Shown here: positions 1 through 64,000 of the stretch, piece by piece
Layout: every line of letters begins with the position of its first letter
Position numbering within the stretch: position 1 is the first letter of the stretch
NCBI GenBank assembly: GCA_045536845.1
Contig: JAZSOG010000025.1
Location: 56,889-120,888, forward strand
Direction of reading: 5' to 3'
DNA: 64,000 nt
Source: Kiritimatiellia bacterium
GTDB lineage: Bacteria; Verrucomicrobiota; Kiritimatiellia; RFP12; UBA1067
Made by a program: the position numbers and the translations under genes
The notes under the pieces: generated by a model
Databases searched by the model: none
What the model saw: the letters and a program-made list of their open reading frames with translations, nothing else
Told to the model about the DNA's origin: nothing

Positions 1-1
1 C

Positions 2-1042
2 CTAGGAATCGTCGACGAAGACAGCGCGCGCAACTTCTCGAACTACGCGCAGAGCACGCTCGGCTCGCTCTCCCGCGCGCCGGTGGCGCGCAAGGTGGCC
101 GCGGCCGGCTGGTCGGACCGCAAGATGAAGGTTCGCGAAGAAGCCGCGATGCCGGCGCAGCAGCGCGCGAACGCCAGTCAGTCGCAGCTCCCGGCGAACG
201 ACTCGGTCGCGTTCGGCATGAACCAGTTCGTGCAGTTCCCGTCGTCCGACGGTTTCGCCATCATGCTCGACATGACGGTCGAGTTCGAGCTGATGCCCGA
301 GAAGATCTCGAAGATATTCATGCTCTACGGCGATCTTCCCGCCGTCGTCTCTAAGATCATCATGCCGCAGATTCTTTCGATCTCGCGCATGAAGGGCTCG
401 GACTACAAGGCCCGCGAGTTCATCGACGGCGAAGGCCGCCAGAAGTTTCAGGAGGAGATGACGGCCGAGCTCGTGCGCGTCCTCGGCGAGAAGCACATTC
501 TCGTCAGGAACGCGATCGTCCGCCACGTCGAGGTCCCAGAGGAGATTCTTGCGCCGATCCAGTCCGCCGCCGTCGCGAAGGAGCAGGATCTCACGAACAA
601 GACCCAGCAGGACACGGAAAAGCGCCGCGCCGAACTCAATACCGAAATCGCCAAGGTCGACCAGCTCAAGCGCGAGGTCGAGCAGGAGACGGCGAAGCTC
701 GTCGCGACCGTCGCCGCCGAGATGAAGAAGGACGTCGCCGAGATAAACGCCGAGACGAAGCTCAAGGCGGCGGAGATTGACCTCGAGTGCGCGAAGATAC
801 AGGCGAAGATCACCGAGACGCGCGGCTCCGCCGAGGTCAAGGCGAAGTTCCTCGTCGAGAACGAAGAAGCGCTCGGCATCAAGCGCCGCGCCTCTGCGTT
901 CAAGGACCCGTCGCTCTGGGCCGACCTCGTGTTTGCCGACGCGCTCAATCCGGCCGTCAACATCCGCGTGATCCACTCCGGCGAGGGCACGCTTTGGACA
1001 GACTTGAAGGGCGCATCCCTCGCGGTTCCTGCGAAGAAGTGA
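2..1042 (+). CDS. SPFH/Band 7 domain protein (5'-truncated by window edge)
   Basis: Frame of ORF 83..1042 is open back to position 2; FPSSDGFAIMLDMTVEF SPFH-like segment followed by a long Ala/Glu/Lys coiled coil; host-like codon usage. Confidence 0.75.
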   Translation, partial: LGIVDEDSARNFSNYAQSTLGSLSRAPVARKVAAAGWSDRKMKVREEAAMPAQQRANASQSQLPANDSVAFGMNQFVQFPSSDGFAIMLDMTVEFELMPEKISKIFMLYGDLPAVVSKIIMPQILSISRMKGSDYKAREFIDGEGRQKFQEEMTAELVRVLGEKHILVRNAIVRHVEVPEEILAPIQSAAVAKEQDLTNKTQQDTEKRRAELNTEIAKVDQLKREVEQETAKLVATVAAEMKKDVAEINAETKLKAAEIDLECAKIQAKITETRGSAEVKAKFLVENEEALGIKRRASAFKDPSLWADLVFADALNPAVNIRVIHSGEGTLWTDLKGASLAVPAKK

Positions 1043-1098
1043 GCGCCGCGGCTCCCGTAGCCGCATGTCGTTTCGCATTGCACTGACCCCCCTGCTTC

Positions 1099-1368
1099 CG
1101 CGCGTACGCGGAGGGGGTGTTTCGGCTTAGGTAGTCGGGGACTTGGCCCGACCTGCTCGCCCGACCCGCAGTTTGCGGGCACCCCACCGACATGATTTCG
1201 ACGCGCGCGCCTTCACGCGCGCCATTTACCGTGGCGGTCGAAATCACGTCGGGCCCGCAAACGTGCTCTCGTGCGACAGTCGGCTCCAAGCCCCCGACTT
1301 GTCGCTGATGCACAGGACTTTCTCTGCTGATCGCATTACACCGAAACACCCCCTCCGCTCCCGCGCGG
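1099..1368. repeat. ~270 bp foldback (nested inverted repeat) element, copy 1
   Basis: Arms CGCGCG-TAC-GCGGAGGGGGTGTTTCGG / CCGAAACACCCCCTCCGC-TCC-CGCGCG with several nested internal stems; near-identical ends at 56387-56612. Confidence 0.8.
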
Positions 1369-1466
1369 CAAATCCGACGCGATTTCGTCCGCACTATAAT
1401 CTCATGTCAAATTCCAACAGTAACAATGTCTGATTTTTGCGCGGCAGATTCGCCGCGCTGATTTTT

Positions 1467-1475
1467 TGCTATAAT
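1467..1475 (+). promoter_or_regulatory. Extended -10 promoter (TGCTATAAT)
   Basis: TGnTATAAT, preceded by palindrome GCGCGGCAGATTCGCCGCGC; equivalent site at 56705. Confidence 0.6.
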
Positions 1476-1561
1476 ATAAACGTTCTCGCGGGTCGCGTGG
1501 CCTTGCGGGAAACAGCCGATGCGGGGGAGAAATCCCGATAAGGCGATAAGATTTTTGCGCT

Positions 1562-1787
1562 GACACGCAAACGACGTTCTTCTGGGAACTTGGCGGTTTC
1601 AAATGAGGGAACGGAGTTTGGCGAGGTCACGCAGGCGGTTTATTCCGTCTTGCGTGTCCTTGTCTTCTCTTTCCCTCATGGGCACGCCAAGGCCTCCAGA
1701 AGAGAGAGAATGACAAGGCACGCATTTTTGTTTGCCAAGAATCCTCTCCAAGTCTCTTGCGTTAAAGCGCGCGAATGAGACTTGAAG
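1562..1787 (+). promoter_or_regulatory. Structured attenuator-like leader of MTase copy 1
   Basis: Stems 1578-85/1696-1703, 1589-95/1685-91, 1603-11/1671-79; alternative stem 1651-70/1705-24 followed by a T-run; final hairpin next to the start codon. Confidence 0.55.
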
Positions 1788-3323
1788 ATGGTAGCCGGAA
1801 AGAACTCGAGAAAAACGAAAGAGGCGCAACAAGTTGCGTCCGAGGTGTCGCGTATTGTCCTTGTCGGAACATACAAGGGCGACCAGCTGAAGAAGTGGCA
1901 TGGGTGGTACAACTATCCGATCTTGAACGCCGACAAGATAATAGCGGACGATGCGGCAAAGATAACGGAACTTTGGTTGTTCAAGGGCAAGAAGGAACAG
2001 CGAAACTACAAGGCGTCGTTCGTCGGCGTCAAGACGCGCCAGGAACTGATCGACGGCTACGGCTATCCCGCCAAGGGGAAAGCGCACGGAGACAAATATC
2101 TTCTTTTCAAGACGGAGTACAAGTACCGACACAAAGGAGAAGTCCCCGAAGACGTCGAGCGTGTCATTATCCGCACGGCAGATTTTGCGACCGCGCCCAA
2201 GGTGCGGAAGCAGCTCAAGGCGTATCTCGAGTCGCCGGACCGCCACGACCCAGATCTTGCAAAGCGTCTGCCAGAAATCATTACCAAGTTGCGACCGGAG
2301 CAGTTGCGCGTGTGCGAACTCGCTTATCAAATGGCACTTTGGGAATTGCCAAATTGCGATAGTTTGAAACCTGATGTGCCTTTCCCCGCGCCTGAAAAGG
2401 GCAAGTTCACTTTCATAGATTTGTTTGCAGGCATAGGTGGCATTCGCCTTGGTTATCAGTCACTTGGCGGCAAGTGTGTTTTCTCGTCAGAATGGGACAA
2501 GGAAGCTGCGAAGACCTATTACAGCAATTTTGGAGAAGAGCCATTTGGCGACATTCAGAAGATTGATCCTGCCGACATGCCTGATTTTGATATTTTGCTC
2601 GCAGGGTTTCCATGTCAACCGTTTTCCATTATCGGAGACAAAGAGGGCTTCAAGCATGAGACGCAAGGTACGCTTTTCTTCAACATTGAGAAGATACTGA
2701 TAGAAAAGAGGCCAAAGGCGTTCATGCTTGAAAATGTGCGTAACCTGACTGCACACGATGGCGGGAGGACATTTAGGGTGATATTATCGCATTTGCAGAA
2801 TGCAGGATATGACGTACACTACAAGGTATTGAACGCACTTGACTATGGCGTCCCGCAAAAACGCGAAAGAATAATCATCTGCGGATTCCGCAAGCCTGTC
2901 GCATTCGAATTCCCTCCGCCGATCCCAATCAGCCAGCGTAAGACGGTTGCAGACATCATTGACAGCGAAGCTGAAAACGATAGGTCGTTGCGTGTCCGTC
3001 CGGCTATTCGCGCAAGCCGATTACAGAGGATTAAAGACAAAAACTTCCCAAGGCCTTACATATCGCATGAAAATGTAGCGGGAACGATTACGCCGCACTC
3101 ATATTCGTGTGCCCTCAGGGCTGGAGCGTCGGCAAACTATATTCTCATAAACGATGAACGTCGTCCCTCGCCGCGGGAGATGTTGCGAATTCAGGGCTTC
3201 CCTGATGAGTTTAGGATCGTTGTAAATTATGGTCAAATCAAGCATCAGACTGGCAACAGCGTTGCGGTGCCAGTTATACGCGCCGTAGCAGAGCGTGTTG
3301 TAGAACAACTTCCTAACCTTTAA
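1788..3323 (+). CDS. DNA (cytosine-5) methyltransferase with extra ~190 aa N-terminal region, copy 1
   Basis: Motifs DLFAGIGG, GFPCQ, ENV, PQKRER, GNSV; ATG at 1788 (ORF track starts at TTG 1782). Confidence 0.92.
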   Translation: MVAGKNSRKTKEAQQVASEVSRIVLVGTYKGDQLKKWHGWYNYPILNADKIIADDAAKITELWLFKGKKEQRNYKASFVGVKTRQELIDGYGYPAKGKAHGDKYLLFKTEYKYRHKGEVPEDVERVIIRTADFATAPKVRKQLKAYLESPDRHDPDLAKRLPEIITKLRPEQLRVCELAYQMALWELPNCDSLKPDVPFPAPEKGKFTFIDLFAGIGGIRLGYQSLGGKCVFSSEWDKEAAKTYYSNFGEEPFGDIQKIDPADMPDFDILLAGFPCQPFSIIGDKEGFKHETQGTLFFNIEKILIEKRPKAFMLENVRNLTAHDGGRTFRVILSHLQNAGYDVHYKVLNALDYGVPQKRERIIICGFRKPVAFEFPPPIPISQRKTVADIIDSEAENDRSLRVRPAIRASRLQRIKDKNFPRPYISHENVAGTITPHSYSCALRAGASANYILINDERRPSPREMLRIQGFPDEFRIVVNYGQIKHQTGNSVAVPVIRAVAERVVEQLPNL

Positions 3324-3335
3324 TCCGAGCTTGCC

Positions 3336-4076
3336 ATGAGTGATAATTCTCCAAAGTTGAAATCGGTGGAAAAGTACCAGCCTGAGTACCCATTGGGGCA
3401 GTTCCCAAAGGGCTTTGCTCTTGCATTGGGGCGCGAAATTGTTTATCTGCTCGCCACGCGCGATATTCCAAAGATTGAGGGGGAGGATTGGGAGGAGATA
3501 TTTGCCAGATGTATCGGCGCGAAGTGGACCCCATCAAACGTGGGTCTGGACGATGTGCAATTGAAACAGATGGCATGGAGCGCAAAAACCGTGAAAAACA
3601 ACAACCCGTTCACGGTTCGCAACATCCGCCTGATCAGTGGACGCAATTCGCCGGATTATTCATTTGATATCGAGAATGTCCATGCAGAGGACCCAAATCA
3701 GCTTGGTGGAATGATCCTTGGTATTTGGAATGGACGGATAACCGAAGTTCGCAAGAAGTTTGCAACAACTCGAACGGTCGTTCTCGTCAAAGGCGAAGGC
3801 TTGGAGACGATTTCGGTGTTTGAGGAGGAAGCATTGCGATTCATCCCTGAGGATTACTACTGGGAGTGGAATTCTCATGATAATCTTGAAGGATATGAGC
3901 GGGCGACTGATAAAAAGAAGTTTACGTGGCAACCACATGGTTCACAGTTTACGATTTCCACTACTGCGCCAGACAATCGCCTGAAATTACGCATTAAGAA
4001 GCCGCCAAAATTGAACAAAGCTGATTTCTTGGCAGCAATCAAGTTTGATTCTTCGTGGATTGAGATCGTTGAGTAA
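3336..4076 (+). CDS. Putative type II restriction endonuclease, copy 1
   Basis: 246 aa immediately after the C5-MTase; WEEIF...LDD...SAKT resembles a PD-(D/E)xK variant; paralog at 59350. Confidence 0.7.
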   Translation: MSDNSPKLKSVEKYQPEYPLGQFPKGFALALGREIVYLLATRDIPKIEGEDWEEIFARCIGAKWTPSNVGLDDVQLKQMAWSAKTVKNNNPFTVRNIRLISGRNSPDYSFDIENVHAEDPNQLGGMILGIWNGRITEVRKKFATTRTVVLVKGEGLETISVFEEEALRFIPEDYYWEWNSHDNLEGYERATDKKKFTWQPHGSQFTISTTAPDNRLKLRIKKPPKLNKADFLAAIKFDSSWIEIVE

Positions 4077-4080
4077 TAAT

Positions 4081-4494
4081 ATGATGGTAAATGTCATCGA
4101 AACTGCCGCGCAAGCTGCTGCGATTGTTCGGGCGGAGTTGCCGAAGGTGCAAAAGGAAGAGCGGGTGTTTGTGCTGCCCCTCGACGCGAATGGCAAGATG
4201 CTTGCAAAACCGATTCTCGTGTCTGTTGGGCACGAAGACGGGACGACGGCGATTGACGCAGGTACAATTTTCCGAGAAGCATTGATGGCTGGTGCGGAAG
4301 AAATCATTGTCGCCCATAATCACCCATCAGGCGATCCGACACCAAGCAGGGACGATTACAAAGCAACCGTTCGGCTCAACGAAGGTGCGGAACTCGTGGG
4401 GTTGAAGTTGATAGATCACATTATTGTCGGCGCTGACGATTCCGCAAACGGCTTGGGCTTTGTGTCGATGACGGATTTCGCCAGAATATGGTAA
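4081..4494 (+). CDS. RadC-like JAB/MPN domain protein, copy 1
   Basis: E...HNHPSGDPTPSRDD...DHII JAB motif. Confidence 0.88.
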   Translation: MMVNVIETAAQAAAIVRAELPKVQKEERVFVLPLDANGKMLAKPILVSVGHEDGTTAIDAGTIFREALMAGAEEIIVAHNHPSGDPTPSRDDYKATVRLNEGAELVGLKLIDHIIVGADDSANGLGFVSMTDFARIW

Positions 4495-4503
4495 AATAAC
4501 TAC

Positions 4504-5046
4504 ATGAAGTTCGGCGTGGCGATTTTGATGGTGGCGTTTCTCGCTCTCTCAGCTTTTGCGGGGGCGAGGGTTGTCGTATCGTCGCTGCCGGAAACGGTGA
4601 GGCCGATGGCTGAGGTTGAGACGAATGTCGTGTTCTCGACAGGGGCGGCGGCGGACAACAAATGGACGCTGACAATTGAGCGCGACGCGGCGGCGAGCAA
4701 CAGCGTCGAGGTCGTGTTTGGCCGTGATGCGAACGAGGACGGCGTGCTTGGGGTCGAAGAAGGGGAGCTTTGCGTCGGCTGGGACTGCGGGGAGTGGTTC
4801 TGGCGCGACAGGCGCTCAAACACGGCGTGCCGCGTCGAGGGAACGGCCCAGCGTCTTGACATGACGCTCTACCTAAACCGAGACCGAGAGGCGAAGTCGC
4901 TGGCGTCCTCGGTGTTTCCGTCGGTCGTGTCGCCAACATGCTTCAACACCGACTGGAACCTTGCCCGAGTCGTCTCACGCGGCGCTGAGACCATTCGTGT
5001 AGAGAGCAAGGTTACGATTGACGCGTTAACGTTGAGGATTCGGTGA
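4504..5046 (+). CDS. Secreted hypothetical protein (partner of downstream toxin-like gene)
   Basis: Signal peptide; DANEDGVLGVEE Ca-loop-like motif; TGGTAAAAT ends 6 nt before ATG; 1 nt gap to next gene. Confidence 0.65.
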   Translation: MKFGVAILMVAFLALSAFAGARVVVSSLPETVRPMAEVETNVVFSTGAAADNKWTLTIERDAAASNSVEVVFGRDANEDGVLGVEEGELCVGWDCGEWFWRDRRSNTACRVEGTAQRLDMTLYLNRDREAKSLASSVFPSVVSPTCFNTDWNLARVVSRGAETIRVESKVTIDALTLRIR

Positions 5047-5047
5047 G

Positions 5048-7615
5048 ATGGCGACGCTCTTCCAGACTGTGCTGATGCGTCTTGCCTTGTGCGGGCTTGC
5101 GGCTTCGCTTGTCTTGCTTGCGCTCCAGTCGCGCATAGCCCGCGACACCTTCGCGCGACTGCTTTCCGCCTGGCGTTCGCTTGCCGCGCTTGGCCGCTTT
5201 ACCGTCTGTTCCTTTCTTTTGATCGGCGTTCTCATTGGCGGCGACAAGACGAACAACGTGCCGCCGAATATGAATTCGCCGCAGATGATGCAGGGGGTAA
5301 TTTCCCAGACAGGATTGCCGTTCCCCGTTCCCCATTCCCCGTTCCCCATTGCCAATCCTGTCCAAAGCAGTTTCGCCGAGCAGAAGTCCTCTAACTGGAA
5401 CATTCGCGGCGCGTGGAAGGATTCGTTTTGGCTGGACTTCGAGGATGGCTGGGTGTTTCCATGTGGCACGAACCATCTTTCCGGCGTCGAGGTCGTTTCA
5501 TACGGACAGATTTGGGCCACGCCATTTGACACAAACGCCGTCGCGTCTGCTGGCTTGCCGTTCGAGATCGTGCGTGGGCTCACGACATTCGGCTACGAGT
5601 TCACTCCGTCCAATTCATATCGTTTCGTCTGGAATGACGCGGCGATCAACCGCGACACGAACAACCTTGTCTCTGCCGCGCTTGAGCTTTTCCGCAACGG
5701 CGATGTCTCTGTCACGACAAACGGCGTCGCGGCATATCTGCCGCGCGTTCTTCCGTTTCCGCACAATGGCTTCGGGCAGGACGATGAATGGGTGATGGCG
5801 AACTTTACAAACGCGACCGAGATCTTTGCCGTCGGCTATCCGCAGTGGGTCAACGCGCAGGTTGGCGAAGGGCTGACGAATGGGCTATACAAGTTTACGG
5901 CGACGATGCCTGACGATCCCCTAGAGACGGTTCAGCTCGTTGTCGGCGACTTGTCGGTCGCGGTCACCAATGCTGGCGAATACGTTTTTCTTTTGGAGAA
6001 AGGGATTGATTATGAATATGGTATAATTCCTTTTATGACGAATGTTTCATATTCCGCAGTCGACGACGTGCCGCAGACGCGGGGCGTCGTGCGTGGGGGG
6101 CAGCGCTCTTCGCCCGGCGACGCGACGCGCACATGGACCGTCGATGGCGGATATGGGAACGAGCCGCAGACGGAATATGCGCTTGGCTGCGTGTGGTGGC
6201 TCCCGTTCTTCTTCGGATCGCCGGATGTGTCGCATATCGGGCCGGATGACGAAACGCAAACATTCACCGCCAACTTTGCCGACTGTCGTCAGCTGCCGGT
6301 CGCTTCATATCTTTGGACGGCATCTGATGGCCTGACTGTCCATTCTCCGAACGCGCAGACGACGCAGATAACAGTCGACTCGATGCCGTGCTGGGCACAG
6401 GCGAACATTTCCGTGACTGCGACCTTCGGTGGCCATGAGCTTTATTCATATCTCGACGGCTTAACCTACGGCACGAACTCCACGCCGCAGGTGCATCTGG
6501 CGCTGAACGTGCCGGACGCGGTTCTGCTCAACAGCAATGTGGTTAGCGTTGCGAAAGTTGCGGCTGCGGGGTGGTCGTTCTGGTCTGACGCGCCCACAAG
6601 CGGCGTTGTCCGCGTATTCTGCGTGTCAGGTGCGGACAAGGTTCTTGTGCCGGGGCTTGTGGGGGAGTGGGCGGTTGCTGACTCGTATTCCGTTGCAGCA
6701 ACGCTGGAGGGAGTGGGAACAAGTGCTGCATTTGGCGATGTTGTGTTCAGGATGGAGTTCTGCGGCGGCGACGCCACGAACGCAGTGGAGAAGGCAACGA
6801 CCGTCGTGCGTGTCGGTGACGTGCTTCTGCCCTCTGCTCCTGCAGACGGGCTTGTTGTGCTTACGAACACGCCGGTAGCGATGCTTCTCGACTGTGAACC
6901 AGCTGGGTCTGGGTCTTTTCTCTCGACAGCTTGGCACACGCGGCGACTGAAGTCGGACGGGAGCTATGATGAATGGCAGCTTGCCGAATACAACCATCAC
7001 GGAGCGTCAATCGTGCTTACGCCTTTGCTGGGCGGCATCTATCAGATTCGCGCGCTCGCGTCCGTCGCGGCAGGCGGAGCAGACGAGAGGTTCTATGTGT
7101 GGGATGCGGACGAAGACAGAACGATTGGACCTGCCAAGAAAGGCGAACCGAAGTCTATTGGAGTAGTCTCGCACGTATGGCAGCAGACATTGCGTAATTG
7201 TGCGCGAGATTTTCTCGGCAGTACTGCATATCTCAGCACGGAGGCGTTGCCGGCTCAATATGGATTCCCTGCGTATCCGGCGGGCGACATTGTATTCAAG
7301 TGTAATATATTTGTTGCGCATCGTATTGTGCAGTCGGGTTTGCCGTGTCCAAAAACGCGAGGGTGGTTTAATTCTTATCCGCCTCTTGCAAATGATTGGG
7401 CGGATACGTCATATGAAATCGGTGATTGGATTGCGCTGCCGTCAGAAGGATATCCTGAGCCGGGATACGTGGCCGCAGATCCAGATCCAGACACCAGTGG
7501 GCACATGGGCATACTTGATTTTGACGGTTTCGGCATTAGCGCAGGAATGGCAAACGTCAATCGTCATTTTGAAACTGGTTCGTCAAATATTGTTAGAAGG
7601 AAACTGGAGGAATAA
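5048..7615 (+). CDS. Large exported protein with C-terminal papain-like (CHAP/NlpC-P60-type) domain; candidate polymorphic toxin
   Basis: N-terminal hydrophobic segments, long beta-rich stalk, C-terminal KCNIFV...PPLANDWA...PEPG...SGHMGI Cys/His pair; GC appears lower in the tip. Confidence 0.6.
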   Translation: MATLFQTVLMRLALCGLAASLVLLALQSRIARDTFARLLSAWRSLAALGRFTVCSFLLIGVLIGGDKTNNVPPNMNSPQMMQGVISQTGLPFPVPHSPFPIANPVQSSFAEQKSSNWNIRGAWKDSFWLDFEDGWVFPCGTNHLSGVEVVSYGQIWATPFDTNAVASAGLPFEIVRGLTTFGYEFTPSNSYRFVWNDAAINRDTNNLVSAALELFRNGDVSVTTNGVAAYLPRVLPFPHNGFGQDDEWVMANFTNATEIFAVGYPQWVNAQVGEGLTNGLYKFTATMPDDPLETVQLVVGDLSVAVTNAGEYVFLLEKGIDYEYGIIPFMTNVSYSAVDDVPQTRGVVRGGQRSSPGDATRTWTVDGGYGNEPQTEYALGCVWWLPFFFGSPDVSHIGPDDETQTFTANFADCRQLPVASYLWTASDGLTVHSPNAQTTQITVDSMPCWAQANISVTATFGGHELYSYLDGLTYGTNSTPQVHLALNVPDAVLLNSNVVSVAKVAAAGWSFWSDAPTSGVVRVFCVSGADKVLVPGLVGEWAVADSYSVAATLEGVGTSAAFGDVVFRMEFCGGDATNAVEKATTVVRVGDVLLPSAPADGLVVLTNTPVAMLLDCEPAGSGSFLSTAWHTRRLKSDGSYDEWQLAEYNHHGASIVLTPLLGGIYQIRALASVAAGGADERFYVWDADEDRTIGPAKKGEPKSIGVVSHVWQQTLRNCARDFLGSTAYLSTEALPAQYGFPAYPAGDIVFKCNIFVAHRIVQSGLPCPKTRGWFNSYPPLANDWADTSYEIGDWIALPSEGYPEPGYVAADPDPDTSGHMGILDFDGFGISAGMANVNRHFETGSSNIVRRKLEE

Positions 7616-7621
7616 ATATTT

Positions 7622-8194
7622 ATGAAGAAACTGACAATAGGCGTTTTCATCTTGGCTTGCGTTGGGATGACGTGCGCCGATGACATCGTTTCGCAAGTGT
7701 GTTCGTCGGTGTCGTCGGTTGTTTCTGCGCTGCCGGCTGGTCGGCGCGGCTCACCTTCGTATATTCGCGAGTTCGGTGTTCCATTTAAGCAATGCGCTGG
7801 TTATCAAGGGCTTGTCAGCATCGTGTCGAACAACCAGGATTTAGTGTGCGCCAATTTCAGTGCATGCGCGACGAACGACCTTTCCAGGATGGTGCTGCTC
7901 TCCGCTTGGTGGGGCGGCGATGATGATTTGTATATCAGCGGCCTTTCGCGGAGTCTGGACTTGGCAATGAATGGCATTGTAACTCGTGATGAACTCGATT
8001 GGTATCGACGCGGGCACTTTAATGTCAGGCGAGCCAATATGCTCGCATTGCGGTATGATGAGCCGGGGATTTCAAATCTTGTGTCTCGTCTGTATGGTTT
8101 CACTGGAGAAACGAATGTCTACCTTCGGGTGCTGTCTGGTGAAGCGCGCATTAGCATTACGAATTATCTTGAGGAGATATCGCACACAAATTAA
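7622..8194 (+). CDS. Secreted hypothetical protein, candidate cognate immunity protein
   Basis: Signal peptide MKKLTIGVFILAC; starts 6 nt after toxin-like gene. Confidence 0.55.
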   Translation: MKKLTIGVFILACVGMTCADDIVSQVCSSVSSVVSALPAGRRGSPSYIREFGVPFKQCAGYQGLVSIVSNNQDLVCANFSACATNDLSRMVLLSAWWGGDDDLYISGLSRSLDLAMNGIVTRDELDWYRRGHFNVRRANMLALRYDEPGISNLVSRLYGFTGETNVYLRVLSGEARISITNYLEEISHTN

Positions 8195-8245
8195 GACATG
8201 CTGCATAACGACCTTCGGAGTGAGATTGACACGAGAGAATTTGAG

Positions 8246-9076
8246 ATGAAGAACAGTCTACTGTTTTTTGCCGCACTGTTTTCCCTTTCCGCTGTTTCCC
8301 ATACGGAAAGTGAGAAGTTTGACGCTGCAAGGTATATGGTAAATGTCGTGGATGCGAACACAAGTTTCGACACAATTTCCGATGCTCCGGCACGCGTTCT
8401 AGAATGGAGTCGTCCTGAAGTGTTCTTCGGCATCAACATCATTGGATGGACTGTCGACGAAAAGATGGACGCATTTGACGCATATATACGATACATTGCG
8501 ACGACGAATTGCGCGAACGAGGAAAGTCCTGACTATGTAGCGTCCATCAGCGCAATCGAGCAATGCTGCTGGATGTCACGCACGAACGAATTGGCGAGCA
8601 TCCGCCAATTCGTATTGAACACACAGCATCCTTATCGGAGCAGGATTACTGGCTCCGTGCTGGAGCTTGGCGGTTTAGACAATGAATCAATCGACTTTGC
8701 GGAGGCAATTGCGACGAATGCCGTGGCGTTCGGTCGAAATGAACGAGGTCGCGCGTTTGGTGTGCTGTGGAAGAAACAGTCGCAGGCGAGCATGGGAGAT
8801 CCGGTCACCAGCAATGCATGCGGCAGAATGACCAGTATGTTTTATCGAAATAAGCAATTGTCGGTCGCAGGTGCGCTGAGCATTGACAAGTTGCTTGCGG
8901 AACGGCTTAACGGATATGCCGCGAGTTCAAACCGCCTCGAAACGGCGTTGTTTGTCCTTTCTCAAACCAATCGTACGGATCGAGTGACAGAATACTTCAC
9001 GACTCTTACCAACCAGCTTCTTTCTTCTGGCCGGCCGCTTGAGGTTCTTGATGTCGGTGGGATTGTAGGCGAATGA
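8246..9076 (+). CDS. Secreted hypothetical protein, candidate second/orphan immunity protein
   Basis: Signal peptide MKNSLLFFAALFSLSAVS from ATG 8246; helical protein; same operon direction. Confidence 0.5.
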   Translation: MKNSLLFFAALFSLSAVSHTESEKFDAARYMVNVVDANTSFDTISDAPARVLEWSRPEVFFGINIIGWTVDEKMDAFDAYIRYIATTNCANEESPDYVASISAIEQCCWMSRTNELASIRQFVLNTQHPYRSRITGSVLELGGLDNESIDFAEAIATNAVAFGRNERGRAFGVLWKKQSQASMGDPVTSNACGRMTSMFYRNKQLSVAGALSIDKLLAERLNGYAASSNRLETALFVLSQTNRTDRVTEYFTTLTNQLLSSGRPLEVLDVGGIVGE

Positions 9077-9256
9077 GCTTGTCGCCCATCCCGAGGCCGT
9101 ATATGTATACGGCGAGCGGGACAAAGGACGAGCAAGGCGCCCGCCTCAAATGGCGAGCACGGTTGCCCGAAACAAAGCCGCATGCTGGAAGGCAAAAACA
9201 GGGCGGTTCTTAGGCCATTGGATTTGATGCCGGAAAATATGATACAATAGCAATCT

Positions 9257-10903
9257 ATGAAACGCTATTCCGCAAATGTCTGGGAAACGCTGATCGAGGC
9301 GCTTCACGTCTACTGGCAGGTCATCAAGGAAAAATGGCTGGCGCTCCTCGCCGTTATCGTTCCTGTCCAGCTTTTGATGGCTCTCTATTGGTACTCTACC
9401 GCGTCGAGTGGCGCGGAGAATCTCGCCAACGTCAGGTTCGAGAACGTTATCGGCGCTGTGCTTGGCCTTACAATCGGCCTTGCCGCAGTTGCGATTGCCA
9501 TCGACAGTGCGTTCTTTAAGTGTGCCGGCCAGCGTCGCCCGGCAGGCGACAGAATCGTCGAGGCCTGGGGACGCATGATGGCGACTGAGTTGTTGCGCTG
9601 GATTGCCGAGACCGCGCTCGGCTTCTTGGTGCTCATTGCGCTTGTCATCGTGGTAATGGGTGCATCTTCTGCGCCGCTTACACATGTTGGCGGCTCGGCG
9701 TCGGCGTTTTCAGTCATTATCGCGTGCATCATATTGGCTCCATTGGTCGTTGCCCTGGTCTGGATTCTGATGCGCTGGGGCTTCGCCATCGTCCTAAGCG
9801 CCATCCATCCGATTATGGGTTCGACGGCAATGGGCGAGTCGTGGCGCTTCGTGCGCGGCAGGTTTGCAAGCTGCTTCTTCCTGGTTGTCGCCGCCTGGCT
9901 CGTCATGTCGGGAATCTCTGCCATCCCCGACTTGCTTGCAGCATGGTATGCACGGGGGAAGATGATCGGCATGGCCCCTCCGTCCGGCTCCATCTTTGCG
10001 CGCGCGGTCGTGCTGTTCATCGGTGGAATGTTCACAAGTTTCGCCAGCTTCTTCTTTGCGGTTGCCATGACGATTTTCTGGGTTCGCACGGTCGAGCCGT
10101 GTGATTTGCCCGAGAGCGTCCGCCGTGGTCCCGCGCGTTTGCTGATCGTAGTGCTGCTTGCGCTGGGCGTCATCCACTATGCGATCGCCGGCTGCTTCGG
10201 CGCCAAGGCGGCGCTTCGAGCAAAAGAAGAGAGGGATCAGCAAAGAGCGGTCGAGCGCGCGTCGATGCTTAAGGCGCTCGCAGAGCTGCAGAAGAAGTCG
10301 ATTGAAACGAATTTCGTGCGGTCCGCCGTCCATGCGCTTCCAGACACCTATAAAGAGGAACATATGAGAATGGAGAACGGCGAGCTAGTCGTTGATTCAC
10401 CATTCGATCTGTGCATTGGCTCGTCGGAAGCCGCCAAGTTGCTCGGCGCGCAGCTGACCTCTTCCCCCGTGAACAGGACTTACTCTTACGGCACGAATCT
10501 GCAATACCACAGCTTCGCCCGACTTGCTACGCCCTACTTCGGATTTGACAAGATGAGTCTGACTTTCATGGGTGAGGAGAAAGCTCTTTTTGCCATCAAT
10601 CTCTTCCAGGATGACGACAAGCTTTCGCTCGACGACTGCCGCAAGACGGTGCGCGATATTGCAGCCGACATTGAACAGCGCTTTGGCGTCAAGATGGACG
10701 GCGCCTTAGGAGACATGAGAGATGAAGTTGCGCTCAAGCTAGGCGACGACAATAAAAGGGTAACCTCCAGCCAATTCATGCGTCGCGAGACGAAGATGGA
10801 CAACGGCGGGAAGATTGCCCGATATTGCGTCAGAGGCATGATAGAAACCAAAAACAAGCAACCCAACATCGAGTTCGAGATTGCGAAAGAGAATGAGCGA
10901 TGA
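9257..10903 (+). CDS. Multi-pass membrane protein with C-terminal soluble domain
   Basis: About 7 hydrophobic segments then a hydrophilic domain; overlaps next gene (ATGA). Confidence 0.7.
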   Translation: MKRYSANVWETLIEALHVYWQVIKEKWLALLAVIVPVQLLMALYWYSTASSGAENLANVRFENVIGAVLGLTIGLAAVAIAIDSAFFKCAGQRRPAGDRIVEAWGRMMATELLRWIAETALGFLVLIALVIVVMGASSAPLTHVGGSASAFSVIIACIILAPLVVALVWILMRWGFAIVLSAIHPIMGSTAMGESWRFVRGRFASCFFLVVAAWLVMSGISAIPDLLAAWYARGKMIGMAPPSGSIFARAVVLFIGGMFTSFASFFFAVAMTIFWVRTVEPCDLPESVRRGPARLLIVVLLALGVIHYAIAGCFGAKAALRAKEERDQQRAVERASMLKALAELQKKSIETNFVRSAVHALPDTYKEEHMRMENGELVVDSPFDLCIGSSEAAKLLGAQLTSSPVNRTYSYGTNLQYHSFARLATPYFGFDKMSLTFMGEEKALFAINLFQDDDKLSLDDCRKTVRDIAADIEQRFGVKMDGALGDMRDEVALKLGDDNKRVTSSQFMRRETKMDNGGKIARYCVRGMIETKNKQPNIEFEIAKENER

Positions 10904-11526
10904 GCGAATTGGACGAGCTGAGGAATGAAGTCGATGCGGCGGACGACGCGATTCTTGCCGCGCTTATGCGGCGCTTTGCTATCACCGACCGCATCCGCGA
11001 GCTGAAAGACCGCGAGGGCGTTCCGCGCGCCGACAAGGAACGCGAGCGCGAGATACTCGCGCGCGTCGCGGCGTCTGTGCCGCCGGAAAGGCGCGATACG
11101 GTCTGCGCCATCTGGGAGCGTCTCTTCGCCGGCGCGCGCGGCGAAATCGAGACAATCGCCCGCGGCGTTTGCGTGAAGGACGGGAAAGTTCTTCTCTGCC
11201 GCGGAAAGGGCGCGGCCTCTACCTATCTCCCAGGCGGACACATCGAGTTCGGCGAGACTGGCGCGGAGGCGCTTGTTCGCGAAATGAGGGAAGAGACGGG
11301 GCTCGAATCGACGGCGGGGAAGTTGCTCGGCGTCGTCGAAAATTCTTTTCTCCAGCACGGCGAAAAACACTGCGAGATAAATCTCGTCTACGAGCTCTCG
11401 ATCGCGAACGGCGATGTCGCGGCGCAAGAAGACTGGATCGGGTTCGAATGGTGCCCGCTCTCCAACCTTGACGCAGCCAACCTGCTGCCGGTCGACATTC
11501 GCCGCCTGATTCCGGAGAACGGCTGA
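10900..11526 (+). CDS. Chorismate mutase (AroQ-type)-NUDIX hydrolase fusion
   Basis: LDELRNEVDAADDAILAALMRR...RE CM_2 pattern plus Nudix box GGHIEFGETGAEALVREMREETG. Confidence 0.8.
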   Translation: MSELDELRNEVDAADDAILAALMRRFAITDRIRELKDREGVPRADKEREREILARVAASVPPERRDTVCAIWERLFAGARGEIETIARGVCVKDGKVLLCRGKGAASTYLPGGHIEFGETGAEALVREMREETGLESTAGKLLGVVENSFLQHGEKHCEINLVYELSIANGDVAAQEDWIGFEWCPLSNLDAANLLPVDIRRLIPENG

Positions 11527-12353
11527 TGGGCTGGGTAGGAGGAACAATCGGCTTTTTGGTGGGCTCCCGATTCGGTGCGCTCTCCGCCATTCTCGGCGCG
11601 GTAATCGGAAACAAGATCGGCAACTTCTTCGGCGAAGGAGCCAGAAACATCGCTGGCGGAGGCGCGAGGACGCAAAGGTCGTATGGCAATGCGAGGGGCC
11701 GCGCCTCGTCTCGCGCCGGTTCTTCGCGTGAGCGCGAGATCGTCTTCCTCACTGCCGTCGGCGCGATGCTGGCGAAGCTCGCCAAGGCAGACGGACATGT
11801 GGACGAGTCGGAGATCGCGGCCGCGGAGCAGGCCTTCGAGCGTCTTGGCCTCACCCCCGGCAATCGCGAGATCTGCATACGCGCGTTCCGCGCGGCGAAG
11901 ACCGACTACCACACGATCTTCGACTACGCCGAGTCGTTTGCCGCCGTCGTGCGCGGCGTCGTAATGCGCGAGCTGATGTACGACATTCTCTGGGATGTCG
12001 CCTGTGCCGACGGCGAAGTGTCCGCAGGCGAGCGCCGCATCCTCGAGATGATCGTCACGCAGCTGCGCATACGTCCGTCCCTCTTCGCCGAGCAGTGCCG
12101 TCGTCGTCTGAACTCGCGCCAGTCTTCGCGCCGGAGCTATTCGTACGAGCCGTCGCCATACGAAATCCTCGGCTGCGACTCGAGCGCGTCCGATGACGAG
12201 CTGTGCCGCGCCTATCGCGCGCAGGCGAAGAAGCACCATCCCGACCTCCTTCGCGCCCAGGGTCTCCCCGAAGAGATGGTCTCTCGCGCGACCGAGCAGA
12301 TGGCTCGCATCAACAACGCCTGGGAAGAGATCAAGCGCGCCCGCGGCATTTGA
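11526..12353 (+). CDS. djlA: DnaJ-like co-chaperone DjlA
   Basis: N-terminal Gly-rich TM, TerB-like AKADG/ACADG, C-terminal J domain with HPD. Confidence 0.85.
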   Translation: MGWVGGTIGFLVGSRFGALSAILGAVIGNKIGNFFGEGARNIAGGGARTQRSYGNARGRASSRAGSSREREIVFLTAVGAMLAKLAKADGHVDESEIAAAEQAFERLGLTPGNREICIRAFRAAKTDYHTIFDYAESFAAVVRGVVMRELMYDILWDVACADGEVSAGERRILEMIVTQLRIRPSLFAEQCRRRLNSRQSSRRSYSYEPSPYEILGCDSSASDDELCRAYRAQAKKHHPDLLRAQGLPEEMVSRATEQMARINNAWEEIKRARGI

Positions 12354-12356
12354 TAT

Positions 12357-13247
12357 ATGAAGTCTACGTCTTCAGAGAACAATACGGTTCACGAGGTCCG
12401 GCGCGTCACATACGCTGGAATGGCCGTCAACATCGCGATTGCGGTGCTGAAGGGCTGCGTCGGTATCGTGTTCTCTTCGCAGGCGCTGTTTGCCGACGCG
12501 GTGCATTCTCTCTCCGATCTCGTGACTGACTTCGCTGTAGTCCTTGGTGTGCGCTACTGGTCGGCTCCAGCCGACGAAGAGCATCCCTACGGACACGGCA
12601 AGATCGAGGCGCTGGTGACGCTCTTCATTGCGATTGCGCTTGTCGTCGTCGCCTATGGACTTGGCGCACACGCCGTTCGTTCGCTCGTGGCAGGCGAGTC
12701 GTCTGTTCCTGGGCTTCCCGCGCTTTTCGTCGCGCTAATATCGATCGGCTCGAAGGAGTGGCTGTTCCGCTGGACGCGCCGCGTCGCGCGCAAGGTCGCC
12801 TCTCCTGCGCTCGAGGCCAACGCATGGCATCATAGGTCTGACGCCATCAGCTCGATCCCCGTCGCCATCGCGATAGTCGTCGCGCATGTCTGGCCGGCGC
12901 TTGCGTGGGTGGACGCGGTGGGCGCGGTTCTTGTCGCGCTCTTCATTCTCCATGTCGCGTGGGAGATTGCGTATCCTGCGCTTCAGGAACTCGTGGACGC
13001 GGAAATCGGCGGCAAGTCTGCCGCGGTCGAGGCGCTTGCCCGCAGTGTCGCCGGAGTAGTGGAGGTGCACAAGGTCCGCGTCCGTCGATATGGCGGCGCG
13101 TATGTGGCCGACTTGCATGTGCATGTCGATGCCGGGCTTTCGGTTGCGGAAGGGCATCGCATCGGGCATGATGTCTCCGATGCGCTGCTTGCGTCCGACC
13201 TCGGCATAGTAGATGCCATCGTACATGTTGAACCAGCTGCTGTTTAG
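12357..13247 (+). CDS. Cation diffusion facilitator transporter
   Basis: ADAVHSLSD, HPYGHGKIE, HHRSD, C-terminal VHVEP. Confidence 0.92.
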   Translation: MKSTSSENNTVHEVRRVTYAGMAVNIAIAVLKGCVGIVFSSQALFADAVHSLSDLVTDFAVVLGVRYWSAPADEEHPYGHGKIEALVTLFIAIALVVVAYGLGAHAVRSLVAGESSVPGLPALFVALISIGSKEWLFRWTRRVARKVASPALEANAWHHRSDAISSIPVAIAIVVAHVWPALAWVDAVGAVLVALFILHVAWEIAYPALQELVDAEIGGKSAAVEALARSVAGVVEVHKVRVRRYGGAYVADLHVHVDAGLSVAEGHRIGHDVSDALLASDLGIVDAIVHVEPAAV

Positions 13248-13437
13248 GAGTCAGGGGTCGTAACCGCCCCTTGTGGGTGGGCGCGACCCATAGGGAAGCG
13301 ACCAAGCCGAGCGGAGCGAGTGCCGAGTACGCAGTAGTTGGAGTTTAGAGTTGGAGTTGGAGAGTGGAGGGTTAGGGGTCAGGGGTCAGTAGTCAGGAGT
13401 CAGGGGTCAGTGATTAGTGGCTAGTGGTTAGGGACTA
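13246..13437. repeat. Heptamer (AGGGGTC/AGTAGTC/AGGAGTC) and hexamer (GAGTTG) tandem tract
   Basis: Directly visible between convergent CDF and hisF genes. Confidence 0.9.
13260..13325 (+). mobile_element. Short (66 bp) multi-hairpin element GTAACC...GTGCCG
   Basis: Same ends as copies at 24475, 36417 and 63075; removing it restores heptamer phase AGGGGTC|AGTACGC. Confidence 0.75.
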
Positions 13438-14196
13438 GCGGACGGGGAGGCCGCGGGAGGCGAGGAACGCCTTTAGTTCCGGGATGCCGATCGCGTGGAA
13501 GTGAAACACAGATGCCGCGAGAAGGACATCGGCGCCAGCCTCGGCCGCCTCGGCAAAGTGCTCCATCGTGCCCGCGCCGCCAGACGCGACCACTGAAGCG
13601 TCCGTGATCTCGCGGATCTTCCTGATGAGCGGGAGGTCGTAGCCCGTGCGAACGCCGTCCGTGGACTTGGAAGTCGGCAGGATGCAGGCGACGCCGTAGT
13701 CGTTTACCTGCTTCGCCCACTCTATGGCGTCCTTGCCAGTCGCGGTGCGTCCACCGTCGATGAACACTTCGTAGCCGGACGGCATCGCGGCGTTCTGCGC
13801 CACGTCAATCGCGACAGTCACCTTGTCGGCGCCGAGTTCCTTGACCATTTCGCCGATCATCTCAGGACGGCGGAATACTGCGGACGAAGTGGAAACCTTG
13901 TTCGCGCCAGCCTTGAGAACTTCCTCGGCGGCTGCGACTGACGAAATGCCACCGCCCATCGTGAATGGAACCGTAACGGCGTCCGCGACCTTGCGGACCA
14001 CTTCGAGCATAGTCTTGCGGCCTTCTACGGTCGCCGTGATGTCGAGCATCGCGAGCTCGTCCGCCCCGGCCGCGCAGTACGCCTTGCAGCACTCGACGGG
14101 ATCGCCGGCATCCTTGATGTTCACGAAATTCACGCCCTTAACCACGCGTCCATTGATCATGTCGAGGCACGGCATAATCGTAAGCTTCCTGTTCAT
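13435..14196 (-). CDS. hisF: Imidazole glycerol phosphate synthase cyclase subunit
   Basis: IMPCLD...RVVKGVNF, GADELAMLDITA, ASGGAG, LAASVFH. Confidence 0.95.
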   Translation of the reverse strand: MNRKLTIMPCLDMINGRVVKGVNFVNIKDAGDPVECCKAYCAAGADELAMLDITATVEGRKTMLEVVRKVADAVTVPFTMGGGISSVAAAEEVLKAGANKVSTSSAVFRRPEMIGEMVKELGADKVTVAIDVAQNAAMPSGYEVFIDGGRTATGKDAIEWAKQVNDYGVACILPTSKSTDGVRTGYDLPLIRKIREITDASVVASGGAGTMEHFAEAAEAGADVLLAASVFHFHAIGIPELKAFLASRGLPVR

Positions 14197-14289
14197 CTTC
14201 GAGTGCTCCTTTTTCGGTTTTGTTTCTTTCGCCGGCTTTCCGTCCGACCGAGTTAAATTATATCATAAAGAACCGCCCTTGGCGGAAAT

Positions 14290-14380
14290 CTCCAATTCCA
14301 CTCTCCAACTCCAACTCTAAACTCCAACTACTGACTCCTGACCCCTGACCCCTGACTACTCGGCACTCGCTTCGCTCGGC
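14290..14380 (-). repeat. Heptamer/hexamer tract plus right end of the multi-hairpin element (minus strand)
   Basis: Reverse complement reads GCCGAGCGAAGCGAGTGCCG|AGTAGTCAGGGGTC...GAGTTGGAGTTGGAGAGTGG. Confidence 0.8.
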
Positions 14381-14607
14381 CTAAGGCCTCGGTGGATATT
14401 CCATCTTGGCGGCTCGCGAAGGTGGCGAGACGATAAAAGCCAATAAAATCGCTACTTCCGTGGGGTCTGTCCCCAGGATTTTTTATCGCCGCGCAACCGC
14501 GTGGCGTTTTGAATCGGCGGGCATGTTGCTGCAAATCTCAACTGTCACTTGCAATTTGTAGTTTACTTGTGGTATAATTCCTCCTGTCGCAAGGTGAAAG
14601 GAGAATT

Positions 14608-15774
14608 ATGATAGCAAGAGAGATTGCGCCTGTTGTCATGAAGAGGGCGAGCGAGTTTCCCGTGCTGACCCTTATTGGGCCGCGTCAATCGGGCAAGACC
14701 ACCCTTGTCCGCGATTGCTTTCCCGACTACGACTATGTCAATCTGGAAGATCCCGAGACGCGCGATCTCGCCAATGATGACTACAGGCGATTCCTGGCGC
14801 TACATCCTGCGCCTGTGATAATCGACGAGATTCAAAGGGTGCCGAAGCTTGCATCGGCCATACAGACGCTTGTGGACGCCAATCGCGGGAAGTGCGGCCA
14901 GTTCATTCTGACGGGTTCGCATCAGCCTCGACTCAAGGAGACGGTTACGCAGTCGCTCGCCGGGAGAAGTGCTTTCCTGAAGCTGCTGCCGCTGACATTT
15001 TCGGAACTTAAGTCGGCCAAGCGCTCGCCTGACCTTTCCCAGGATGCGCTTATGCTTCGAGGGACGATGCCCGAACTTGTATCGTCTAAAGTGGATGCGA
15101 ACATCTACTACAAGAACTATCTGCAGACATACCTTGAGCGCGATGTGCGTCTGATAGCCAACATACGTAACACGTCGGCGTTTAGACGGTTCCTCGTCCT
15201 GCTTGCAGGGCGCGCCGGCCAGCTGCTGAATCTCGACAGCCTTTCCGGGGACGTGGGCGTAAGCCATACGACGCTCGCCGAGTGGCTTGATGTCCTGGAG
15301 GCGTCCTTCATTGTGTTCAGGCTGGAGCCATACCACGCGAACATCAGAAAGCGGCTCGTCAAGACGCCCAAGCTGTATTTCACTGAGACGGCCCTTGCGG
15401 CATGCCTGCTTGGCATCAAGACCAGGGAGCAGATGGCGCACGACCCGCTTAGAGGGCATCTATTCGAGAACATGGTCGTCAGCGACCTTGTGAAGCGGTG
15501 CCTTAACGCCGACTCAGAGGGCGATCTGTTCTTCTTTAGGACGTCAGACGGGACAGAGGTCGATGTGCTCAGGAGGACTCAAGACGGATTTCAGCCTATT
15601 GAGATAAAGGCGTCGATGACGTGGTCGGACAGCTTGGCGGAAGGGATCGGAAGCTATTCCAAGCTGATGCCCAACCCAATTGCCCCGACTGTGATTTACG
15701 GGGGGCGGTCATATCCTAGTCGAGATGGGGCAGTTAGCTCGGTCAATTACCTTGATTTTCGCTATTCGCATTGA
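14608..15774 (+). CDS. AAA+ ATPase with DUF4143-type C-terminus
   Basis: GPRQSGKT, IIDEIQ, LTGS, KTPKLY, FENMV, EVD...IEIK. Confidence 0.9.
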   Translation: MIAREIAPVVMKRASEFPVLTLIGPRQSGKTTLVRDCFPDYDYVNLEDPETRDLANDDYRRFLALHPAPVIIDEIQRVPKLASAIQTLVDANRGKCGQFILTGSHQPRLKETVTQSLAGRSAFLKLLPLTFSELKSAKRSPDLSQDALMLRGTMPELVSSKVDANIYYKNYLQTYLERDVRLIANIRNTSAFRRFLVLLAGRAGQLLNLDSLSGDVGVSHTTLAEWLDVLEASFIVFRLEPYHANIRKRLVKTPKLYFTETALAACLLGIKTREQMAHDPLRGHLFENMVVSDLVKRCLNADSEGDLFFFRTSDGTEVDVLRRTQDGFQPIEIKASMTWSDSLAEGIGSYSKLMPNPIAPTVIYGGRSYPSRDGAVSSVNYLDFRYSH

Positions 15775-15818
15775 TCCTGCTACCCCGCGCACCTGCGCGC
15801 CGAAAATACATTCCCATT

Positions 15819-15850
15819 TCTACACGTTCTACACGCTCTACACGGCTAAA
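15819..15850. repeat. Triple 9-mer repeat (TCTACACG-n)
   Basis: ttctacacg ttctacacg ctctacacg gctaaa. Confidence 0.8.
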
Positions 15851-16060
15851 TCTTAAACACTGATTGCTTTCGCTACGGGGAGTTTTGGAGCTTGGGAGGA
15901 TGAAGGAGGTGTGCTCTCGGCCTTAATGTGTTTTAGCCGCAACCTCCTTCGCCGAGGCTATGGTGGTCAAGAAGAACGCAAAGGGCGCAAAGAAATTGAA
16001 AACCAGCGACTACTGACGCCCATAATCTTTCCCGAAAAGCCGTTGCTTTTGGTATAATAT

Positions 16061-16137
16061 TCACTGTCAGAACGGGAACGCATCTGACCTCATAGCTCCC
16101 GACGAGAACCGCCGCGGAGAGGCCGGCAGGATAGTGA
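16061..16137 (+). ncRNA. Candidate structured RNA, copy A
   Basis: Starts just after TGGTATAAT; close copy at 16753; GTCAG/CTGAC stem becomes GTCAG/CTGGC (wobble-compatible) in copy B. Confidence 0.45.
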
Positions 16138-16331
16138 TTCTCATGTCAAAGCAAGACTTTAGAGATTTCGTATTCTCTACAAATACGGACGGAAGCGGCA
16201 AGGCCGCAAATAAGGGAAGTGAAATACCGCAAAAGTCGGAATCAAAATACCACAAATATCAGAAACGCACTCTTGACTTCTGGGGGATAAAAGTAGTATA
16301 ATATGCGCAATTCACAAGAGAAATTGCGACT

Positions 16332-16682
16332 TTCGGGTTCATTTTCGAAACGCTGGGCATACGGGACTTGCGGGCTTATACATCGGCGATGGGCGGAAGC
16401 CTATCGTATTACCGCGACAGATACGGACTTGAGTCCGACTGTGTTTTGCATCTCCCAGATGGACGCTTTGCCTTGATTGAATTCAAGTTGGGGAACAGTC
16501 AGATCGAAGAGGGCGCAAGCCATCTTCTCCAGATTCGCAATCTTGTGCGCGAGGCGAACGCGAAAAACGACGGTGTTCGCATAGATGAGCCGACTTTGAT
16601 GATGGTGGTCACGGGCGGCGAACTTGCCTACACACGCAAAGACGGAGTTCATGTCGTGCCGATCGGATGTCTTAAGCCGTGA
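16332..16682 (+). pseudogene. 3' fragment of a DUF4143 AAA+ ATPase
   Basis: FGFIFETLGIRDLRAY...YYRD...ESDCV...IEFK; no ATPase domain; sits right behind a TTGACT-N18-TATAAT promoter, suggesting an internal deletion. Confidence 0.75.
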
Positions 16683-16752
16683 CGTTGCCTTTGCCGCACT
16701 TGTGCGATTGGCGAAAAGGCGCCCTCAGTAAGTGCTGTTTTTGATATAATAC

Positions 16753-17006
16753 TCACTGTCAGAACGGGAACGTTACTGGCCTCATAGCTCCTCGACGAGA
16801 CCCGCCGCGGAGAGGCCGGCAGGATCGGCCATCGGTTGCAAGTCTAGCATCGGGAAATTACGACACTCTTGGATGGCTGTTTTATGATTTGCAAGGTGTT
16901 ACCAATTTGTGGTGTCGCCTTGTCGCATATTCAGCCAGGCCGTCGTAAGCCTCCCGAGCATGTGTTCAAGGCGCGCCACTCTAACAAAATAGAGAGGCGC
17001 GCTTTT
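16753..17006 (+). ncRNA. Candidate structured RNA/leader, copy B, ending in an intrinsic terminator
   Basis: TGATATAAT at 16742; 73 nt repeat unit; long hairpin ~16851-16956; terminator GCGCGCC..GGCGCGC-TTTT at 16971-17006. Confidence 0.5.
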
Positions 17007-17037
17007 CTGTTTAAGACTACTGATGCGAGGACTAAGA

Positions 17038-19419
17038 ATGAGCGAGGCAGAGGTTTACGCATGCAAGAGATCTGTTGTTGATTTCGTAGATGCTAAAAGT
17101 TCTGACATCCTTGGTGAGGTCGTAGCTGGGTCAGGTAATTTTTGCATATTGCAAACCCAACGGGAAGCCTGGCAGCGGGAAATAGATTTGCTCCAAGGAA
17201 TTTTGAAAGATGAGAGATTTAAAAAGGCAACTAATCGAATCTACTTTGAATTTAACTTAATGCGTTTTGCCAAACGTGTTGATGTGGTTCTGATTCTTGA
17301 TGGCGTCTTGATCTGTTTGGAATTCAAGACTGATCAGATTGGCGGGGCGGGGAAGTCATATTTGGCGCAGGACAAGGCTCAGGCATTGGCGTATGCCGAT
17401 GAGTTCTCCCAATTTCACAGCACTAGTAGCAAATGTCCCATTGTGCCCATGTTGGTCGTGCCAGGTGCGCCTGACATGATGTGTGAGGTTGTTTTGAACA
17501 ACGCAAACATTTATGGACTTCTATGCGTTAATGAAAATACTTTGTCGGCAGCACTCAAAGCCGTGCTTGATAAAAAAGATAAAGATAATTGGGGTGATCT
17601 CATAAGTGATTCAGACAAGTGGGAAACAGGAGAGTACAATACGGTTCCGACGATAGTCGAGGCGGCAGGGCGTCTTTTTGAGAATCAGAATGTTGAAGCA
17701 ATCACTCGCTCTGGGACGGACGTTACGAAAACAATCCGTACGATAGAAAACATAATACGTGTTGCGGAGGAGAAAAAGAAGTGCGTGCTTTGCTTGGTGA
17801 CAGGAGAGCCAGGGGCAGGCAAGACGCTTATTGGGCTTCAGATTGCATCGTCGCACATGAAGAAGAAGTTGTTGCCAAATGAAGAATCGGGTGGGGACGA
17901 TCTCATTCGTAAAGTGATGCTCTCTGGGAATTATCCACTGGTGAAGGTGCTTAAGGAGTCGCTTGTCAGAAATATTTACGGGCGGCTTAAGGCATGCAAG
18001 GATCTGATGAATAACGAAGGTGGTTCTTTGACCGATGAGCAGAAGCGTTTTATCTTGTCGTGCGGATTCCAAGTTCAACCGACTGGGAAAAAGAAAAAGA
18101 TCAAGGGTTCGAAAATCTCTGTTGAAATGCAAGAGCTTTGGACGATTTCGAAGTTCACGGACAAGGGGAAGACAGAAGTTAAGAAAGCACAGGATAGTCT
18201 TGAATGTCGGAAGTTCTCAAGAACATTCGTTGAGGCGACTGTTTCTTCGATGATCCAAATGGTTTCGCATTTTCGACGTGGATGGGAGTTGTCCGAGAAC
18301 CCTCCAGTGGAAAATGTCTTTGTTTTTGACGAGGCTCAGCGCGCTTGGAGCTTTAACCAAGTGAAAAGGAAAGATAAGAATACCCACCCTGACCAGATTC
18401 GCAGGAAGTGGTCTGAACCGCGTACATTGTTAGAATATTTGAATAGACATAGTGCGACGGACGGGTGGTGTGTGGCTATTGCGCTTGTAGGCCACGGACA
18501 GGACATACATGAAGGTGAGGCTGGAATAGGAGAGTGGTACAAGGCACTGGAGGATAGCGAGAATCTCAAAGATTGGGTTGTGTGTTGTTCTGATGGTCAG
18601 GGATTGATAGATAAAGGTGTGACACAGGAGATCAATCCTGATTACGGTGAGGATATTGATTACAGCATGCTTCACCTCAAGGATATGCAGCGTAGTTTTA
18701 AGGCAAAGGAAGTCGGCCCATTTGTCAATGCATTGCTTAAGGGGAGGGAGGGGCTTGAAGAAGCGAAGCGTTTAATTGAAGAAATCAACAAGACATTCCC
18801 GTTGTACATTACGCAGGACGTAGACCTTGCTAAGCAATGGATTGTAGAAAAGTCCGATAATGGCAGACGTAGATGTGGCTCTGTAATGTCGTCTCGAGCT
18901 GTTCGCTTGCGGGCATATGGGTTTCAGACTCTTGCCCAGGGTTTTGATGAGGCTACATGGTTCCTTGAGCCGTCGGACAATATCAACTCATCAAATACAC
19001 TTGAGATTTCAGCTACTGAATTCAAAATTCAAGGACTCGAGTTGGATTACGTCTTAGTGGGATGGGATGGTGATCTATTCTATAATTCTGAGAAGGGCGT
19101 TTTTGAAGCTAGGCATTTCTCGTTAAAAGCTAATGCCTGGAAAGAAGTGAAGTGTCTAAGTAAGGACGACGAAGTCGGCAAGGCAGATGGAGAATCAGAT
19201 GATGCTGACGTTGATCCGAAAGACAAGGACAGACATCTAAGAAATGCATATCGAGTATTACTTACACGCGCACGGCAGGGAATGGTCATCTTTGTACCAA
19301 AGGGCAAACCAGATGATAGCGATCAAACAAATCTATCGCACGTGAATTATGATGATACATATAGTTTTCTGCATGATATGGTTGGCATAAAGGAATTTGA
19401 GGGTAAAAAGGATAGATGA
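17038..19419 (+). CDS. DUF2075/Schlafen-group-3-like SF1 helicase with N-terminal PD-(D/E)xK nuclease
   Basis: RVDVV...LEFK; GEPGAGKT; DEAQRAW; QGLELDY; NAYRVLLTRARQG; Lys-rich insertion. Confidence 0.85.
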   Translation: MSEAEVYACKRSVVDFVDAKSSDILGEVVAGSGNFCILQTQREAWQREIDLLQGILKDERFKKATNRIYFEFNLMRFAKRVDVVLILDGVLICLEFKTDQIGGAGKSYLAQDKAQALAYADEFSQFHSTSSKCPIVPMLVVPGAPDMMCEVVLNNANIYGLLCVNENTLSAALKAVLDKKDKDNWGDLISDSDKWETGEYNTVPTIVEAAGRLFENQNVEAITRSGTDVTKTIRTIENIIRVAEEKKKCVLCLVTGEPGAGKTLIGLQIASSHMKKKLLPNEESGGDDLIRKVMLSGNYPLVKVLKESLVRNIYGRLKACKDLMNNEGGSLTDEQKRFILSCGFQVQPTGKKKKIKGSKISVEMQELWTISKFTDKGKTEVKKAQDSLECRKFSRTFVEATVSSMIQMVSHFRRGWELSENPPVENVFVFDEAQRAWSFNQVKRKDKNTHPDQIRRKWSEPRTLLEYLNRHSATDGWCVAIALVGHGQDIHEGEAGIGEWYKALEDSENLKDWVVCCSDGQGLIDKGVTQEINPDYGEDIDYSMLHLKDMQRSFKAKEVGPFVNALLKGREGLEEAKRLIEEINKTFPLYITQDVDLAKQWIVEKSDNGRRRCGSVMSSRAVRLRAYGFQTLAQGFDEATWFLEPSDNINSSNTLEISATEFKIQGLELDYVLVGWDGDLFYNSEKGVFEARHFSLKANAWKEVKCLSKDDEVGKADGESDDADVDPKDKDRHLRNAYRVLLTRARQGMVIFVPKGKPDDSDQTNLSHVNYDDTYSFLHDMVGIKEFEGKKDR

Positions 19420-19507
19420 AGATGAGTTACAGAAAAGAAATGGGCGGGATTTGTAGTAGGGCGGCACGCAGGTGTTTTCGTGTTCTTAATTCTTTGGAGG
19501 GTGAATC

Positions 19508-21410
19508 ATGACGGATTGGAGTTTTCCCACTGCAACAGATGACTATGAAGGCAAGGGGCTCAATGATTCTGGCATCGAGACATTTAATGATGATTGTCTG
19601 AAGGGGCTTGCTCGCGAGATATGCCAGAACTCATTGGATGCAAGACGCAAGCAAGGATGTTCCTGAAGAACAGCCTGTAATAGTCGAGTTTTGCAGATTC
19701 AACATATCGCCGGAGAGATTCCCAGGTAAAGATACGTTTTATCAGGCACTGAAGAAGTCGTTGGAGTTTTGGGAGAACAGAGAAGATGAAAAGACTGAGA
19801 ATTTTTTCAAGGAGGCATTGGAGCAGATTGGGTATTTGAGTATGCCTTGGCTTCGTATTAGCGACTTCTATACCACTGGTTTGAACGGCGTTTCAAAAGG
19901 ACATACGCATAGTGCTACTACGCCCTGGAGTAGTCTTGTCATGAGTTCTGGCGTTTCGAATAAGGGAGGGGGAAGCGGAGGTTCGTTTGGAATTGGTAAG
20001 TTTGCGACTTTTTCCTGCTCGAAATTCAGGACAAGCTTTTATTCCACGCTTACTAATGAGGGCGAGAAGGGCTTTCAAGGCGTGGCTAGGTTGGTGTCGT
20101 TTGAAAGTGAGTGTGGTGGCGTTACCTTGGGGAACGGGTATTATCGTGAAGATGGGAGGCCATTGAATGCCGGCCCCAGGATTGACGATTCTTTTGAAAG
20201 GGGCGAAAGAAGCGGGACGGACATTTTCGTGCCTGCGTTTTGTGGGGGAGAAACATGGTTTGACGACGTTACTTCTTCTGTGTTAGACGGTTTTCTGTTC
20301 GCCATATTTAAAAATAAGCTTGAAGTTCGATTGATGGATGATCGAGGAGGGACTCTCATTCTTAATAGAGAGTGGTTGGACAATCAATACCGGCTGGGCA
20401 AATTAACGAACCGGCCGACCGTGAGATACAATTACGAAGTCTTGAAAAATAATGATCCTGACAGGGTGTTCAAGAAAGACTTTGGAGAGGATGGTTATTT
20501 GGAATTGCGGCTTATGTTGGCGCCAGATTTGGACAGGCGTGTTTCTATGATCCGTGAGACAGGCATGAAGATATACGCCAAGGGCAATTTCCCTGCCAGT
20601 ATCTCATTTTCTGGCGTTCTTGTTGTGCACGGAGAGGAGCTAAATAAGCGCATTAAAAAATTCGAGAACCCGCAGCACACCAAGTGGGAGCCGAAGAGAA
20701 ATCCGTCGGATGCATCGCTTTTGGAAGATATTAATCGTTTCTGCCGCCAATCGCTTAGCATGCTTGTCGAAAAGAGCTCGTCTGAGGAATTGGACGCTGG
20801 GCTTGGAGATGTTTTGCCGGCAATTGGTTTGTCGGAAAAACAAGAAGAGCGAGAAACGCTAAGCGCGAAGATCAATAGCCTCACTGAGACCAAACGAAAG
20901 CGGAGACGAGCCGTTACTAAATCTGATGCCGACGAAGAAGGTAACTCTGTTGGGGAAGAGGATTTGCTTGACGACGCGAAAGGTTCTGGCGGTGGCCCTG
21001 GCGAAGACGAAAGTTCTAGGTCGGGAGATAAGGAGCATGATGGCGATGGACAGGGAGAAGGCAACGGCCCGTCTGAGGACGGCGACCGAAAGCAACCCAA
21101 GCTGCGTAACGTGAAGCCTGGCAAGTATAGATTTGCATGCACAAACGAGAGCCAGGGCGAATACAGGATGTTCATTGTGCCGGATGTGACGGAGCAGAAT
21201 GGTGTTCTTGCGTTAAATGCCGTGGCGGAATTGAACACCTATGAGGCGGCTATTGTTTCGGCAAGGACTAACGACGGGGATGAGCTGAAGATTGATGGGA
21301 ACAAGATCATTGGGATAAAGTTTAGCAAAGGAGAACAGTTGCAGATTTTGCTGAAGCTGGACTATTCAGACTATGTTTCACTGGAGGTGATGTGGTATGG
21401 AGCTGTTTGA
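19508..21410 (+). pseudogene. GHKL/MORC-like ATPase, frameshifted by a CAAG duplication at 19648-19655
   Basis: RBS plus ATG 19508 encodes LAREICQNSLDA (motif I) then stops at 19666; LRISDFYTTGL, GSFGIGK and GTDIF lie in the +1 frame ORF 19608..21410. Confidence 0.8.
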
Positions 21411-22311
21411 CAAACGTTATCCGTATCCAGTGCTTACTGCGCGCACTGACGACTATATTGGGTGCTCTTTTGACGTGGAGGGTGAGTCAATTAGGCACGA
21501 CTCCGTGCTTGAGTTGTCGCTCAATGCAAAGCTCGATTGCAAAAGCCTCCAATCGCTTATCGAACGTGGGGATGCGGCGATTATTCTGCATGTCGAGTGT
21601 TCCAGAAGCGCATACAGAAAGTCTCACAAGCTTCCTTTGGGGGCGCACGTCATAACGATTTCCTCCGCCGAGGTTTCGGGTAGGGTTTCGCTTTGTCCGT
21701 TTATCGTGGCTCGGCGAGATGTTGAGGAATATAAGAGCGAGCAGTTTAATCCGATTTACCAGGACCTTGCATTCAAAATACGCAGTGGAGCCGTGCTGGC
21801 AGAGGGAATAGAGAAGAGCGTATACGTTGACACATCAACGCATGACATGGACTATAAGCCGGACATTTTCTCGGTTGTGCCGGACAAGTCGATGGACGAG
21901 GATGAAAACGAGAAAAAGTGCATTAAGGTCGATCCGTGCAACAATAAAATCGTGATCCATATGCCGACAAGGGCGTTTAACCAATATGGTGCATTGCTCA
22001 AATCTGGAATATCAAGCGCGATTGTCCTGTGCGTAGTTATTCTCCCGGCGATGATGGAAGCGCTGTCCCGTATGCGCGATGCGTATAAAAATGAAGAGTT
22101 GGAAGACTTCGAGGATTTTGTCTGGTTCAATTCGGTCAAAGAACGGATGAAGCAACTCTATCCAGAGGCGCGTCGGGACATGTGCCGGTTTGTGCGTGAG
22201 AAAATGGAGATAGCGTCTGTCGCGCAATCTTTGATAAAGTCACCGGTTGTTGATGCGCTGGATATGCTTGCCAACTCGGGTTCGAGTGCGGGAGGTGCCG
22301 ATGAAAATTAA
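21397..22311 (+). CDS. Hypothetical protein (YPYPVL N-terminus), operonic with the GHKL ATPase
   Basis: 304 aa, overlaps both neighbours. Confidence 0.75.
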   Translation: MELFDKRYPYPVLTARTDDYIGCSFDVEGESIRHDSVLELSLNAKLDCKSLQSLIERGDAAIILHVECSRSAYRKSHKLPLGAHVITISSAEVSGRVSLCPFIVARRDVEEYKSEQFNPIYQDLAFKIRSGAVLAEGIEKSVYVDTSTHDMDYKPDIFSVVPDKSMDEDENEKKCIKVDPCNNKIVIHMPTRAFNQYGALLKSGISSAIVLCVVILPAMMEALSRMRDAYKNEELEDFEDFVWFNSVKERMKQLYPEARRDMCRFVREKMEIASVAQSLIKSPVVDALDMLANSGSSAGGADEN

Positions 22312-23044
22312 ATTCCTTTCAGAATTGGCGTTGGACACAGTAGCTGTCAACTTGAAGAAGTATATGCCGCTTTTTGGCGACGATACGAACGAAAGGTTGC
22401 TGTCGGAACTCCATAAGGAGCTGTCGGAACCACCGTTAAAGGAGTCAAACTTCTCGTTGCCAGATAATCTAAACCTGGACGGTACTCTTCGTGGTGGTCA
22501 GGAAGTGGAAAACGTCCGAAAGTTCCATGGAGCGTTGAAGATGCTACCTCATTCCATTGCCTGCGACTGTCGTATTTGGGCAGGGCTCACGATCGGGCAC
22601 TTTTGGCAGTTTACAAAAAGCCGCTGGGATTTTGCTAAGGGTGTCACTACGTCCAAGGTGAGAGACCACTTTCTGTTCATGGGACAGTCTAAGAAAGCAT
22701 ATACACGCAATGCGCTTTCCCGCCTTTGGTGGATAGGTGATCTGACGTATGACGAAGGCAGAGATGATCCCTATGAAATTACTTCTTTCACAATGAAGGA
22801 CACGGATTACGTCGTTAATTTGCTAGAGCGTAACTTCTCAAGTAATAGGCTTATCTTTAGAGAGTTTGTGGAGGCTGTGGAGTGCGGACGAAGGGAAAAT
22901 CTTGTCATCGAAAGACCGGAAATCCGTGAGTTGTGTAAGTACCTCAATCTGCTCGGAGGTGTTTATGTCTTGGACGCGTTGCCTCCCGGTATGATCAGGG
23001 ACAAGATATACGCACGGGCAAAGAAAATCAACGAGAAAAAGTAA
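22301..23044 (+). CDS. DUF6339-like protein
   Basis: RBS GGAGGT then ATG 22301; RNALSRLWW motif (family call from memory). Confidence 0.6.
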   Translation: MKIKFLSELALDTVAVNLKKYMPLFGDDTNERLLSELHKELSEPPLKESNFSLPDNLNLDGTLRGGQEVENVRKFHGALKMLPHSIACDCRIWAGLTIGHFWQFTKSRWDFAKGVTTSKVRDHFLFMGQSKKAYTRNALSRLWWIGDLTYDEGRDDPYEITSFTMKDTDYVVNLLERNFSSNRLIFREFVEAVECGRRENLVIERPEIRELCKYLNLLGGVYVLDALPPGMIRDKIYARAKKINEKK

Positions 23045-23048
23045 GAAT

Positions 23049-24332
23049 ATGCACTTTAAGCTGGGAGAGTTGTTTTGCGGGCCGGGGGGAATGGCCGTAG
23101 CCTCGACGAGAGTTGCGCCTATCAGGTCGGCCACGCGCGAAGAGTTTAGCTTGAGCCACTCATGGGGGGTAGATTTCTCTAAGGCTGCAATCGAAACGTT
23201 CAAAGCTAATCTTGGAGAAGGTAATGGCATAGAGATGGATGCCAAAGAATTCGTTGCAACTGAGTTGACCCCGGATAAGAAGATCAACGCTCTAGCGTTC
23301 GGATTCCCCTGTAATAGCTTCAGTCAGGTCGGTAAGCGCAAAGGAATCGGCGATGAAGAATTCGGAGAATTGTACAAAACTGGGATTTCCGTTATTGAGG
23401 CATATTCGCCAGATTGGTTTGTCGCCGAGAATGTAAGTGGTATCAGCAAATCGACTGCTGTGGGTCATGATGATGCGAGATGGGAGTTTGTGAAGATACT
23501 TCAAGACCTTGCAGATGCGGGGAAAGGATATAATGTTGTCGCACATCTGTACAAGTTTGAAGAGTATGGTGTACCGCAAGCAAGGCATCGTTACGTTATT
23601 GTCGGCATAAGACATGACATTGCCGACAAAAAGAAGATTGAATTTCGACCTCCCGCACCGCTGTATGGTCCTGGGCGCTTACATCGTTTTGTTACATGCA
23701 AGGATGTCCTTGATAAAGTCTCTAATGAGACAGAATGGGGAGGAAAAAAAACAAGACAATCGGAAACGGTTGTGGCACGTCTGAAATTCACGCCTCCTGG
23801 CGAAAATGCTTGGAAGCTTGATGAATTAGTTGATCCAAGTAAATACTCGGATGAAGAACTAGATGAGTATCTCAAGAGCATTCCTTGGTACGAGACAGAT
23901 ATTGCGCCAAAATTCCCAATTCGGAATTTGCACGATAGGATGGAAACCATAAGAGTACGTATTGAGGAAGTTCGTCTCCATTGCAAAAAGGCAAGAATGA
24001 GTCACATATACCGCCGCCTTGATCCTAATCGCCCAGCGTACACATTGACAGGTAGTGGCGGCGGCGGCACACACATATACCACTATTCCGAACATCGTGC
24101 GCTTACGAACGAAGAGCGAGCTGCATTGCAAACGTTTCCTCCTGAATTTGTTTTTAAGGGTGGCCCTGAGCAGATTCGCAGACAGATTGGTATGGCGGTA
24201 CCGACTAAGGGTGCGGAGCAAATCTTTGATGCGATTCTAAAGACATTTGCAAAGATTCCATACGACTGCGTGGAGCCAGACCCTGCATTGGTGTTTTATC
24301 CTTGTAATAAAAGAGTGCGTATAAGGGGATGA
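23049..24332 (+). CDS. DNA (cytosine-5) methyltransferase
   Basis: ELFCGPGG, GFPCN, ENV, PQARHR, QIGMAVP; clearly different from the duplicated MTases. Confidence 0.92.
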   Translation: MHFKLGELFCGPGGMAVASTRVAPIRSATREEFSLSHSWGVDFSKAAIETFKANLGEGNGIEMDAKEFVATELTPDKKINALAFGFPCNSFSQVGKRKGIGDEEFGELYKTGISVIEAYSPDWFVAENVSGISKSTAVGHDDARWEFVKILQDLADAGKGYNVVAHLYKFEEYGVPQARHRYVIVGIRHDIADKKKIEFRPPAPLYGPGRLHRFVTCKDVLDKVSNETEWGGKKTRQSETVVARLKFTPPGENAWKLDELVDPSKYSDEELDEYLKSIPWYETDIAPKFPIRNLHDRMETIRVRIEEVRLHCKKARMSHIYRRLDPNRPAYTLTGSGGGGTHIYHYSEHRALTNEERAALQTFPPEFVFKGGPEQIRRQIGMAVPTKGAEQIFDAILKTFAKIPYDCVEPDPALVFYPCNKRVRIRG

Positions 24333-24445
24333 CACTTAATCAAAAGAGGCAGGCGGATCTCTTTGTAGAAGCTTTACTGTACATGACTCATATGCGAGCG
24401 ATAGGTTTGCCGCGGCATTTGGTACAATCTGCGTAGGAGAAACGT

Positions 24446-24722
24446 ATGGGACTTGTGAAGACTAGAAGACTTGCGTAACCGCCCCTTGCGGGGGTTCGCG
24501 ACCCATAGGGAGATGCGCCTGCGACGAAGTCGTCAGGTTGGCCGAGGCCGAAGGCCGAGCCGCGAAGCGGCCGCAAGGGCCCGCGCGAACACGCCGAGCG
24601 AACGCGAGTGCCGAGCGATGCAGAAGCAGCTGCGGGCAAAGGTGGGCATGAAGCCGCCGATGAAGGGCGATTCGTGCAACGCCCGCCCGCGGCAGTTTTG
24701 TGTCAATAATGTAGTAAAATAA
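24446..24722 (+). pseudogene. Small basic ORF (MGLVKTRRLA...) interrupted by the hairpin element
   Basis: Paralog of intact 31318..31467; removing 24475..24613 restores MGLVKTRRLAAMQKQLRAK. Confidence 0.65.
24475..24613 (+). mobile_element. Long (139 bp) multi-hairpin element
   Basis: GTAACC...GTGCCG ends; inserted at TGC^AG with no target duplication. Confidence 0.8.
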
Positions 24723-24787
24723 TATACTTTTGACAGTCTGTACTTTTGCCATTGTCAAATTTGCCTATTTTTAGTATACTTTTGACA
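24723..24787 (+). promoter_or_regulatory. AbiE promoter/operator
   Basis: TTGTCA-N17-TATACT ending 6 nt before ATG; repeats TATACTTTTGACA at 24723 and 24775, TGTACTTTTGCCA at 24739. Confidence 0.65.
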
Positions 24788-25260
24788 TGACCTCGTACGA
24801 GAAGATATGGGATACGGCTGAAGACAACCATGGTGTGATTACTTCTGCGCAAGCTAAGCGGCTGGGAGTGAAGCCTGCAGCTTTGGTGTCGATGGCCACA
24901 AACCGAAAGCTTATTCGCATCGGGCAGGGGGTGTATAAGCTTTTCCACCATGCGCCTGGTCCGTATGATGAATATGCGCAAGCTGTCGCGATGGTTGGTG
25001 ATACGGCATTTGTCCGTGGGGCAAGCGCTTTGATGATGCGCGGGCTGATACCGTTTGATCCAGGGCGATTCTACCTTGGCGTGGCAAGGCGGACGCGGCG
25101 TAAACTACCTTCGGGCTATGATGTGAAGTTTGTCGCCAGTCCTGAGATAGAGTTTATTGAGGGCATTGCGGTGGAGCGTGTCAAGGCGGCGGTTGAGGAC
25201 GCCCGCAAATGCGGAGCGGTCGATGTGGACAGGCTGATGGATTTGGAGTCGCAGTCATGA
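24787..25260 (+). CDS. AbiEi-type type IV TA antitoxin
   Basis: HGVITSAQAKRLGV...LIRIGQGVY wHTH pattern; coupled to nucleotidyltransferase. Confidence 0.85.
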   Translation: MTSYEKIWDTAEDNHGVITSAQAKRLGVKPAALVSMATNRKLIRIGQGVYKLFHHAPGPYDEYAQAVAMVGDTAFVRGASALMMRGLIPFDPGRFYLGVARRTRRKLPSGYDVKFVASPEIEFIEGIAVERVKAAVEDARKCGAVDVDRLMDLESQS

Positions 25261-26084
25261 AGAATCGTCCGATGACGCGTGTAAATCTTGATAAGGCCAT
25301 TGCTCGTATGGCGGGTGATGACCCTCGTTTGACCGTTGATATGCGGATGTCGATGGCGAATGCGATTGTTGGGCAATTTCTTCCCGAAGGCGTTGTGAAG
25401 GGTGGGACATCACTCAAGTTTCGCTTTGGGGAGGGCCATGCCCGTTACACATTGGATCTTGACACGGCGTGGAAAACAGATTTAGACACATTCTTGTCTA
25501 AATTCAGGCGCAATCTTGCAAATGGGTGGGAGGGTTTCTCGGGGGAACTCATCGTTCGTCCGCAGGCTTCGCCCCGGGCAATACCCTTTGAATATGTAAT
25601 GCAGCCTTGTGATGTTAAATTGAGCTATATGGGACGTTCATGGTGCACGATTCGCCTTGAGGTCGGACATAATGAAGTTGGTGACGCCGACGAGGCGGAA
25701 ATGACGCCTGTGCCTGAAGACCTCGCAGTACACTTCCGAGAGCTTTGCTTCCCGGTGCCAGGTTCGCTTCCCCTGATGAAAATTCCGTTTCAGATTGCAC
25801 AGAAACTCCATGGGGCGACAGGTGAAGGAAGTCGAAGAGCGCATGATCTTATCGATCTTCAATTGATTGCCGACGCATATGAAATTGACCTTAAGGAGAC
25901 GCGTGATGTATGCGAGCGCCTGTTTAGATATAGGAGATGCCAACCTTGGCCGCCCAAGGTGACGAAGGTGGATGGATGGGATGACATCTATTTGACGCAA
26001 AAGCTCAACCTCCCTGTTCTTCCGACTGTCGATCAGGCAATTGAATGGGCCAATGGACTCATCGCGAGAATAGCCGGGGCTTGA
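25257..26084 (+). CDS. AbiEii-type nucleotidyltransferase toxin
   Basis: KGGTSL...RYTLDLD; QKLH...RAHDLIDL; ATGA overlap. Confidence 0.85.
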   Translation: MKNRPMTRVNLDKAIARMAGDDPRLTVDMRMSMANAIVGQFLPEGVVKGGTSLKFRFGEGHARYTLDLDTAWKTDLDTFLSKFRRNLANGWEGFSGELIVRPQASPRAIPFEYVMQPCDVKLSYMGRSWCTIRLEVGHNEVGDADEAEMTPVPEDLAVHFRELCFPVPGSLPLMKIPFQIAQKLHGATGEGSRRAHDLIDLQLIADAYEIDLKETRDVCERLFRYRRCQPWPPKVTKVDGWDDIYLTQKLNLPVLPTVDQAIEWANGLIARIAGA

Positions 26085-26136
26085 TTATTTGATGTAGATG
26101 ATTAATGTGTTCGCGCGGCGAGAGAGGTGAATGATT

Positions 26137-26277
26137 ATGGCGATGCCACAGAGAGATGAGACGATTGAGGAGATCAAGCGGCTGGATGCTTTGCTTGAGT
26201 ATGCGGTCATGCACGGGGACGAGGCCGAGGCCGAGCGCCTCCGCGCCGCCCTGCGCAAGCTGACCGACGAGGTCTAA
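26137..26277 (+). CDS. 46 aa helical hypothetical protein (below ORF-track cutoff)
   Basis: RBS GAGGTG; MAMPQRDETIEEIKRLDALLEYAVMHGDEAEAERLRAALRKLTDEV. Confidence 0.6.
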   Translation: MAMPQRDETIEEIKRLDALLEYAVMHGDEAEAERLRAALRKLTDEV

Positions 26278-26393
26278 TCCGCGGCAGTTGTGTCGCGACG
26301 GTGTGAAATGTGATAAAATATCTACACAAGCACAAGGAGATGTTGCAAGGTGTAACCTGACACGTGGTGTGTAATTGGAGGTAGCCGAATAAC

Positions 26394-29300
26394 GTGAGTC
26401 CGGGAGGAACCGCAAACCGTTCCATAGCGTTCGTCGATCTGGAAGTAGGAGTTCAAGATCGGCGGATACATGACGTTGGCGCCGCGCGCGGAGATGGCGC
26501 TGTGTTTCATGCGTCGGACGTTCGTGGGCTGCTTCCATTCCTTGACGGGGTCTCGACAATCTGCGGGCACAACATAGTGCACCATGACATGCGCTTCCTG
26601 GAACCGCATCTTGGCGCTCGGAAGTTCTCTTTGGTCGACACTCTTTACTGGTCGCCCATCCTGTTTCCAGAGCGTCCGTATCACGCGCTCCTGAAGGACG
26701 ACAAGCTTCAGCGGGACGAGCTTAACAACCCTCTTAGCGACGCCAAGAAGGCCATGAGCCTTTATGGTGACGAGGTCGCTGCGTTCAGGGAGCTTGGTGC
26801 AGTTCGGCGTGGAATATACCTGGCGTTGCTTGGCTCCGTCCCGGAGTTCTCTGGTTTCCTCGGGTTGCATGCGACTGACTCTCGGTTGGCTGTCCCTGTT
26901 GAGGTCGCGATTGCCGCGGAGTTCAGGGGTAAAATATGCCAGCACGCGAATATCGGCGGACTAGTCCGTCGCTACCCAGTGGAGCTTGCCTACGCATTGG
27001 CGCTCATAGGCACATCTTCAATTGAATCGATAACGCCGCCTTGGGTGTGCAAGAACTACCCGAAGGTAGAAAACGTCATCAACTATCTTTGCAACACGCC
27101 GTGCCAGGAGGGTTGCCCATATTGCCGTGAACGGCTCGACGTCCGGAAGGCTCTCAAGCGTATGTTCGGATTCGATGCGTTTCGGACCTACGCGGGCGAG
27201 CCACTTCAGGAAAAAGCGGCGCGCGCCGCCGTCGACGGCAAGTCTCTGATTGCGGTGTTCCCGACGGGTGGAGGCAAGTCGATCACTTTTCAGCTTCCAG
27301 CCCTGATGGCCGGCGAAAATTCGCATGGGCTTACTGTGGTGATCTCGCCGCTTCAGTCGCTCATGAAGGACCAGGTCGACAACCTCGATGCGAAGGGGCT
27401 TACTGGCGCTGTGACTGTCAATGGGCTGCTCAATCCGATTGAGCGTGCTGAAGCGTTCAGGCGTGTTGCCGACGGTTCGGCCTCTCTTCTGTACATATCG
27501 CCGGAGCAACTGCGCTCCAAGACAGTTGAAAGCATTCTCCTTGGGCGCAACGTCGTTCGTTTCGTGATTGACGAGGCCCACTGTTTCTCAGCTTGGGGAC
27601 ACGACTTTCGCGTTGACTATCTTTACATCGGGGACTTCCTTCGCAAGTTCCAGGAGAGCAAGAACCTGCCTAAGCCGATCCCTGTCTCGTGCTTTACGGC
27701 GACCGCGAAGCAGAAGGTCATTAGCGACATCCGGGACTACTTCCGCGGCAAGACGGGCATAGAGCTTGAGGTGTTCGCTTCCACGGCCACGCGCGAGAAC
27801 CTGCATTACGAGGTGCTTCACAAGGAGACAGACGGCGACAAGTATGCCGCTCTTCGCCTGCTGATCGAGCAGAAGGACTGTCCGACGATCGTCTATGTCT
27901 CCCGCACCAAGCGAACGCATGAGCTCGCGCAGAAGCTGACGGACGACGGATTCCCGGCACTGCCGTACAACGGCAAGATGGAGCCGGATCAGAAGATCGA
28001 GAACCAGGACGCCTTCATCCGCAACGACGTCAAGGTCATCGTTGCAACGTCCGCCTTCGGAATGGGGGTGGACAAGAAGGACGTCAGACTGGTTGTCCAC
28101 TACGATATTTCGGATTCGCTCGAGAACTACGTCCAGGAGGCCGGGCGCGCGGGCCGTGACCCATCGCTCCAGGCCGAGTGCTACGTCCTCTTTTGCGACG
28201 ACGACCTAGACAAGCACTTCCTCATGCTGAACCAGACGAAGCTCAGCTTGAGCGACATCCAGATGATCTGGCGAGCGATAAAGCGCATGTCTCCTACGGG
28301 CCGTCAGTTCTGCACCTCGGCGCTTGAGCTTGCGCGCGCTGCCGGATGGAACGATTCCGTAGCCGACATAGAGACGAGGGTGCGGACGGCAGTCTCGGCG
28401 CTTGAAGAGGCCGGGTACGTCGAGCGAGGGCAGAACATGCCGAGGGTGTATGCGACCGGGATCCTGGCAGCGAGCATGGCGGAGGCGGCATCTCGCATTG
28501 ACAGCTCTGCTCGTCTTGACGACGCGCAAAAGGAGATGGCCAAGTGTGTCATGAAGTCCTTGATTTCCGCGCGGAGTGTGTCGAAGGCGGGCAACGGGGA
28601 CGCGGAGTCGAGAATTGACTACATTGCGGACATTCTCGGACTCGATCGCAAGGACGTAGTCGGTGTCATAGACGCGATGAGGCAAGACGGGCTCCTGGCC
28701 GACACTCAGGACATGTCTGCGACCATCTTTCGAGACGACACGGCAAGAAAGTCTACAAATGTCATCGAACGTTTTGCGAAGGCCGAATCGGTTCTGCTAT
28801 CGCGAATCAGCAAGAATGACGCCGACCTGGACTTGAACCTCAAGGAGTTGAACGACGAGATGTCCGGAGGCGCTGGCAATTCAAACGGCGTCAAGAACAT
28901 GCGCACGGTCATGCGTTTCTGGTCCGCTAAGGGCTGGGTTAAGAAAGTTGAAAGGCCGAATAGCGACTATGTCCGCATAATCCCGACCATGTCGGTGGAA
29001 CAGCTGCGAGATCGTTTCGACAGAAGGCTGGAAATGGCAAGGTTCGCTGTCGACAGCCTGTTTCGGAAGGCGCTCCTTGCGCAGAAGGCGGAGGGCGAGC
29101 AGGGTGAGCCCCGTGGTGACGGATGCACAGTTGAGTTTTCGCTTGTCGGCATGCTCAAGGACTTCAATTCTGCTCCGAAGCTTGATTTCGGTGGCCGTCC
29201 GGCCAGCTTGTCCGAGATGTCAGATGCACTGCTCTACCTGTCGCGGATTGGCGCGATGAAACTGGAGGGTGGGTTTCTAGTAGTGTACAACGGAATGTGC

Positions 29301-31277
29301 CTGAAGCGCAAGGTCGTGGACAACAAGCGTCTGTTCCGCAAGGACGACTATCACACGCTTGACGTCTACTACAAGCTGAAAGTCCAGCAGATTCACATCG
29401 TCGGCGAATTTGCCAACATGATGGTACGTGACCATGCCGCGGCGCTGAAGTTCGTTAACGACTACTTCCACATGGAGTACACCTCCTTCATCTCGAGGTA
29501 TTTCAGGGGGAGCAAGGCCAAGGCCATAGAGAGCAGCATAACTGCTTCAAAGAAAGCTGAGATCTTCGGCAAGCTTTCCGACACGCAGAGGCGAATCATC
29601 TCGGATGACAAGTCGGAAGTCATAGCGGTTGCCGCCGGGCCCGGCAGCGGAAAGACGCTCGTGCTTGTGCACAAATTGGCATCTCTTCTTCTTTTGGAGG
29701 ACGTAAAGCCGGAAGGGCTACTGATGCTGACGTTTTCGAGGGCGGCGGCCGTAGTGTTCAAAAAACGCCTGGTCAAGCTTATCGGGCAGACGGCGCATTT
29801 TGTCGACATAAAGACATTCCATTCGTATTGCTTTGACCTTGTCGGCAAGGTGGGAAGCCTCGACTACAGCGACATCGTCGTCAAAACTGCCGCGACGATG
29901 ATTGAAAACGGGGAGGTCGAGCAGAGCCGCATTTCGAAGAGTGTACTCGTCATCGACGAGGCGCAGGACATGGACTATGACTCTGCGCGACTCGTGCATG
30001 CGCTGAGGGTTGCAAACGAGAGCATGCGTGTGATAGCCGTCGGAGACGACGACCAGAACATCTTCGGGTTCCGCGGGTCCGATTCGCGGTATCTGCGCGC
30101 TCTTTCCGAGGAGCCTTGCGCAAGACTTTACGAGATGGTCGAGAACTTCCGCAGCGCGGCGATGATTATCTCGTTCGCGAACGCCTTTGCCGATACGATG
30201 CCGGAGCGCATGAAGTCCGCGCCCCTTCAGCCGTCTGCCGGTGCGGAAGAAGGGAGTGTGCGCCTTGTGAGACATTCGTCCGCGAATTTCGAATCTCTTG
30301 TCGTGGAAGACTGGGAGCGCGAGAACAGGCCTGGCTCGTCGTGCATAATGACATGGACGAATGATGAAGCGCTCCGGGTTTTTAGCTGTCTTGTGCAAAA
30401 GGGTGTCAAGGCAAGGCTGATTCAGTCCAACGACGGATTTAATCTTGCCAACCTTGCCGAGTTGCGCTATTTCAGACGGCTTGTCATGAAGCAGCAAGAA
30501 GTCAGTGTGATTTCCGCTAATTTGTGGAACGAGGCACGTGAACGACTCTGCAAGACATATGCCGCGAGCGACTGCCTGGCGGACTGTCTTGCGCTCATCG
30601 ACGCATTTTCCGAGACTGCGCGTGTAAAGTACAAAAGTGATTTCGACGAGTTTCTGTCCGAGTCGAAGATCGAGGATTTTGGCCGTGCAGAGAAGGGTGA
30701 GGTGGTCGTTTCCACGATTCACAAGTCCAAGGGGAGAGAGTTTGATTCGGTGTATGTCGTGCTGAATGATGTAGGTCAACTAACGGATGAAAGGCGTCGC
30801 GCCATATATGTTGGCATCACCAGGGCGAAGAAGCTGTTGAGGGTGCATTATTCAGATGAAGGACTGTTCTCGGATGTTGAAGCGGAAGGCATAGAGAGGG
30901 TTACTGATCGTCGAGTTGCAAAGCCGCTGGACAATGTAATAGTACAGCTTTCGCATAAGGATATTGTGCTCGATTTCTTTTTGGACAAAAAGGCAGCTAT
31001 TTGCGAACTCAGGTCTGGCGATGCCCTTGAAATTGACGGGACGCACCTTTCTGCTACCATCGGTGGACGGCGCATGTGGGTCGCGAAGTTCTCGCAGTCG
31101 TTTCTCCAGCATCTGGCCGAGCTTGAAGACAAGGGTTACAGACCGCGCTTTGCCAAAGTGAGATATGTTGTGGCTTGGAAGAAGGAAGATGATGAGCGGG
31201 AGACTGCGGTGATTCTACCTGATCTGTACCTTGCTCTTGTGGGTGCAAAAGAGTTCAAAAGGGTCAAAGCTTATTGA
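26394..31277 (+). CDS. DEDD exonuclease-like + RecQ (SF2) + UvrD-like (SF1) helicase fusion
   Basis: FVDLE/GHNI/DTL; TGGGKS, DEAH, QEAGRAGR; AGPGSGKT, DEAQD, GDDDQ, STIHKSKGREFD. Confidence 0.9.
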   Translation: MSPGGTANRSIAFVDLEVGVQDRRIHDVGAARGDGAVFHASDVRGLLPFLDGVSTICGHNIVHHDMRFLEPHLGARKFSLVDTLYWSPILFPERPYHALLKDDKLQRDELNNPLSDAKKAMSLYGDEVAAFRELGAVRRGIYLALLGSVPEFSGFLGLHATDSRLAVPVEVAIAAEFRGKICQHANIGGLVRRYPVELAYALALIGTSSIESITPPWVCKNYPKVENVINYLCNTPCQEGCPYCRERLDVRKALKRMFGFDAFRTYAGEPLQEKAARAAVDGKSLIAVFPTGGGKSITFQLPALMAGENSHGLTVVISPLQSLMKDQVDNLDAKGLTGAVTVNGLLNPIERAEAFRRVADGSASLLYISPEQLRSKTVESILLGRNVVRFVIDEAHCFSAWGHDFRVDYLYIGDFLRKFQESKNLPKPIPVSCFTATAKQKVISDIRDYFRGKTGIELEVFASTATRENLHYEVLHKETDGDKYAALRLLIEQKDCPTIVYVSRTKRTHELAQKLTDDGFPALPYNGKMEPDQKIENQDAFIRNDVKVIVATSAFGMGVDKKDVRLVVHYDISDSLENYVQEAGRAGRDPSLQAECYVLFCDDDLDKHFLMLNQTKLSLSDIQMIWRAIKRMSPTGRQFCTSALELARAAGWNDSVADIETRVRTAVSALEEAGYVERGQNMPRVYATGILAASMAEAASRIDSSARLDDAQKEMAKCVMKSLISARSVSKAGNGDAESRIDYIADILGLDRKDVVGVIDAMRQDGLLADTQDMSATIFRDDTARKSTNVIERFAKAESVLLSRISKNDADLDLNLKELNDEMSGGAGNSNGVKNMRTVMRFWSAKGWVKKVERPNSDYVRIIPTMSVEQLRDRFDRRLEMARFAVDSLFRKALLAQKAEGEQGEPRGDGCTVEFSLVGMLKDFNSAPKLDFGGRPASLSEMSDALLYLSRIGAMKLEGGFLVVYNGMCLKRKVVDNKRLFRKDDYHTLDVYYKLKVQQIHIVGEFANMMVRDHAAALKFVNDYFHMEYTSFISRYFRGSKAKAIESSITASKKAEIFGKLSDTQRRIISDDKSEVIAVAAGPGSGKTLVLVHKLASLLLLEDVKPEGLLMLTFSRAAAVVFKKRLVKLIGQTAHFVDIKTFHSYCFDLVGKVGSLDYSDIVVKTAATMIENGEVEQSRISKSVLVIDEAQDMDYDSARLVHALRVANESMRVIAVGDDDQNIFGFRGSDSRYLRALSEEPCARLYEMVENFRSAAMIISFANAFADTMPERMKSAPLQPSAGAEEGSVRLVRHSSANFESLVVEDWERENRPGSSCIMTWTNDEALRVFSCLVQKGVKARLIQSNDGFNLANLAELRYFRRLVMKQQEVSVISANLWNEARERLCKTYAASDCLADCLALIDAFSETARVKYKSDFDEFLSESKIEDFGRAEKGEVVVSTIHKSKGREFDSVYVVLNDVGQLTDERRRAIYVGITRAKKLLRVHYSDEGLFSDVEAEGIERVTDRRVAKPLDNVIVQLSHKDIVLDFFLDKKAAICELRSGDALEIDGTHLSATIGGRRMWVAKFSQSFLQHLAELEDKGYRPRFAKVRYVVAWKKEDDERETAVILPDLYLALVGAKEFKRVKAY

Positions 31278-31317
31278 TACAGCTTGATTGATACAGTAGC
31301 AATCATATGCGGATGTC

Positions 31318-31467
31318 ATGGGACTTGTGAAGACGAGAAGATTGGCGGCGATGCAGAAGCAGCAGCGGGCAAAAGCCGTGATGAAACCGCCGATGAAGGG
31401 CGGTGCCGGGAAGGGCGTTCCGCGACAGTTTGCGACAGCGCCTAAAGCGCCTCTAAAAGCATTTTAG
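31318..31467 (+). CDS. 49 aa basic small ORF (empty-site paralog of 24446)
   Basis: MGLVKTRRLAAMQKQQRAKAVMKPPMKG...; homologous to the interrupted copy. Confidence 0.45.
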   Translation: MGLVKTRRLAAMQKQQRAKAVMKPPMKGGAGKGVPRQFATAPKAPLKAF

Positions 31468-31567
31468 AAACCCCGCGGCAGATTTGCCGCGCGCTACAGC
31501 TGCCGATATTCCGCGCTTGAGTGGCCTGCTGGTGTTTGGTATAATGGTTGGCAAAGAGGGTGGCGAT

Positions 31568-32371
31568 ATGAGTATAAAATTGACTGTAGTGCTTTTTGCC
31601 GCGCTTGCCTTTGCGTTGGACGCGAATGCAATAATTGGTACTGGCAGCGTTAGTGGTCGTGTGCGAGGGCATAAGTCGGACAAGACTCTCGTTGGTGAGG
31701 GTGGCGCTTCCGAGTTGAAGGCAAAAAATGCCGCGGAGAAGCAGGCCCGAGCGAAAGCAAAAGAGATAACCATAGAGAAACTTGAATTCCCGAAGGGAGC
31801 CAAGCACAGCAGTTTGCCCATTGATGTGTCATCACGGATTGATTCGCTTTGTGGCTACGAAATTGGTTCGATAGCAAAGGTCTCGCGACATCCGCAGTTG
31901 GACAAGGATGGGAACATCGTAGTAACGGAGAAGCTCAAGACTCCTTTCCGCAAGTGCACACAGGTCGAGTTAAAGTATTCCAAGGTTAACCACGCGCTGT
32001 ATTACATTCGTGTGTTTGCTCCTGCCCAGAAGAAGGTGGCCGATGAAGCTGCATTGTCTGAGGTTGAAGCGATGAGCGGTGCGCTCAAGACGAAGTTTGA
32101 CAAGAAGATTAGCGGATTTACGAAATTGGACCTGCCTTCCTCGAAGTCGTGCCGTGCGAGTATGCAGGCTTATTCCTTCCAGACGCTTGAAGTTCATGGC
32201 TATAAGGACAACATCGAAAAGCGAGGCGTACTCAAGGGCACGGCAGACGCGCGGCCGGAGCTTGGTTGGGCGTTCTCGGTTATTTTGACGGATAGTGCCA
32301 TGCAGAACTTCGTGCCTGAGACATCTGCGCCCGCCAATGATGTTTCTCAAAAAGACGTAGATGCATTGTAG
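31568..32371 (+). CDS. Secreted hypothetical protein
   Basis: TGGTATAAT, RBS, signal peptide MSIKLTVVLFAALAFALDANA. Confidence 0.7.
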   Translation: MSIKLTVVLFAALAFALDANAIIGTGSVSGRVRGHKSDKTLVGEGGASELKAKNAAEKQARAKAKEITIEKLEFPKGAKHSSLPIDVSSRIDSLCGYEIGSIAKVSRHPQLDKDGNIVVTEKLKTPFRKCTQVELKYSKVNHALYYIRVFAPAQKKVADEAALSEVEAMSGALKTKFDKKISGFTKLDLPSSKSCRASMQAYSFQTLEVHGYKDNIEKRGVLKGTADARPELGWAFSVILTDSAMQNFVPETSAPANDVSQKDVDAL

Positions 32372-32438
32372 AGGTGCTATGATGCTTGCCTCTTGGCAAT
32401 CGAGAAATATCCAAATGAATGAGAAAGGAGAAAGGTCG

Positions 32439-32795
32439 ATGATGAAGAGTATAGTAGCTTGTTTGGGACTGATGATGTTGAGCGGTTGTATTACCGCCAA
32501 CTATCTTGTCTCGCCAAGGGCGGAGCCGCAGGTGGGCGAAAGATATCGGGTGTGTCTAAGGACTTTGAAAGTGGTTCAAGTGTGCAATGATTCAGTATAT
32601 GCGATGCATGAGTCATATGAAGGATTAAGAATCCGCGTTGTTCCATTGGTGAATGACTATGTGACCGGCAGCTACCTTAGGTCCGGCCTATATGAGTATG
32701 TAGGTCCATACACTTATGAGAAAATCAAAGATTTAGCCGGAAATTCAAATACCCATACTGTCCGTCTGTTCAAGGAAGTGAACGAAGAGAAATAA
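32439..32795 (+). CDS. Hypothetical lipoprotein
   Basis: RBS AAGGAG; lipobox LSGC. Confidence 0.7.
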   Translation: MMKSIVACLGLMMLSGCITANYLVSPRAEPQVGERYRVCLRTLKVVQVCNDSVYAMHESYEGLRIRVVPLVNDYVTGSYLRSGLYEYVGPYTYEKIKDLAGNSNTHTVRLFKEVNEEK

Positions 32796-32895
32796 AAGTG
32801 GGACGACGGGGGCTAACACCTCTGACATAGCAGCGTCGCGGCGGATTTGCCGCGGCGTTTGGTACAATCTGGGCATCTTAAAGGAGCGAGCTTAG

Positions 32896-33684
32896 ATGAA
32901 TGAAGTGATGGAATCGGCCAAGCCGTTATTCAGGATGCTGTGGGGCGCTCTCTTTCTCGTGATTGCGTTGAAGCTGTTCTTTTGGTGGTGGAACAGTCCG
33001 AAGCAGAAGGGCAAGCGAGGCGAGAAGCTGGTGGCGGGACGGCTGAGGAAAGGGTTGCCGGACGAGTACCGGATTCTGAACGACATCTACCTGCCGCTGC
33101 CGGACAGAACGACGACGCAGATCGACCACATCGTCGTTTCGCAGTACGGCGTTTTCGTCGTCGAGACGAAGACATACTCTGGCTGGATATTCGGCGACGA
33201 GAAGAGCAAGGAGTGGACTCAGTCCATCTACCGCAAGAAGAGCCGCTTCCAAAATCCGATGAGGCAGAACTACAAGCACATCTGCGCACTCGCGGACAAC
33301 CTCGGAATCGACAAGTCGTATTTTATCGGCGTCGTGGCTTTCACCGGAGACTGCACGTTCAAGACTGAGATGCCGCCTTGCGTGGTCTATTCTCGACACG
33401 CAGCCGACTACATTCGTTCGCACAACACGCCGATGATCGATCCGGGGCAGATAGACGAACTCACTTCCGCAATAGCCGAATGGCAGGGAACGCTGAGTGA
33501 GAAGCAGATCGACAGGCATGTTGCCAATCTGCAGAAGCGGCATTCTTCTGTGCGAGAAGGCGACGCCCCTTTGTGTCCGTACTGCGGCGGCGAGATGGTT
33601 CTTCGCAAGCGCAAAGGCGACGGCAAGTCGTTCTACGGCTGCAAGTCATATCCTAGGTGCCGCGGAATCGTCAATGTGGAGTGA
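32896..33684 (+). CDS. NERD nuclease domain protein with topoisomerase-type C4 zinc finger
   Basis: TM, GKRGE, QIDHIVV..GVFVVETK, CPYCGGEM...FYGCKSYPRC. Confidence 0.9.
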   Translation: MNEVMESAKPLFRMLWGALFLVIALKLFFWWWNSPKQKGKRGEKLVAGRLRKGLPDEYRILNDIYLPLPDRTTTQIDHIVVSQYGVFVVETKTYSGWIFGDEKSKEWTQSIYRKKSRFQNPMRQNYKHICALADNLGIDKSYFIGVVAFTGDCTFKTEMPPCVVYSRHAADYIRSHNTPMIDPGQIDELTSAIAEWQGTLSEKQIDRHVANLQKRHSSVREGDAPLCPYCGGEMVLRKRKGDGKSFYGCKSYPRCRGIVNVE

Positions 33685-33708
33685 TTGTGGATAGCCCACG
33701 ATAGGCCC

Positions 33709-33740
33709 GTTTCGTGTATTTCGTGTATTTCGTTGTTAAT
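33709..33740. repeat. Triple 9-mer repeat (TTTCGTGTA)
   Basis: tttcgtgta tttcgtgta tttcgttgttaa. Confidence 0.8.
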
Positions 33741-34263
33741 CCGCTGCGCCGGATTTGCAGGAGAACTCCCACTTGCAGCCGCAGGTGGCGTCGGTTATGT
33801 CTGGGTAGCAGCTGAGGCAGCGGCATTCGATCCGGTCGTCGATGGTCTTGGCGAAGCCGCTGTGCTCGATTTCGCCGACACTCTTGCAGGGATGCCATGG
33901 CATGCCCTTGCGCTCGCGCGCCTCCTGCACGCGGCATTTCTTCATCGTGTATACGAGCTTCCCGGACACATATTCGCAGGTCGCTTCGTTTATGTTGGCG
34001 TAGAACCGGAGGGAAAGGGCGCGTTCAAGCCCTTTGAGCCCCGGATGGTCGCCGAGCCCGAGGAAAGACTTTATCCTCTTCGCCTCTATCACTGTGAAGC
34101 GCTCCCACGCCCTTGCATCATGGAACATCGCCGCGTCCATGCCTTCGGCCTGCTCGACCGACTGGAACCAGACGCCGTCCATGGCCAGCCAGTTTTTGGA
34201 ATAGTCCTCTATTAGCTTTATCAGATCGCCTTTGGAATACTTCTCAAGAGCTTTGTTTGACAT
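33736..34263 (-). CDS. DUF6125-like Cys-containing protein
   Basis: NWLAMDGVWF, CRVQEAR, HPCK; TGGTATAAT ends 6 nt before ATG; family call from memory. Confidence 0.65.
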   Translation of the reverse strand: MSNKALEKYSKGDLIKLIEDYSKNWLAMDGVWFQSVEQAEGMDAAMFHDARAWERFTVIEAKRIKSFLGLGDHPGLKGLERALSLRFYANINEATCEYVSGKLVYTMKKCRVQEARERKGMPWHPCKSVGEIEHSGFAKTIDDRIECRCLSCYPDITDATCGCKWEFSCKSGAAD

Positions 34264-34420
34264 GTCAGAATTATACCAAATACTAGCCGTTGGGTGGCGG
34301 CGTCATCCGCATATCCCCCGACCGAAGGTCGTCCGCAAGGCGGATGCGCTAGCAGGGGTGCGGATTTGACGCGGTTGAGGTTCAGGGCGGCATTTGGTAC
34401 AATCTGCGTAGGAGAAATGC

Positions 34421-34978
34421 ATGGGGTTTGTGAAGATTAGACAGCGGAAACCGATTGGGAGGATTTGGCCTCCCTTGTTGTTGATTTGCCCGTTTCTGTT
34501 AGTGGCCGTTGTCTTTACGCTGGTGGATAGCTGCAGTGTGCGTGAGAGAGCGGCGGCATTGGAAAGAGCAGTCGACGATTGCGAAGTCGGTGGCGACGAA
34601 CATGAGCTGCTGGTCACCGGATACTGCAACTGCGGGAAGTGTTGCGGCTGGCGCAAGAAGTGGTTCTTCTTCGGCGAGCCGGTCTATAACTACGGCAAGA
34701 TGAAAGGCAAGCCCAAGAAGGTCGGCGTCACGGCTTCAGGTACGGTCGCGGCGAAGGGGACGATTGCCGCCGATCCGGCGGTCTATCCCTTTGGAACAAA
34801 AATCGAGATTCCCGGATATGGCTCGGGAATCGTCCAGGACGTCGGAGGATCGATCAAGGGCGCCCACATCGATATATGGTTTCCGTCCCATATGGAAGCT
34901 TTGGCCTGGGGCGCCCGCAAGCTCAAGGTTAAAGTTGAGAATTCAAAAGAGAATTCAAAAGGGGCGGACTCACGATAG
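34421..34978 (+). CDS. 3D-domain (MltA/RlpA-like) cell-wall protein
   Basis: VTGYC, TASG, IAAD, QDVGGSIKGAHIDIW. Confidence 0.88.
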   Translation: MGFVKIRQRKPIGRIWPPLLLICPFLLVAVVFTLVDSCSVRERAAALERAVDDCEVGGDEHELLVTGYCNCGKCCGWRKKWFFFGEPVYNYGKMKGKPKKVGVTASGTVAAKGTIAADPAVYPFGTKIEIPGYGSGIVQDVGGSIKGAHIDIWFPSHMEALAWGARKLKVKVENSKENSKGADSR

Positions 34979-35125
34979 GGGTCAGGAGTCAGTAGTCAGG
35001 GGTCAGGAGTCAGTAGTCAGGGGTCAGGAGTCAGTAGTCAGGGGTCAGGAGTCAGTAGTCAGGAGTTAGGGGTCAGGGGTCAGGAGTTAGGAGTCAGGGG
35101 TCAGTGAGTTGGAGTTGGAGAGTGG
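34977..35125. repeat. Heptamer tract (21 bp super-repeat AGGGGTC-AGGAGTC-AGTAGTC) plus GAGTTG hexamers
   Basis: Directly visible; starts in the TAG stop of the 3D gene. Confidence 0.95.
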
Positions 35126-35179
35126 CGGGATATACCTTTGGATATTTTGCGATCGGCGCGGGTTTGATATAATCCCACC

Positions 35180-36400
35180 ATGAAAACGACCATTCCCCTT
35201 GCAGTTCTTTCAGCGGCGCTCGGCGCCGGTTGTACGACTTCGCGCATGGCCGAGCCCCCGGGCTACGTGACGGCAGTAGGCAAGACGCTCTACGACCGGG
35301 CCGATGGCGGACGTCCGATCGTGCTGCGCGGCGTCAACGCGGGCGGCTGGCTCGTGACCGAGAACTGGATGTGTCCGAACAAGGTCGCCGGCACCCAGAC
35401 CGAGACGTATGAAAGCTTCACCGCGCGTTTCGGAAATGAGAAGGCGGACGAGCTCTATCGCATCTACCGCAAGGGCTGGTGGACCGAGCAGGACTTCCGC
35501 AACTTCGCAGGACTCGGCCTCAACGCGATTCGCCTGCCGTTCGGCTGGCGCGACCTCATCACCGAGGAAGGCGAGATCCTCCCGCAGGGGTTTGCGCTCC
35601 TCGACTGGTTCGTCGACGGCGCCGCGCGCGAGGGCATCTACACGATCCTCGACCTCCACGCCGCCCCGGGCAGCCAGAACGGACGCGACCACTCCGGCGA
35701 GACGCGCTTCGCGAAGACCTTCCACGACGAGAAGTGGCTAGACCTCTCCTGCAAGCTCTGGACTGCTGTCGCGACGCACTATCGGGACAACCGCTGGGTC
35801 GCGGCGTACGGACTCGCCAACGAGCCCGAGGGCCAGCCGAAGGGCCTCACCACCGCCCCGAACGTGGAGAAGGGGCTTGATGCCCTCTACCGCGCCGTGC
35901 GCGCCGTCGACTCGCAGCACCTTGTCATGGTCGGCGCGTGCTGGGATCCGTGCCACCTGCCGCCGCCGTCGAAGTACGGCTGGAAGAACGTCGCCTACGA
36001 GTATCACTTCTACGCCTGGGGGCAGGAGAAGGACCCCAAGGGCATCATTGACAATCTCCGCATGCACCGCGACCGCGAGCGCGAGACGGGCCACGGCGTG
36101 CCGGTCTATGTGGGCGAGTGCACCTTCTTCGCGAACGAGGCGTGGAAGGACTGCCTGCAGCTCATGGAGGACGAAGGGTGGAGCTGGACGCTCTGGACCG
36201 GCAAGAACATGCAGGGCAACGGCAACTGGGGGCTTTGGAACTATCGGGCACACTCCCCCGATGTCGATGCGCTTGCGTCCGACGACTACGAGACGGTCAA
36301 GGCCAAGTGGGCGGCGCTTTCCGAGCCCGGCGCCTTCGTCGAAAATACCGCAATCACCTCGGTCATACGGCAGGTAGTCAAAGGGGTCAGGGGTCAGTAG
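35180..36400 (+). CDS. Glycoside hydrolase family 5 lipoprotein
   Basis: Lipobox GAGC; GVNAGGWL, LDLH, NEP acid/base, YVGE nucleophile. Confidence 0.9.
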   Translation: MKTTIPLAVLSAALGAGCTTSRMAEPPGYVTAVGKTLYDRADGGRPIVLRGVNAGGWLVTENWMCPNKVAGTQTETYESFTARFGNEKADELYRIYRKGWWTEQDFRNFAGLGLNAIRLPFGWRDLITEEGEILPQGFALLDWFVDGAAREGIYTILDLHAAPGSQNGRDHSGETRFAKTFHDEKWLDLSCKLWTAVATHYRDNRWVAAYGLANEPEGQPKGLTTAPNVEKGLDALYRAVRAVDSQHLVMVGACWDPCHLPPPSKYGWKNVAYEYHFYAWGQEKDPKGIIDNLRMHRDRERETGHGVPVYVGECTFFANEAWKDCLQLMEDEGWSWTLWTGKNMQGNGNWGLWNYRAHSPDVDALASDDYETVKAKWAALSEPGAFVENTAITSVIRQVVKGVRGQ

Positions 36401-36416
36401 TCAGTAGTCAGGGGTC

Positions 36417-36554
36417 GTAACCGCCCCTTGCGGGGGTTCGCGACCCATAGGGAGATGCGCCCGCGCCGAAGGCGTCGGGTTGGCCGAGGCCGCAGGCCGA
36501 GCCGCGAAGCGGTCGCAAGAGCCCGCGCGACCAAGCCGAGCGGAGCGAGTGCCG
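36417..36554 (+). mobile_element. Long (138 bp) multi-hairpin element inside a heptamer tract
   Basis: Same ends; removal restores AGGGGTC|AGTACGC. Confidence 0.8.
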
Positions 36555-36710
36555 AGTACGCAGTAGTTGGAGTTCAGAGTTGGAGTTGGAGAGCGGATTC
36601 AAAAGGGTTAGACTCCTCTGGCACAGTAAAGTGACACAGTGGAATCGTCGCGAGGTTGTTGCTTTTGGCGGGCGGTTTATGGTATCATTTGCTGCAAAGG
36701 AGGTCTGTCA

Positions 36711-36968
36711 ATGGCGAGTAAATGTAGGCATTGCGGCAGCTCGAGCTACGGCCACAGCTGCATCTACAGTCCAAACAAGATTCACGAGCATCGCGACGAC
36801 GAAAAGCACTGCGAGTGGTGCGGTAGCACAAGCTACGGCCATAGCTGCATATACTCGCCCAACAAGATACACCGCCACGGCCCCGGTGCGAACAAGTGCA
36901 TCTGGTGCGGCTCGACGGCGAACGGTGCAAGTTGCATCTATTCGCCGACGCACCGCCACGAAAAGTAA
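36711..36968 (+). CDS. 85 aa protein with three CxxC-x9-C-x7-H repeats
   Basis: RBS AAGGAGGT; three tandem repeats of C..CGS...G.SCIYSP...H. Confidence 0.8.
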   Translation: MASKCRHCGSSSYGHSCIYSPNKIHEHRDDEKHCEWCGSTSYGHSCIYSPNKIHRHGPGANKCIWCGSTANGASCIYSPTHRHEK

Positions 36969-36986
36969 AACGAAAGGAACTCTAAA

Positions 36987-37196
36987 ATGGCTAACATCAT
37001 CCTGAAGCGCATTATACCTTCTGCAATTGGTCTGCTGCTTGTCGTGCTTGCCGCGCTGTGGCTCTACGGCTTCATCGGCGTCAAGGCAGGCTGGATCGGC
37101 CCGACCGAAGTTCCCGGACTCAACGCCATTTCGCACAGCGGCGCAGATGCCGCGGGCGGTGTCACCGGCGCGGCAAAGGCTAAAGTCGGCCTTTGA
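36987..37196 (+). CDS. Small membrane protein
   Basis: RBS AAGGA; one TM segment. Confidence 0.6.
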   Translation: MANIILKRIIPSAIGLLLVVLAALWLYGFIGVKAGWIGPTEVPGLNAISHSGADAAGGVTGAAKAKVGL

Positions 37197-37218
37197 TTCA
37201 AGAGAACTTCTCAAGCGC

Positions 37219-37257
37219 CCAAATGAGATTTTAGGTCAGACCTAAAATCTCATTTGG
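37219..37257. repeat. Perfect 19 bp inverted repeat with 1 nt spacer
   Basis: CCAAATGAGATTTTAGGTC-A-GACCTAAAATCTCATTTGG. Confidence 0.9.
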
Positions 37258-37445
37258 ACATCGTGCGGCAGGTTTGAACTTGCCGCGAAGTGTAAGTTGC
37301 AGGCCGAATAAGAAACGAGGTGGGTATGTTTTTTCTTATTTGGACATATTTTAACAAATAAGATAAAGTGAATTTACTTGTTGTCATTGACTTGGCAATA
37401 ATAATATGATATCCTTTTACTTGTTTTGACTACGAGGAGGGTCTT

Positions 37446-38834
37446 ATGTTCTCTAAAGAGATGTTTGCCAATCGCATAAATATAGATAATCCTTGGTGGA
37501 ATTCCGGTCATGTGGAGCAGGAATATACCAAGGCTGCGCCGCGGTTTTTCCTCAATAAGTTCTATCACTATCTTACGCTTGATGGTGTACGCAGGGCGAT
37601 TTTGCTTATGGGACCTCGCCGTGTCGGGAAAACTTGGCTTATTCAGCATGCAATTGCCAGATTGCTTGATCGTGAAGGAGTGCCTGCAAAGAATATAGTG
37701 TTTATTCCAATAGATGTTCCAGTGTATCATGGCTGCGAGCTTGAGGAATTGGTCAGGGAGGCGTGCGATATTTCCGGGGCAAGTCCAATACATGACAAGT
37801 TGTATGTTTTCTTTGATGAAATACAGTATAAAAAGGGGTGGGAGACATCGCTGAAGACCTTGACAGATTCCTACCCTAATATACGTTTTGCTGCATCTGG
37901 TTCTGCGGCATCAGTTCTTGCCACTGGGTCGCGCGAAAGCGGAGCAGGACGTTTTACAGATCTAAAGCTCGCGCCGCTCAGCTTTTATGAATATGTCAAG
38001 ATGATTGGCCAGGACGAGCGGTTGTTCGAATCCATGGAGCAGGCGAATCGATGCTTTGTCGAATATATCAATTTTGGCGGCTATCCCGAACTTGTTGCCA
38101 ATCAGGCCATTAGGGAGGATTCAAAGCAATTCATACAGCGCGACATAGTCGACAAGGTGTTGCTTCGTGATTTGCCCAGTCTTTATCACATAGATGATGT
38201 GCGCGATTTGCAGGCATTCTTTTCCTATGTCGCATTCCACTCTGGAACCATTCAGACATACGAAGGTCTCTCGCAGAGTTCCGGGCTGTCGAAGCACACG
38301 ATCATGAATCTGCTTCAATACCTTGAAGAGGCCTTTCTGATAATGCGGCATGACAGGATTGACATCAATGCCTTGACGTTGAAGAGGGCTATGCAGTTCA
38401 AGCTGTACTTGACCAATCCATCGCTCAGAGCCGCCATGTTTCAGCCGGTAAAGTCGGGTGACGAACCATATTTCGGGCATGTTGTGGAAACTGCAATATC
38501 GGCGCAGCTTGGCATTGGCGAAGATCGCTATAATTGGAAGTATGCAAACTGGCGAGCGGGCAAAGGGCAGCGGGAACTAGACTTCGTGCGAATCAATGTC
38601 GGAACGCAGCGCCCTGAGTCCGCCATGGAAATCAAGTGGTCCGATGGTCCGTATGACCACCCGGCGGAGATAAAGGATGCCGTTGCCTTTGCAAGAAACA
38701 ATGGACTTAAGAAGCTCACCGTCACATCGCGTTCTCAGGAGGGGGTCAAACATGTGGACGATGTTGAATTGTCGTTTGTGCCTACAGCTTGCCTTGCTTA
38801 CGACTTAGGCAAGAGGGAGGATGATGCTAAATAA
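37446..38834 (+). CDS. AAA+ ATPase (DUF4143-type), lower GC
   Basis: NPWW, GPRRVGKT, FFDEIQ, GGYPE, ELDFV...MEIK; flanked by AT-rich direct repeats. Confidence 0.88.
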   Translation: MFSKEMFANRINIDNPWWNSGHVEQEYTKAAPRFFLNKFYHYLTLDGVRRAILLMGPRRVGKTWLIQHAIARLLDREGVPAKNIVFIPIDVPVYHGCELEELVREACDISGASPIHDKLYVFFDEIQYKKGWETSLKTLTDSYPNIRFAASGSAASVLATGSRESGAGRFTDLKLAPLSFYEYVKMIGQDERLFESMEQANRCFVEYINFGGYPELVANQAIREDSKQFIQRDIVDKVLLRDLPSLYHIDDVRDLQAFFSYVAFHSGTIQTYEGLSQSSGLSKHTIMNLLQYLEEAFLIMRHDRIDINALTLKRAMQFKLYLTNPSLRAAMFQPVKSGDEPYFGHVVETAISAQLGIGEDRYNWKYANWRAGKGQRELDFVRINVGTQRPESAMEIKWSDGPYDHPAEIKDAVAFARNNGLKKLTVTSRSQEGVKHVDDVELSFVPTACLAYDLGKREDDAK

Positions 38835-38942
38835 GAAACGAGTAAGGCATATTTTTTCTTATTCGGTCTAGTTTTAACGGATAAGCAAACGAACTTTTCT
38901 TATTTGGAAGCGCGGCAGATTTGCCGCGGGCAACTTAAAACA

Positions 38943-38979
38943 CTCTGTGCCTTTGTGCCTCTGTGTCTCTGTGTTAAAA
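38943..38979. repeat. 8-mer tandem repeat (CTCTGTGC/T) ending in GTTAAAA
   Basis: Directly visible; related motif in opposite orientation at 62668-62696. Confidence 0.8.
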
Positions 38980-39070
38980 CTCTCGCAAAGGGTTTACGCA
39001 AAGCGGAGTGGAAATGGTATAATACCAGTAATCGGACGAATGTCCTAAACTCGAAACGAAAGGTGCTAAG

Positions 39071-40084
39071 ATGAAGATTGCTACTCTTGCCGCAGTCGTT
39101 GTGGCTGCGTCGACGGCGTTTGGAGAACTTATTGTCAAGGACGGCGACACGCTTGCGTTCCTTGGCGACTCGATCACGCAGCAGGGCCAGGAAAAGATCG
39201 ACGGATATGTCAACCTCGTCCTTCGCTCGCTCGCCTGCGAGGGCGTGAACGTCAAGCCGGTGAAGGCCGGCATCAGCGGGAACAAGTCCAACGACATGCT
39301 GGGGCGGCTCGATAAGCAGGTGCTTTCCAAGAAGCCGAACGTGATGACTCTCTCGTGCGGAGTCAACGACGTCTGGCACCAGGACTGGAACAAGGGCGTG
39401 CCGCTCGAAGACTACAAGAAGAACATCTCCACGATATTCGACAAGTGCGACGCGGCGGGCTGCAAGGTCGTCGTGCTTACTGCGACAATGTTCGAGAAGC
39501 AGGAGATGGAGAAGTTCAAGCACAACGTGATGATCGCCCCCTATAACGAATGGCTCCGCGAAGAGGCGAAGCGCCGCGGGTATCCTGTCGCGGACCTCAA
39601 CGCCGACATGTGGAAGGCGCATGCGGAGAAGCCCACCGAGAGACTGACGTACGACGGAGTGCACATGGCCCCCGCAGGCAACCGCCTGATGGCCCGCGGC
39701 GTTCTGCGCGCGCTCGGCATGGCGGAGGATCGCGTCGCTTCCTTCGACTGGGAGAACTGGAAGCCGGTCTGGGTGCTCTGCCGCTTCGACCTTAAGCCCG
39801 ACGCCAACAACAAGGCCGAGTACCTTGCGAAGACCAAGGAAGTGCTTGGGGCCGTTCGCGCCGAGCCGGGCTGCTGCGAGTATCGCCTCCTTGGCGACGC
39901 CAAGACGGACTGGGACAAGCCCCAGCGCTTCGGCGACAACACTCTCTGGATGCTCGAGAAGTGGCTTTCGGTTCGGGAACTCCAGGCGCACCTCCAAACG
40001 CCCCACATGAAGAAGTTCGGCCCATCGGTGGCCCCGATGCGCACTTCGTCGTCCTTCCACGTGCTTGAGGACGTCTTGCCCTGA
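39071..40084 (+). CDS. SGNH/GDSL hydrolase fused to C-terminal ABM (quinol monooxygenase-like) domain
   Basis: GDSIT, GISG, GVND, DGVH; then VRAEPGCCEY...LEKW...HLQTPHM. Confidence 0.85.
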   Translation: MKIATLAAVVVAASTAFGELIVKDGDTLAFLGDSITQQGQEKIDGYVNLVLRSLACEGVNVKPVKAGISGNKSNDMLGRLDKQVLSKKPNVMTLSCGVNDVWHQDWNKGVPLEDYKKNISTIFDKCDAAGCKVVVLTATMFEKQEMEKFKHNVMIAPYNEWLREEAKRRGYPVADLNADMWKAHAEKPTERLTYDGVHMAPAGNRLMARGVLRALGMAEDRVASFDWENWKPVWVLCRFDLKPDANNKAEYLAKTKEVLGAVRAEPGCCEYRLLGDAKTDWDKPQRFGDNTLWMLEKWLSVRELQAHLQTPHMKKFGPSVAPMRTSSSFHVLEDVLP

Positions 40085-40112
40085 GTTCTTTGAAAAGCCG
40101 GAGGCCTGCGAC

Positions 40113-40340
40113 ATGAAGGATGTGATTCTAAAACGCGTCGTTGCCATATCTCTGCTCGTCGGTGCCGCGTGTTGCCATGCGGCCGGGCAGTATGAGGACC
40201 GCTGGTTCTACGTTTCCTGCAACCGCACGCATGGATGCACCGGCATCATGTACACGACATGGCGCGACAAGTACAAGCTCCTCGCCCAGTTTGGCGAACT
40301 CGTCCGAAAAGAATCGGCTCCCTCCGTAAAGGTTCAATGA
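40113..40340 (+). pseudogene. Probable internal-deletion remnant of a secreted protein
   Basis: Signal peptide plus RWFYVS joined directly to GIMYTTW..KY, which looks like a hydrolase C-terminus; ATGA overlap with next gene. Confidence 0.45.
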
Positions 40341-42292
40341 AAAGGCCTATTGTCTTTATTGCGTTGACGCTTGCGAGTGCGACGGTTTTCGGCGATGCGC
40401 TGACGCCTGCCGCGCCCGGCGACGTCAAGGTGCTCGGCCGCCCAGGGGAGCTGTTCCAGTCGTCGCTGAACCACCGCGTGTTCTCGGAATACGCGCAGGG
40501 TCCCGTTTACGACGAGGCGGAGAACGCCTTCGCCACGCATTGGGACGATGCGGACGACCATATTGGCTGGCAGGGCGAATACTGGGGCAAGACGATGCTC
40601 TGCTACGCGGGGGCGATACGCTACACGCGAGACGCGAAGCTCGCCGCCTGGTGCGTGAAGAAGGCGCACCATCTCATCGACACCTACCAGCATCCCGACG
40701 GCTACCTCTCGACGTACGCGAACCAGGACCTGCTGCGCGCTAATCCCGATTCGCCCGACTACGAGAAGCACTGGTGCTTCAACATCTGGGGCCAGAAATA
40801 CACGATGTGGGCGCTCGTTGAGCTTTACCGCGCGACGGGCGACAAGAAGTGCCTGAAGGCCGCCGAGAAGATGATGGACCAGCTCATCTCGCAGATGAAG
40901 CGCATGAACGTGACGATCGACAAGACTGGTTCGTGGGCAGGCATCTCGTCGATGTCCATTCTCCGTCCGCTGGTCGAGCTGTACATCGAGGTGCCGAAGC
41001 CGGAGTACAAGGCGCTCGCCGACTACATCGTGAAGGTGACCGACGTGCGCGAAGGGCAGAAGCCGACGGCGAACCTCATCTACGACGCGCTTTCCGACAG
41101 GCCCATCATGTCGTGGTTCTACAAGCCCATGCTTCTCTCGAAAGCATACGAGCTCCAGAACTTCTTCGAGGGAGTCGCGGCCTATCACCGGCTCACGGGC
41201 GATGCGCGCGCGCTCGAGGCGACAAAGGCGTTCTGGGGTCACGTCTTCCGCGAGGAGTTGAACCCGATGCGGTCTGCGAGCTACTTCGACCACTTCCTCT
41301 ATTCGAAGCGCCATGTGAACGGCATGACGGAACTCTGCGACGTCACTCACTGGATTCGCCTCAACCGCGAGCTCTGGAAGCTGACGGGCGAGACGAAGTA
41401 CCTCGACTGCATCGAAGAGGCGTTTTACAACGCGTTTCTCGCGGGGGTCACGCCCGATGGCGCGTGGGGCGCGCACATCATCCGCTCGCACGGCACGCGC
41501 CACGTGACGGCTCCCGCGCAGACCGGCATGACGATGCACCAGTGCTGTCCCGACAACATGCTCCGCACGTTCTACGACTGGGCGGACACGGTAGCAGATG
41601 TCGCGAAGGACGGCGCGTGGGAAGTGAACCTCTACTCTGACGCCGACATCGTTCTCCCGGGAGTCAAGATGGAGCTGCGCGGCGGCTATCCCATTTCCGA
41701 AACCTTCCGCTTGCGCGTTGTCGCGGAGAAGAACGGCAAGCTGCGTCTTCGCGTGCCGTACTGGGCTGACGAGATTGGCGTCGATGGAAAGGCGCTGAAG
41801 CCCGCCGCGGGGAAAGTCGAGCTTGCTGTCGCGGCAGGCGAGCAGACGTTCAACCTCGCCCTCAAGATGCCGCCGCGCGCGATTGATTCCGAGGCGCCGG
41901 ATTTTGAGGACATCGACACGGTGACCAAACTCGACACGGTGCAGGAGGAAGGGTTTACGAAGAGATTCATGTGCTGGTATACGCCGGAGATGAAGGACCT
42001 CGTCCGCAGGACCGCGGCAGCCGAGATCATGCGCGGTCCTCTCGTGCTGGCGAAGGGACGCGTTGCCGGGACTTCGCGCGACGAGACTTTCGAGTTCAAG
42101 ACGATCAACAAGCAGCCCGGTTGGAAGCTCTCGCTCGCGCCGCAGAAGAGGACGGCGAAGAACATCGGCGTCTGGGGTGCGTGGGATCTTACGCTTGAAA
42201 AGGGCGAGGAGAAGAAGACGATACCGGTTGCCGACTTCTGGTCCGTGTCCTGGATGGACGATCCTGAGAACTGGTTCTCTGTTTGGTTCTGA
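40337..42292 (+). CDS. GH127-like beta-L-arabinofuranosidase
   Basis: WQGEYWGK, DGYL, ELCD, HQCC, RGPLVLA; signal peptide from ATG 40337. Confidence 0.8.
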   Translation: MKRPIVFIALTLASATVFGDALTPAAPGDVKVLGRPGELFQSSLNHRVFSEYAQGPVYDEAENAFATHWDDADDHIGWQGEYWGKTMLCYAGAIRYTRDAKLAAWCVKKAHHLIDTYQHPDGYLSTYANQDLLRANPDSPDYEKHWCFNIWGQKYTMWALVELYRATGDKKCLKAAEKMMDQLISQMKRMNVTIDKTGSWAGISSMSILRPLVELYIEVPKPEYKALADYIVKVTDVREGQKPTANLIYDALSDRPIMSWFYKPMLLSKAYELQNFFEGVAAYHRLTGDARALEATKAFWGHVFREELNPMRSASYFDHFLYSKRHVNGMTELCDVTHWIRLNRELWKLTGETKYLDCIEEAFYNAFLAGVTPDGAWGAHIIRSHGTRHVTAPAQTGMTMHQCCPDNMLRTFYDWADTVADVAKDGAWEVNLYSDADIVLPGVKMELRGGYPISETFRLRVVAEKNGKLRLRVPYWADEIGVDGKALKPAAGKVELAVAAGEQTFNLALKMPPRAIDSEAPDFEDIDTVTKLDTVQEEGFTKRFMCWYTPEMKDLVRRTAAAEIMRGPLVLAKGRVAGTSRDETFEFKTINKQPGWKLSLAPQKRTAKNIGVWGAWDLTLEKGEEKKTIPVADFWSVSWMDDPENWFSVWF

Positions 42293-42340
42293 TGGTGTGG
42301 TGCAGCATGAGTTTTTGCAAATTGCAGATGGGAAGGGGAT

Positions 42341-43870
42341 ATGAGCGATTTTTTGCTGTCGCTTAAGAATGTGTCGCTCGCGTTTGGCGGGCCGTGTGTT
42401 TTGGATCGCGTGTCGCTTTCCGTGTCGAAGGGGCTTCGCGCCGCGCTCACGGGGCGCAACGGCGAGGGCAAGTCGACTTTGCTGAAGGTGATCGCAGGAA
42501 AGTTTGAGCCGGATTCCGGCGAGATTGTCCGCGCGCCTGGGCTCAAGACAATATATGTATCGCAGGAAGTTCCGGCAGACCGCCCGAACGATCCTGCGTT
42601 CAATGCGCTTTCAGGCGGCCGTCGCCGCAGGAGCATACTCGAGGCGGCGCTGTTGTCACACCCCGACCTTCTGCTTCTCGACGAGCCGACGAACCATCTC
42701 GACATGGAGACGATCGACTGGCTCGAGGCGATGCTGCGCCGCTCGCGCGACATGGCCGTCGTCGTTGTCACGCACGACAGGCGCTTTCTCAAGCGCGTCG
42801 CGACGAAGATATTCGATCTCGACCGCGGAGAGCTCTCCGGCTGGGAGTGCGACTACCCGACATTCCTCAAGCGCAAGGCCGAGCTCTTGGCTGACGAAGC
42901 GGTCTACTGGGAGCGCAAGTCAAAGAAGCTCGCGCAGGAGGAAGCGTGGATCAGACGCGGCGTAAAGGCGAGGACTACGCGCAACGAAGGGCGAGTCGCC
43001 GCGCTTATGAAGCTGCGCGAGGAATTCGCTGCGCGGCGTGCCGCGGTTGGTTCCGCGACGCTTAAGCTCGATACTGCGGCACCTGGCGGCATGGGTGTTC
43101 TTAAAGTAAAGAACGTTTCCTTTTCCTATCCCGGCTCGAAGAGGCCTGTGATTTCCAATTTCACGGCGACCGTGCTGCGCGGCGAGAGGATTGGCATTCT
43201 CGGCGCGAACGGCGCAGGAAAGACGACGCTTTTAAATTTGCTCACGGGTCGGCTCAAGCCGACGTCTGGCGAGGTTGTGCGCGGCACTAGCGTTGAGCTT
43301 TCGTTCTTCGACCAGCTTCGCAGTGAGATGAAGCCAGAACTTACCGTTGGCGAAAACATTGCTTCCGATCGTGACGAAGTAGTGGTGGGAGGAGTGAGGA
43401 AGCACGTCTATTCATACCTTGCCGATTTCCTCTTTACGCCTGAGCGTGTGCGTACGCCGGTCAAGGCGCTTTCTGGCGGCGAGCGTGCGCGGCTGATGCT
43501 TGCGAAGCTTTTCCTTAAGCCAGCGAATTTGCTAGTGATGGACGAGCCGACAAACGATCTTGATGTCGAGACGCTTGAGCTTTTGGAAGAGCAACTTCTC
43601 GCGTATTCGGGGACGCTGCTTTTGGTGAGTCACGACCGAGAGTTCTTGAACAATGTCGTGACTTCGACTTTCGCGCTTGAGGGCGATGGGACGGTCAAGC
43701 AGTTCCCTGGCGGATATGAAGACTACGAGCGGCAGAGGGCGGCGAAGCCGAAGGTGGATGCGCCGCCTGCGCAGCCGGCAAAGTCGAAGCTCGACATCCG
43801 CGTCCGCGTCAAGCCCCTCGCCGCCGCGAAGAAAAAAGAGTTCACCTGCAATCCCTTTGCAGATCTTTAG
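42341..43870 (+). CDS. ABC-F ATPase (Uup-like, shortened)
   Basis: Two ABC cassettes (GRNGEGKST, DEPTNHLD; GANGAGKT, LSGGE, DEPTNDLD) and WIRRGVKARTTRNEGR linker. Confidence 0.88.
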   Translation: MSDFLLSLKNVSLAFGGPCVLDRVSLSVSKGLRAALTGRNGEGKSTLLKVIAGKFEPDSGEIVRAPGLKTIYVSQEVPADRPNDPAFNALSGGRRRRSILEAALLSHPDLLLLDEPTNHLDMETIDWLEAMLRRSRDMAVVVVTHDRRFLKRVATKIFDLDRGELSGWECDYPTFLKRKAELLADEAVYWERKSKKLAQEEAWIRRGVKARTTRNEGRVAALMKLREEFAARRAAVGSATLKLDTAAPGGMGVLKVKNVSFSYPGSKRPVISNFTATVLRGERIGILGANGAGKTTLLNLLTGRLKPTSGEVVRGTSVELSFFDQLRSEMKPELTVGENIASDRDEVVVGGVRKHVYSYLADFLFTPERVRTPVKALSGGERARLMLAKLFLKPANLLVMDEPTNDLDVETLELLEEQLLAYSGTLLLVSHDREFLNNVVTSTFALEGDGTVKQFPGGYEDYERQRAAKPKVDAPPAQPAKSKLDIRVRVKPLAAAKKKEFTCNPFADL

Positions 43871-43943
43871 ATTCCGCTCCCCAACTCCGGCGCCAGGAAA
43901 GTTTGCGTCGCGCGGCGACGCATGATTTGGTATAATTGTCGCC

Positions 43944-44834
43944 ATGAAAACTTGCATTGTCGCGGCGCTTGCCCTCGTGGCGGCGGGAGCTTTTGCCGAT
44001 ACGCCCAACGCGGCGTACGAAATCTGGCCCAAGGGCAAGATCCCCTTGGCGAAGGAAAACCCCAAACCAGAGGGCGTCGAGCCGATGACGGACGACGTGA
44101 TGCGCATCGCAAACGTCAGCGTGCCGCAGGTCGTCGTGACGCCTGTCATCGGTGCCGAGAAGCCGACCCCCGCGGTCGTCATCTGCCCCGGCGGCGGCTA
44201 TGGCATCCTCGCCTGGAACCACGAAGGCGTCGAAGTCGCGCAGTGGCTCAAGGACCAGGGCGTCGCTGGCGTCATTCTCAAGTACCGCGTTCCCGACCAG
44301 CGCGACGGCGCGCTTGCGGACGCGCAGCGCGCGATACGCTGGGTCAGGGCGAATGCGGCGAAGTTCAACATCGATCCCGGCAAGGTCGGCATAATGGGCT
44401 TTTCCGCTGGCGCGAACCTCACGGTGCGCACTGCGACGAACTCTAAGCGCCCGATCTACGAGAAGGTCGACGAGGTAGACGAGAAGTCGTGCCGCCCGGA
44501 CTTCCAGATGCCGATCTATCCGTGGGACCTCGTGAAGCGGAAAGACAAAAGCGACGTCTGGAAGGGCCACGAAGGGATGGACATCCGGCTTGACGAATAT
44601 CCGGTCGACGCTGACACTCCGCGCGCGTTCATCGTCCAGAGCGAAGACGACTTCTGCCAGATCGAGACATCGCTCGGCTACTACGCCGCGTTAAAGAAAG
44701 CGGGCGTCGGCGCTGAACTCCATGCGTTCGAGAAGGGCGGCCATGGCGGGCACGGCTACGGCATTCGCCGTCTCGGCTTCCCGACAGACGCCTGGCCCGC
44801 TCTCGCAGAAGAGTGGCTTGAGCAGTTCAAGTAA
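43944..44834 (+). CDS. Secreted alpha/beta hydrolase (carbohydrate esterase-like)
   Basis: CPGGGY, GFSAG, GHGYG. Confidence 0.88.
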   Translation: MKTCIVAALALVAAGAFADTPNAAYEIWPKGKIPLAKENPKPEGVEPMTDDVMRIANVSVPQVVVTPVIGAEKPTPAVVICPGGGYGILAWNHEGVEVAQWLKDQGVAGVILKYRVPDQRDGALADAQRAIRWVRANAAKFNIDPGKVGIMGFSAGANLTVRTATNSKRPIYEKVDEVDEKSCRPDFQMPIYPWDLVKRKDKSDVWKGHEGMDIRLDEYPVDADTPRAFIVQSEDDFCQIETSLGYYAALKKAGVGAELHAFEKGGHGGHGYGIRRLGFPTDAWPALAEEWLEQFK

Positions 44835-44854
44835 CTCGCGCTACAGGCGGACTT

Positions 44855-46636
44855 ATGCACCGTCTTCTACTCCCGATCCTTCTCCTCTTCCTTGCCGGCT
44901 GCATGACCGGCGATTTTTGCGGCGGCATCCTTCCTTCGGGCAGGCTGCCGCTCGCTGAAAAATCCAGGCCGCTCGCCGACATTGTCATCGCGCCCGATGC
45001 CGACGAGAATCTCCGCTTTGCCGCCGACGAACTGAAGCTCCACCTCGACAAGATAACTGGCGGAAGCTTCTCGATCGTCTCACGGCCCGCGGAAGGGCGC
45101 AAGTCGCTTCGAATCGCCTACAACCCCAAGCTCGCGAAGCAGGAGCTCGGCATCTCGTTTTCCTCCGACGGCGTCGCCCTTGAAAGCGGCGGCTTTCCGG
45201 AATACGCGGTATGGGATTTCCTGTGGGACTACTGCGGGGTGACCTGGCTCGACCCGACAGACGCCGGTACGCTCATTCCTTCCGCTCCCAATCTCGCCGT
45301 CAAAAGGAAGAGCCGCAGGGACAGACCCTTCGCGAAGGGGCGCAATCCGGGCAACATGTCGGACGGCCGCTCGTTCAGGAGTTCGTACGCGCCCGAGCTT
45401 TGGACGGCTGGCTCGAGCGGTTGGACGAACTATCTCCATGTCGCGTATCCCTCCGCCTTTGCGGGCGGGCGTTCCTTTGCCGAGGCGAAGAAGGAGATCG
45501 ACCGCCGCAAGAACCTGTTCTTGAGGCGCATGAAGGCGGGCGGCGAGCTCGTCTGGGCGTGTCATTCGTTTTACGGGTGGTACGACCGCTTCTGGGACAA
45601 GAAACATCCGAAGTTCGAGGGCTTCAGGCCCGAGTTCTTTGCCAAGGGGTATGAGGGCAAGGATCGGCCTCCGCAGCTTTGCTACTCGAACCCCGAGGTG
45701 ATCAAGCAGACGATTGCCGACGTAAGGGCGTACTTCGACAACGGCGACAAGCTGGGCTACCAATGGGGCAAGGACACCTGCTGCCTCGAGCCGATGGACA
45801 ACAACGACTTCTGCAAGTGCGAGAGGTGCGCGCGCCAGTACCGCATTGATCTCTGGGACAAGACTTCCCACCATTCCGACTACTGGTTCAATTTCGTGAA
45901 CACGGTTGCGAGGGAGATCGCGAAGTCTCATCCCGGCAAGAAGGTGTCGACGCTTGCCTACTTCTCGCACTGCGGCGTTCCGTCCTTCAAGGTCGAGCCG
46001 AACGTGGTTGTCCATTTTTGCTTTACGTGCAATCGCCTGCCGTACACGGGGAAGCGCGATTTGGAGATAAGACAGATCAACGACTGGCGCGCTGAGTATC
46101 CCGACAGGCCTTTCGGGCTTTGGCTCTACAACACCTTCCCCAAGGAGCGGGCCGACCGCGTCACGCACGTCAACTGCTTCCCCGGGTTTTTCGCGTATGT
46201 GCTGAAGAACGAGTATTCGTTTCTCGAGAGGGTGGACTTTTCGGAGAACATCTACAACTGCGGGTTCGTAGACGACTGCGAGAACTTCCTCTCGCTTCGG
46301 TGGATGTGGAATCCGCGTGAGCCGCTTGAGGTGCTCGAGAATATCTACTACTCGTCGTATGGCAAGGCCGCGCCGGCGCTAAGGAAGTTCTACGGCATAG
46401 TCGAGGAGAGGTACTGCAATTCGGCGTACTATCCGCAGGAGTTTCTTGAGAAGCACACCCAGCAGACGGCCGAGATTGCGTGGAAGTATCTTGGCACGCC
46501 TGAGGTCATGCGTGAGCTCACGAAGTTAATGGCCGAGGCGGAGCGCCTTGCCGACACGCCGCTTGCGAAGGCCCGCGTAGCGAATTGGCGCGCAGGCATT
46601 TTTGACTACATGACCGCCGGCGCGGCCGGCAGATAG
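44855..46636 (+). CDS. DUF4838-like lipoprotein
   Basis: Lipobox LAGC; HSFY, PEFFA, QLCYSNPEV, CKCERC, TLAY. Confidence 0.7.
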   Translation: MHRLLLPILLLFLAGCMTGDFCGGILPSGRLPLAEKSRPLADIVIAPDADENLRFAADELKLHLDKITGGSFSIVSRPAEGRKSLRIAYNPKLAKQELGISFSSDGVALESGGFPEYAVWDFLWDYCGVTWLDPTDAGTLIPSAPNLAVKRKSRRDRPFAKGRNPGNMSDGRSFRSSYAPELWTAGSSGWTNYLHVAYPSAFAGGRSFAEAKKEIDRRKNLFLRRMKAGGELVWACHSFYGWYDRFWDKKHPKFEGFRPEFFAKGYEGKDRPPQLCYSNPEVIKQTIADVRAYFDNGDKLGYQWGKDTCCLEPMDNNDFCKCERCARQYRIDLWDKTSHHSDYWFNFVNTVAREIAKSHPGKKVSTLAYFSHCGVPSFKVEPNVVVHFCFTCNRLPYTGKRDLEIRQINDWRAEYPDRPFGLWLYNTFPKERADRVTHVNCFPGFFAYVLKNEYSFLERVDFSENIYNCGFVDDCENFLSLRWMWNPREPLEVLENIYYSSYGKAAPALRKFYGIVEERYCNSAYYPQEFLEKHTQQTAEIAWKYLGTPEVMRELTKLMAEAERLADTPLAKARVANWRAGIFDYMTAGAAGR

Positions 46637-46856
46637 GGGTCAGTAGTCAGGGGTCAGTAGTCAGGGGTCAGTAGTCAGTAGTCAGGGGTCAGTAGTTAGG
46701 GGTCAGTAGTCAGTAGTCAGGGGTCAGTAGTCAGTGTACTGACTCCTGCGTACTGACCCCTGACTCCTGCGCACTGACTCCTGACTCCTGCGCACTGACT
46801 CCTGACTCCTTCGTACTGACTCCTGCGTACTGACCCCTGACTCCTAATCACTAACA
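46635..46856. repeat. Head-to-head heptamer tracts forming ~100 bp imperfect inverted arms
   Basis: AGGGGTC/AGTAGTC units to ~46735, then GACTCCT/GACCCCT/GCGTACT units. Confidence 0.92.
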
Positions 46857-46912
46857 ATCACCCATCGGGCGGAATTTATGATATAATATGCAGATTTCAA
46901 GGAGTCAAAAGG

Positions 46913-47119
46913 ATGGCTAAACTGACATTCAAAGAGGAATTGTGCAAGGGATGCGGGCTTTGCGTGACCGCATGCCCCAAGAAAATTCTCGCAATTTCAA
47001 AGACAAAGCTGAACCACAAGGGTCACGCGCCTGTAGAGCTGACGAAGCCCGAAGAGTGCGTTGGCTGCGCGAGCTGCGCGATGATGTGTCCAGATTGCGT
47101 AATTACTGTAGAGAGGTAG
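46913..47119 (+). CDS. 2x[4Fe-4S] ferredoxin subunit of 2-oxoacid:ferredoxin oxidoreductase
   Basis: Two CxxCxxCxxxCP motifs. Confidence 0.9.
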   Translation: MAKLTFKEELCKGCGLCVTACPKKILAISKTKLNHKGHAPVELTKPEECVGCASCAMMCPDCVITVER

Positions 47120-47168
47120 GAACGGACGGGGCCTCTGGCGACCCCGCACCCCACCTAAGGAATTAAAA

Positions 47169-48232
47169 ATGAGTTCAAAAGTATTGATGAAGGGCAACGA
47201 GGCGATCGCCGAAGCGGCGATACGCTGCGGTTGCCGGCACTATTTTGGTTATCCGATCACGCCGCAGACCGAAATCGCGGCGTACATGGCAAAGCGCATG
47301 CCGAAGATCGGCGGCACGTTCCTCCAGGCGGAAAGCGAAATCGCCGCGATCAACATGGTCTATGGCTGCGCCTCGACTGGTCGCCGCGTGATGACTTCGA
47401 GCTCGAGCCCGGGCATCTCGCTCAAGGCCGAGGGTATTTCCTACCTCGCGGGTGCCGATCTTCCCGCGCTTATCGTCAACGTCCAGCGCGGCGGTCCTGG
47501 CCTCGGCGGCATTCAGCCGTCGCAGTCCGACTACTTCTTCATGACGCGCGGCCCCGGCCACGGCGATTTCCACATCATCGTCCTCGCGCCCGCCACGGTG
47601 CAGGAGATGGCCGACATGACGCGTCTCGCGTTCGAGCTCGGCGAGAAGTACCGCATGCCCGCGATGCTGCTCGCTGACGGCACGATGGGCCAGATGATGG
47701 AGCCGGTCGTTCTTCCCGAAGACACGGTCGATCCCGAGACGATCCCCGCGACAAAGCCGTGGGCGACGACTGGCACGCAGATGAAGCGCGCTCACAACAT
47801 CGTGAACTCCCTCTACCTCAAGCCCGACGAACTCGAGAAGACGAACTACGAGCGCTTCGAGCGCTACGCGAAGCTCGAGAAGGACGAGTGCCGCTGGGAG
47901 GAATACCTCATGGATGACGCGGAAGTGTGCGTCATCTCGGTCGGCATCACCGCGCGCGTCGCGAAGAACGCGATCGCCGCCGCCCGCAAGGAGGGCATCA
48001 AGGTCGGCATGATCCGCCCGATTACCCTCTATCCGTTCCCGAAGGAACCCATCGCCAAGGCCGCCTCGAAGGTTAAGAGCTTCCTCACGGTCGAGCTCAA
48101 CATGGGCCAGATGAACGAAGACGTTAAGCTCGCAATCGGATGCTCCAAGCCGGTCGCCATGTGCAACCGCGTCGGCGGCATGATCCCAAGCGCCGACGAA
48201 GTTCTCGCCGCGATCAAGAAGGAGGCGAAGTA

Positions 48233-48233
<1 letters not shown>
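47169..48233 (+). CDS. vorB: 2-oxoacid:ferredoxin oxidoreductase alpha subunit (VorB-like)
   Basis: GNEA, GYPITP, QAESE, SSSPG, RGGPG. Confidence 0.9.
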
Positions 48234-48961
<728 letters not shown>

Positions 48962-48970
<9 letters not shown>

Positions 48971-49046
48971 GAGTTGGAGTTCAGAGTTGGAGTTGGAGAT
49001 AGGAGTCAGTTGTCAGTAGTCAGGAGTCAGGAGTCAGTAGTCAGGA
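48962..49046. repeat. Hexamer/heptamer tract inside the oxidoreductase operon
   Basis: GAGTTG repeats then AGGAGTC/AGTAGTC. Confidence 0.85.
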
Positions 49047-49069
49047 ATAAGGAAAGAAGAGAGTTTGAA

Positions 49070-49618
49070 ATGACCTACGAAACTATAATGGCGGGATTCG
49101 GCGGACAGGGACTCCTGTTCTCCGGTAAGGTTCTTGCTCATGCCGCGCTCATCGAGAACAAGGAACTTTCGTGGCTTCCCTCATACGGGCCCGAAATGCG
49201 CGGCGGAACGTGCAACTGCTCGGTGATAGTCTCCGACGATCCCGTCGGCTCTCCGATCATCGCCCACCCGAACGTGCTGATGGTGATGAACGAGCCGTCT
49301 CTCGACAAGTTCGAGGACACCGTTGCCGCCGGCGGCACGATCTTCGTCGACTCGTCCCTCATCGCGCGCAAGGTGCGCCGCACCGACGTCGAAGTCGTCT
49401 ATATTCCCGCGACGAAGATGGCGACCGACATGGAGACGAAGAGCCTCGCGAACATGATCATCCTCGGCGCTATCGTCGAGAAGCTCCGCTGCGTGAATCC
49501 CGACATGGTCGCGACCGCGCTCAAGGAGACGATTTCCGCGCGCAAGGCCGCGCTCCTCGACCTCAACTTGAAGGCCGTCGAGGCGGGCCGCGAGTTCATC
49601 CGCGGACAGAAGGCTTAA
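49070..49618 (+). CDS. 2-oxoacid:ferredoxin oxidoreductase gamma subunit
   Basis: AGFGGQG, PSYGPEMRGG, NMIILGA. Confidence 0.92.
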   Translation: MTYETIMAGFGGQGLLFSGKVLAHAALIENKELSWLPSYGPEMRGGTCNCSVIVSDDPVGSPIIAHPNVLMVMNEPSLDKFEDTVAAGGTIFVDSSLIARKVRRTDVEVVYIPATKMATDMETKSLANMIILGAIVEKLRCVNPDMVATALKETISARKAALLDLNLKAVEAGREFIRGQKA

Positions 49619-49667
49619 CATCCAAGACAAAAACAAAGAAGAAAAAACAAGCAAGGGAAACAGACCC

Positions 49668-52313
49668 ATGAAAAAGCAAGACAAGAAGTACGTATATTTC
49701 TTCGGTGCGGGCCAGACCGAAGGTAATGCAAACATGCGCGAGCTGCTCGGCGGCAAGGGCGCGAACCTCGCCGAGATGGCGGGACTCGGACTCCCCGTTC
49801 CCCAGGGCTTCACGATCACGACTGAGGCGTGCACGCGCTACTACGACGACGGCAAGAAGATCGGCGCCGATATCCAGAAGCAGGTGATGGAGTACATCGA
49901 CAAGCTCGAGAAGTCGGCCGGCAAGAAGTTCGGCGACCTCAAGAACCCGCTGCTCGTCTCCGTCCGCTCCGGCGCGCGCGCTTCGATGCCCGGCATGATG
50001 GACACGATCTTGAACCTCGGCCTCAACGAGAAGGTCGTCGAGACCCTCGCCAAGCAGACGAAGAACCCGCGCTGGGCTTGGGACTGCTACCGCCGCTTCA
50101 TCCAGATGTTCTCCGACGTCGTCATGGAGGTCGGCAAGAAGTACTTCGAGAAGCTGATCGACGACATGAAGGCGAAGAAGCACGTCAAGAACGACGTCGA
50201 TCTCACCGCCGCCGACCTCAAGACGCTCGCCAGCCAGTTCAAGGCCGAGTACAAGGCGAAGATCGGCAAGGACTTCCCGACTGACGCGAAGGAGCAGCTC
50301 TTCGAGGCGATCAAGGCCGTGTTCCGCAGCTGGGACAACCCGCGCGCGAACGTCTACCGCCGCGACAACGACATTCCTTATTCGTGGGGCACCGCCGTCA
50401 ACGTCCAGATGATGGCGTTCGGCAACCTCAACGACCAGTCCGGCACTGGCGTCGCCTTCACGCGCGACCCCGCGACGGGCGAGAAGAAGCTCATGGGCGA
50501 GTTCCTCATGAACGCGCAGGGCGAGGATGTCGTCGCCGGTGTTCGCACCCCGATGCCGATCGCCAAGATGGCCGAGGTCATGCCCAAGGTGTTCAAGCAG
50601 TTCCAGAAGATCTGCGACACGCTCGAGGAGCACTACCGCGACATGCAGGACATGGAGTTCACGATCGAGAACCAGAAGCTCTTCATGCTCCAGACCCGCA
50701 ACGGCAAGCGCACGGCTCGCGCCGCTCTCAAGATCGCGTGCGATCTCGTCGACGAGGGTATGCGCACCGAGAAGGAAGCGGTCCTCATGATCGAGCCCCG
50801 CAACCTCGACACGCTCCTGCACCCGCAGTTCGACGCGGTCGCTCTCAAGAACGCCAAGCCCGCCGGCCGCGGCCTTGCGGCTTCTCCGGGCGCCGCGTGC
50901 GGCAAGATCGTCTTCACGGCGGCCGACGCGATGGAGTGGAAGAAGAACGGCGAGAAGACCGTCCTCGTCCGCCTCGAGACCTCCCCTGAGGACATCGAGG
51001 GCATGAAGGCCGCCGAGGGCATCCTCACGGTGCGCGGCGGAATGACCTCGCACGCGGCTGTCGTCGCGCGCGGCATGGGCGTCTGCTGCGTCTCCGGCTG
51101 CCAGGAGATCCAGATGGACGAAGAGCACAAGAAGTTCGTGCTCGGCGGAAAGGTCTTCAAGGAGGGCGACTGGCTCTCCATCGACGGCTCCACCGGCTAC
51201 ATATACGATGGCGTCGTTCCGACCGTCGACGCGACGATCGCCGGCGAGTTCGGCCGCATCATGAACTGGGCCGACAAGTTCCGCAAGCTCCACGTCCGCA
51301 CGAACGCCGATACGCCGCGCGACGCCAAGAAGGCGCGCGAGCTTGGCGCCGAGGGCATCGGCCTCTGCCGCACGGAGCACATGTTCTTCTCGCAGAGCCG
51401 CATCACGCCGTTCCGCGAGATGATCTGCGCCGACACGGTCGAGGAGCGCGAGCTCGCTCTCAACAAGATCCTTCCGTTCCAGCAGGATGACTTCGAGCAG
51501 CTCTTCGAGGCGCTCGAGGGCAAGCCGGTCACGATCCGCTTCCTCGACCCGCCGCTGCACGAGTTCGTGCCGCACAGCGAGGACGAGATCAAGCTTCTCG
51601 CGAAGGCCCAGCACAAGACCGTCGCCGAAGTCGAGGAGCTTATCGACTCCCTCAAGGAGTTCAACCCGATGATGGGACACCGCGGCTGCCGTCTCTGCGT
51701 CACGTATCCCGAGATCGCCCGCATGCAGACGACCGCCGTGATCCGCGCCGCCGTCAAGGTCCAGAAGTCTCACCCGACTTGGACCGTCAAGCCCGAGATC
51801 ATGATCCCGCTCACGGGCGACGCGAAGGAGCTCAAGTACGTCAAGGAGATCGTCGTCAAGACGGCGAACGAGGAAATCGCTCACGCCGACGTCAACATCG
51901 CCTACAAGGTGGGCACGATGATCGAGATCCCGCGCGCGGCCCTCACCGCCGACGAGATCGCGAATGAGGCGCAGTTCTTCTGCTTCGGCACGAACGACCT
52001 CACGCAGATGACCTACGGCTTCTCGCGCGACGACGCGGGCAAGTTCCTCTCGGCCTACTACGACAAGAAGATCTTCGAGAACGACCCGTTCGCGAAGCTC
52101 GACCAGGACGGCGTCGGCAAGCTCATGAAGATGGCCATCGAGCTCGGCAAGGGCGTCCGCCCGAACCTCCACTGCGGCATCTGCGGCGAGCACGGCGGCG
52201 ATCCTACCTCCGTCGAGTTCTGCCACAAGCTCGGTCTCGACTACGTGAGCTGCTCGCCCTACCGCGTGCCGATCGCGCGTCTCGCGGCCGCTCAGGCTGC
52301 GCTCAAGGGCTAA
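49668..52313 (+). CDS. ppdK: Pyruvate, phosphate dikinase
   Basis: GGKGANL, SVRSGA, GGMTSHAAVVAR, GLCRTEHM, GICGEHGG. Confidence 0.98.
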   Translation: MKKQDKKYVYFFGAGQTEGNANMRELLGGKGANLAEMAGLGLPVPQGFTITTEACTRYYDDGKKIGADIQKQVMEYIDKLEKSAGKKFGDLKNPLLVSVRSGARASMPGMMDTILNLGLNEKVVETLAKQTKNPRWAWDCYRRFIQMFSDVVMEVGKKYFEKLIDDMKAKKHVKNDVDLTAADLKTLASQFKAEYKAKIGKDFPTDAKEQLFEAIKAVFRSWDNPRANVYRRDNDIPYSWGTAVNVQMMAFGNLNDQSGTGVAFTRDPATGEKKLMGEFLMNAQGEDVVAGVRTPMPIAKMAEVMPKVFKQFQKICDTLEEHYRDMQDMEFTIENQKLFMLQTRNGKRTARAALKIACDLVDEGMRTEKEAVLMIEPRNLDTLLHPQFDAVALKNAKPAGRGLAASPGAACGKIVFTAADAMEWKKNGEKTVLVRLETSPEDIEGMKAAEGILTVRGGMTSHAAVVARGMGVCCVSGCQEIQMDEEHKKFVLGGKVFKEGDWLSIDGSTGYIYDGVVPTVDATIAGEFGRIMNWADKFRKLHVRTNADTPRDAKKARELGAEGIGLCRTEHMFFSQSRITPFREMICADTVEERELALNKILPFQQDDFEQLFEALEGKPVTIRFLDPPLHEFVPHSEDEIKLLAKAQHKTVAEVEELIDSLKEFNPMMGHRGCRLCVTYPEIARMQTTAVIRAAVKVQKSHPTWTVKPEIMIPLTGDAKELKYVKEIVVKTANEEIAHADVNIAYKVGTMIEIPRAALTADEIANEAQFFCFGTNDLTQMTYGFSRDDAGKFLSAYYDKKIFENDPFAKLDQDGVGKLMKMAIELGKGVRPNLHCGICGEHGGDPTSVEFCHKLGLDYVSCSPYRVPIARLAAAQAALKG

Positions 52314-52319
52314 GGGCTC

Positions 52320-52874
52320 ATGAACGTTGTCGCTACTGAGATACCAGACGTAAAGATCGTCGAGCCACAGGTGTTCGGCGACAGCCGCGGCTGGTTCGTG
52401 GAGCAGTACAACGCAGGGCGGTACAAAGCCGCCGGAATTGACGCCGACTTCGTACAGGACAACGAGTCGTTCTCGTCGAAGGGCGTCGTGCGCGGCCTGC
52501 ATTGGCAGGCCGCGCCGCATACCCAGGCGAAGCTCGTCAGGGTCGTGCGCGGCGCAGTGTGGGATGTTGCAGTCGACATACGCAAGGGCTCCCCGACTTT
52601 CGGCCGTCACGTCGCAGTGACGCTCTCGGCCGAGAACCGCAGGCAGCTCTACATCCCGCGCGGCTTCGCGCACGGATTCATCGTCCTTGAGGACGAAACG
52701 CTCTTCAGCTACAAGTGCGACCGTCTCTACTGCAAGGAGGCCGACAGGGGGCTGCTCTTCAGCGACCCTGCCCTCGGCATAGAGTGGCCAGATCTCGGCA
52801 TCGAGATAAAGCTTTCTGAGAAGGACATCAGGAATCCGCTCCTGAGGGACATTGAACCGTGGGAGGAAAAGTGA
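52320..52874 (+). CDS. rfbC: dTDP-4-dehydrorhamnose 3,5-epimerase
   Basis: FGDSRG, FVQDNES, RGLH, GFAHGF. Confidence 0.95.
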
Positions 52875-53755
52875 TGGCAAGGAAGGGAATCATACTTGCG
52901 GGCGGCGCGGGAACGCGTCTCCATCCGCTCACGCGCGTCGTGTCGAAGCAGCTTCTGCCCGTCTACGACAAGCCGATGGTGTTCTATCCGCTGTCGACCT
53001 TGATGCTCGCGGGAATACGCGAGGTGCTCATCATCTCGACGCCGCAGGACCTCCCGAACTTCGAGCGCCTTCTTGGCGACGGCTCGGACCTCGGCATGAA
53101 GTTCTCCTACAAGGTGCAGGAAGTGCCGAACGGGCTCGCGCAGGCGTTTGTCCTCGGCGCGGAGTTCCTTGGCGACGACGACGCGTGCCTCGTCCTTGGC
53201 GACAACATCTTCTACGGCGCAGATTTGCCGCGGCTTCTCAGGGTCGCGGCGGAACGCAAGGAGCCGACGGTGTTCGGCTACCGCGTCTCCGATCCCGAGC
53301 GCTACGGAGTCGTCGAGTTCGACGCGGAGGGCCGTGCGGTCTCGCTCGAGGAGAAGCCGGCTAAGCCGAAGTCCAACTACGCTGTCGTCGGTCTCTATTT
53401 CTATCCAAACGACGTGGTGAAGAAGGCCGCGGCGCTCAAGCCGTCTGCGCGCGGCGAATACGAGATCACCGACCTCAACCGCCAGTATCTCGAGGAAGGG
53501 CAGCTTTCGGTCGAGACGATGGGGCGCGGCTTCGCGTGGCTCGACACGGGCACGCACCAGTCACTCGCGGACGCAACCAATTTCGTGCGCGCGCTCATCG
53601 AGCGCCAGGGGCTGCAGATTTCCTGCATCGAGGAAATCGCGTGGTCGAAGGGCTGGATCGACGGCGCGCAGCTCAAGAAACTCGCCGACGCGTACGGGAA
53701 GTCCACCTACGGCGCGTATCTTCGCAATCTCGCAAAGGGGCATCAGGGGAACTGA
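52874..53755 (+). CDS. rfbA: Glucose-1-phosphate thymidylyltransferase
   Basis: [30 protein letters not shown]. Confidence 0.97.
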
Positions 53756-53757
53756 CG

Positions 53758-55611
53758 ATGGAATTCGAGAACACGATAGGGCTTGAGACGCACGTCCAGC
53801 TGAAGACGCGGACGAAGATGTTCTGCGGCTGTTTGCTGAAGACGGGCTGCGAGCCCAACACCAACGTGTGCCCGGTGTGCCTCGGCTATCCGGGGGCGCT
53901 TCCCGTGATGAACAAGGAGGCCGTGAAGCTCACCGTGATGTCGGGCCTTATGCTCGGCTGCGAGGTGAACCGCCATGCGACCTTCGACCGCAAGAACTAC
54001 TTCTATCCCGACATGGCGAAGGACTACCAGATTTCCGAGAACGGCAGTCCCCTCTGCATCGGCGGTGGCGTCGAGATCACGCGCGCCGACGGCACGAAGA
54101 AGTTCATTCGCATCAACCACATCCACCTCGAGGAAGACGCGGCTAAGATCAACCACTACGCCGCGACCTCTGGCGTCGACTTCAACCGCGGCGGAACGCC
54201 TCTCATGGAGATCGTCTCCGAACCCGACATGGAGTCGGCCGACGATGCGATCGCTTATTTGACCGCGCTCAAGGAAATGCTTATCTACGCTGGCGTCAGC
54301 GACTGCAACCTCGAAGAGGGCAACATGCGCTCCGACGTCAACATCTCGATCAGGCCCGTTGGCGAGAAGAAGCTCGGCACGAAGGTCGAGATCAAGAACA
54401 TGAACTCCTTCAGCGGCATACACGCCGCGCTCGTCCACGAGGCGAGGCGCCAGAGGGAGTGCATGGCCCATTCGATTCCGATCGTGCAGGAGACGCGCAG
54501 GTGGGACCCCGAGGCGATGGAGACTGCCTCGATGCGCTCCAAGGAAAACGCGCACGACTACCGCTATTTCCCCGAACCCGACCTCGTGCCCGTCGAGCTT
54601 GACGAGGCGACGATTGACGAGTGGCGCAAGCTTCTCCCCGAGAAGCCCGAGACGAGGCGCGCGCGCATGGTCGAGGAATACGGCATCGCGGAATACGACG
54701 CAGAGGTCCTCTCGCAGCACAAGGAGAACGCCGACTGGTACGAAGCCGCCGCGAAGGGGCTCGACAAGAAGACGGCGAAGGTGCTTTGCAATCTCTTTAT
54801 GGGCGACGTGATGGCTCTCATGAACGCGAGCGGCAAGACGATTGGCGAGTGCGCGATGACGCCTGCCGCGCTCGCTTCTCTCGTGAAGCTCTCGGTCGCC
54901 GGGACGATCAACGGCCCGACGCTCAAGGAGCTCCTCCCCGAGATCTTCGAGAAGGGCGGCGATCCCGAGGCGATCGTGAAGGAACGCGGGCTTGGCGCCG
55001 TGAGCGACACGGCCGCGCTCGAGGCGTTCGTCGACCAGGCGATTGCCGCGAACCCGGGGCCGGTGCAGGATTTCAAGAACGGCAAGAAGGCGGCGGCCGG
55101 CTTTTTCGTCGGGCAGGTCATGAAGCTCTCGAAGGGCAAGGCCGACCCGAAGATCGTCGGCGGTCTTGTCGCGAAGAAGCTTTCGGCGCTCGCGCTTTCG
55201 CTCGTTGCAGCGATGCTCGTGATGTTCGCTGGCTGCGTGTCGTTCAAGCCGCAACAGGCGTGCATGTTCACCGACAGCGAGGGCGATATCGTTTCCGTCG
55301 AGTACGGCCAGTCGAAGAAGGACCATGTCTCGAAGTTCACCGCGCCGAATGGCAAGGTGCTGGACATGAAGACGAAGCTCGGCGTTCGCGTGACGCTGCC
55401 GGATGGTGACGGATTCCTCGCGTGGGAGTGCATGAACACGCTTCCGGTTGGAACCATGTACCGCACGGACGACGAGAAGTGGATGTACCACGCCAACGGC
55501 ATTTCGTGCCGCGTGTTCCACAAGGCCGCGAATCCCGCAACCGGGGAGGAGGACTACCTCGTGATTTTCGAGGGCGTCATCTGCGAGGGCCCGAAGAACG
55601 ACGGGAAATAA
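53758..55611 (+). CDS. gatB: Asp/Glu-tRNA amidotransferase subunit B with fused C-terminal lipoprotein-like domain
   Basis: IGLETHVQL, RKNYFYPD, YRYFPEPDL, GQVMK; continues into a hydrophobic stretch with lipobox FAGC and ~125 further aa. Confidence 0.93.
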   Translation: MEFENTIGLETHVQLKTRTKMFCGCLLKTGCEPNTNVCPVCLGYPGALPVMNKEAVKLTVMSGLMLGCEVNRHATFDRKNYFYPDMAKDYQISENGSPLCIGGGVEITRADGTKKFIRINHIHLEEDAAKINHYAATSGVDFNRGGTPLMEIVSEPDMESADDAIAYLTALKEMLIYAGVSDCNLEEGNMRSDVNISIRPVGEKKLGTKVEIKNMNSFSGIHAALVHEARRQRECMAHSIPIVQETRRWDPEAMETASMRSKENAHDYRYFPEPDLVPVELDEATIDEWRKLLPEKPETRRARMVEEYGIAEYDAEVLSQHKENADWYEAAAKGLDKKTAKVLCNLFMGDVMALMNASGKTIGECAMTPAALASLVKLSVAGTINGPTLKELLPEIFEKGGDPEAIVKERGLGAVSDTAALEAFVDQAIAANPGPVQDFKNGKKAAAGFFVGQVMKLSKGKADPKIVGGLVAKKLSALALSLVAAMLVMFAGCVSFKPQQACMFTDSEGDIVSVEYGQSKKDHVSKFTAPNGKVLDMKTKLGVRVTLPDGDGFLAWECMNTLPVGTMYRTDDEKWMYHANGISCRVFHKAANPATGEEDYLVIFEGVICEGPKNDGK

Positions 55612-55618
55612 CGCCGCG

Positions 55619-56353
55619 ATGAATCCTCTCGACAACATACGCGTAGTCCTCGTCGGCACGCTTTACACCGGCAACGTCGGCTCGAGCTGCCGCGCGATGG
55701 CGAACATGGGAATCCGCCACCTTCGCCTTGCCGCGCCGAATCTCCAGAATTCTTGGGACGAGGGCGAGAGGATGGCCGTCCACGCGACCGACATAATGAA
55801 CGCGCGCGAGGAGTTCGCCACGTTCGAGGAAGCGGTCGCGGACTGCGTTGCCGTTGTCGGCACTACCGCGCGCGAGGGGCTTTACCGCCAGCACGTGAAG
55901 GCGCCGCGTGATTGCGCCGCAGACATTCTCTCGATTGCCGAGACCGGGCCTGTCGCCGTCGTCTTCGGACGCGAGGACAAGGGACTTCTCAACGAAGAGG
56001 TTGCGCAGTGCACGCACCTCATCAGGATTCCAGTCGACGAGGGGTATACTTCGATAAACCTCTCGCAGGCGGTGCTTATCACCTGCTACGAGCTTTTCAC
56101 GGCGACGGGCCGGTATGTTCCGCCGCACGAAAAGGCGCCGCCCGCGCCACAGGCGCAGAAGATGCAGCTGATGAAGAACTGGTCGGCGATGCTTCAGGAA
56201 ATCGGGTTCATGAAGCCCGAGCAGGCCGACCATTTCATGCAGGGCTTCCACCGCGTGTTTTCGCGCGGAGTGGTGACGAAAGACGACGCCGCGCTCATGC
56301 TTGGCGTCGCCCGCCAGGCGATCTGGGCCAAGAAGAACAGCGGAACCGTCTGA
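55619..56353 (+). CDS. trmJ: TrmJ/LasT-family SPOUT RNA methyltransferase
   Basis: GNVGSSCRAMANMG, VFGREDKGL, SINLSQAV. Confidence 0.85.
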   Translation: MNPLDNIRVVLVGTLYTGNVGSSCRAMANMGIRHLRLAAPNLQNSWDEGERMAVHATDIMNAREEFATFEEAVADCVAVVGTTAREGLYRQHVKAPRDCAADILSIAETGPVAVVFGREDKGLLNEEVAQCTHLIRIPVDEGYTSINLSQAVLITCYELFTATGRYVPPHEKAPPAPQAQKMQLMKNWSAMLQEIGFMKPEQADHFMQGFHRVFSRGVVTKDDAALMLGVARQAIWAKKNSGTV

Positions 56354-56386
56354 TTCCTGGCGGCTGTAGTTCGGCGTTTGCTGCAC

Positions 56387-56612
56387 GCGCGTACGCGGAG
56401 GGGATGTTTCGGCTTAGGGCTCGCTAGCTTTGCCGCGGATACGCGGCAAAGCTTCGGCGAAAAAGCCGGTGGCGACATCGATTTCGCGGCCTTTTACATT
56501 TTGCCAGTGCCGTCGAGCCTCTCGGCAAAATGGCGGCGCGTCGAAATCGGGTCGCTTCCGTCTTTTTCGCCGTCGCTTCGCATGCCGCCGAAACACCCCT
56601 CCGCTCCCGCGC
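56387..56612. repeat. ~225 bp foldback element, copy 2
   Basis: Near-identical terminal arms to 1099-1368, including the TAC/TCC mismatch; shared internal GATTTCG/CGAAATC stem. Confidence 0.8.
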
Positions 56613-56792
56613 GATCCGTTACTAACTGGGAAAGCCGCCATCTTGGCGGCGTTTCTGAATTTTGCCCTCTTCGCCGCGCTTGATTTCCGCGCGGCGTGGA
56701 ATTTTGCTATAATACTTCTGTCTTGCGTGACAGGCTTCGACCGGTGGGTACGACACGCAAACGACGTTGGAATCGAGAAAGGAGGAAATGAA

Positions 56793-57047
56793 ATGAGCAT
56801 AATGATTGATCTTCCTCCTGCCATGGCGCAGGAGGCGCAGGGCTATGCCGACCTTCGCGGGACGACGCTCGAAAAAGCGCTACTTGATTGCATTTCCGCT
56901 GAATTGGAGCGGAGCAGAAATCGGAGTGAAAACGCCTCGCGGTTGATGGAAAGATGGCGCGAATTGGTTCGCAAAGGGCGTGGACGTCTAACCGAGCCGT
57001 ACAAGTTCAATCGCGCTGATGCGTATCCGGAGGGTGAGTACGCATGA
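56793..57047 (+). CDS. Antitoxin of VapBC-type pair
   Basis: RBS AAGGAGG; 84 aa; RHH-like start; ATGA overlap with PIN gene. Confidence 0.75.
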   Translation: MSIMIDLPPAMAQEAQGYADLRGTTLEKALLDCISAELERSRNRSENASRLMERWRELVRKGRGRLTEPYKFNRADAYPEGEYA

Positions 57048-57454
57048 AGTTCCTTGATTCAAATGTTCTCATATACGCCGCAGAGGATACTCAGGCCGAC
57101 AAGTTTGCGCGTGCCTGCGACATTGTGGAGACGGCTGTTTGTGGCAATGGATTTGTGATTTCCGCGCAAGTCCTCAATGAGTTTGCTTCCGTGATGTATC
57201 GTAAGTTCAAGAAGACAGACGACGAGGTTAAGGGTCTTGTTTCAATTGCCCAGAACATTAAGACCGTTCCGGTCATGCCAGAGTGGACGCAGTTGGCAAT
57301 TGACATCAAGGAGCGTTACGACCTTCAATTCTACGATGCTCTTCTTTTGGCGGCGGCACAGGCCAATGGATGCGCTGAGTTTTGGTCGGAAGACCTGAAC
57401 GACGGGCAGATGTACGGCAGCGTCAAGGCTGTTAATCCATTCAAGGGACTTTAG
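57044..57454 (+). CDS. vapC: PIN-domain toxin (VapC-like)
   Basis: FLDSNVLIYA, QVLNEF, FYDALL, WSEDL. Confidence 0.9.
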   Translation: MKFLDSNVLIYAAEDTQADKFARACDIVETAVCGNGFVISAQVLNEFASVMYRKFKKTDDEVKGLVSIAQNIKTVPVMPEWTQLAIDIKERYDLQFYDALLLAAAQANGCAEFWSEDLNDGQMYGSVKAVNPFKGL

Positions 57455-57539
57455 GGAATCTTATCAATTTCTAACGAATCTTCAAAATAGGAGAAACAGA
57501 AGTAAGAGCATTCTGAAACACATAATTTAGCGAACTGCT

Positions 57540-57765
57540 GAACGACGCCACCTCGGAAATACTACCACACGTTTCCCACGTCGTACACAACCAAGAAGCC
57601 GCACAGGCTTTGCTTTGGAGAATTGCCAGCAGAACGCGCCCATCCTGGGCGCGTTCTCCCATGCATCCAAAGCAGGCCTGTGGTAGGGCTTCCGAGGTGG
57701 GCATGGATTGAGAACGCGCTCTTTTCTTATATTCATGCCGTCCGTGATGCGGTCGCATCACGGAC
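57540..57765 (+). promoter_or_regulatory. Structured attenuator-like leader of MTase copy 2
   Basis: Stems 57548-58/57690-700, 57611-19/57666-74, hairpin 57631-57; alternative stem 57649-64/57701-19 plus T-run; hairpin 57740-65 abuts ATG. Confidence 0.55.
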
Positions 57766-59343
57766 ATGGGAAAGAAATCAGACAAAGTTGAAACGCGGCG
57801 CAAGGCTGCGCCGAAGAGGGTCTCGGTTGAACCGCAAAAGCGGTGCGTTCTTGTCGGCACCTACAAGGGCAAGCAGCTTGAAGATTGGCGTGGTTGGTAC
57901 AACTACCCGATTGATGCGAGGAACGGGGAATCGGGAACGGGGAATGGCAGTCCTCTGCCCGCCGCTGCTGACTTCTCCCAGATCAATGAGCTTTGGCTTT
58001 TTAAGGGCACAAAGGATCAAAAGGTCTACAAGGCGGAGTTCGTCGGCGTCAAGACGCGTGAAGAGCTGATTTGCGACTACGGCTATCCCGCGAAGGGCAA
58101 GGCGCACGGCGGCAAGTATCTTCTCTTTAAGATCGAATTCAAGTATCGCCACAAACTCGACAATCCCCTCGACTGCGATAGGGTCATTGTCCGCACGAAG
58201 GATTTCGCGACTGCGCCCAAGGTGCGTAAGCAGCTTAAGGCGTATCTCGAATCGCCCGACCGCAAGAACCCCGACCTCGCGAAGCGCCTGCCGTCCATCA
58301 TCACCCGTCTCCGCCCCGAGCGGTTGCGGGTGTGTGAGTTGGTCAGCCAGATGACGCTCTGGGAATTGCCAAATGCTGACACTCTCAAGCCGCAAGTCCC
58401 ATTCCCGGCGCCAATAAATCCAAGGTTCACATTCATTGATCTGTTTGCGGGTATTGGCGGGATTCGTCTGGGGTATCAGGCGCTTGGCGGTAAGTGCGTG
58501 TTTTCGTCGGAGTGGGACAAAGATGCTGCCAAAACATATTTTGCAAATTTTGGCGAAGAGCCCTTTGGTGATATTCAGAAAATTGATCCATCAGACATTC
58601 CAGACTTCGACGTGTTGCTTGCGGGTTTTCCATGCCAACCTTTTTCAATCATTGGCGACAAAGAAGGATTCAAGCATGAGACACAGGGAACGCTTTTCTT
58701 CAACATCGAGAAGATACTTCTTGCGAAAAAGCCAAAAGCCTTCATGCTGGAAAATGTCCGTAACTTGACAGCACATGACAAAGGGCGAACATTCAGAATC
58801 ATTTTGTCGCACTTGCGTGAGGCTGGATATGATGTGCACTATAAAGTCCTGAACGCGTTAGACTATGGAGTCCCGCAGAAGCGCGAGAGGATTATCATCT
58901 GCGGATTTCGCAAGCCGGTTTCATTCGAGTTCCCTCCGCCGATTCCGAAAGAGCAGAGAAAAACCGTGGCTGATATCATTGATGCCGATGCTGAACAAGA
59001 TAAGTCCTTGCGAGTCCGTCCGCGAATTCGTGATAGCCGACTTGAGCGACTAAAAGACAAAGATTTCCCAAGGCCTTATATCTCACACGAGAACGTGGCT
59101 GGGTCGATTACGCCGCATGCCTACTCTTGTGCACTCAGGGCCGGGGCCTCTGCCAACTATATTCTCATCAATGATGAACGTCGTCCTTCGCCCCGTGAGA
59201 TGCTGCGCATTCAAGGTTTTCCGGACGAGTTTCGAATTGTTGTGAACTATGGACAGATCAAGCATCAAACGGGGAATAGCGTTGCCGTTCCGGTTATACG
59301 CGCTGTTGCTGAGCGTGTTGTGGAACAACTCCCAAACATCTAA
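57766..59343 (+). CDS. DNA (cytosine-5) methyltransferase with extra N-terminal region, copy 2
   Basis: Same motifs and near-identical target-recognition region as 1788..3323. Confidence 0.92.
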   Translation: MGKKSDKVETRRKAAPKRVSVEPQKRCVLVGTYKGKQLEDWRGWYNYPIDARNGESGTGNGSPLPAAADFSQINELWLFKGTKDQKVYKAEFVGVKTREELICDYGYPAKGKAHGGKYLLFKIEFKYRHKLDNPLDCDRVIVRTKDFATAPKVRKQLKAYLESPDRKNPDLAKRLPSIITRLRPERLRVCELVSQMTLWELPNADTLKPQVPFPAPINPRFTFIDLFAGIGGIRLGYQALGGKCVFSSEWDKDAAKTYFANFGEEPFGDIQKIDPSDIPDFDVLLAGFPCQPFSIIGDKEGFKHETQGTLFFNIEKILLAKKPKAFMLENVRNLTAHDKGRTFRIILSHLREAGYDVHYKVLNALDYGVPQKRERIIICGFRKPVSFEFPPPIPKEQRKTVADIIDADAEQDKSLRVRPRIRDSRLERLKDKDFPRPYISHENVAGSITPHAYSCALRAGASANYILINDERRPSPREMLRIQGFPDEFRIVVNYGQIKHQTGNSVAVPVIRAVAERVVEQLPNI

Positions 59344-59349
59344 CTTGGA

Positions 59350-60096
59350 ATGACCATGAATACAGAATTGCCAAAGTTGAAGTCAGTGGAGAAGTATCAA
59401 CCTCAGTATGCATTGGGAAAGTTCCCAAAGGGGTTTGCCCTCGCATTAGGACGTGAAATTGTCTACCTTCTCGCAACGCGTGATATTCCAAAGATCGAAG
59501 GCGAGGATTGGGAGGAGATCTTTGCCAGATGTATTGGCGCGGAGTGGCATCCCTCAAATGTCGGTTTGGATGATGTTCAGTTGAAGCAGATGGCCTGGAG
59601 CGCAAAGACCGTGAAAAACAAAAATCCGTTCACGGTTCGCAACATCAGGCTAATCAGTGGACGTAACTCGCCTGATTATTCCTTTGATATTGAGAACGTA
59701 CACACGGAAGAGCCTAATCGCCTTGGAGAAATGATTCTTGGTATTTGGAATGGAAGAATCACAGATGTTCGCAAAAAGTTTGCGACGACGCGAACGGTCG
59801 TCCTTATCAAGGGAGAAGGCCTTGAAACTGTCTCGGTATTTGAAGAGGAGGCAGGTCGGTTTATTCCTGAAGATTATTACTGGGAATGGAATGACAATGA
59901 GAATCTTGAAGGATACGAGAAGTCAACAGACAAGAAGAAGTTTACATGGCAGCCGCATGGTTCTCAGTTCACAATCTCAACAACAGTTCCAGAAGCACGA
60001 CTTAAACTGCGGATAAAAAAGCCGCCGATGCTGAATAAAGATGACTTCTTAAAAGCCATGAAGTTTGATCCATCCTGGATAGAAGTCGTGGAGTAG
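59350..60096 (+). CDS. Putative type II restriction endonuclease, copy 2
   Basis: Colinear paralog of 3336..4076. Confidence 0.7.
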   Translation: MTMNTELPKLKSVEKYQPQYALGKFPKGFALALGREIVYLLATRDIPKIEGEDWEEIFARCIGAEWHPSNVGLDDVQLKQMAWSAKTVKNKNPFTVRNIRLISGRNSPDYSFDIENVHTEEPNRLGEMILGIWNGRITDVRKKFATTRTVVLIKGEGLETVSVFEEEAGRFIPEDYYWEWNDNENLEGYEKSTDKKKFTWQPHGSQFTISTTVPEARLKLRIKKPPMLNKDDFLKAMKFDPSWIEVVE

Positions 60097-60100
60097 AGGT

Positions 60101-60529
60101 ATGGAAAATACATCATGGGACAACAACGGGTGCCTGTCGACTGTCGCGCAGGCTGCCGCGTTGTTTCGTGCGGCGATGCCGAAGGAGCAGAGGGAAGAGC
60201 GCGTGTTTGTGCTGCCGCTGGGCGGGAGTGGGCGCGTATTGGCAAGGCCGATTCTCGTATCTGTAGGGCACGAGGACGGAACGACGGCGATTGATGCGGG
60301 CGCGGTTTTTCGAGAGGCGCTGAAAGTGGGCGCGGAGGAGATAATTGTCGCGCACAATCATCCATCAGGCAATTTGACGCCGAGCAGAGAGGACATTGCC
60401 GCGACGCGTGAGTTGAAAGACCTGGCCGCCCGACTTGGTGTCGAGTTTCTCGACCACATCATCATCGGATTGCCCAACTTGGAAAATGTGTCGGACTTTG
60501 TGTCGCTTGCTGAAATTGAATGCGTTTAA
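60101..60529 (+). CDS. RadC-like JAB domain protein, copy 2
   Basis: HNHPSGNLTPSRED...DHII. Confidence 0.88.
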   Translation: MENTSWDNNGCLSTVAQAAALFRAAMPKEQREERVFVLPLGGSGRVLARPILVSVGHEDGTTAIDAGAVFREALKVGAEEIIVAHNHPSGNLTPSREDIAATRELKDLAARLGVEFLDHIIIGLPNLENVSDFVSLAEIECV

Positions 60530-60671
60530 CGGCAAGTGAGGCTGCGGCGATGTATTGTGTCGTCTATGTGAAAAACCAATACTACCGGGAAGGTGGCTGG
60601 CGGATATAAATGCATAGCTTGAATTTGCCGCGCTCGTATGGGCGCGGCGATTTTTTGGTATAATTGTCGGC

Positions 60672-61574
60672 ATGAAACGGATATTCATGTTCCTTGTCGT
60701 CAATATCGCGGCGGTCGCGATGTTGACTATTGTAGCGTCTATTGTCTGCGGGCTTTTGGGTGTTGACCTCGCCGCAGAGCTTGGAGAGGGCGGATATGCG
60801 CCGCTTTTGGTGTTCTCGTTCATCTTCGGCATGGCGGGCTCTGTAATCTCGCTTCTCATGTCGAAGACTCTCGTCAAGGCGACGATGAAGTGCCGCACGA
60901 TAGACGGCACCGAGGGCGAGGCGGAACGCTGGCTCGTCACTACCGTCGAAGATCTCGCACGCCGCGCGAACATCAAGACGCCCGAGGTCGCGATCTACCC
61001 GGGCGCGGCAAACGCTTTTGCCACCGGTGCGTTCAAGAATTCCGCGCTTGTCGCAGTCTCGACCGATATCATGGGACAGATGACGCGCGAGGAGCTTCGC
61101 GGCGTCCTTGGCCACGAAATCTCGCATGTTGCGAACGGCGACATGGTGACGATGGGCATCACCCAGGGAGTCGTGAACACGTTCGTCATCTTCTTCTCTC
61201 ACCTTGCCGCGCAGATAATCCAGGGTGCGCTCAACGGCAAGGAGAGCCGCAGGAGCAGGGGAGGATACGGGCTCTACCATGTGATCGTGATGGTCATGCA
61301 GCTCGCGCTCGGATTCCTGTCGTCGATCATCGTAATGTGGTACAGCCGCCGCCGCGAATTTGCCGCGGACGCCGGGTCTGCGCGTCTCATCGGCACGCCC
61401 GCGCCGATGATTGCCGCGCTTCGTCGCCTCGGGAACCTCCAGCCGGGCGTTCTCCCCGACTCGCTCAAGGCGTTTGGTATAAGCGGCAAGCACGCCTCGC
61501 TCTTTGCGTCGCACCCGTCGCTTGACGACCGCATCAATGCGCTGATGAACCTTCCGCCCGACACTGGCGTTTGA
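60672..61574 (+). CDS. htpX: Membrane zinc protease HtpX
   Basis: NAFATG, HEISH, NGDMVT, SRRREF.AD, SHP. Confidence 0.93.
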   Translation: MKRIFMFLVVNIAAVAMLTIVASIVCGLLGVDLAAELGEGGYAPLLVFSFIFGMAGSVISLLMSKTLVKATMKCRTIDGTEGEAERWLVTTVEDLARRANIKTPEVAIYPGAANAFATGAFKNSALVAVSTDIMGQMTREELRGVLGHEISHVANGDMVTMGITQGVVNTFVIFFSHLAAQIIQGALNGKESRRSRGGYGLYHVIVMVMQLALGFLSSIIVMWYSRRREFAADAGSARLIGTPAPMIAALRRLGNLQPGVLPDSLKAFGISGKHASLFASHPSLDDRINALMNLPPDTGV

Positions 61575-61597
61575 TAGTATTGAAGAAGGAGGCATGT

Positions 61598-62662
61598 ATG
61601 AAAAAGGTTGTAAGCTGCGCTGTGGTTGCGCTGGTTGCGGGGATTGCCCTTGCGGACGAGGTGTCGCCGCTTGAGGCGTCGATTGCGAAGGGCGCAAAGT
61701 TCCTGCTCGCGAACCAGCAGGCGGACGGCCATTTCTCCGATGCGCAGATGCCGGCCTTGACGGCGCTTCCCCTCTGGGCGCTCAGCGGCTGCGGCGATAC
61801 AAGCGAGACGGTCGTCGAGGCGAAGAAGAAGGCGGCGAAGTTCGTCCTTGGCACGCAGCGCGACGACGGCGGCTTCTATGTCCCGAAACCGGGCCGCGGC
61901 GGCTCGGGGCTCGGCAACTACAACACATCCGTGTGCCTCTCCGCGCTTTTTGACTCGAAGCTCGCGCCGACAGCGCCGCTTTTGAAGGCGCGCGAGTATG
62001 TCGCCTCGTCGCAGCTCACGGGCGACGACACGATGGCTGGCGGTTTTGGGTACGACAAGATTTCGCGTCGCCGCTACGCCGACCTCTCCAACACGTCGTA
62101 CGCGCTTTCTGCGATGGCAAAGACCGCATCGCTCGAGGAATTCCGCGAAGGCGGCAAGCGTGTCGACCTCGATTGGGACAAGGCGCTTGCGTTTGTCGAG
62201 AACCTGATGAAGAAGGAAGGGCCCGATGCGGGCGGCGCGGCGTACAACGACCGCACTCCGCAGGGAGGAACCGAGACGAACGCGCAGGGGAAGGTCGCGC
62301 TCAGGGCATACGGCGCGATGACATACGCGGCTGTTCTTTCGATGTGCTCTGCGAAACTCGACAAGGGCGATCCTCGCGTGAGGCAGTCGGTCGAGTGGAT
62401 GGAGAAGAACTGGTCGGTCGACGAGAATCCCGGCATGGGCAACCAGGGGCTCTACTACTTCTACGACATCATGACGCGCGCGCTCGACGCGGCGAAGATC
62501 GACAAGGTTGGCGATCACGATTGGAAGAAGGAGCTTTCGACGAAGATCATTGCTCTTCAGAGGGAGGACGGCAGCTGGGCAAACGAGAACAACCGCTTCT
62601 GGGAGTCGGATCCTGTGCTTTGCACGTCGTTCGCGCTTCTCGCGCTGGAGCTGTGTCGGTAG
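61598..62662 (+). CDS. Secreted prenyltransferase/squalene-cyclase-repeat protein
   Basis: Signal peptide; QW-like repeats QQADGHF, QRDDGGF, QREDGSW. Confidence 0.75.
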   Translation: MKKVVSCAVVALVAGIALADEVSPLEASIAKGAKFLLANQQADGHFSDAQMPALTALPLWALSGCGDTSETVVEAKKKAAKFVLGTQRDDGGFYVPKPGRGGSGLGNYNTSVCLSALFDSKLAPTAPLLKAREYVASSQLTGDDTMAGGFGYDKISRRRYADLSNTSYALSAMAKTASLEEFREGGKRVDLDWDKALAFVENLMKKEGPDAGGAAYNDRTPQGGTETNAQGKVALRAYGAMTYAAVLSMCSAKLDKGDPRVRQSVEWMEKNWSVDENPGMGNQGLYYFYDIMTRALDAAKIDKVGDHDWKKELSTKIIALQREDGSWANENNRFWESDPVLCTSFALLALELCR

Positions 62663-62695
62663 GGATTTTTAACGCAGAGACGCAGAGGCGCAGAG

Positions 62696-63055
62696 ATGCA
62701 CAAGTTGATTGACATCTTTCTGAAGGGCGGGCCGGTCATGTGGCCGATTCTGGGGCTTTCCATCCTCGGGCTCGCGATTCTTATCTGGAAGGCGTTTGAG
62801 TTCCGCGCGGGGCGGGTCAACGCAAAGGGGCTGACGATTGTCTCGACGATCATCACCGCGGAGCCGATGCTCGGCATCCTCGGTACAGTCATCGGCATCA
62901 TGCAGACGTTTGGCGCGCTGAATGGCACTGACGCCAATCCTCTCGCGGCGACTGCCGGCATCGGCGAGGCGCTTATCACGACCGCGGCGGGGCTTATCGC
63001 GTCGCTGATTCTCCTTTTCCCGTACAATGTACTTGATTCAAAGGTGGAGGAGTAG
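62696..63055 (+). CDS. exbB: MotA/TolQ/ExbB family protein
   Basis: GGPVMWP, PMLGILGTVIG, GIGEALITTAAGL. Confidence 0.85.
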   Translation: MHKLIDIFLKGGPVMWPILGLSILGLAILIWKAFEFRAGRVNAKGLTIVSTIITAEPMLGILGTVIGIMQTFGALNGTDANPLAATAGIGEALITTAAGLIASLILLFPYNVLDSKVEE

Positions 63056-63074
63056 TGGTCAGGAGTCAGTAGTC

Positions 63075-63140
63075 GTAACCGCCCCTTGCGGGGGTTCGCG
63101 ACCCATAGGGAAGCGAACACGCCGAGCGGAGCGAGTGCCG
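63075..63140 (+). mobile_element. Short (66 bp) multi-hairpin element in a heptamer tract
   Basis: Removal restores AGTAGTC|AGGGGTC. Confidence 0.8.
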
Positions 63141-63256
63141 AGGGGTCAGTACGCAGTAGTCAGGGGTCAGTAGTTAGGAGTTGGAGTTCAGAGTTGGAGT
63201 TGGAGAGTGGATGGGTAGATTTTAGTTAGGAGTCAGTAATTAGTAAAAAGGAGAGT

Positions 63257-63685
63257 ATGGGGAGGAAGAGAAGAAGAGGTGCGAGACTTGAAATGATGTC
63301 GCTAATGGACGTCATGTTTCTCGTGCTCGTCTTTTTCATCTACTGCATCTTCGACATGGCTGTCCACAAAGGCCTCAAGGTCGATCTCCCCGATGCCGCG
63401 GGCGCGGCGGAGAAGGGCGAGCGGATAGTCGTCACGATTCTTCCCGACGACACGATGCAGCTTAACGGAATGCCGATGGAGCGCGATGCGATAGTCTCGC
63501 GCGTGAGGGAGCTAAATGCCGTCAAGATGAATCTCCCTGTCCTTATCTCTGGCGACAGGAAGTCGTCGCTTGGCACGGGTATAGAGCTTCTTTCCGCGCT
63601 AAAGGCCGCAGGAGTGGAGAAGGCAACCTTTCAGGTTAAGGGGTCAGTAGTCAGGGGTCAGGAGTCGGGGGTTAGGGGTCAGTGA
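63257..63685 (+). CDS. exbD: ExbD/TolR family protein
   Basis: SLMDVMFLVLVFF, VDLP, ISGD; C-terminus is translated heptamer repeat (SVVRGQESGVRGQ). Confidence 0.88.
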   Translation: MGRKRRRGARLEMMSLMDVMFLVLVFFIYCIFDMAVHKGLKVDLPDAAGAAEKGERIVVTILPDDTMQLNGMPMERDAIVSRVRELNAVKMNLPVLISGDRKSSLGTGIELLSALKAAGVEKATFQVKGSVVRGQESGVRGQ

Positions 63686-63733
63686 GTTGGAGTTCAGAGT
63701 TGGAGTTGGAGAGTGGAGTAGTTAGGAGTTGGA

Positions 63734-64000
63734 GTGAGGTTTAGTGCGGCGATTATTGCTTCGGTGGCGGCTCATGGCTTGGTTGCCGTGGGAATCGTCG
63801 CCTATATGAAGTATGCGCCGGGCCCGACGGCTATTGCCACCCTCGACCTCTCGAGCGTCGATCTTTCCTTCGCTGAAGACGAAGACGAGACCGCGGCAGT
63901 TTCGCCGACAATGCCAGCGATGCCCGAGGTCGAGCCGCCGAAACCGCGCGAGGAAAATCCGCCGGAGGCCGAAAGGGCAGAAGACCCGCTGCCGCCAGAT
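63734..64000 (+). CDS. TonB-like protein (3'-truncated)
   Basis: GTG start, TM with SxxxH (SVAAH), Pro/Glu-rich linker; follows exbB-exbD. Confidence 0.7.
   Translation, partial: MRFSAAIIASVAAHGLVAVGIVAYMKYAPGPTAIATLDLSSVDLSFAEDEDETAAVSPTMPAMPEVEPPKPREENPPEAERAEDPLPPD

Follow-up and report, generated by a model that had tools for sequence, protein, structure and literature searches.

A probable family of two-state leader RNAs upstream of restriction-modification and other accessory genes in Kiritimatiellia

Introduction

The window analysed here, a 64,000-nucleotide stretch of a Kiritimatiellia genome taken at its full length, holds two related restriction-modification (R-M) cassettes, A and B, each preceded by a long structured leader. 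What do these leaders do, and do they do it for R-M genes in particular? Control of R-M systems through C-proteins, promoter methylation and antisense RNAs is described in three reports (PMC2175313, PMC2275141, PMC4824078). The literature that we searched contained no structured attenuator leader for R-M systems, and no paper on a Kiritimatiellia riboswitch was found.

An initial annotation of the same DNA had read the leaders as a conserved cis-regulatory RNA switch for an R-M operon, built twice with the same terminator/anti-terminator topology. Our analysis makes it likely that both leaders are members of one class-wide family of two-state 5′-leader RNAs that act in cis as transcription attenuators. 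Such a family would offer a concrete orphan RNA switch open to testing, a marker by which regulons of accessory genes could be recognised in uncultured Kiritimatiellia of rumen and gut, and a natural bistable design, rod against two hairpins, with an internal kissing-loop pair.

Results and Discussion

The R-M cassettes

Each leader is followed by three genes (Table 1), whose products in cassettes A and B are 80%, 87% and 62% identical for genes 1, 2 and 3, respectively. The methyltransferases match PF00145 at 2.4e-88 and 4.5e-89. The 246-aa protein encoded by the second gene of cassette A has no family match, and searches of PDB sequences, PHROGs and PADLOC yielded no match to the 246-, 180- or 855-aa protein. 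When the predicted model of the 246-aa protein (pLDDT 92) was used in a structure search, the top 11 rows were all type II restriction endonucleases, with 3ndh_B as the best match (Z 8.5, rmsd 4.6 over 176 residues); Foldseek returned weak endonuclease matches (E 0.012 or worse). Given this predicted type II endonuclease fold, "R-M copies", the term used in the initial annotation, is a fair description of the cassettes as type II systems of a methyltransferase and a predicted endonuclease. Scanning the genome contigs with the 246-aa protein yielded only 10 loci. A family search of the genes found no helix-turn-helix controller gene in either cassette.

Layout and alternative folds of the two leaders

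Every stem that had been listed for leaders 1 and 2 is present in the sequence (Table 1). Leader 1 spans about 1483-1787 and leader 2 about 57526-57765. The hairpin and T-run just 5′ of its promoter look like a terminator, which would insulate the leader from upstream transcription, and the order of hairpin, T-run and promoter recurs in the relatives that we describe below as subtype 1. Read by eye, nearly every subtype-1 relative whose sequence extends this far upstream has the extended -10 of leader 1 at an equal distance, and transcription probably starts at about 1482. The conserved hairpin among the proximal ones is paired by RNAalifold at columns 50-79 of alignment A3, with variation of the G-U kind only, and the linker behind P0 is able to pair with a GAACG segment inside the rod. 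A true multi-copy repeat with 78 matches in the genome occupies positions 1080-1400, directly 5′ of leader 1.

A simple promoter/terminator scan, which missed extended -10 promoters and large-loop terminators, picked up the hairpin at 1439-1458 and, apart from one unrelated site on the minus strand, nothing else; for leader 2, its sigma-70 search, to which the extended -10 of leader 1 is likewise invisible, recognised no promoter. By-eye reading of the sequence agrees with the initial annotation that neither methyltransferase gene has an obvious SD.

Table 1. Features of the leaders, the cassettes and a further candidate element in the window.
Feature	Positions	Strand	Basis or remark
GC hairpin then T-run	1439-1458	+	Pattern scan; just 5′ of leader-1 promoter
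Extended -10 promoter of leader 1, TGCTATAAT	1467-1475	+	Invariant in 4-sequence alignment
Leader-1 5′ proximal hairpins	1483-1553	+	Prefix folds; variable first hairpin, then conserved hairpin 1515-1544
Leader-1 P0 hairpin (1554-1571) and linker	1554-1579	+	A3 columns 90-107; AACGACG within linker
Leader-1 rod: P1a, P1b, P1c and inner hairpin P2 (1620-1664)	1578-1703	+	MFE fold; inverted repeats 1578-1585/1696-1703 and 1603-1611/1671-1679
Leader-1 alternative fold	1651-1733	+	Predicted terminator helix 1651-1673/1702-1724 and U-run 1725-1733
Leader-1 start-codon hairpin	1749-1784	+	Fold and inverted repeats; adjoins methyltransferase ATG at 1788
Cassette A	1788-4494	+	Three genes behind leader 1
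Cassette A, C5 methyltransferase	1788-3323	+	N-terminal extension of ~200 aa of no assigned family
Cassette A, type II endonuclease-fold protein, 246 aa	3336-4076	+	Predicted model
Cassette A, RadC-like JAB protein	4045-4494	+	Family assignment
Possible third diverged copy	16742-17022	+	TGATATAAT promoter 16742-16750; rod-like core 16850-16957; GC hairpin and T-run ~16970-17013
Leader-2 P0-like hairpin and ACGACG linker	57526-57547	+	Covariance-model match starts at 57526; alignment A4
Leader-2 rod	57548-57700	+	MFE fold, covariance-model match; inverted repeats 57548-57569/57679-57700, 57611-57619/57666-57674 and 57631-57642/57646-57657
Leader-2 P1a	57548-57557/57691-57700	+	Rod helix
Leader-2 P1b	57562-57568/57680-57686	+	Rod helix
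Leader-2 inserted hairpin	57596-57610	+	Within rod
Leader-2 P1c	57611-57619/57666-57674	+	Rod helix
Leader-2 P2	57631-57642/57646-57657	+	Inner hairpin
Leader-2 alternative fold	57649-57728	+	Predicted terminator helix 57649-57664/57701-57719 and U-run 57720-57728; inverted repeat 57649-57658/57710-57719
Leader-2 start-codon hairpin	57740-57765	+	Fold and inverted repeat 57740-57751/57754-57765; abuts ATG at 57766
Cassette B	57766-60529	+	Three genes behind leader 2
Cassette B, C5 methyltransferase	57766-59343	+	N-terminal extension of ~200 aa of no assigned family
Cassette B, endonuclease-fold protein, 248 aa	59350-60096	+	87% identical to cassette A counterpart
Cassette B, RadC-like JAB protein	60101-60529	+	Family assignment

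The MFE structure of 1555-1800 is a single long interrupted rod with an inner hairpin (-114.4 kcal/mol, z -7.23), and leader 2 reaches -112.7 kcal/mol (z -6.90); in both cases none of 200 dinucleotide shuffles was as good. Folded alone, the 3′ half takes the other form: that of leader 1 (1645-1736) makes the predicted terminator helix, ending at TTTTTGTTT (-39.3 kcal/mol, z -4.98), as does that of leader 2 (57646-57729; -41.5 kcal/mol, z -4.75). Shuffled controls, which the initial annotation had named as the hazard for such pairings, did not match them (0/200 for each leader). A single strand serves as the 3′ side of P2 and as the 5′ side of the terminator helix; rod and terminator use the same nucleotides and are therefore mutually exclusive. 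When leader 2 is in the two-hairpin state, both strands of P1b are placed in hairpin loops.

One RNA family, found across the class

Relatives of leader 1, our subtype 1, were collected by scanning metagenome contigs with a pattern of two invariant segments. This yielded 28 loci; once the window copy and three genomic relatives were added, there were 27 distinct leader sequences. Two more copies with about 80% identity lie in the genome of leader 1 itself, one preceding an N6 methyltransferase/HsdS/RadC operon and the other an operon with a BglII-like endonuclease. Subtype 2 was gathered with no pattern, by searching 401 genomes of the class with the DNA of leader 2; the matches, in 18 genomes, split into a long subtype 2a, which includes leader 2, and a compact subtype 2b of about 170 nt.

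Pairwise alignment of leaders 1 and 2 finds almost no common sequence beyond AACGACG, as had been remarked, despite the 80% and 87% identity of proteins encoded behind them. The idea that they are independent designs of the same topology has nevertheless to be given up in favour of homology, since one covariance model matches both. This model, R1, was built from 10 subtype-2b sequences only; it matches leader 2 at 57526-57726 (50 bits, E 4.6e-9) and leader 1 at 1554-1728 (46.9 bits, E 2.4e-8), each time over model positions 1-169, and it also matches most subtype-1 and subtype-2a loci. A full-length match to both leaders identifies them as diverged members of one RNA family.

R1 finds 9 sites in the window's own genome; adding the three copies of subtype 1 brings the total for its 3.04 Mb to at least 12. 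Within the class, 39 of the 151 genomes sampled carried sites, as did 24 of 89 genera, and a sample of the phylum outside the class gave three marginal matches only (E 6e-5 to 9e-5), all of these counts coming from samples under strict filters and hence being lower bounds rather than proof of absence. The Rfam scan suggested in the initial annotation matched no family: Rfam 15 at gathering thresholds gave 0 matches across the whole window, and at E up to 10 both leaders match only chance hairpin families (miRNA models). The leader family is uncatalogued, being new to Rfam and to the literature searched.

Read 5′ to 3′ in the alignments, its members consist of P0, a linker with AACGACG, the hypervariable P1a, a short A-rich stretch, P1b (a 7-bp helix), a U-rich stretch, the hypervariable P1c and the GC-rich hairpin P2, after which the 3′ strands follow from the innermost outwards, and then a segment able to pair with the P2 3′ strand, and a U-run. 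P1a and P1c vary between otherwise near-identical leaders with the same methyltransferase downstream (W1, L042, L064) yet remain complementary. Identical stem variants reappear before different genes (L052, L062, L064), which points to exchange between paralogous leaders. We conjecture that the hypervariable stems prevent pairing between paralogues in trans. A separate idea, that V1/V2 of the leader are recognition sites of the methyltransferase, was discarded because V1/V2 differ among near-identical methyltransferase loci (W1, L042, L064).

Conservation of the rod and of the terminator

Compensatory double changes support the rod at 14 of 68 predicted pairs in subtype 1 (26 sequences), 23 of 47 in subtype 2a (13 sequences) and 16 of 55 in subtype 2b (10 sequences). 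Across the class (alignment A7), pairing is kept in 92.8% of cells, double changes occur at 53 of 55 pairs, and covariation scores 0.673 as compared with 0.216 when shuffled (0/500 shuffles reach it, and slid partners stay at or below 0.10), although A7 was fitted to the model's own structure and includes three antisense palindromic rows, and so favours that structure. The P0 hairpin (helix 1 of A7) has compensatory changes at all 6 of its pairs class-wide.

The terminator helix is kept as well. Its 22 pairs in subtype 1 are 98.4% paired over 26 sequences, with double changes at 2 pairs and with two segments of the helix fixed by the pattern used to collect the sequences. The 16 pairs of subtype 2a, a set collected without a pattern, are 99.5% paired over 13 sequences; four have double changes, and 0/500 shuffles reach this level. 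Of 46 class-wide members, 41 form a long hairpin that ends at the U-run when their 3′ half is folded by itself (mean -42.9 kcal/mol, z -4.9), and in 44 the 3′ strand of P1b occupies the apical loop. The 5′ strand of P1b lies within a hairpin loop in 35 of the 46, the 5′-half hairpin itself being weak (mean -5.7 kcal/mol, z -0.64). The pairings of the linker with GAACG and of the A-rich with the U-rich stretch are 82.1% paired, with a modest covariation score (0.256 vs 0.179). A 5′-half fold specific to subtype 2a (CUGCUG:CAGCAG, ACGACG:CGUCGU, GGAAA:UUUCC) was tried and dropped as no better than shuffles.

Judged from these substitutions, both the rod and the terminator fold are under selection. 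The terminator/anti-terminator topology claimed for the two leaders thus holds, as the alternative folds beat shuffles and are kept by compensatory changes in relatives. The picture of the rod as a simple anti-terminator needs a reservation: the two folds exclude each other, but in subtype 2b and class-wide members a covarying 7-bp hairpin just 5′ of the U-run, helix 9, can form beside the rod. The rod may therefore not fully block termination in these members; helix 9 is absent from subtype 1.

Compared with the best fold that contains the terminator, the rod is stabler by a mean of 8.3 kcal/mol in the 26 subtype-1 sequences and of 15.7 kcal/mol in the 13 of subtype 2a. The terminator appears in the MFE of 2/26 and 1/13 sequences, respectively, the rod being the equilibrium state in the other 24 and 12. 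Long interrupted duplexes are typical RNase III substrates. One may thus ask whether the element is a constitutive structural 5′ UTR, either an mRNA-stabilising rod or an RNase III site, which does not switch and whose "terminator" merely fixes a low level of read-through. The equilibrium preference for the rod and the suitability of such duplexes for RNase III are in keeping with this, no sensor or ligand pocket is evident, and a low fixed level of toxic R-M genes is plausible. We nonetheless regard it as unlikely: compensatory and G-U changes preserve the terminator pairing too, and the display of both P1b strands in loops is conserved, neither of which a purely structural rod needs.

The transcribed strand and the position of the element

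One-sided stem changes are G-U compatible on the + strand (AU 17/GU 9, CG 14/UG 12, AU 18/GU 8), and the + strand folds better than the - strand in 26/26 subtype-1 and 10/10 subtype-2b sequences; for subtype 2a the comparison is equivocal, with the + strand better in 5/13 only. The substitution pattern points to an RNA of the sense strand in subtypes 1 and 2b, and this asymmetry argues against a template-strand single-strand DNA promoter and against a purely DNA-level inverted repeat.

Frpo-type elements are single-strand DNA promoters of conjugative leading regions, and a methyltransferase together with a RadC-like gene is a pairing known from mobile elements. The leaders resemble Frpo promoters in being long imperfect hairpins 5′ of methyltransferase-type and RadC-type genes, and one could suppose that they work at the DNA level, as a MITE or inverted repeat, an invertible promoter segment or an Frpo-type promoter of a mobile element. 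They are indeed built from long inverted repeats, leader 1 has a multi-copy repeat close by on its 5′ side, the methyltransferase/RadC-like pairing is present, and promoter plus leader are ~80% identical before unrelated genes. A DNA-level element is extremely improbable all the same, because the G-U asymmetry favours the sense strand, where a single-strand promoter needs a folded template strand, because the terminator alternative is conserved at the RNA level and an ordinary duplex promoter lies upstream, and because the inner loop has one orientation in all 26 subtype-1 copies. The invertible-segment version was rejected on finding no inverted variants among these 26 copies, and the Frpo-type or leading-region version on the + strand preference of subtypes 1 and 2b, subtype 2a being equivocal as stated.

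Taken as transcribed leaders, the elements are placed where such leaders should be. An extended -10, TGnTATAAT, is conserved at a fixed upstream distance in subtypes 1 and 2b. Of the 73 loci whose DNA extends far enough, 69 have the longest ORF of the next 700 nt in the orientation of the element; at the other 4, ORFs of similar length overlap on the two strands. The distance from the element to the ORF start is mostly about 0-130 nt, and in some cases 250-400 nt. Reading by eye revealed no separate promoter between U-run and ATG in the leader-bearing loci, that of the leader-1 methyltransferase included, whereas orthologous leaderless operons carry a TGnTAnAAT promoter near the ATG. A hairpin ends at most 3 nt from the chosen ATG, or overlaps it, in 13/13 subtype-2a sequences as scored by a script (which in two of them, L070 and L075, chose an ATG inside the hairpin), and this hairpin is kept regardless of the gene downstream.

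This arrangement also bears on the possibility that the elements are stand-alone small RNA genes, with their own promoter and terminator, that merely lie 5′ of assorted genes. The conserved promoter and the strong predicted terminator would suit such genes, as would the at least 12 copies per genome with their diverse neighbours, the small hairpin and U-run (helix 9) that many members can form even in the rod state, the ORFs 250-400 nt away, and the tandem pairs of elements in L060 and L062. We consider this quite unlikely, since about half of the loci would be co-oriented if element and gene were independent, most ORFs begin close by, no methyltransferase promoter was seen behind leader 1 where leaderless orthologues have one beside the ATG, and the start-codon hairpin of subtype 2a is conserved whatever gene follows.

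Inspection by eye found no conserved short ORF for a leader peptide: candidate ATGs are lost, replaced or frame-shifted among relatives, and conservation in the aligned sequences is at the nucleotide level, third positions included. A leader-peptide attenuator was rejected on the ground that ATGs are conserved neither in presence nor in frame. Contigs from four RNA-library runs cover parts of the methyltransferase ORF at ≥99% identity, with leader 1 not covered. A 248-nt contig from a polyA RNA-seq run is a paralogous leader that matches 1526-1579 and 1704-1740, with 142 other letters in between; it runs 15 nt past 1740 and may be DNA carry-over.

Genes behind the element

The gene next to the element is a DNA methyltransferase in 20 of the 23 subtype-1 metagenome loci scanned (C5 9, N6_N4 6, N6_Mtase 2, EcoRI-type 3). 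Two more are R-M-related, to give 22/23, and the last is a GntR gene 483 nt away; five further subtype-1 loci have no usable downstream ORF. For subtype 2, a methyltransferase comes next in 11 of 20 scanned loci, four others have FGE-sulfatase, BspA-LRR, LamG and acyltransferase genes, and five have no family. The window's own genome has a methyltransferase behind 8 of its 12 copies. Class-wide, R-M genes follow in 2 of the 23 loci with downstream DNA. The others there are LamG, TSP3, F5/8-C, Sel1, RCC1, OMP, trypsin-like protease, GtrA, MBOAT and YccF genes, an HTH protein, a zinc-finger protein, or genes of no family; these non-R-M loci are mainly surface, secreted or envelope genes. With neighbours this diverse, the element is a leader for accessory genes at large in the class, whether of defence, surface or envelope. 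Other gut bacteria use DNA inversion to vary a similar set of genes, for defence, surface proteins and envelope modification.

The proposal of a conserved cis-regulatory RNA switch for an R-M operon therefore stands in its first part, on covariation, sense strand and co-orientation, and fails in its R-M specificity (2/23 class-wide loci). A switch dedicated to R-M operons, replacing C-proteins or promoter methylation, would be in line with the methyltransferase counts of subtype 1, subtype 2 and the window's own genome, and with the absence of a helix-turn-helix controller gene from cassettes A and B. It is very improbable in view of the class-wide loci, of the FGE-sulfatase, LRR, LamG and acyltransferase genes that follow subtype 2, and of four orthologous C5-methyltransferase/endonuclease operons (L004, L005, L007, L009) that have short 5′ UTRs and no leader. 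Dedication to R-M, contradicted in general, could still hold as a lineage-specific use: by the gene assignments above, the window's own lineage is one that uses the element heavily for R-M.

A proposed mechanism

We propose that the leader of accessory genes described here works as a two-state attenuator. In the first state the two halves of the RNA would be joined into the long rod by P1a, P1b, P1c and P2; in the second, the 3′ half and the sequence just downstream would form the long hairpin that ends at the U-run, an intrinsic terminator. RNA polymerase would read into the gene when the rod forms and stop in the two-hairpin state. As the rod is stabler at equilibrium, termination would need either a kinetic win by local hairpins or a factor that holds the 5′ half. 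During transcription local hairpins would form first and favour termination, and contact between the two complementary P1b loops could initiate refolding into the rod and so allow read-through. The balance may be tipped by whatever captures the 5′ half, accelerates refolding or alters how fast polymerase moves, candidate triggers being a protein, a trans RNA, transcription speed or a ligand. Since the alternative pairings account for most of the conserved loop nucleotides, little is left that resembles a pocket for a small molecule or metabolite.

More tentatively, and with doubt prevailing over belief, one may picture the element as the cis part of a class-wide regulon, in which one signal or factor sets the read-through of a dozen or more leaders per genome and so co-regulates R-M, other defence and surface or envelope-variation genes by attenuation. 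Switching would go through the P1b loops, hypervariable P1a and P1c would keep each copy folding on itself, and the factor might be a trans RNA, an RNA-binding protein, a second messenger or transcription speed.

Comparison with known systems

Like classical attenuators and riboswitch platforms, the element lies in the 5′ UTR between promoter and ORF, and the 5′ strand of its predicted terminator is alternatively locked in a competing helix, with both folds conserved. It differs from them in that we recognised no aptamer-like junction, leader peptide, tRNA-binding feature or known protein site, in that the putative anti-terminator is a rod of ~125-150 nt across the whole element, and in that at least 12 copies per genome stand before unrelated genes. 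Attenuation of plasmid rep mRNAs (pT181, pIP501 and pAMbeta1 type) is driven by an antisense RNA: a 5′ hairpin loop decides on a downstream terminator, and the interaction nucleates loop to loop. A two-fold leader, a deciding 5′ hairpin loop and a loop-loop step are what we propose here too, but the complementary loop would be in the same RNA (the P1b 3′ strand), and the context is chromosomal defence and surface genes instead of plasmid replication. Nor was a counter-transcript promoter found within the leaders by a simple sigma-70 scan of the opposite strand, a scan that misses the sense-strand extended -10 as well. With known R-M control the element shares a place before R-M operons, where timing and level of expression matter, and it is set apart by a mechanism that would be RNA-structural, without a C-protein gene in the cassettes, and by its occurrence outside R-M.

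A possible third copy in the window

Finally, positions 16742-17022 may hold a third copy of the leader family, although this is not established. R1 matches the region weakly (16.6 bits, E 0.15, model positions 28-138). The candidate, in which a promoter, a rod-like core and a GC hairpin with T-run can be read (Table 1), precedes a Schlafen-like helicase operon that includes a C5 methyltransferase.

Additional and possible leaders, and genes upstream of leader 2

Tandem members of the leader RNA family, two per contig and on the same strand, were observed on two metagenome contigs (L060 and L062), in each case a subtype 1 leader and a subtype 2b leader with a few hundred bases between them. 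Within the window, a diverged third leader copy is possible at 16742-17022. The covariance model, built from subtype 2b leaders, matched this candidate with an E-value of 0.15, and the candidate carries its own TGATATAAT promoter as well as a hairpin and T-run; 3′ of it lie a Schlafen-like helicase gene, two unknown genes, and then a C5 methyltransferase (23049-24332). Upstream of leader 2 we also observed two ORFs, one of 205 aa and the other with a PIN domain, whose stop and start codons overlap and which look like a toxin-antitoxin pair. Because no promoter was recognised for leader 2, it might be co-transcribed with these two ORFs.

Coordinates of features in the window and on contigs L037, L039, L060 and L062
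Feature	Coordinates	Context
Tandem leaders, L060	1138-1407; 1714-1882	
Tandem leaders, L062	1-136; 1740-1913	
205-aa and PIN-domain ORFs	window 56430-57454	between upstream repeat fragment and leader 2
Nested inverted repeat, ~290 nt	window 1080-1400	immediately upstream of leader 1
Repeat arms	1098-1125/1341-1368, plus inner arms	upstream of leader 1
Methyltransferase extensions	window 1788-2400; 57766-58420	N-terminal
RadC-like JAB genes	window 4045-4494; 60101-60529; L037 4255-5010	third in operon
180-/855-aa protein pair	window 4504-7615	downstream of cassette A
Same pair	L037 5032-8545	behind N6-methyltransferase operon
Distant version of pair	L039 314-4136	behind EcoRI-type methyltransferase
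Defence-type island	window 14600-34200	two AAA_14/DUF4143 ATPases; Schlafen-like helicase; C5 methyltransferase; AbiEi/AbiEii pair; 1627-aa DEAD plus UvrD fusion helicase; NERD nuclease with Zn-ribbon

Repeats and proteins associated with the cassettes

The nested inverted repeat is multi-copy: the window's genome contains 78 matches to it. Fragments of it are also found at ~56386-56613, 5′ of cassette B. It resembles a MITE-like or REP-like family bordering R-M islands.

The C5 methyltransferases of both cassettes have an N-terminal extension of ~200 aa. It is well conserved from one copy to the other, and a family search returned no match for it. A RadC-like JAB gene occurs in three different methyltransferase-led operons of this one genome, a consistent association. 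The conserved 180-aa and 855-aa proteins had no match in Pfam, PADLOC, PHROGs or PDB sequence searches. The pair recurs on another contig of the same genome (L037; 84% identity; 59% over 520 aa), and with its distant version (L039) it may constitute a shared defence module 3′ of variable R-M genes. Finally, the window contains a dense island of defence-type genes.

Follow-up and report, generated by a model that had tools for sequence, protein, structure and literature searches.

How tiny hairpin repeats move is a long-standing question, be it for REPs without a REPtron, CGTC REPs, Rickettsia palindromic elements (RPEs) or the SDRs of Nostoc. Among small mobile DNAs, MITEs carry terminal inverted repeats and are flanked by target duplications, and IS200/IS605 elements, following the IS608 rule, insert 3′ of a 4–5-nt target that abuts their left end only. 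The SDRs of Nostoc punctiforme, reportedly described by Elhai et al. in 2008, are said to be 21–27 nt long, embedded in tandem heptamer repeats and nested in one another. Their families reportedly differ in sequence and keep a common fold by means of compensatory changes, and the presence or absence of an SDR is said to vary between homologous genes.

For HIP1-enriched cyanobacterial genomes, no SDR-like repeats are reported outside Nostocaceae (PMC5861425). In E. coli, according to PMC3333891, TnpA-REP requires a GTAG tag beside the hairpin and cuts single-stranded DNA at C^T; a REPIN model is outlined in PMC3116915. RPEs and intragenic REPs tagged with GTAG or CGTC are described, in PMC10969869 and PMC3733652, as inserting in frame into unrelated housekeeping genes, to which they add a peptide segment.

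Here we report on a 66-nt element from a window of 64 kb (the whole stretch of DNA that was analysed, 64,000 nt) belonging to a Kiritimatiellae genome, a MAG of 3.04 Mb that is 89% complete. The element belongs among the small repeats of the REP, SDR and RPE type. It offers an unusually clean case of such a repeat: its insertion point is exact and two-sided, many orthologous sites are found filled or empty in close relatives, and both nested composites and identical copies exist.

Architecture, fold and distribution of the element

A first-pass annotation of the window had proposed four full-length copies, of 66, 66, 139 and 138 bp, together with a right end on the minus strand, and we reproduced its ends and coordinates for all four copies and for the fragment. 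A 20-nt probe of the left end and one of the right end each found four matches in the window, compared with 0 in 100 dinucleotide-preserving shuffles.

The first 66-bp copy (13260..13325, plus strand) is intergenic, with a cation-efflux gene (ending at 13247) on one side and a convergent His_biosynth-family gene on the other, and occupies a unit junction in an AGGRGTC heptamer run. The second (63075..63140, plus strand) sits at a heptamer unit junction as well, with ORF 62696-63055 lying 20 nt upstream. The two long copies, likewise on the plus strand, are composites. A GH5 cellulase gene precedes the 138-bp one (36417..36554) by 17 nt, and here too the insertion falls on a junction between heptamer units; the 139-bp one (24475..24613) combines the 66-bp element with a module of ~72–73 nt (24512..24584, plus strand) nested inside helix 2. 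This module contains mini-hairpins with GAA and GNRA loops and is also found alone elsewhere in the genome. Both long forms (138/139 bp) thus harbour a second repeat family within helix 2, a feature which the first reading of the window overlooked, and the composites spread as one unit.

The remaining fragment (14361..14380, minus strand) comprises the right-end 20-mer only. Joined to it are a small repeat module of another kind and a GGGGACAGACCCC palindrome, and it adjoins AG and heptamers. The fragment is a chimera with another small repeat family and not what is left of a larger element.

The 66-nt unit opens with a 5′ GTAAC tag (GTAGC in a few copies), followed by three hairpins and a conserved 3′ tail with the end GAGTGCCG. 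Among 112 copies, the tag reads GTAACC in 86, ATAACC in 18 and GTAGCC in 3, and a 4-bp hairpin comes directly after each. On the GTAACC strand, the loops are GNA or GNRA.

The body of the element had been described as a chain of mini-hairpins. The listed hairpins are present and the central helix covaries, but folding energies do not rise above those of shuffles (z -1.7 to +0.1 for single-sequence DNA folds), so stability alone is not evidence. For the covariation test we used the structure read from the sequences, which replaced an RNAalifold structure (79-sequence alignment) that paired hairpin 1 with the inner helix and had almost no covariation. In helix 2, the central one, 92.8% of cells were paired, as against at most 50.6% with partners slid. 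Double changes were counted in 64 cells versus 16.4 in shuffles, and 0 of 500 shuffles reached the observed value. Compensatory changes maintain the central helix. Covariation is confined to it, hairpins 1 and 3 being nearly invariant and outside its reach; one tail variant swaps the tandem G.A positions for Watson-Crick pairs, in favour of hairpin 3. The counts of G.T versus A.C (16 vs 9) leave the folding strand undecided.

Searches of the genome and its relatives with the element revealed a dispersed family. This genome holds 20 full copies (16 canonical, 2 long and 2 of a second subfamily) as well as 2 right-end fragments; all 20 are single units, and no inverted pair of full copies was found here. 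Beyond this genome, the element turned up in 38 of the 80 congeneric genomes sampled, whereas none of 16 genomes from other families of the order had it. In a pattern scan of genome contigs, among the matches listed, 87 were examined, of which 35 lay above the similarity score and 52 were discarded (chance, unrelated GC-rich genomes); a Micromonospora record among the 35 was judged a chance match. Phage and plasmid collections gave no match to the 66-mer, and a search of viral contigs for exact right-end sequence was negative. Four unrelated loci, all in AGGRGTC arrays, carry four identical copies, which suggests recent activity.

The preservation of helix 2 by compensatory changes could also reflect a structural motif selected by the host that is no longer mobile, e.g., one that binds a protein, ends transcription or stabilises mRNA, along the lines suggested for REPs. 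The position of three of the four window copies just downstream of genes points the same way, as do several insertions common to different species. Yet half of the copies lie within coding sequence at unrelated positions, identical copies occur at unrelated loci, presence differs between relatives that are 95–97% identical, and 42 of the 80 genomes sampled from the genus lack any match. We find such a motif quite improbable and prefer to regard the element as mobile.

The insertion point and its filled and empty sites

We drew 112 distinct insertion contexts from this genome and its relatives, the loci being fetched for matching the element; orthologous sites from two species entered the count separately, except where the flanking sequence was identical. 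All four full copies in the window are preceded by C and followed by AG, as the first-pass annotation had claimed, and the rule holds across the genus without target-site duplication: position -1 is C in 91/112 contexts (81%), +1 is A in 109/111 (98%) and +2 is G in 104/111 (94%). In the 48 non-array contexts, we counted G at -3 in 35/48, C at -1 in 32/48, A at +1 in 44/46, G at +2 in 41/46 and C at +3 in 28/46, and the wider target consensus reads G-N-C^A-G-C. Conserved bases flank the insertion point on both sides, the right-hand AG being stronger than the left-hand C.

Heptamer or octamer arrays, i.e., tandem units of 7–8 nt with the insertion at a unit junction and near-identical flanks, make up 56 of the 112 contexts. 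The remaining ones are small repeats (including other small palindromic repeats) or unique sequence. The array unit types AGGRGTC, AGAGRCGC and AGGGAAC all start with AG and end with C. AGGRGTC heptamer arrays are the commonest target type in this genome, and an unoccupied one of 19 units lies at 34977..35109 (plus strand); the second commonest type is represented by an unoccupied octamer array, TTTTTAACGC(AGAGRCGC)n, at 62672..62700 (plus strand). A flanking stem of at least 5 bp was found at 8 of 43 de-duplicated non-array sites, compared with 7% of 5000 random CAG sites. This enrichment is modest, and we rejected hairpin-loop targeting as a general rule.

Precise excision had been predicted to restore the heptamer phase at three sites, and removing the element at 13260, 36417 and 63075 did regain the AGGRGTC register. 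At 24475 the element interrupts a small ORF (MGLVKTRRLA...). Its first 29 nt (24446..24474, plus strand, read from the sequence) run, with the element present, into a stop at GCG TAA, and the rest of the ORF (24614..24722, plus strand) opens with the target AG. Once the element is removed, the reading becomes CTT GCA GCG ATG. In a paralogous small ORF (31318..31470, plus strand) the site is unoccupied and reads TTG GCG GCG ATG with no insert, which confirmed the pairing of these two loci made in the initial reading; the paralog's homologous junction, between 31346 and 31347, reads GC|GG and is without C^AG. In different genomes, the small-ORF site is filled in both orientations, and each of these insertions follows C^AG when read on the strand of the element.

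Besides this paralog, orthologs and a metagenome contig supplied empty sites. The gene priA is filled in our genome, has heptamers only in the relative G080 (95% identical) and carries neither element nor heptamers in G074 (97% identical). The site in a beta-galactosidase gene is empty in G080, and a metagenome contig (run X11) joins its flanks without the element. Additionally, a macro-domain gene site is filled at 3 loci and empty at 3, and a DUF58 gene site is filled in 2 of 6. The exact filled/empty junctions show neither terminal inverted repeats nor a target-site duplication, in agreement with the earlier claim; neither is possible, because the element ends in G but is preceded by C, and the AG is not repeated leftward. 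A circle junction, which the first-pass annotation had proposed to look for, did not emerge: no circle or tandem junction was seen in assembled metagenome contigs, where seven exact matches were attributed to chance, with no element homology around any of them.

In general, the filled and empty sites support the proposal of a non-autonomous family inserted precisely at C^AG without target duplication. We consider it very probable that we are dealing with a mobile element that obeys the C^AG insertion rule.

Most copies might nevertheless have spread without a transposase, through ectopic recombination or gene conversion between near-identical arrays or composite repeats. The near-identical flanks of half of the contexts fit such exchange, as do the restriction of the four identical copies to AGGRGTC arrays and the recurrence of several of the other contexts as repeat families with the element inside. 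On the other hand, subfamilies are mixed over array types, and three array types without common flank sequence have all been entered at one and the same point, C^AG. Insertions into unique coding sequence (the macro domain, and the small ORF in both orientations) are without flank homology. In our opinion recombination is an unlikely main route, and we retain precise insertion of a mobile element as the preferred reading.

Copies within protein-coding genes

About half of the copies in the genome lie in frame within real protein-coding genes, which the first-pass annotation had overlooked. Nine to ten of the 20 copies are placed in this way, the insert amounting to 22 amino acids, and Pfam domains surround it in 9 of the 10 host ORFs tested; the host genes include priA, coaE and aroK/aroB. 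The unit corresponds to 22 codons and is open in five of its six frames, so it can persist in frame and lengthen the protein by 22 residues. A length of 66 nt is common to all 25 copies called genic, 0 of 17 copies of 67 nt are genic, and the TAA-bearing frame is used by 0 of 20 sense copies. In this genome, all 10 genic copies are in sense orientation. As a rule this was rejected, since relatives carry four antisense in-frame copies in Pfam-confirmed genes (HydF, 2-Hacid_dh, Peptidase_U32 and DUF4838).

The element starts with GT and has AG directly after its end, which, together with the sense orientation of the 10 genic copies and the GNRA-type loops, could point to action at the RNA level, be it as an intron that is spliced from the transcript or as a structured RNA that is converted back to DNA. 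Two RNA runs (X15 and X17) had no contig listed at either of the two sites queried. The intron reading was rejected on indirect, sequence-based grounds: genic copies also occur in antisense orientation, and neither their uniform length of 66 nt nor the avoidance of the TAA frame would be expected of spliced introns. Retro-mobility was rejected because the reverse transcriptase family (PF00078) has no match in this genome. An Rfam match, which the first reading had named as speaking against itself, was found neither in the window at gathering scores nor in three element loci at E up to 1. RNA-level action therefore appears highly improbable.

The antisense in-frame copies and the constant length of 66 nt argue for the genic copies being translated rather than spliced out. 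Such copies are a route for selfish DNA to add protein loops. With priA, coaE and aroK/aroB among the hosts, in-frame colonisation of genes is seen in a second lineage, far from Rickettsia.

Candidate enzymes and relation to known small repeats

The first-pass annotation had attributed movement to HUH chemistry on single-stranded DNA, with a transposase encoded elsewhere in the genome. Four Y1 (PF01797) proteins are indeed encoded, and there are Y1 genes whose HUH and Tyr motifs are intact. In this genome the 5 kb around each of the four genes are free of element copies; the expected Y1/RAYT gene flanked by element ends was not found among them. One type-A Y1 gene (contig C44) has GGGGWCWGWCCCC palindromes and heptamers in its flanks, and the 14-mers that recur most in Y1 flanks come from heptamers and GGGGTCTGTCCCC rather than from the element. 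The Y1 proteins had no informative sequence match among solved structures.

Across 80 genomes of the genus, the element and type-A Y1 occurred together in 17, the element alone in 21, Y1 alone in 10 and neither in 32, a weak co-occurrence confounded by kinship and MAG completeness. With the one query used, a Y1 match was absent from 9 of the 38 element-bearing genomes. TnpB (PF07282), IS110 (PF01548) and reverse transcriptase gave no match in the 89%-complete genome, in which no autonomous element with the same ends was found either. The GTAACC strand lies on the G-rich strand in 16 of 20 copies, and these 16 copies also run in the direction of genes; as the two coincide, the strand bias does not isolate replication.

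On balance, we lean towards a family of minute mobile DNA repeats, non-autonomous and with a single-stranded fold, served by a trans-acting strand-specific nuclease-ligase that is most likely a Y1 HUH enzyme. The GTAACC strand would fold as single-stranded DNA, and the folded strand would be cut and rejoined in trans, with cutting at C^G at the left end, G^A at the right end and C^A in the target. The nuclease-ligase would most likely fall among Y1 HUH enzymes such as those of RAYT or IS200. Taken by itself, catalysis by HUH/Y1 is a plausible but tentative suggestion that falls short of an even chance: none of the four Y1 genes is linked to the element, co-occurrence is weak, and the two-sided target is unlike that of IS200/IS605.

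The same three observations would suit a different, possibly undescribed, nuclease or recombinase recognising the folded element and GNC^AGC. According to PMC3733652, CGTC-tagged REPs and RPEs are likewise without a dedicated transposase. A non-HUH enzyme is nonetheless rather doubtful, given that TnpB, IS110 and reverse transcriptase are all without a match in the genome and that a tag with a hairpin and no target duplication is typical of HUH substrates. A more speculative scenario, to which we assign a low probability, is that an as yet unnamed strand-specific nuclease-ligase cutting C^AG puts the hairpin elements in place and, as strands are transferred from one cut to the next, also builds the 7–8-nt arrays. 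If true, this would be new mobile-DNA machinery writing loops into essential proteins of uncultured gut Kiritimatiellae, and it could explain the association of heptamers with small repeats in Nostoc. As for the favoured Y1 HUH reading, the list of candidates is short (four genes) and the substrates are defined, so the mechanism is open to tests with oligonucleotides although the host is uncultured.

When compared with known systems, the element resembles MITEs in being small, non-autonomous and dispersed, but is without their terminal inverted repeats and target duplication. With the non-autonomous, palindrome-associated derivatives of IS200/IS605 it shares the absence of inverted ends and of target duplication and an orientation fixed relative to a short target; hairpins near both ends are predicted here as well, and the orientation leans towards one strand, in step with gene direction. 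It differs from these derivatives in that GNC^AGC is conserved on both sides rather than as 4–5 nt on the left only, and in that no autonomous partner with the same ends and no TnpB were found.

The REP/REPIN system with RAYT offers a short unpaired 5′ tag beside a hairpin (GTAA here, GTAG in 3 of 112 copies) and RAYT-like Y1 genes, which this genome has too; the mosaic of hairpin modules and the absence of target duplication are common to REPs, BIMEs and REPINs. Unlike REPs, our element is not extragenic (9 of 10 tested host ORFs are Pfam-confirmed genes), counts ~20 copies instead of hundreds and occurs as single units, whereas REPINs are inverted doublets. It has no REPtron, i.e., no Y1 gene flanked by the element, and its insertion point is exact and two-sided.

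The in-frame position inside protein-coding genes brings the element close to the Rickettsia palindromic elements. These are longer (~100–150 bp versus 66 nt) and CGTC-tagged, the tag here being GTAA, and they come without a reported exact dinucleotide rule or link to tandem repeats. SDRs of Nostoc are shorter (21–27 nt), belong to another phylum than Kiritimatiellae and are associated with the HIP1 octamer, in contrast to a C^AG target at repeat unit junctions. Reportedly, though, they share with our element the embedding in tandem heptamers, the nesting, the fold kept by compensatory changes and the presence or absence between homologous genes.

Copies, distribution and fold of the repeat

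The 66-nt hairpin repeat that begins with GTAACC is a real feature of this genome. All four full copies claimed for the window by the first-pass annotation (13260-13325, 24475-24613, 36417-36554 and 63075-63140), as well as the right end on the minus strand (14361-14380), were recovered with the claimed positions, lengths and ends. Probes of 20 nt for the left and the right end hit four sites each in the window, and neither hit any of 100 dinucleotide-preserving shuffles.

In the whole genome (a MAG of 3.04 Mb in 55 contigs, 59% G+C, 89% complete), BLAST and nhmmer located 16 canonical 66-bp copies, two long copies and two copies of a second subfamily, along with two fragments of the right end; this count omits four weaker rows (E above 2). 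The 66-mer matched 38 of the 80 other genomes of the genus that were sampled (E up to 1e-6) and none of 16 genomes representing eleven other families of the order. In the relatives with the most similar PriA, copies number 12 (G074), eight (G003), six (G080), five (G081) and four (G013). Among the matches listed, true copies come from records whose titles name Kiritimatiellae or Kiritimatiellia, Lentisphaerae, or 'uncultured bacterium RUG'. Sequencing runs containing this DNA carry labels of gut, bovine gut or sheep gut metagenomes.

Each unit is built of a GTAAC tag, hairpin 1, a two-tier hairpin 2, a tail hairpin 3 and CG. Hairpin 1 reads CCCC-TTGC-GGGG, and CCGC-GCAA-GCGG in the second subfamily, which differs in its hairpin sequences and keeps the tag and tail unchanged; the tail hairpin reads GCC-GA-GC-GAA-GC-GA-G(T)GC. 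When the structure that we had read was applied to 79 distinct sequences, 92.8% of cells were paired, as opposed to 32.5-50.6% with slid partners. Cells changed on both sides numbered 64 versus 16.4 in shuffles, and none of 500 shuffles scored as high. The four variable pairs of helix 2 occur as UA, GC, CG or AU; hairpins 1 and 3 are nearly invariant, and a tail variant at three loci has Watson-Crick pairs in place of two G.A positions. Loops on the GTAACC strand are GNA or GNRA, except in hairpin 1 of the main subfamily. G.T was counted 16 times and A.C nine times, numbers that do not decide which strand folds.

The long copies (139 bp at 24475 and 138 bp at 36417) hold a second repeat nested in helix 2, and the long form is present in two other genomes at 92-98% identity. 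The nested 72-73 nt are a separate repeat family with its own boundaries; free-standing copies of this multi-hairpin module of roughly 75 nt lie on contigs C32 (60104-60157), C5 (7990-8043), C13 (1303-1355) and C44 (5976-6039). Other chimeras have only the left or only the right part in common with the element. Together with the nested module, they indicate that the element family is modular.

Insertion sites and their empty counterparts

Each full copy in the window lies between C and AG, as had been claimed. Removal of the element restores the AGGRGTC heptamer register at 13260, 36417 and 63075, and at 24475 it restores CTT GCA GCG ATG in a small ORF (24446-24722) that, with the element present, stops after ten codons (GCG TAA). 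The paralog at 31318-31470, put forward as its uninterrupted counterpart, indeed reads TTG GCG GCG ATG without an insert; because its junction is GC|GG, it lacks the C^AG common to all occupied sites.

Run on this genome plus the fetched loci, nhmmer returned 142 rows, with 129 full-length matches in 112 distinct contexts. The predicted flanks held in the tabulation: C at -1 in 91 of 112, A at +1 in 109 of 111 and G at +2 in 104 of 111, counts that describe the family rather than independent events (loci were selected by their match to the element, and orthologous sites of different species are included). The contexts comprise (AGAGRCGC)n octamer arrays (33/112), often behind TTTTAACGC, AGGRGTC heptamer arrays (13/112), GGGGAAC heptamer arrays (10/112) and others (56/112). 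The units of all three arrays have AG at the start and C at the end, which places the element exactly between units in every case. Across 48 de-duplicated other contexts a broader consensus, G-N-C^A-G-C, emerges; many of the other contexts are small repeats themselves and recur with the element inside. A stem of at least 5 bp surrounds the junction at 8 of 43 de-duplicated sites, compared with 7% of random CAG sites. Heptamer arrays of at least three units number 68 in the genome and octamer arrays 21, and by our reading of the search output 14 of its 20 copies lie in such arrays.

Several other repeats were observed. A palindrome of roughly 200 bp at 46635-46841 of the window consists of about 14 AGGRGTC/AGTAGTC heptamers and, directly after them, their inverted counterparts. 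Heptamer arrays downstream of genes are regularly succeeded by a second abundant short repeat, AGTTGG/GAGTTGGAGTTGGAG (13336-13369, 14289-14329, 36560-36595, 63167-63205 and 63684-63735 in the window), whose 14-mers are present 63-71 times across the genome. The palindromic 14-16-mers CGCGGCAAATGCGCCG and CGGCGAATACGCCG (25-29 occurrences) and TTTTTGGTATAATA (30) are further REP-like and promoter-like repeats. Runs of 14-118 C at C21:80913-81057 and on C19 and C16 probably arose as artefacts of sequencing or assembly; three of the four lie no more than about 155 nt from a contig end.

Empty orthologous sites, a check proposed with the original claim, were found for the priA, beta-galactosidase and macro-domain genes. 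In priA, the element stands between heptamers in the genome under study; in G080 (95% identity over the match) there are four heptamers without it, and G074 (97% identical) has neither. A metagenome contig from run X1 matches in two pieces, between which the priA element and adjacent repeats are skipped. The beta-galactosidase site is uninterrupted in G080 (90% identical), and on a contig from run X11 its flanks are joined directly (in gene sense, tttttaacgc then agagacgcgaagg). The macro-domain site is filled in both paralogs of our genome, in G080 and in G085 (locus L204), and empty in G013, G074 and G081; empty and excised sequences are equal in length and differ at several flanking bases. 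The DUF58 site is filled in our genome and G074; the four other relatives have unrelated linkers, one of which contains another heptamer and another small insert. Four copies in the genome are identical despite their separate locations (aroK/aroB, priA, coaE and an intergenic array), which suggests recent spread, as does the recurrence of the long form in other genomes. Mobility of the element is well supported.

Two of these genes also carry other inserts. In the DUF58 gene of G003 (L081), CGCACCC-type and AGCACCA-type heptamers surround a different small hairpin insert, in the loop where our genome has GGGGAAC heptamers and the element. In G013 (L074) and G081 (L076), a second loop of the macro-domain gene holds an insert unlike the element, in frame and about 40-60 residues long, which suggests that other repeat families also write into coding sequence.

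The small ORF is an insertion hot spot. At six loci in relatives (L003, L006, L020, L211, L223 and L260) the element is reversed there and shifted by one or two bases, with C^AG read on the other strand; in L257 its orientation is that of the window. A stretch of 55 nt covering the upstream region and start of this ORF (24412-24466) recurs at about 34387-34441, about 10 kb downstream, with 91% identity, and a motif before the paralog (around 31250-31298) is also found on five other contigs. Around the 24475 copy runs a series of defence-type genes (14608-33684): a DUF4143/AAA_14 ATPase (14608-15774; another lies just beyond, at 37446-38834), a Schlafen-like helicase (17023-19419), DUF6339 (22247-23044), a C-5 cytosine methylase (23049-24332), AbiEi/AbiEii (24787-26084), a DEAD plus UvrD fusion helicase of 1627 aa (26394-31277) and a NERD nuclease (32896-33684).

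Copies within genes

Ten of the 20 copies in the genome lie within long ORFs, all in sense. Pfam domains were found in nine of these ORFs (PriA, GH2 beta-galactosidase, shikimate kinase/dehydroquinate synthase, CoaE, aminotransferase, DUF58, two Macro-domain proteins and DUF2339), several being split in two by the insert. Two frames are used, RNRPL...SAE (codons C|GT and G|AG) and VTAPCGG...RVP.

A coding-potential filter over the 112 contexts classed 25 copies as genic, all of 66 nt; not one of the 17 copies with 67 nt was among them. Of the 25, 20 run in sense and five in antisense, and no sense copy uses the TAA-containing frame. Four of the antisense calls fall in Pfam-confirmed genes (HydF, 2-hydroxyacid dehydrogenase, peptidase U32 and DUF4838), which, judged from sequence, argues that the insert would be carried through translation and not removed. 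Sense-only orientation is a pattern of the genome under study; as a rule it is broken by the antisense genic copies in relatives.

Candidate enzyme and known families

The genome has four matches to the Y1 HUH transposase family (PF01797), two paralogs of about 280 aa (C44:7799-8662 and C25:183590-184612) and two of about 330 aa. Their HUH and Tyr motifs are readable, and both kinds score below the cut-off of the NCBIfam model for REP-associated tyrosine transposases. The first-pass annotation had proposed a non-autonomous element moved by an HUH enzyme and had suggested a search for Y1 or RAYT genes flanked by element ends. No copy lies within 5 kb of any of the four Y1 genes.

Inverted GGGGWCWGWCCCC palindromes, of which the genome has 28, lie on either side of the C44 paralog, whose flanks also hold heptamers. 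Type A, one kind of Y1 gene in this genome, is multi-copy in some relatives, and a query of about 280 aa gave 12 matches in G006 and four equal-scoring ones in G090. The gene of about 280 aa has the look of an independent active unit, an IS or something REPtron-like. In our tally, with Y1 presence set at E up to 1e-40, 17 genomes had both element and type-A Y1, 21 the element only, 10 Y1 only and 32 neither, a weak and confounded association. Searches of this 89% complete MAG for TnpB, an IS110 transposase and a reverse transcriptase gave no match.

In 16 of 20 copies the GTAACC strand is the locally G-rich strand (one-sided binomial 0.006, by our arithmetic); these 16 also run in the direction of most genes, which leaves replication and transcription inseparable. 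TnpA-REP of E. coli is described as binding a GTAG-tagged hairpin, acting on single-stranded DNA only, cutting at C^T and at sites beside inverted REP, and being capable of strand exchange; IS608 is described as using the lagging-strand template (excerpts of PMC3333891). Our element resembles the TnpA-REP substrate in its kind of tag and hairpin and in a cut placed after C, and for this reason a Y1 HUH enzyme acting in trans is kept as the single likeliest agent, a tentative assignment well short of an even chance.

Searches for SDR-like repeats and in the REP/RAYT and RPE literature, run without the name Kiritimatiellae, brought up no paper on such elements in that group. The element is a variant form within a known class of small mobile repeats. 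It would work like REP/BIME or IS200-type hairpin elements; unlike REP families, it is not extragenic and has neither doublets nor a REPtron, and in contrast to IS200-type elements its target is two-sided. Heptamer association, nesting and a fold kept by compensation are features it shares with Nostoc SDRs, which reportedly have all three (Elhai and colleagues are said to have described them in 2008). Among HIP1-enriched cyanobacterial genomes, the excerpted text of PMC5861425 has no SDR-like repeats outside Nostocaceae. In-frame colonisation of genes is common to our element, Rickettsia palindromic elements and intragenic REPs, the last two as described in excerpts of PMC10969869 and PMC3733652.
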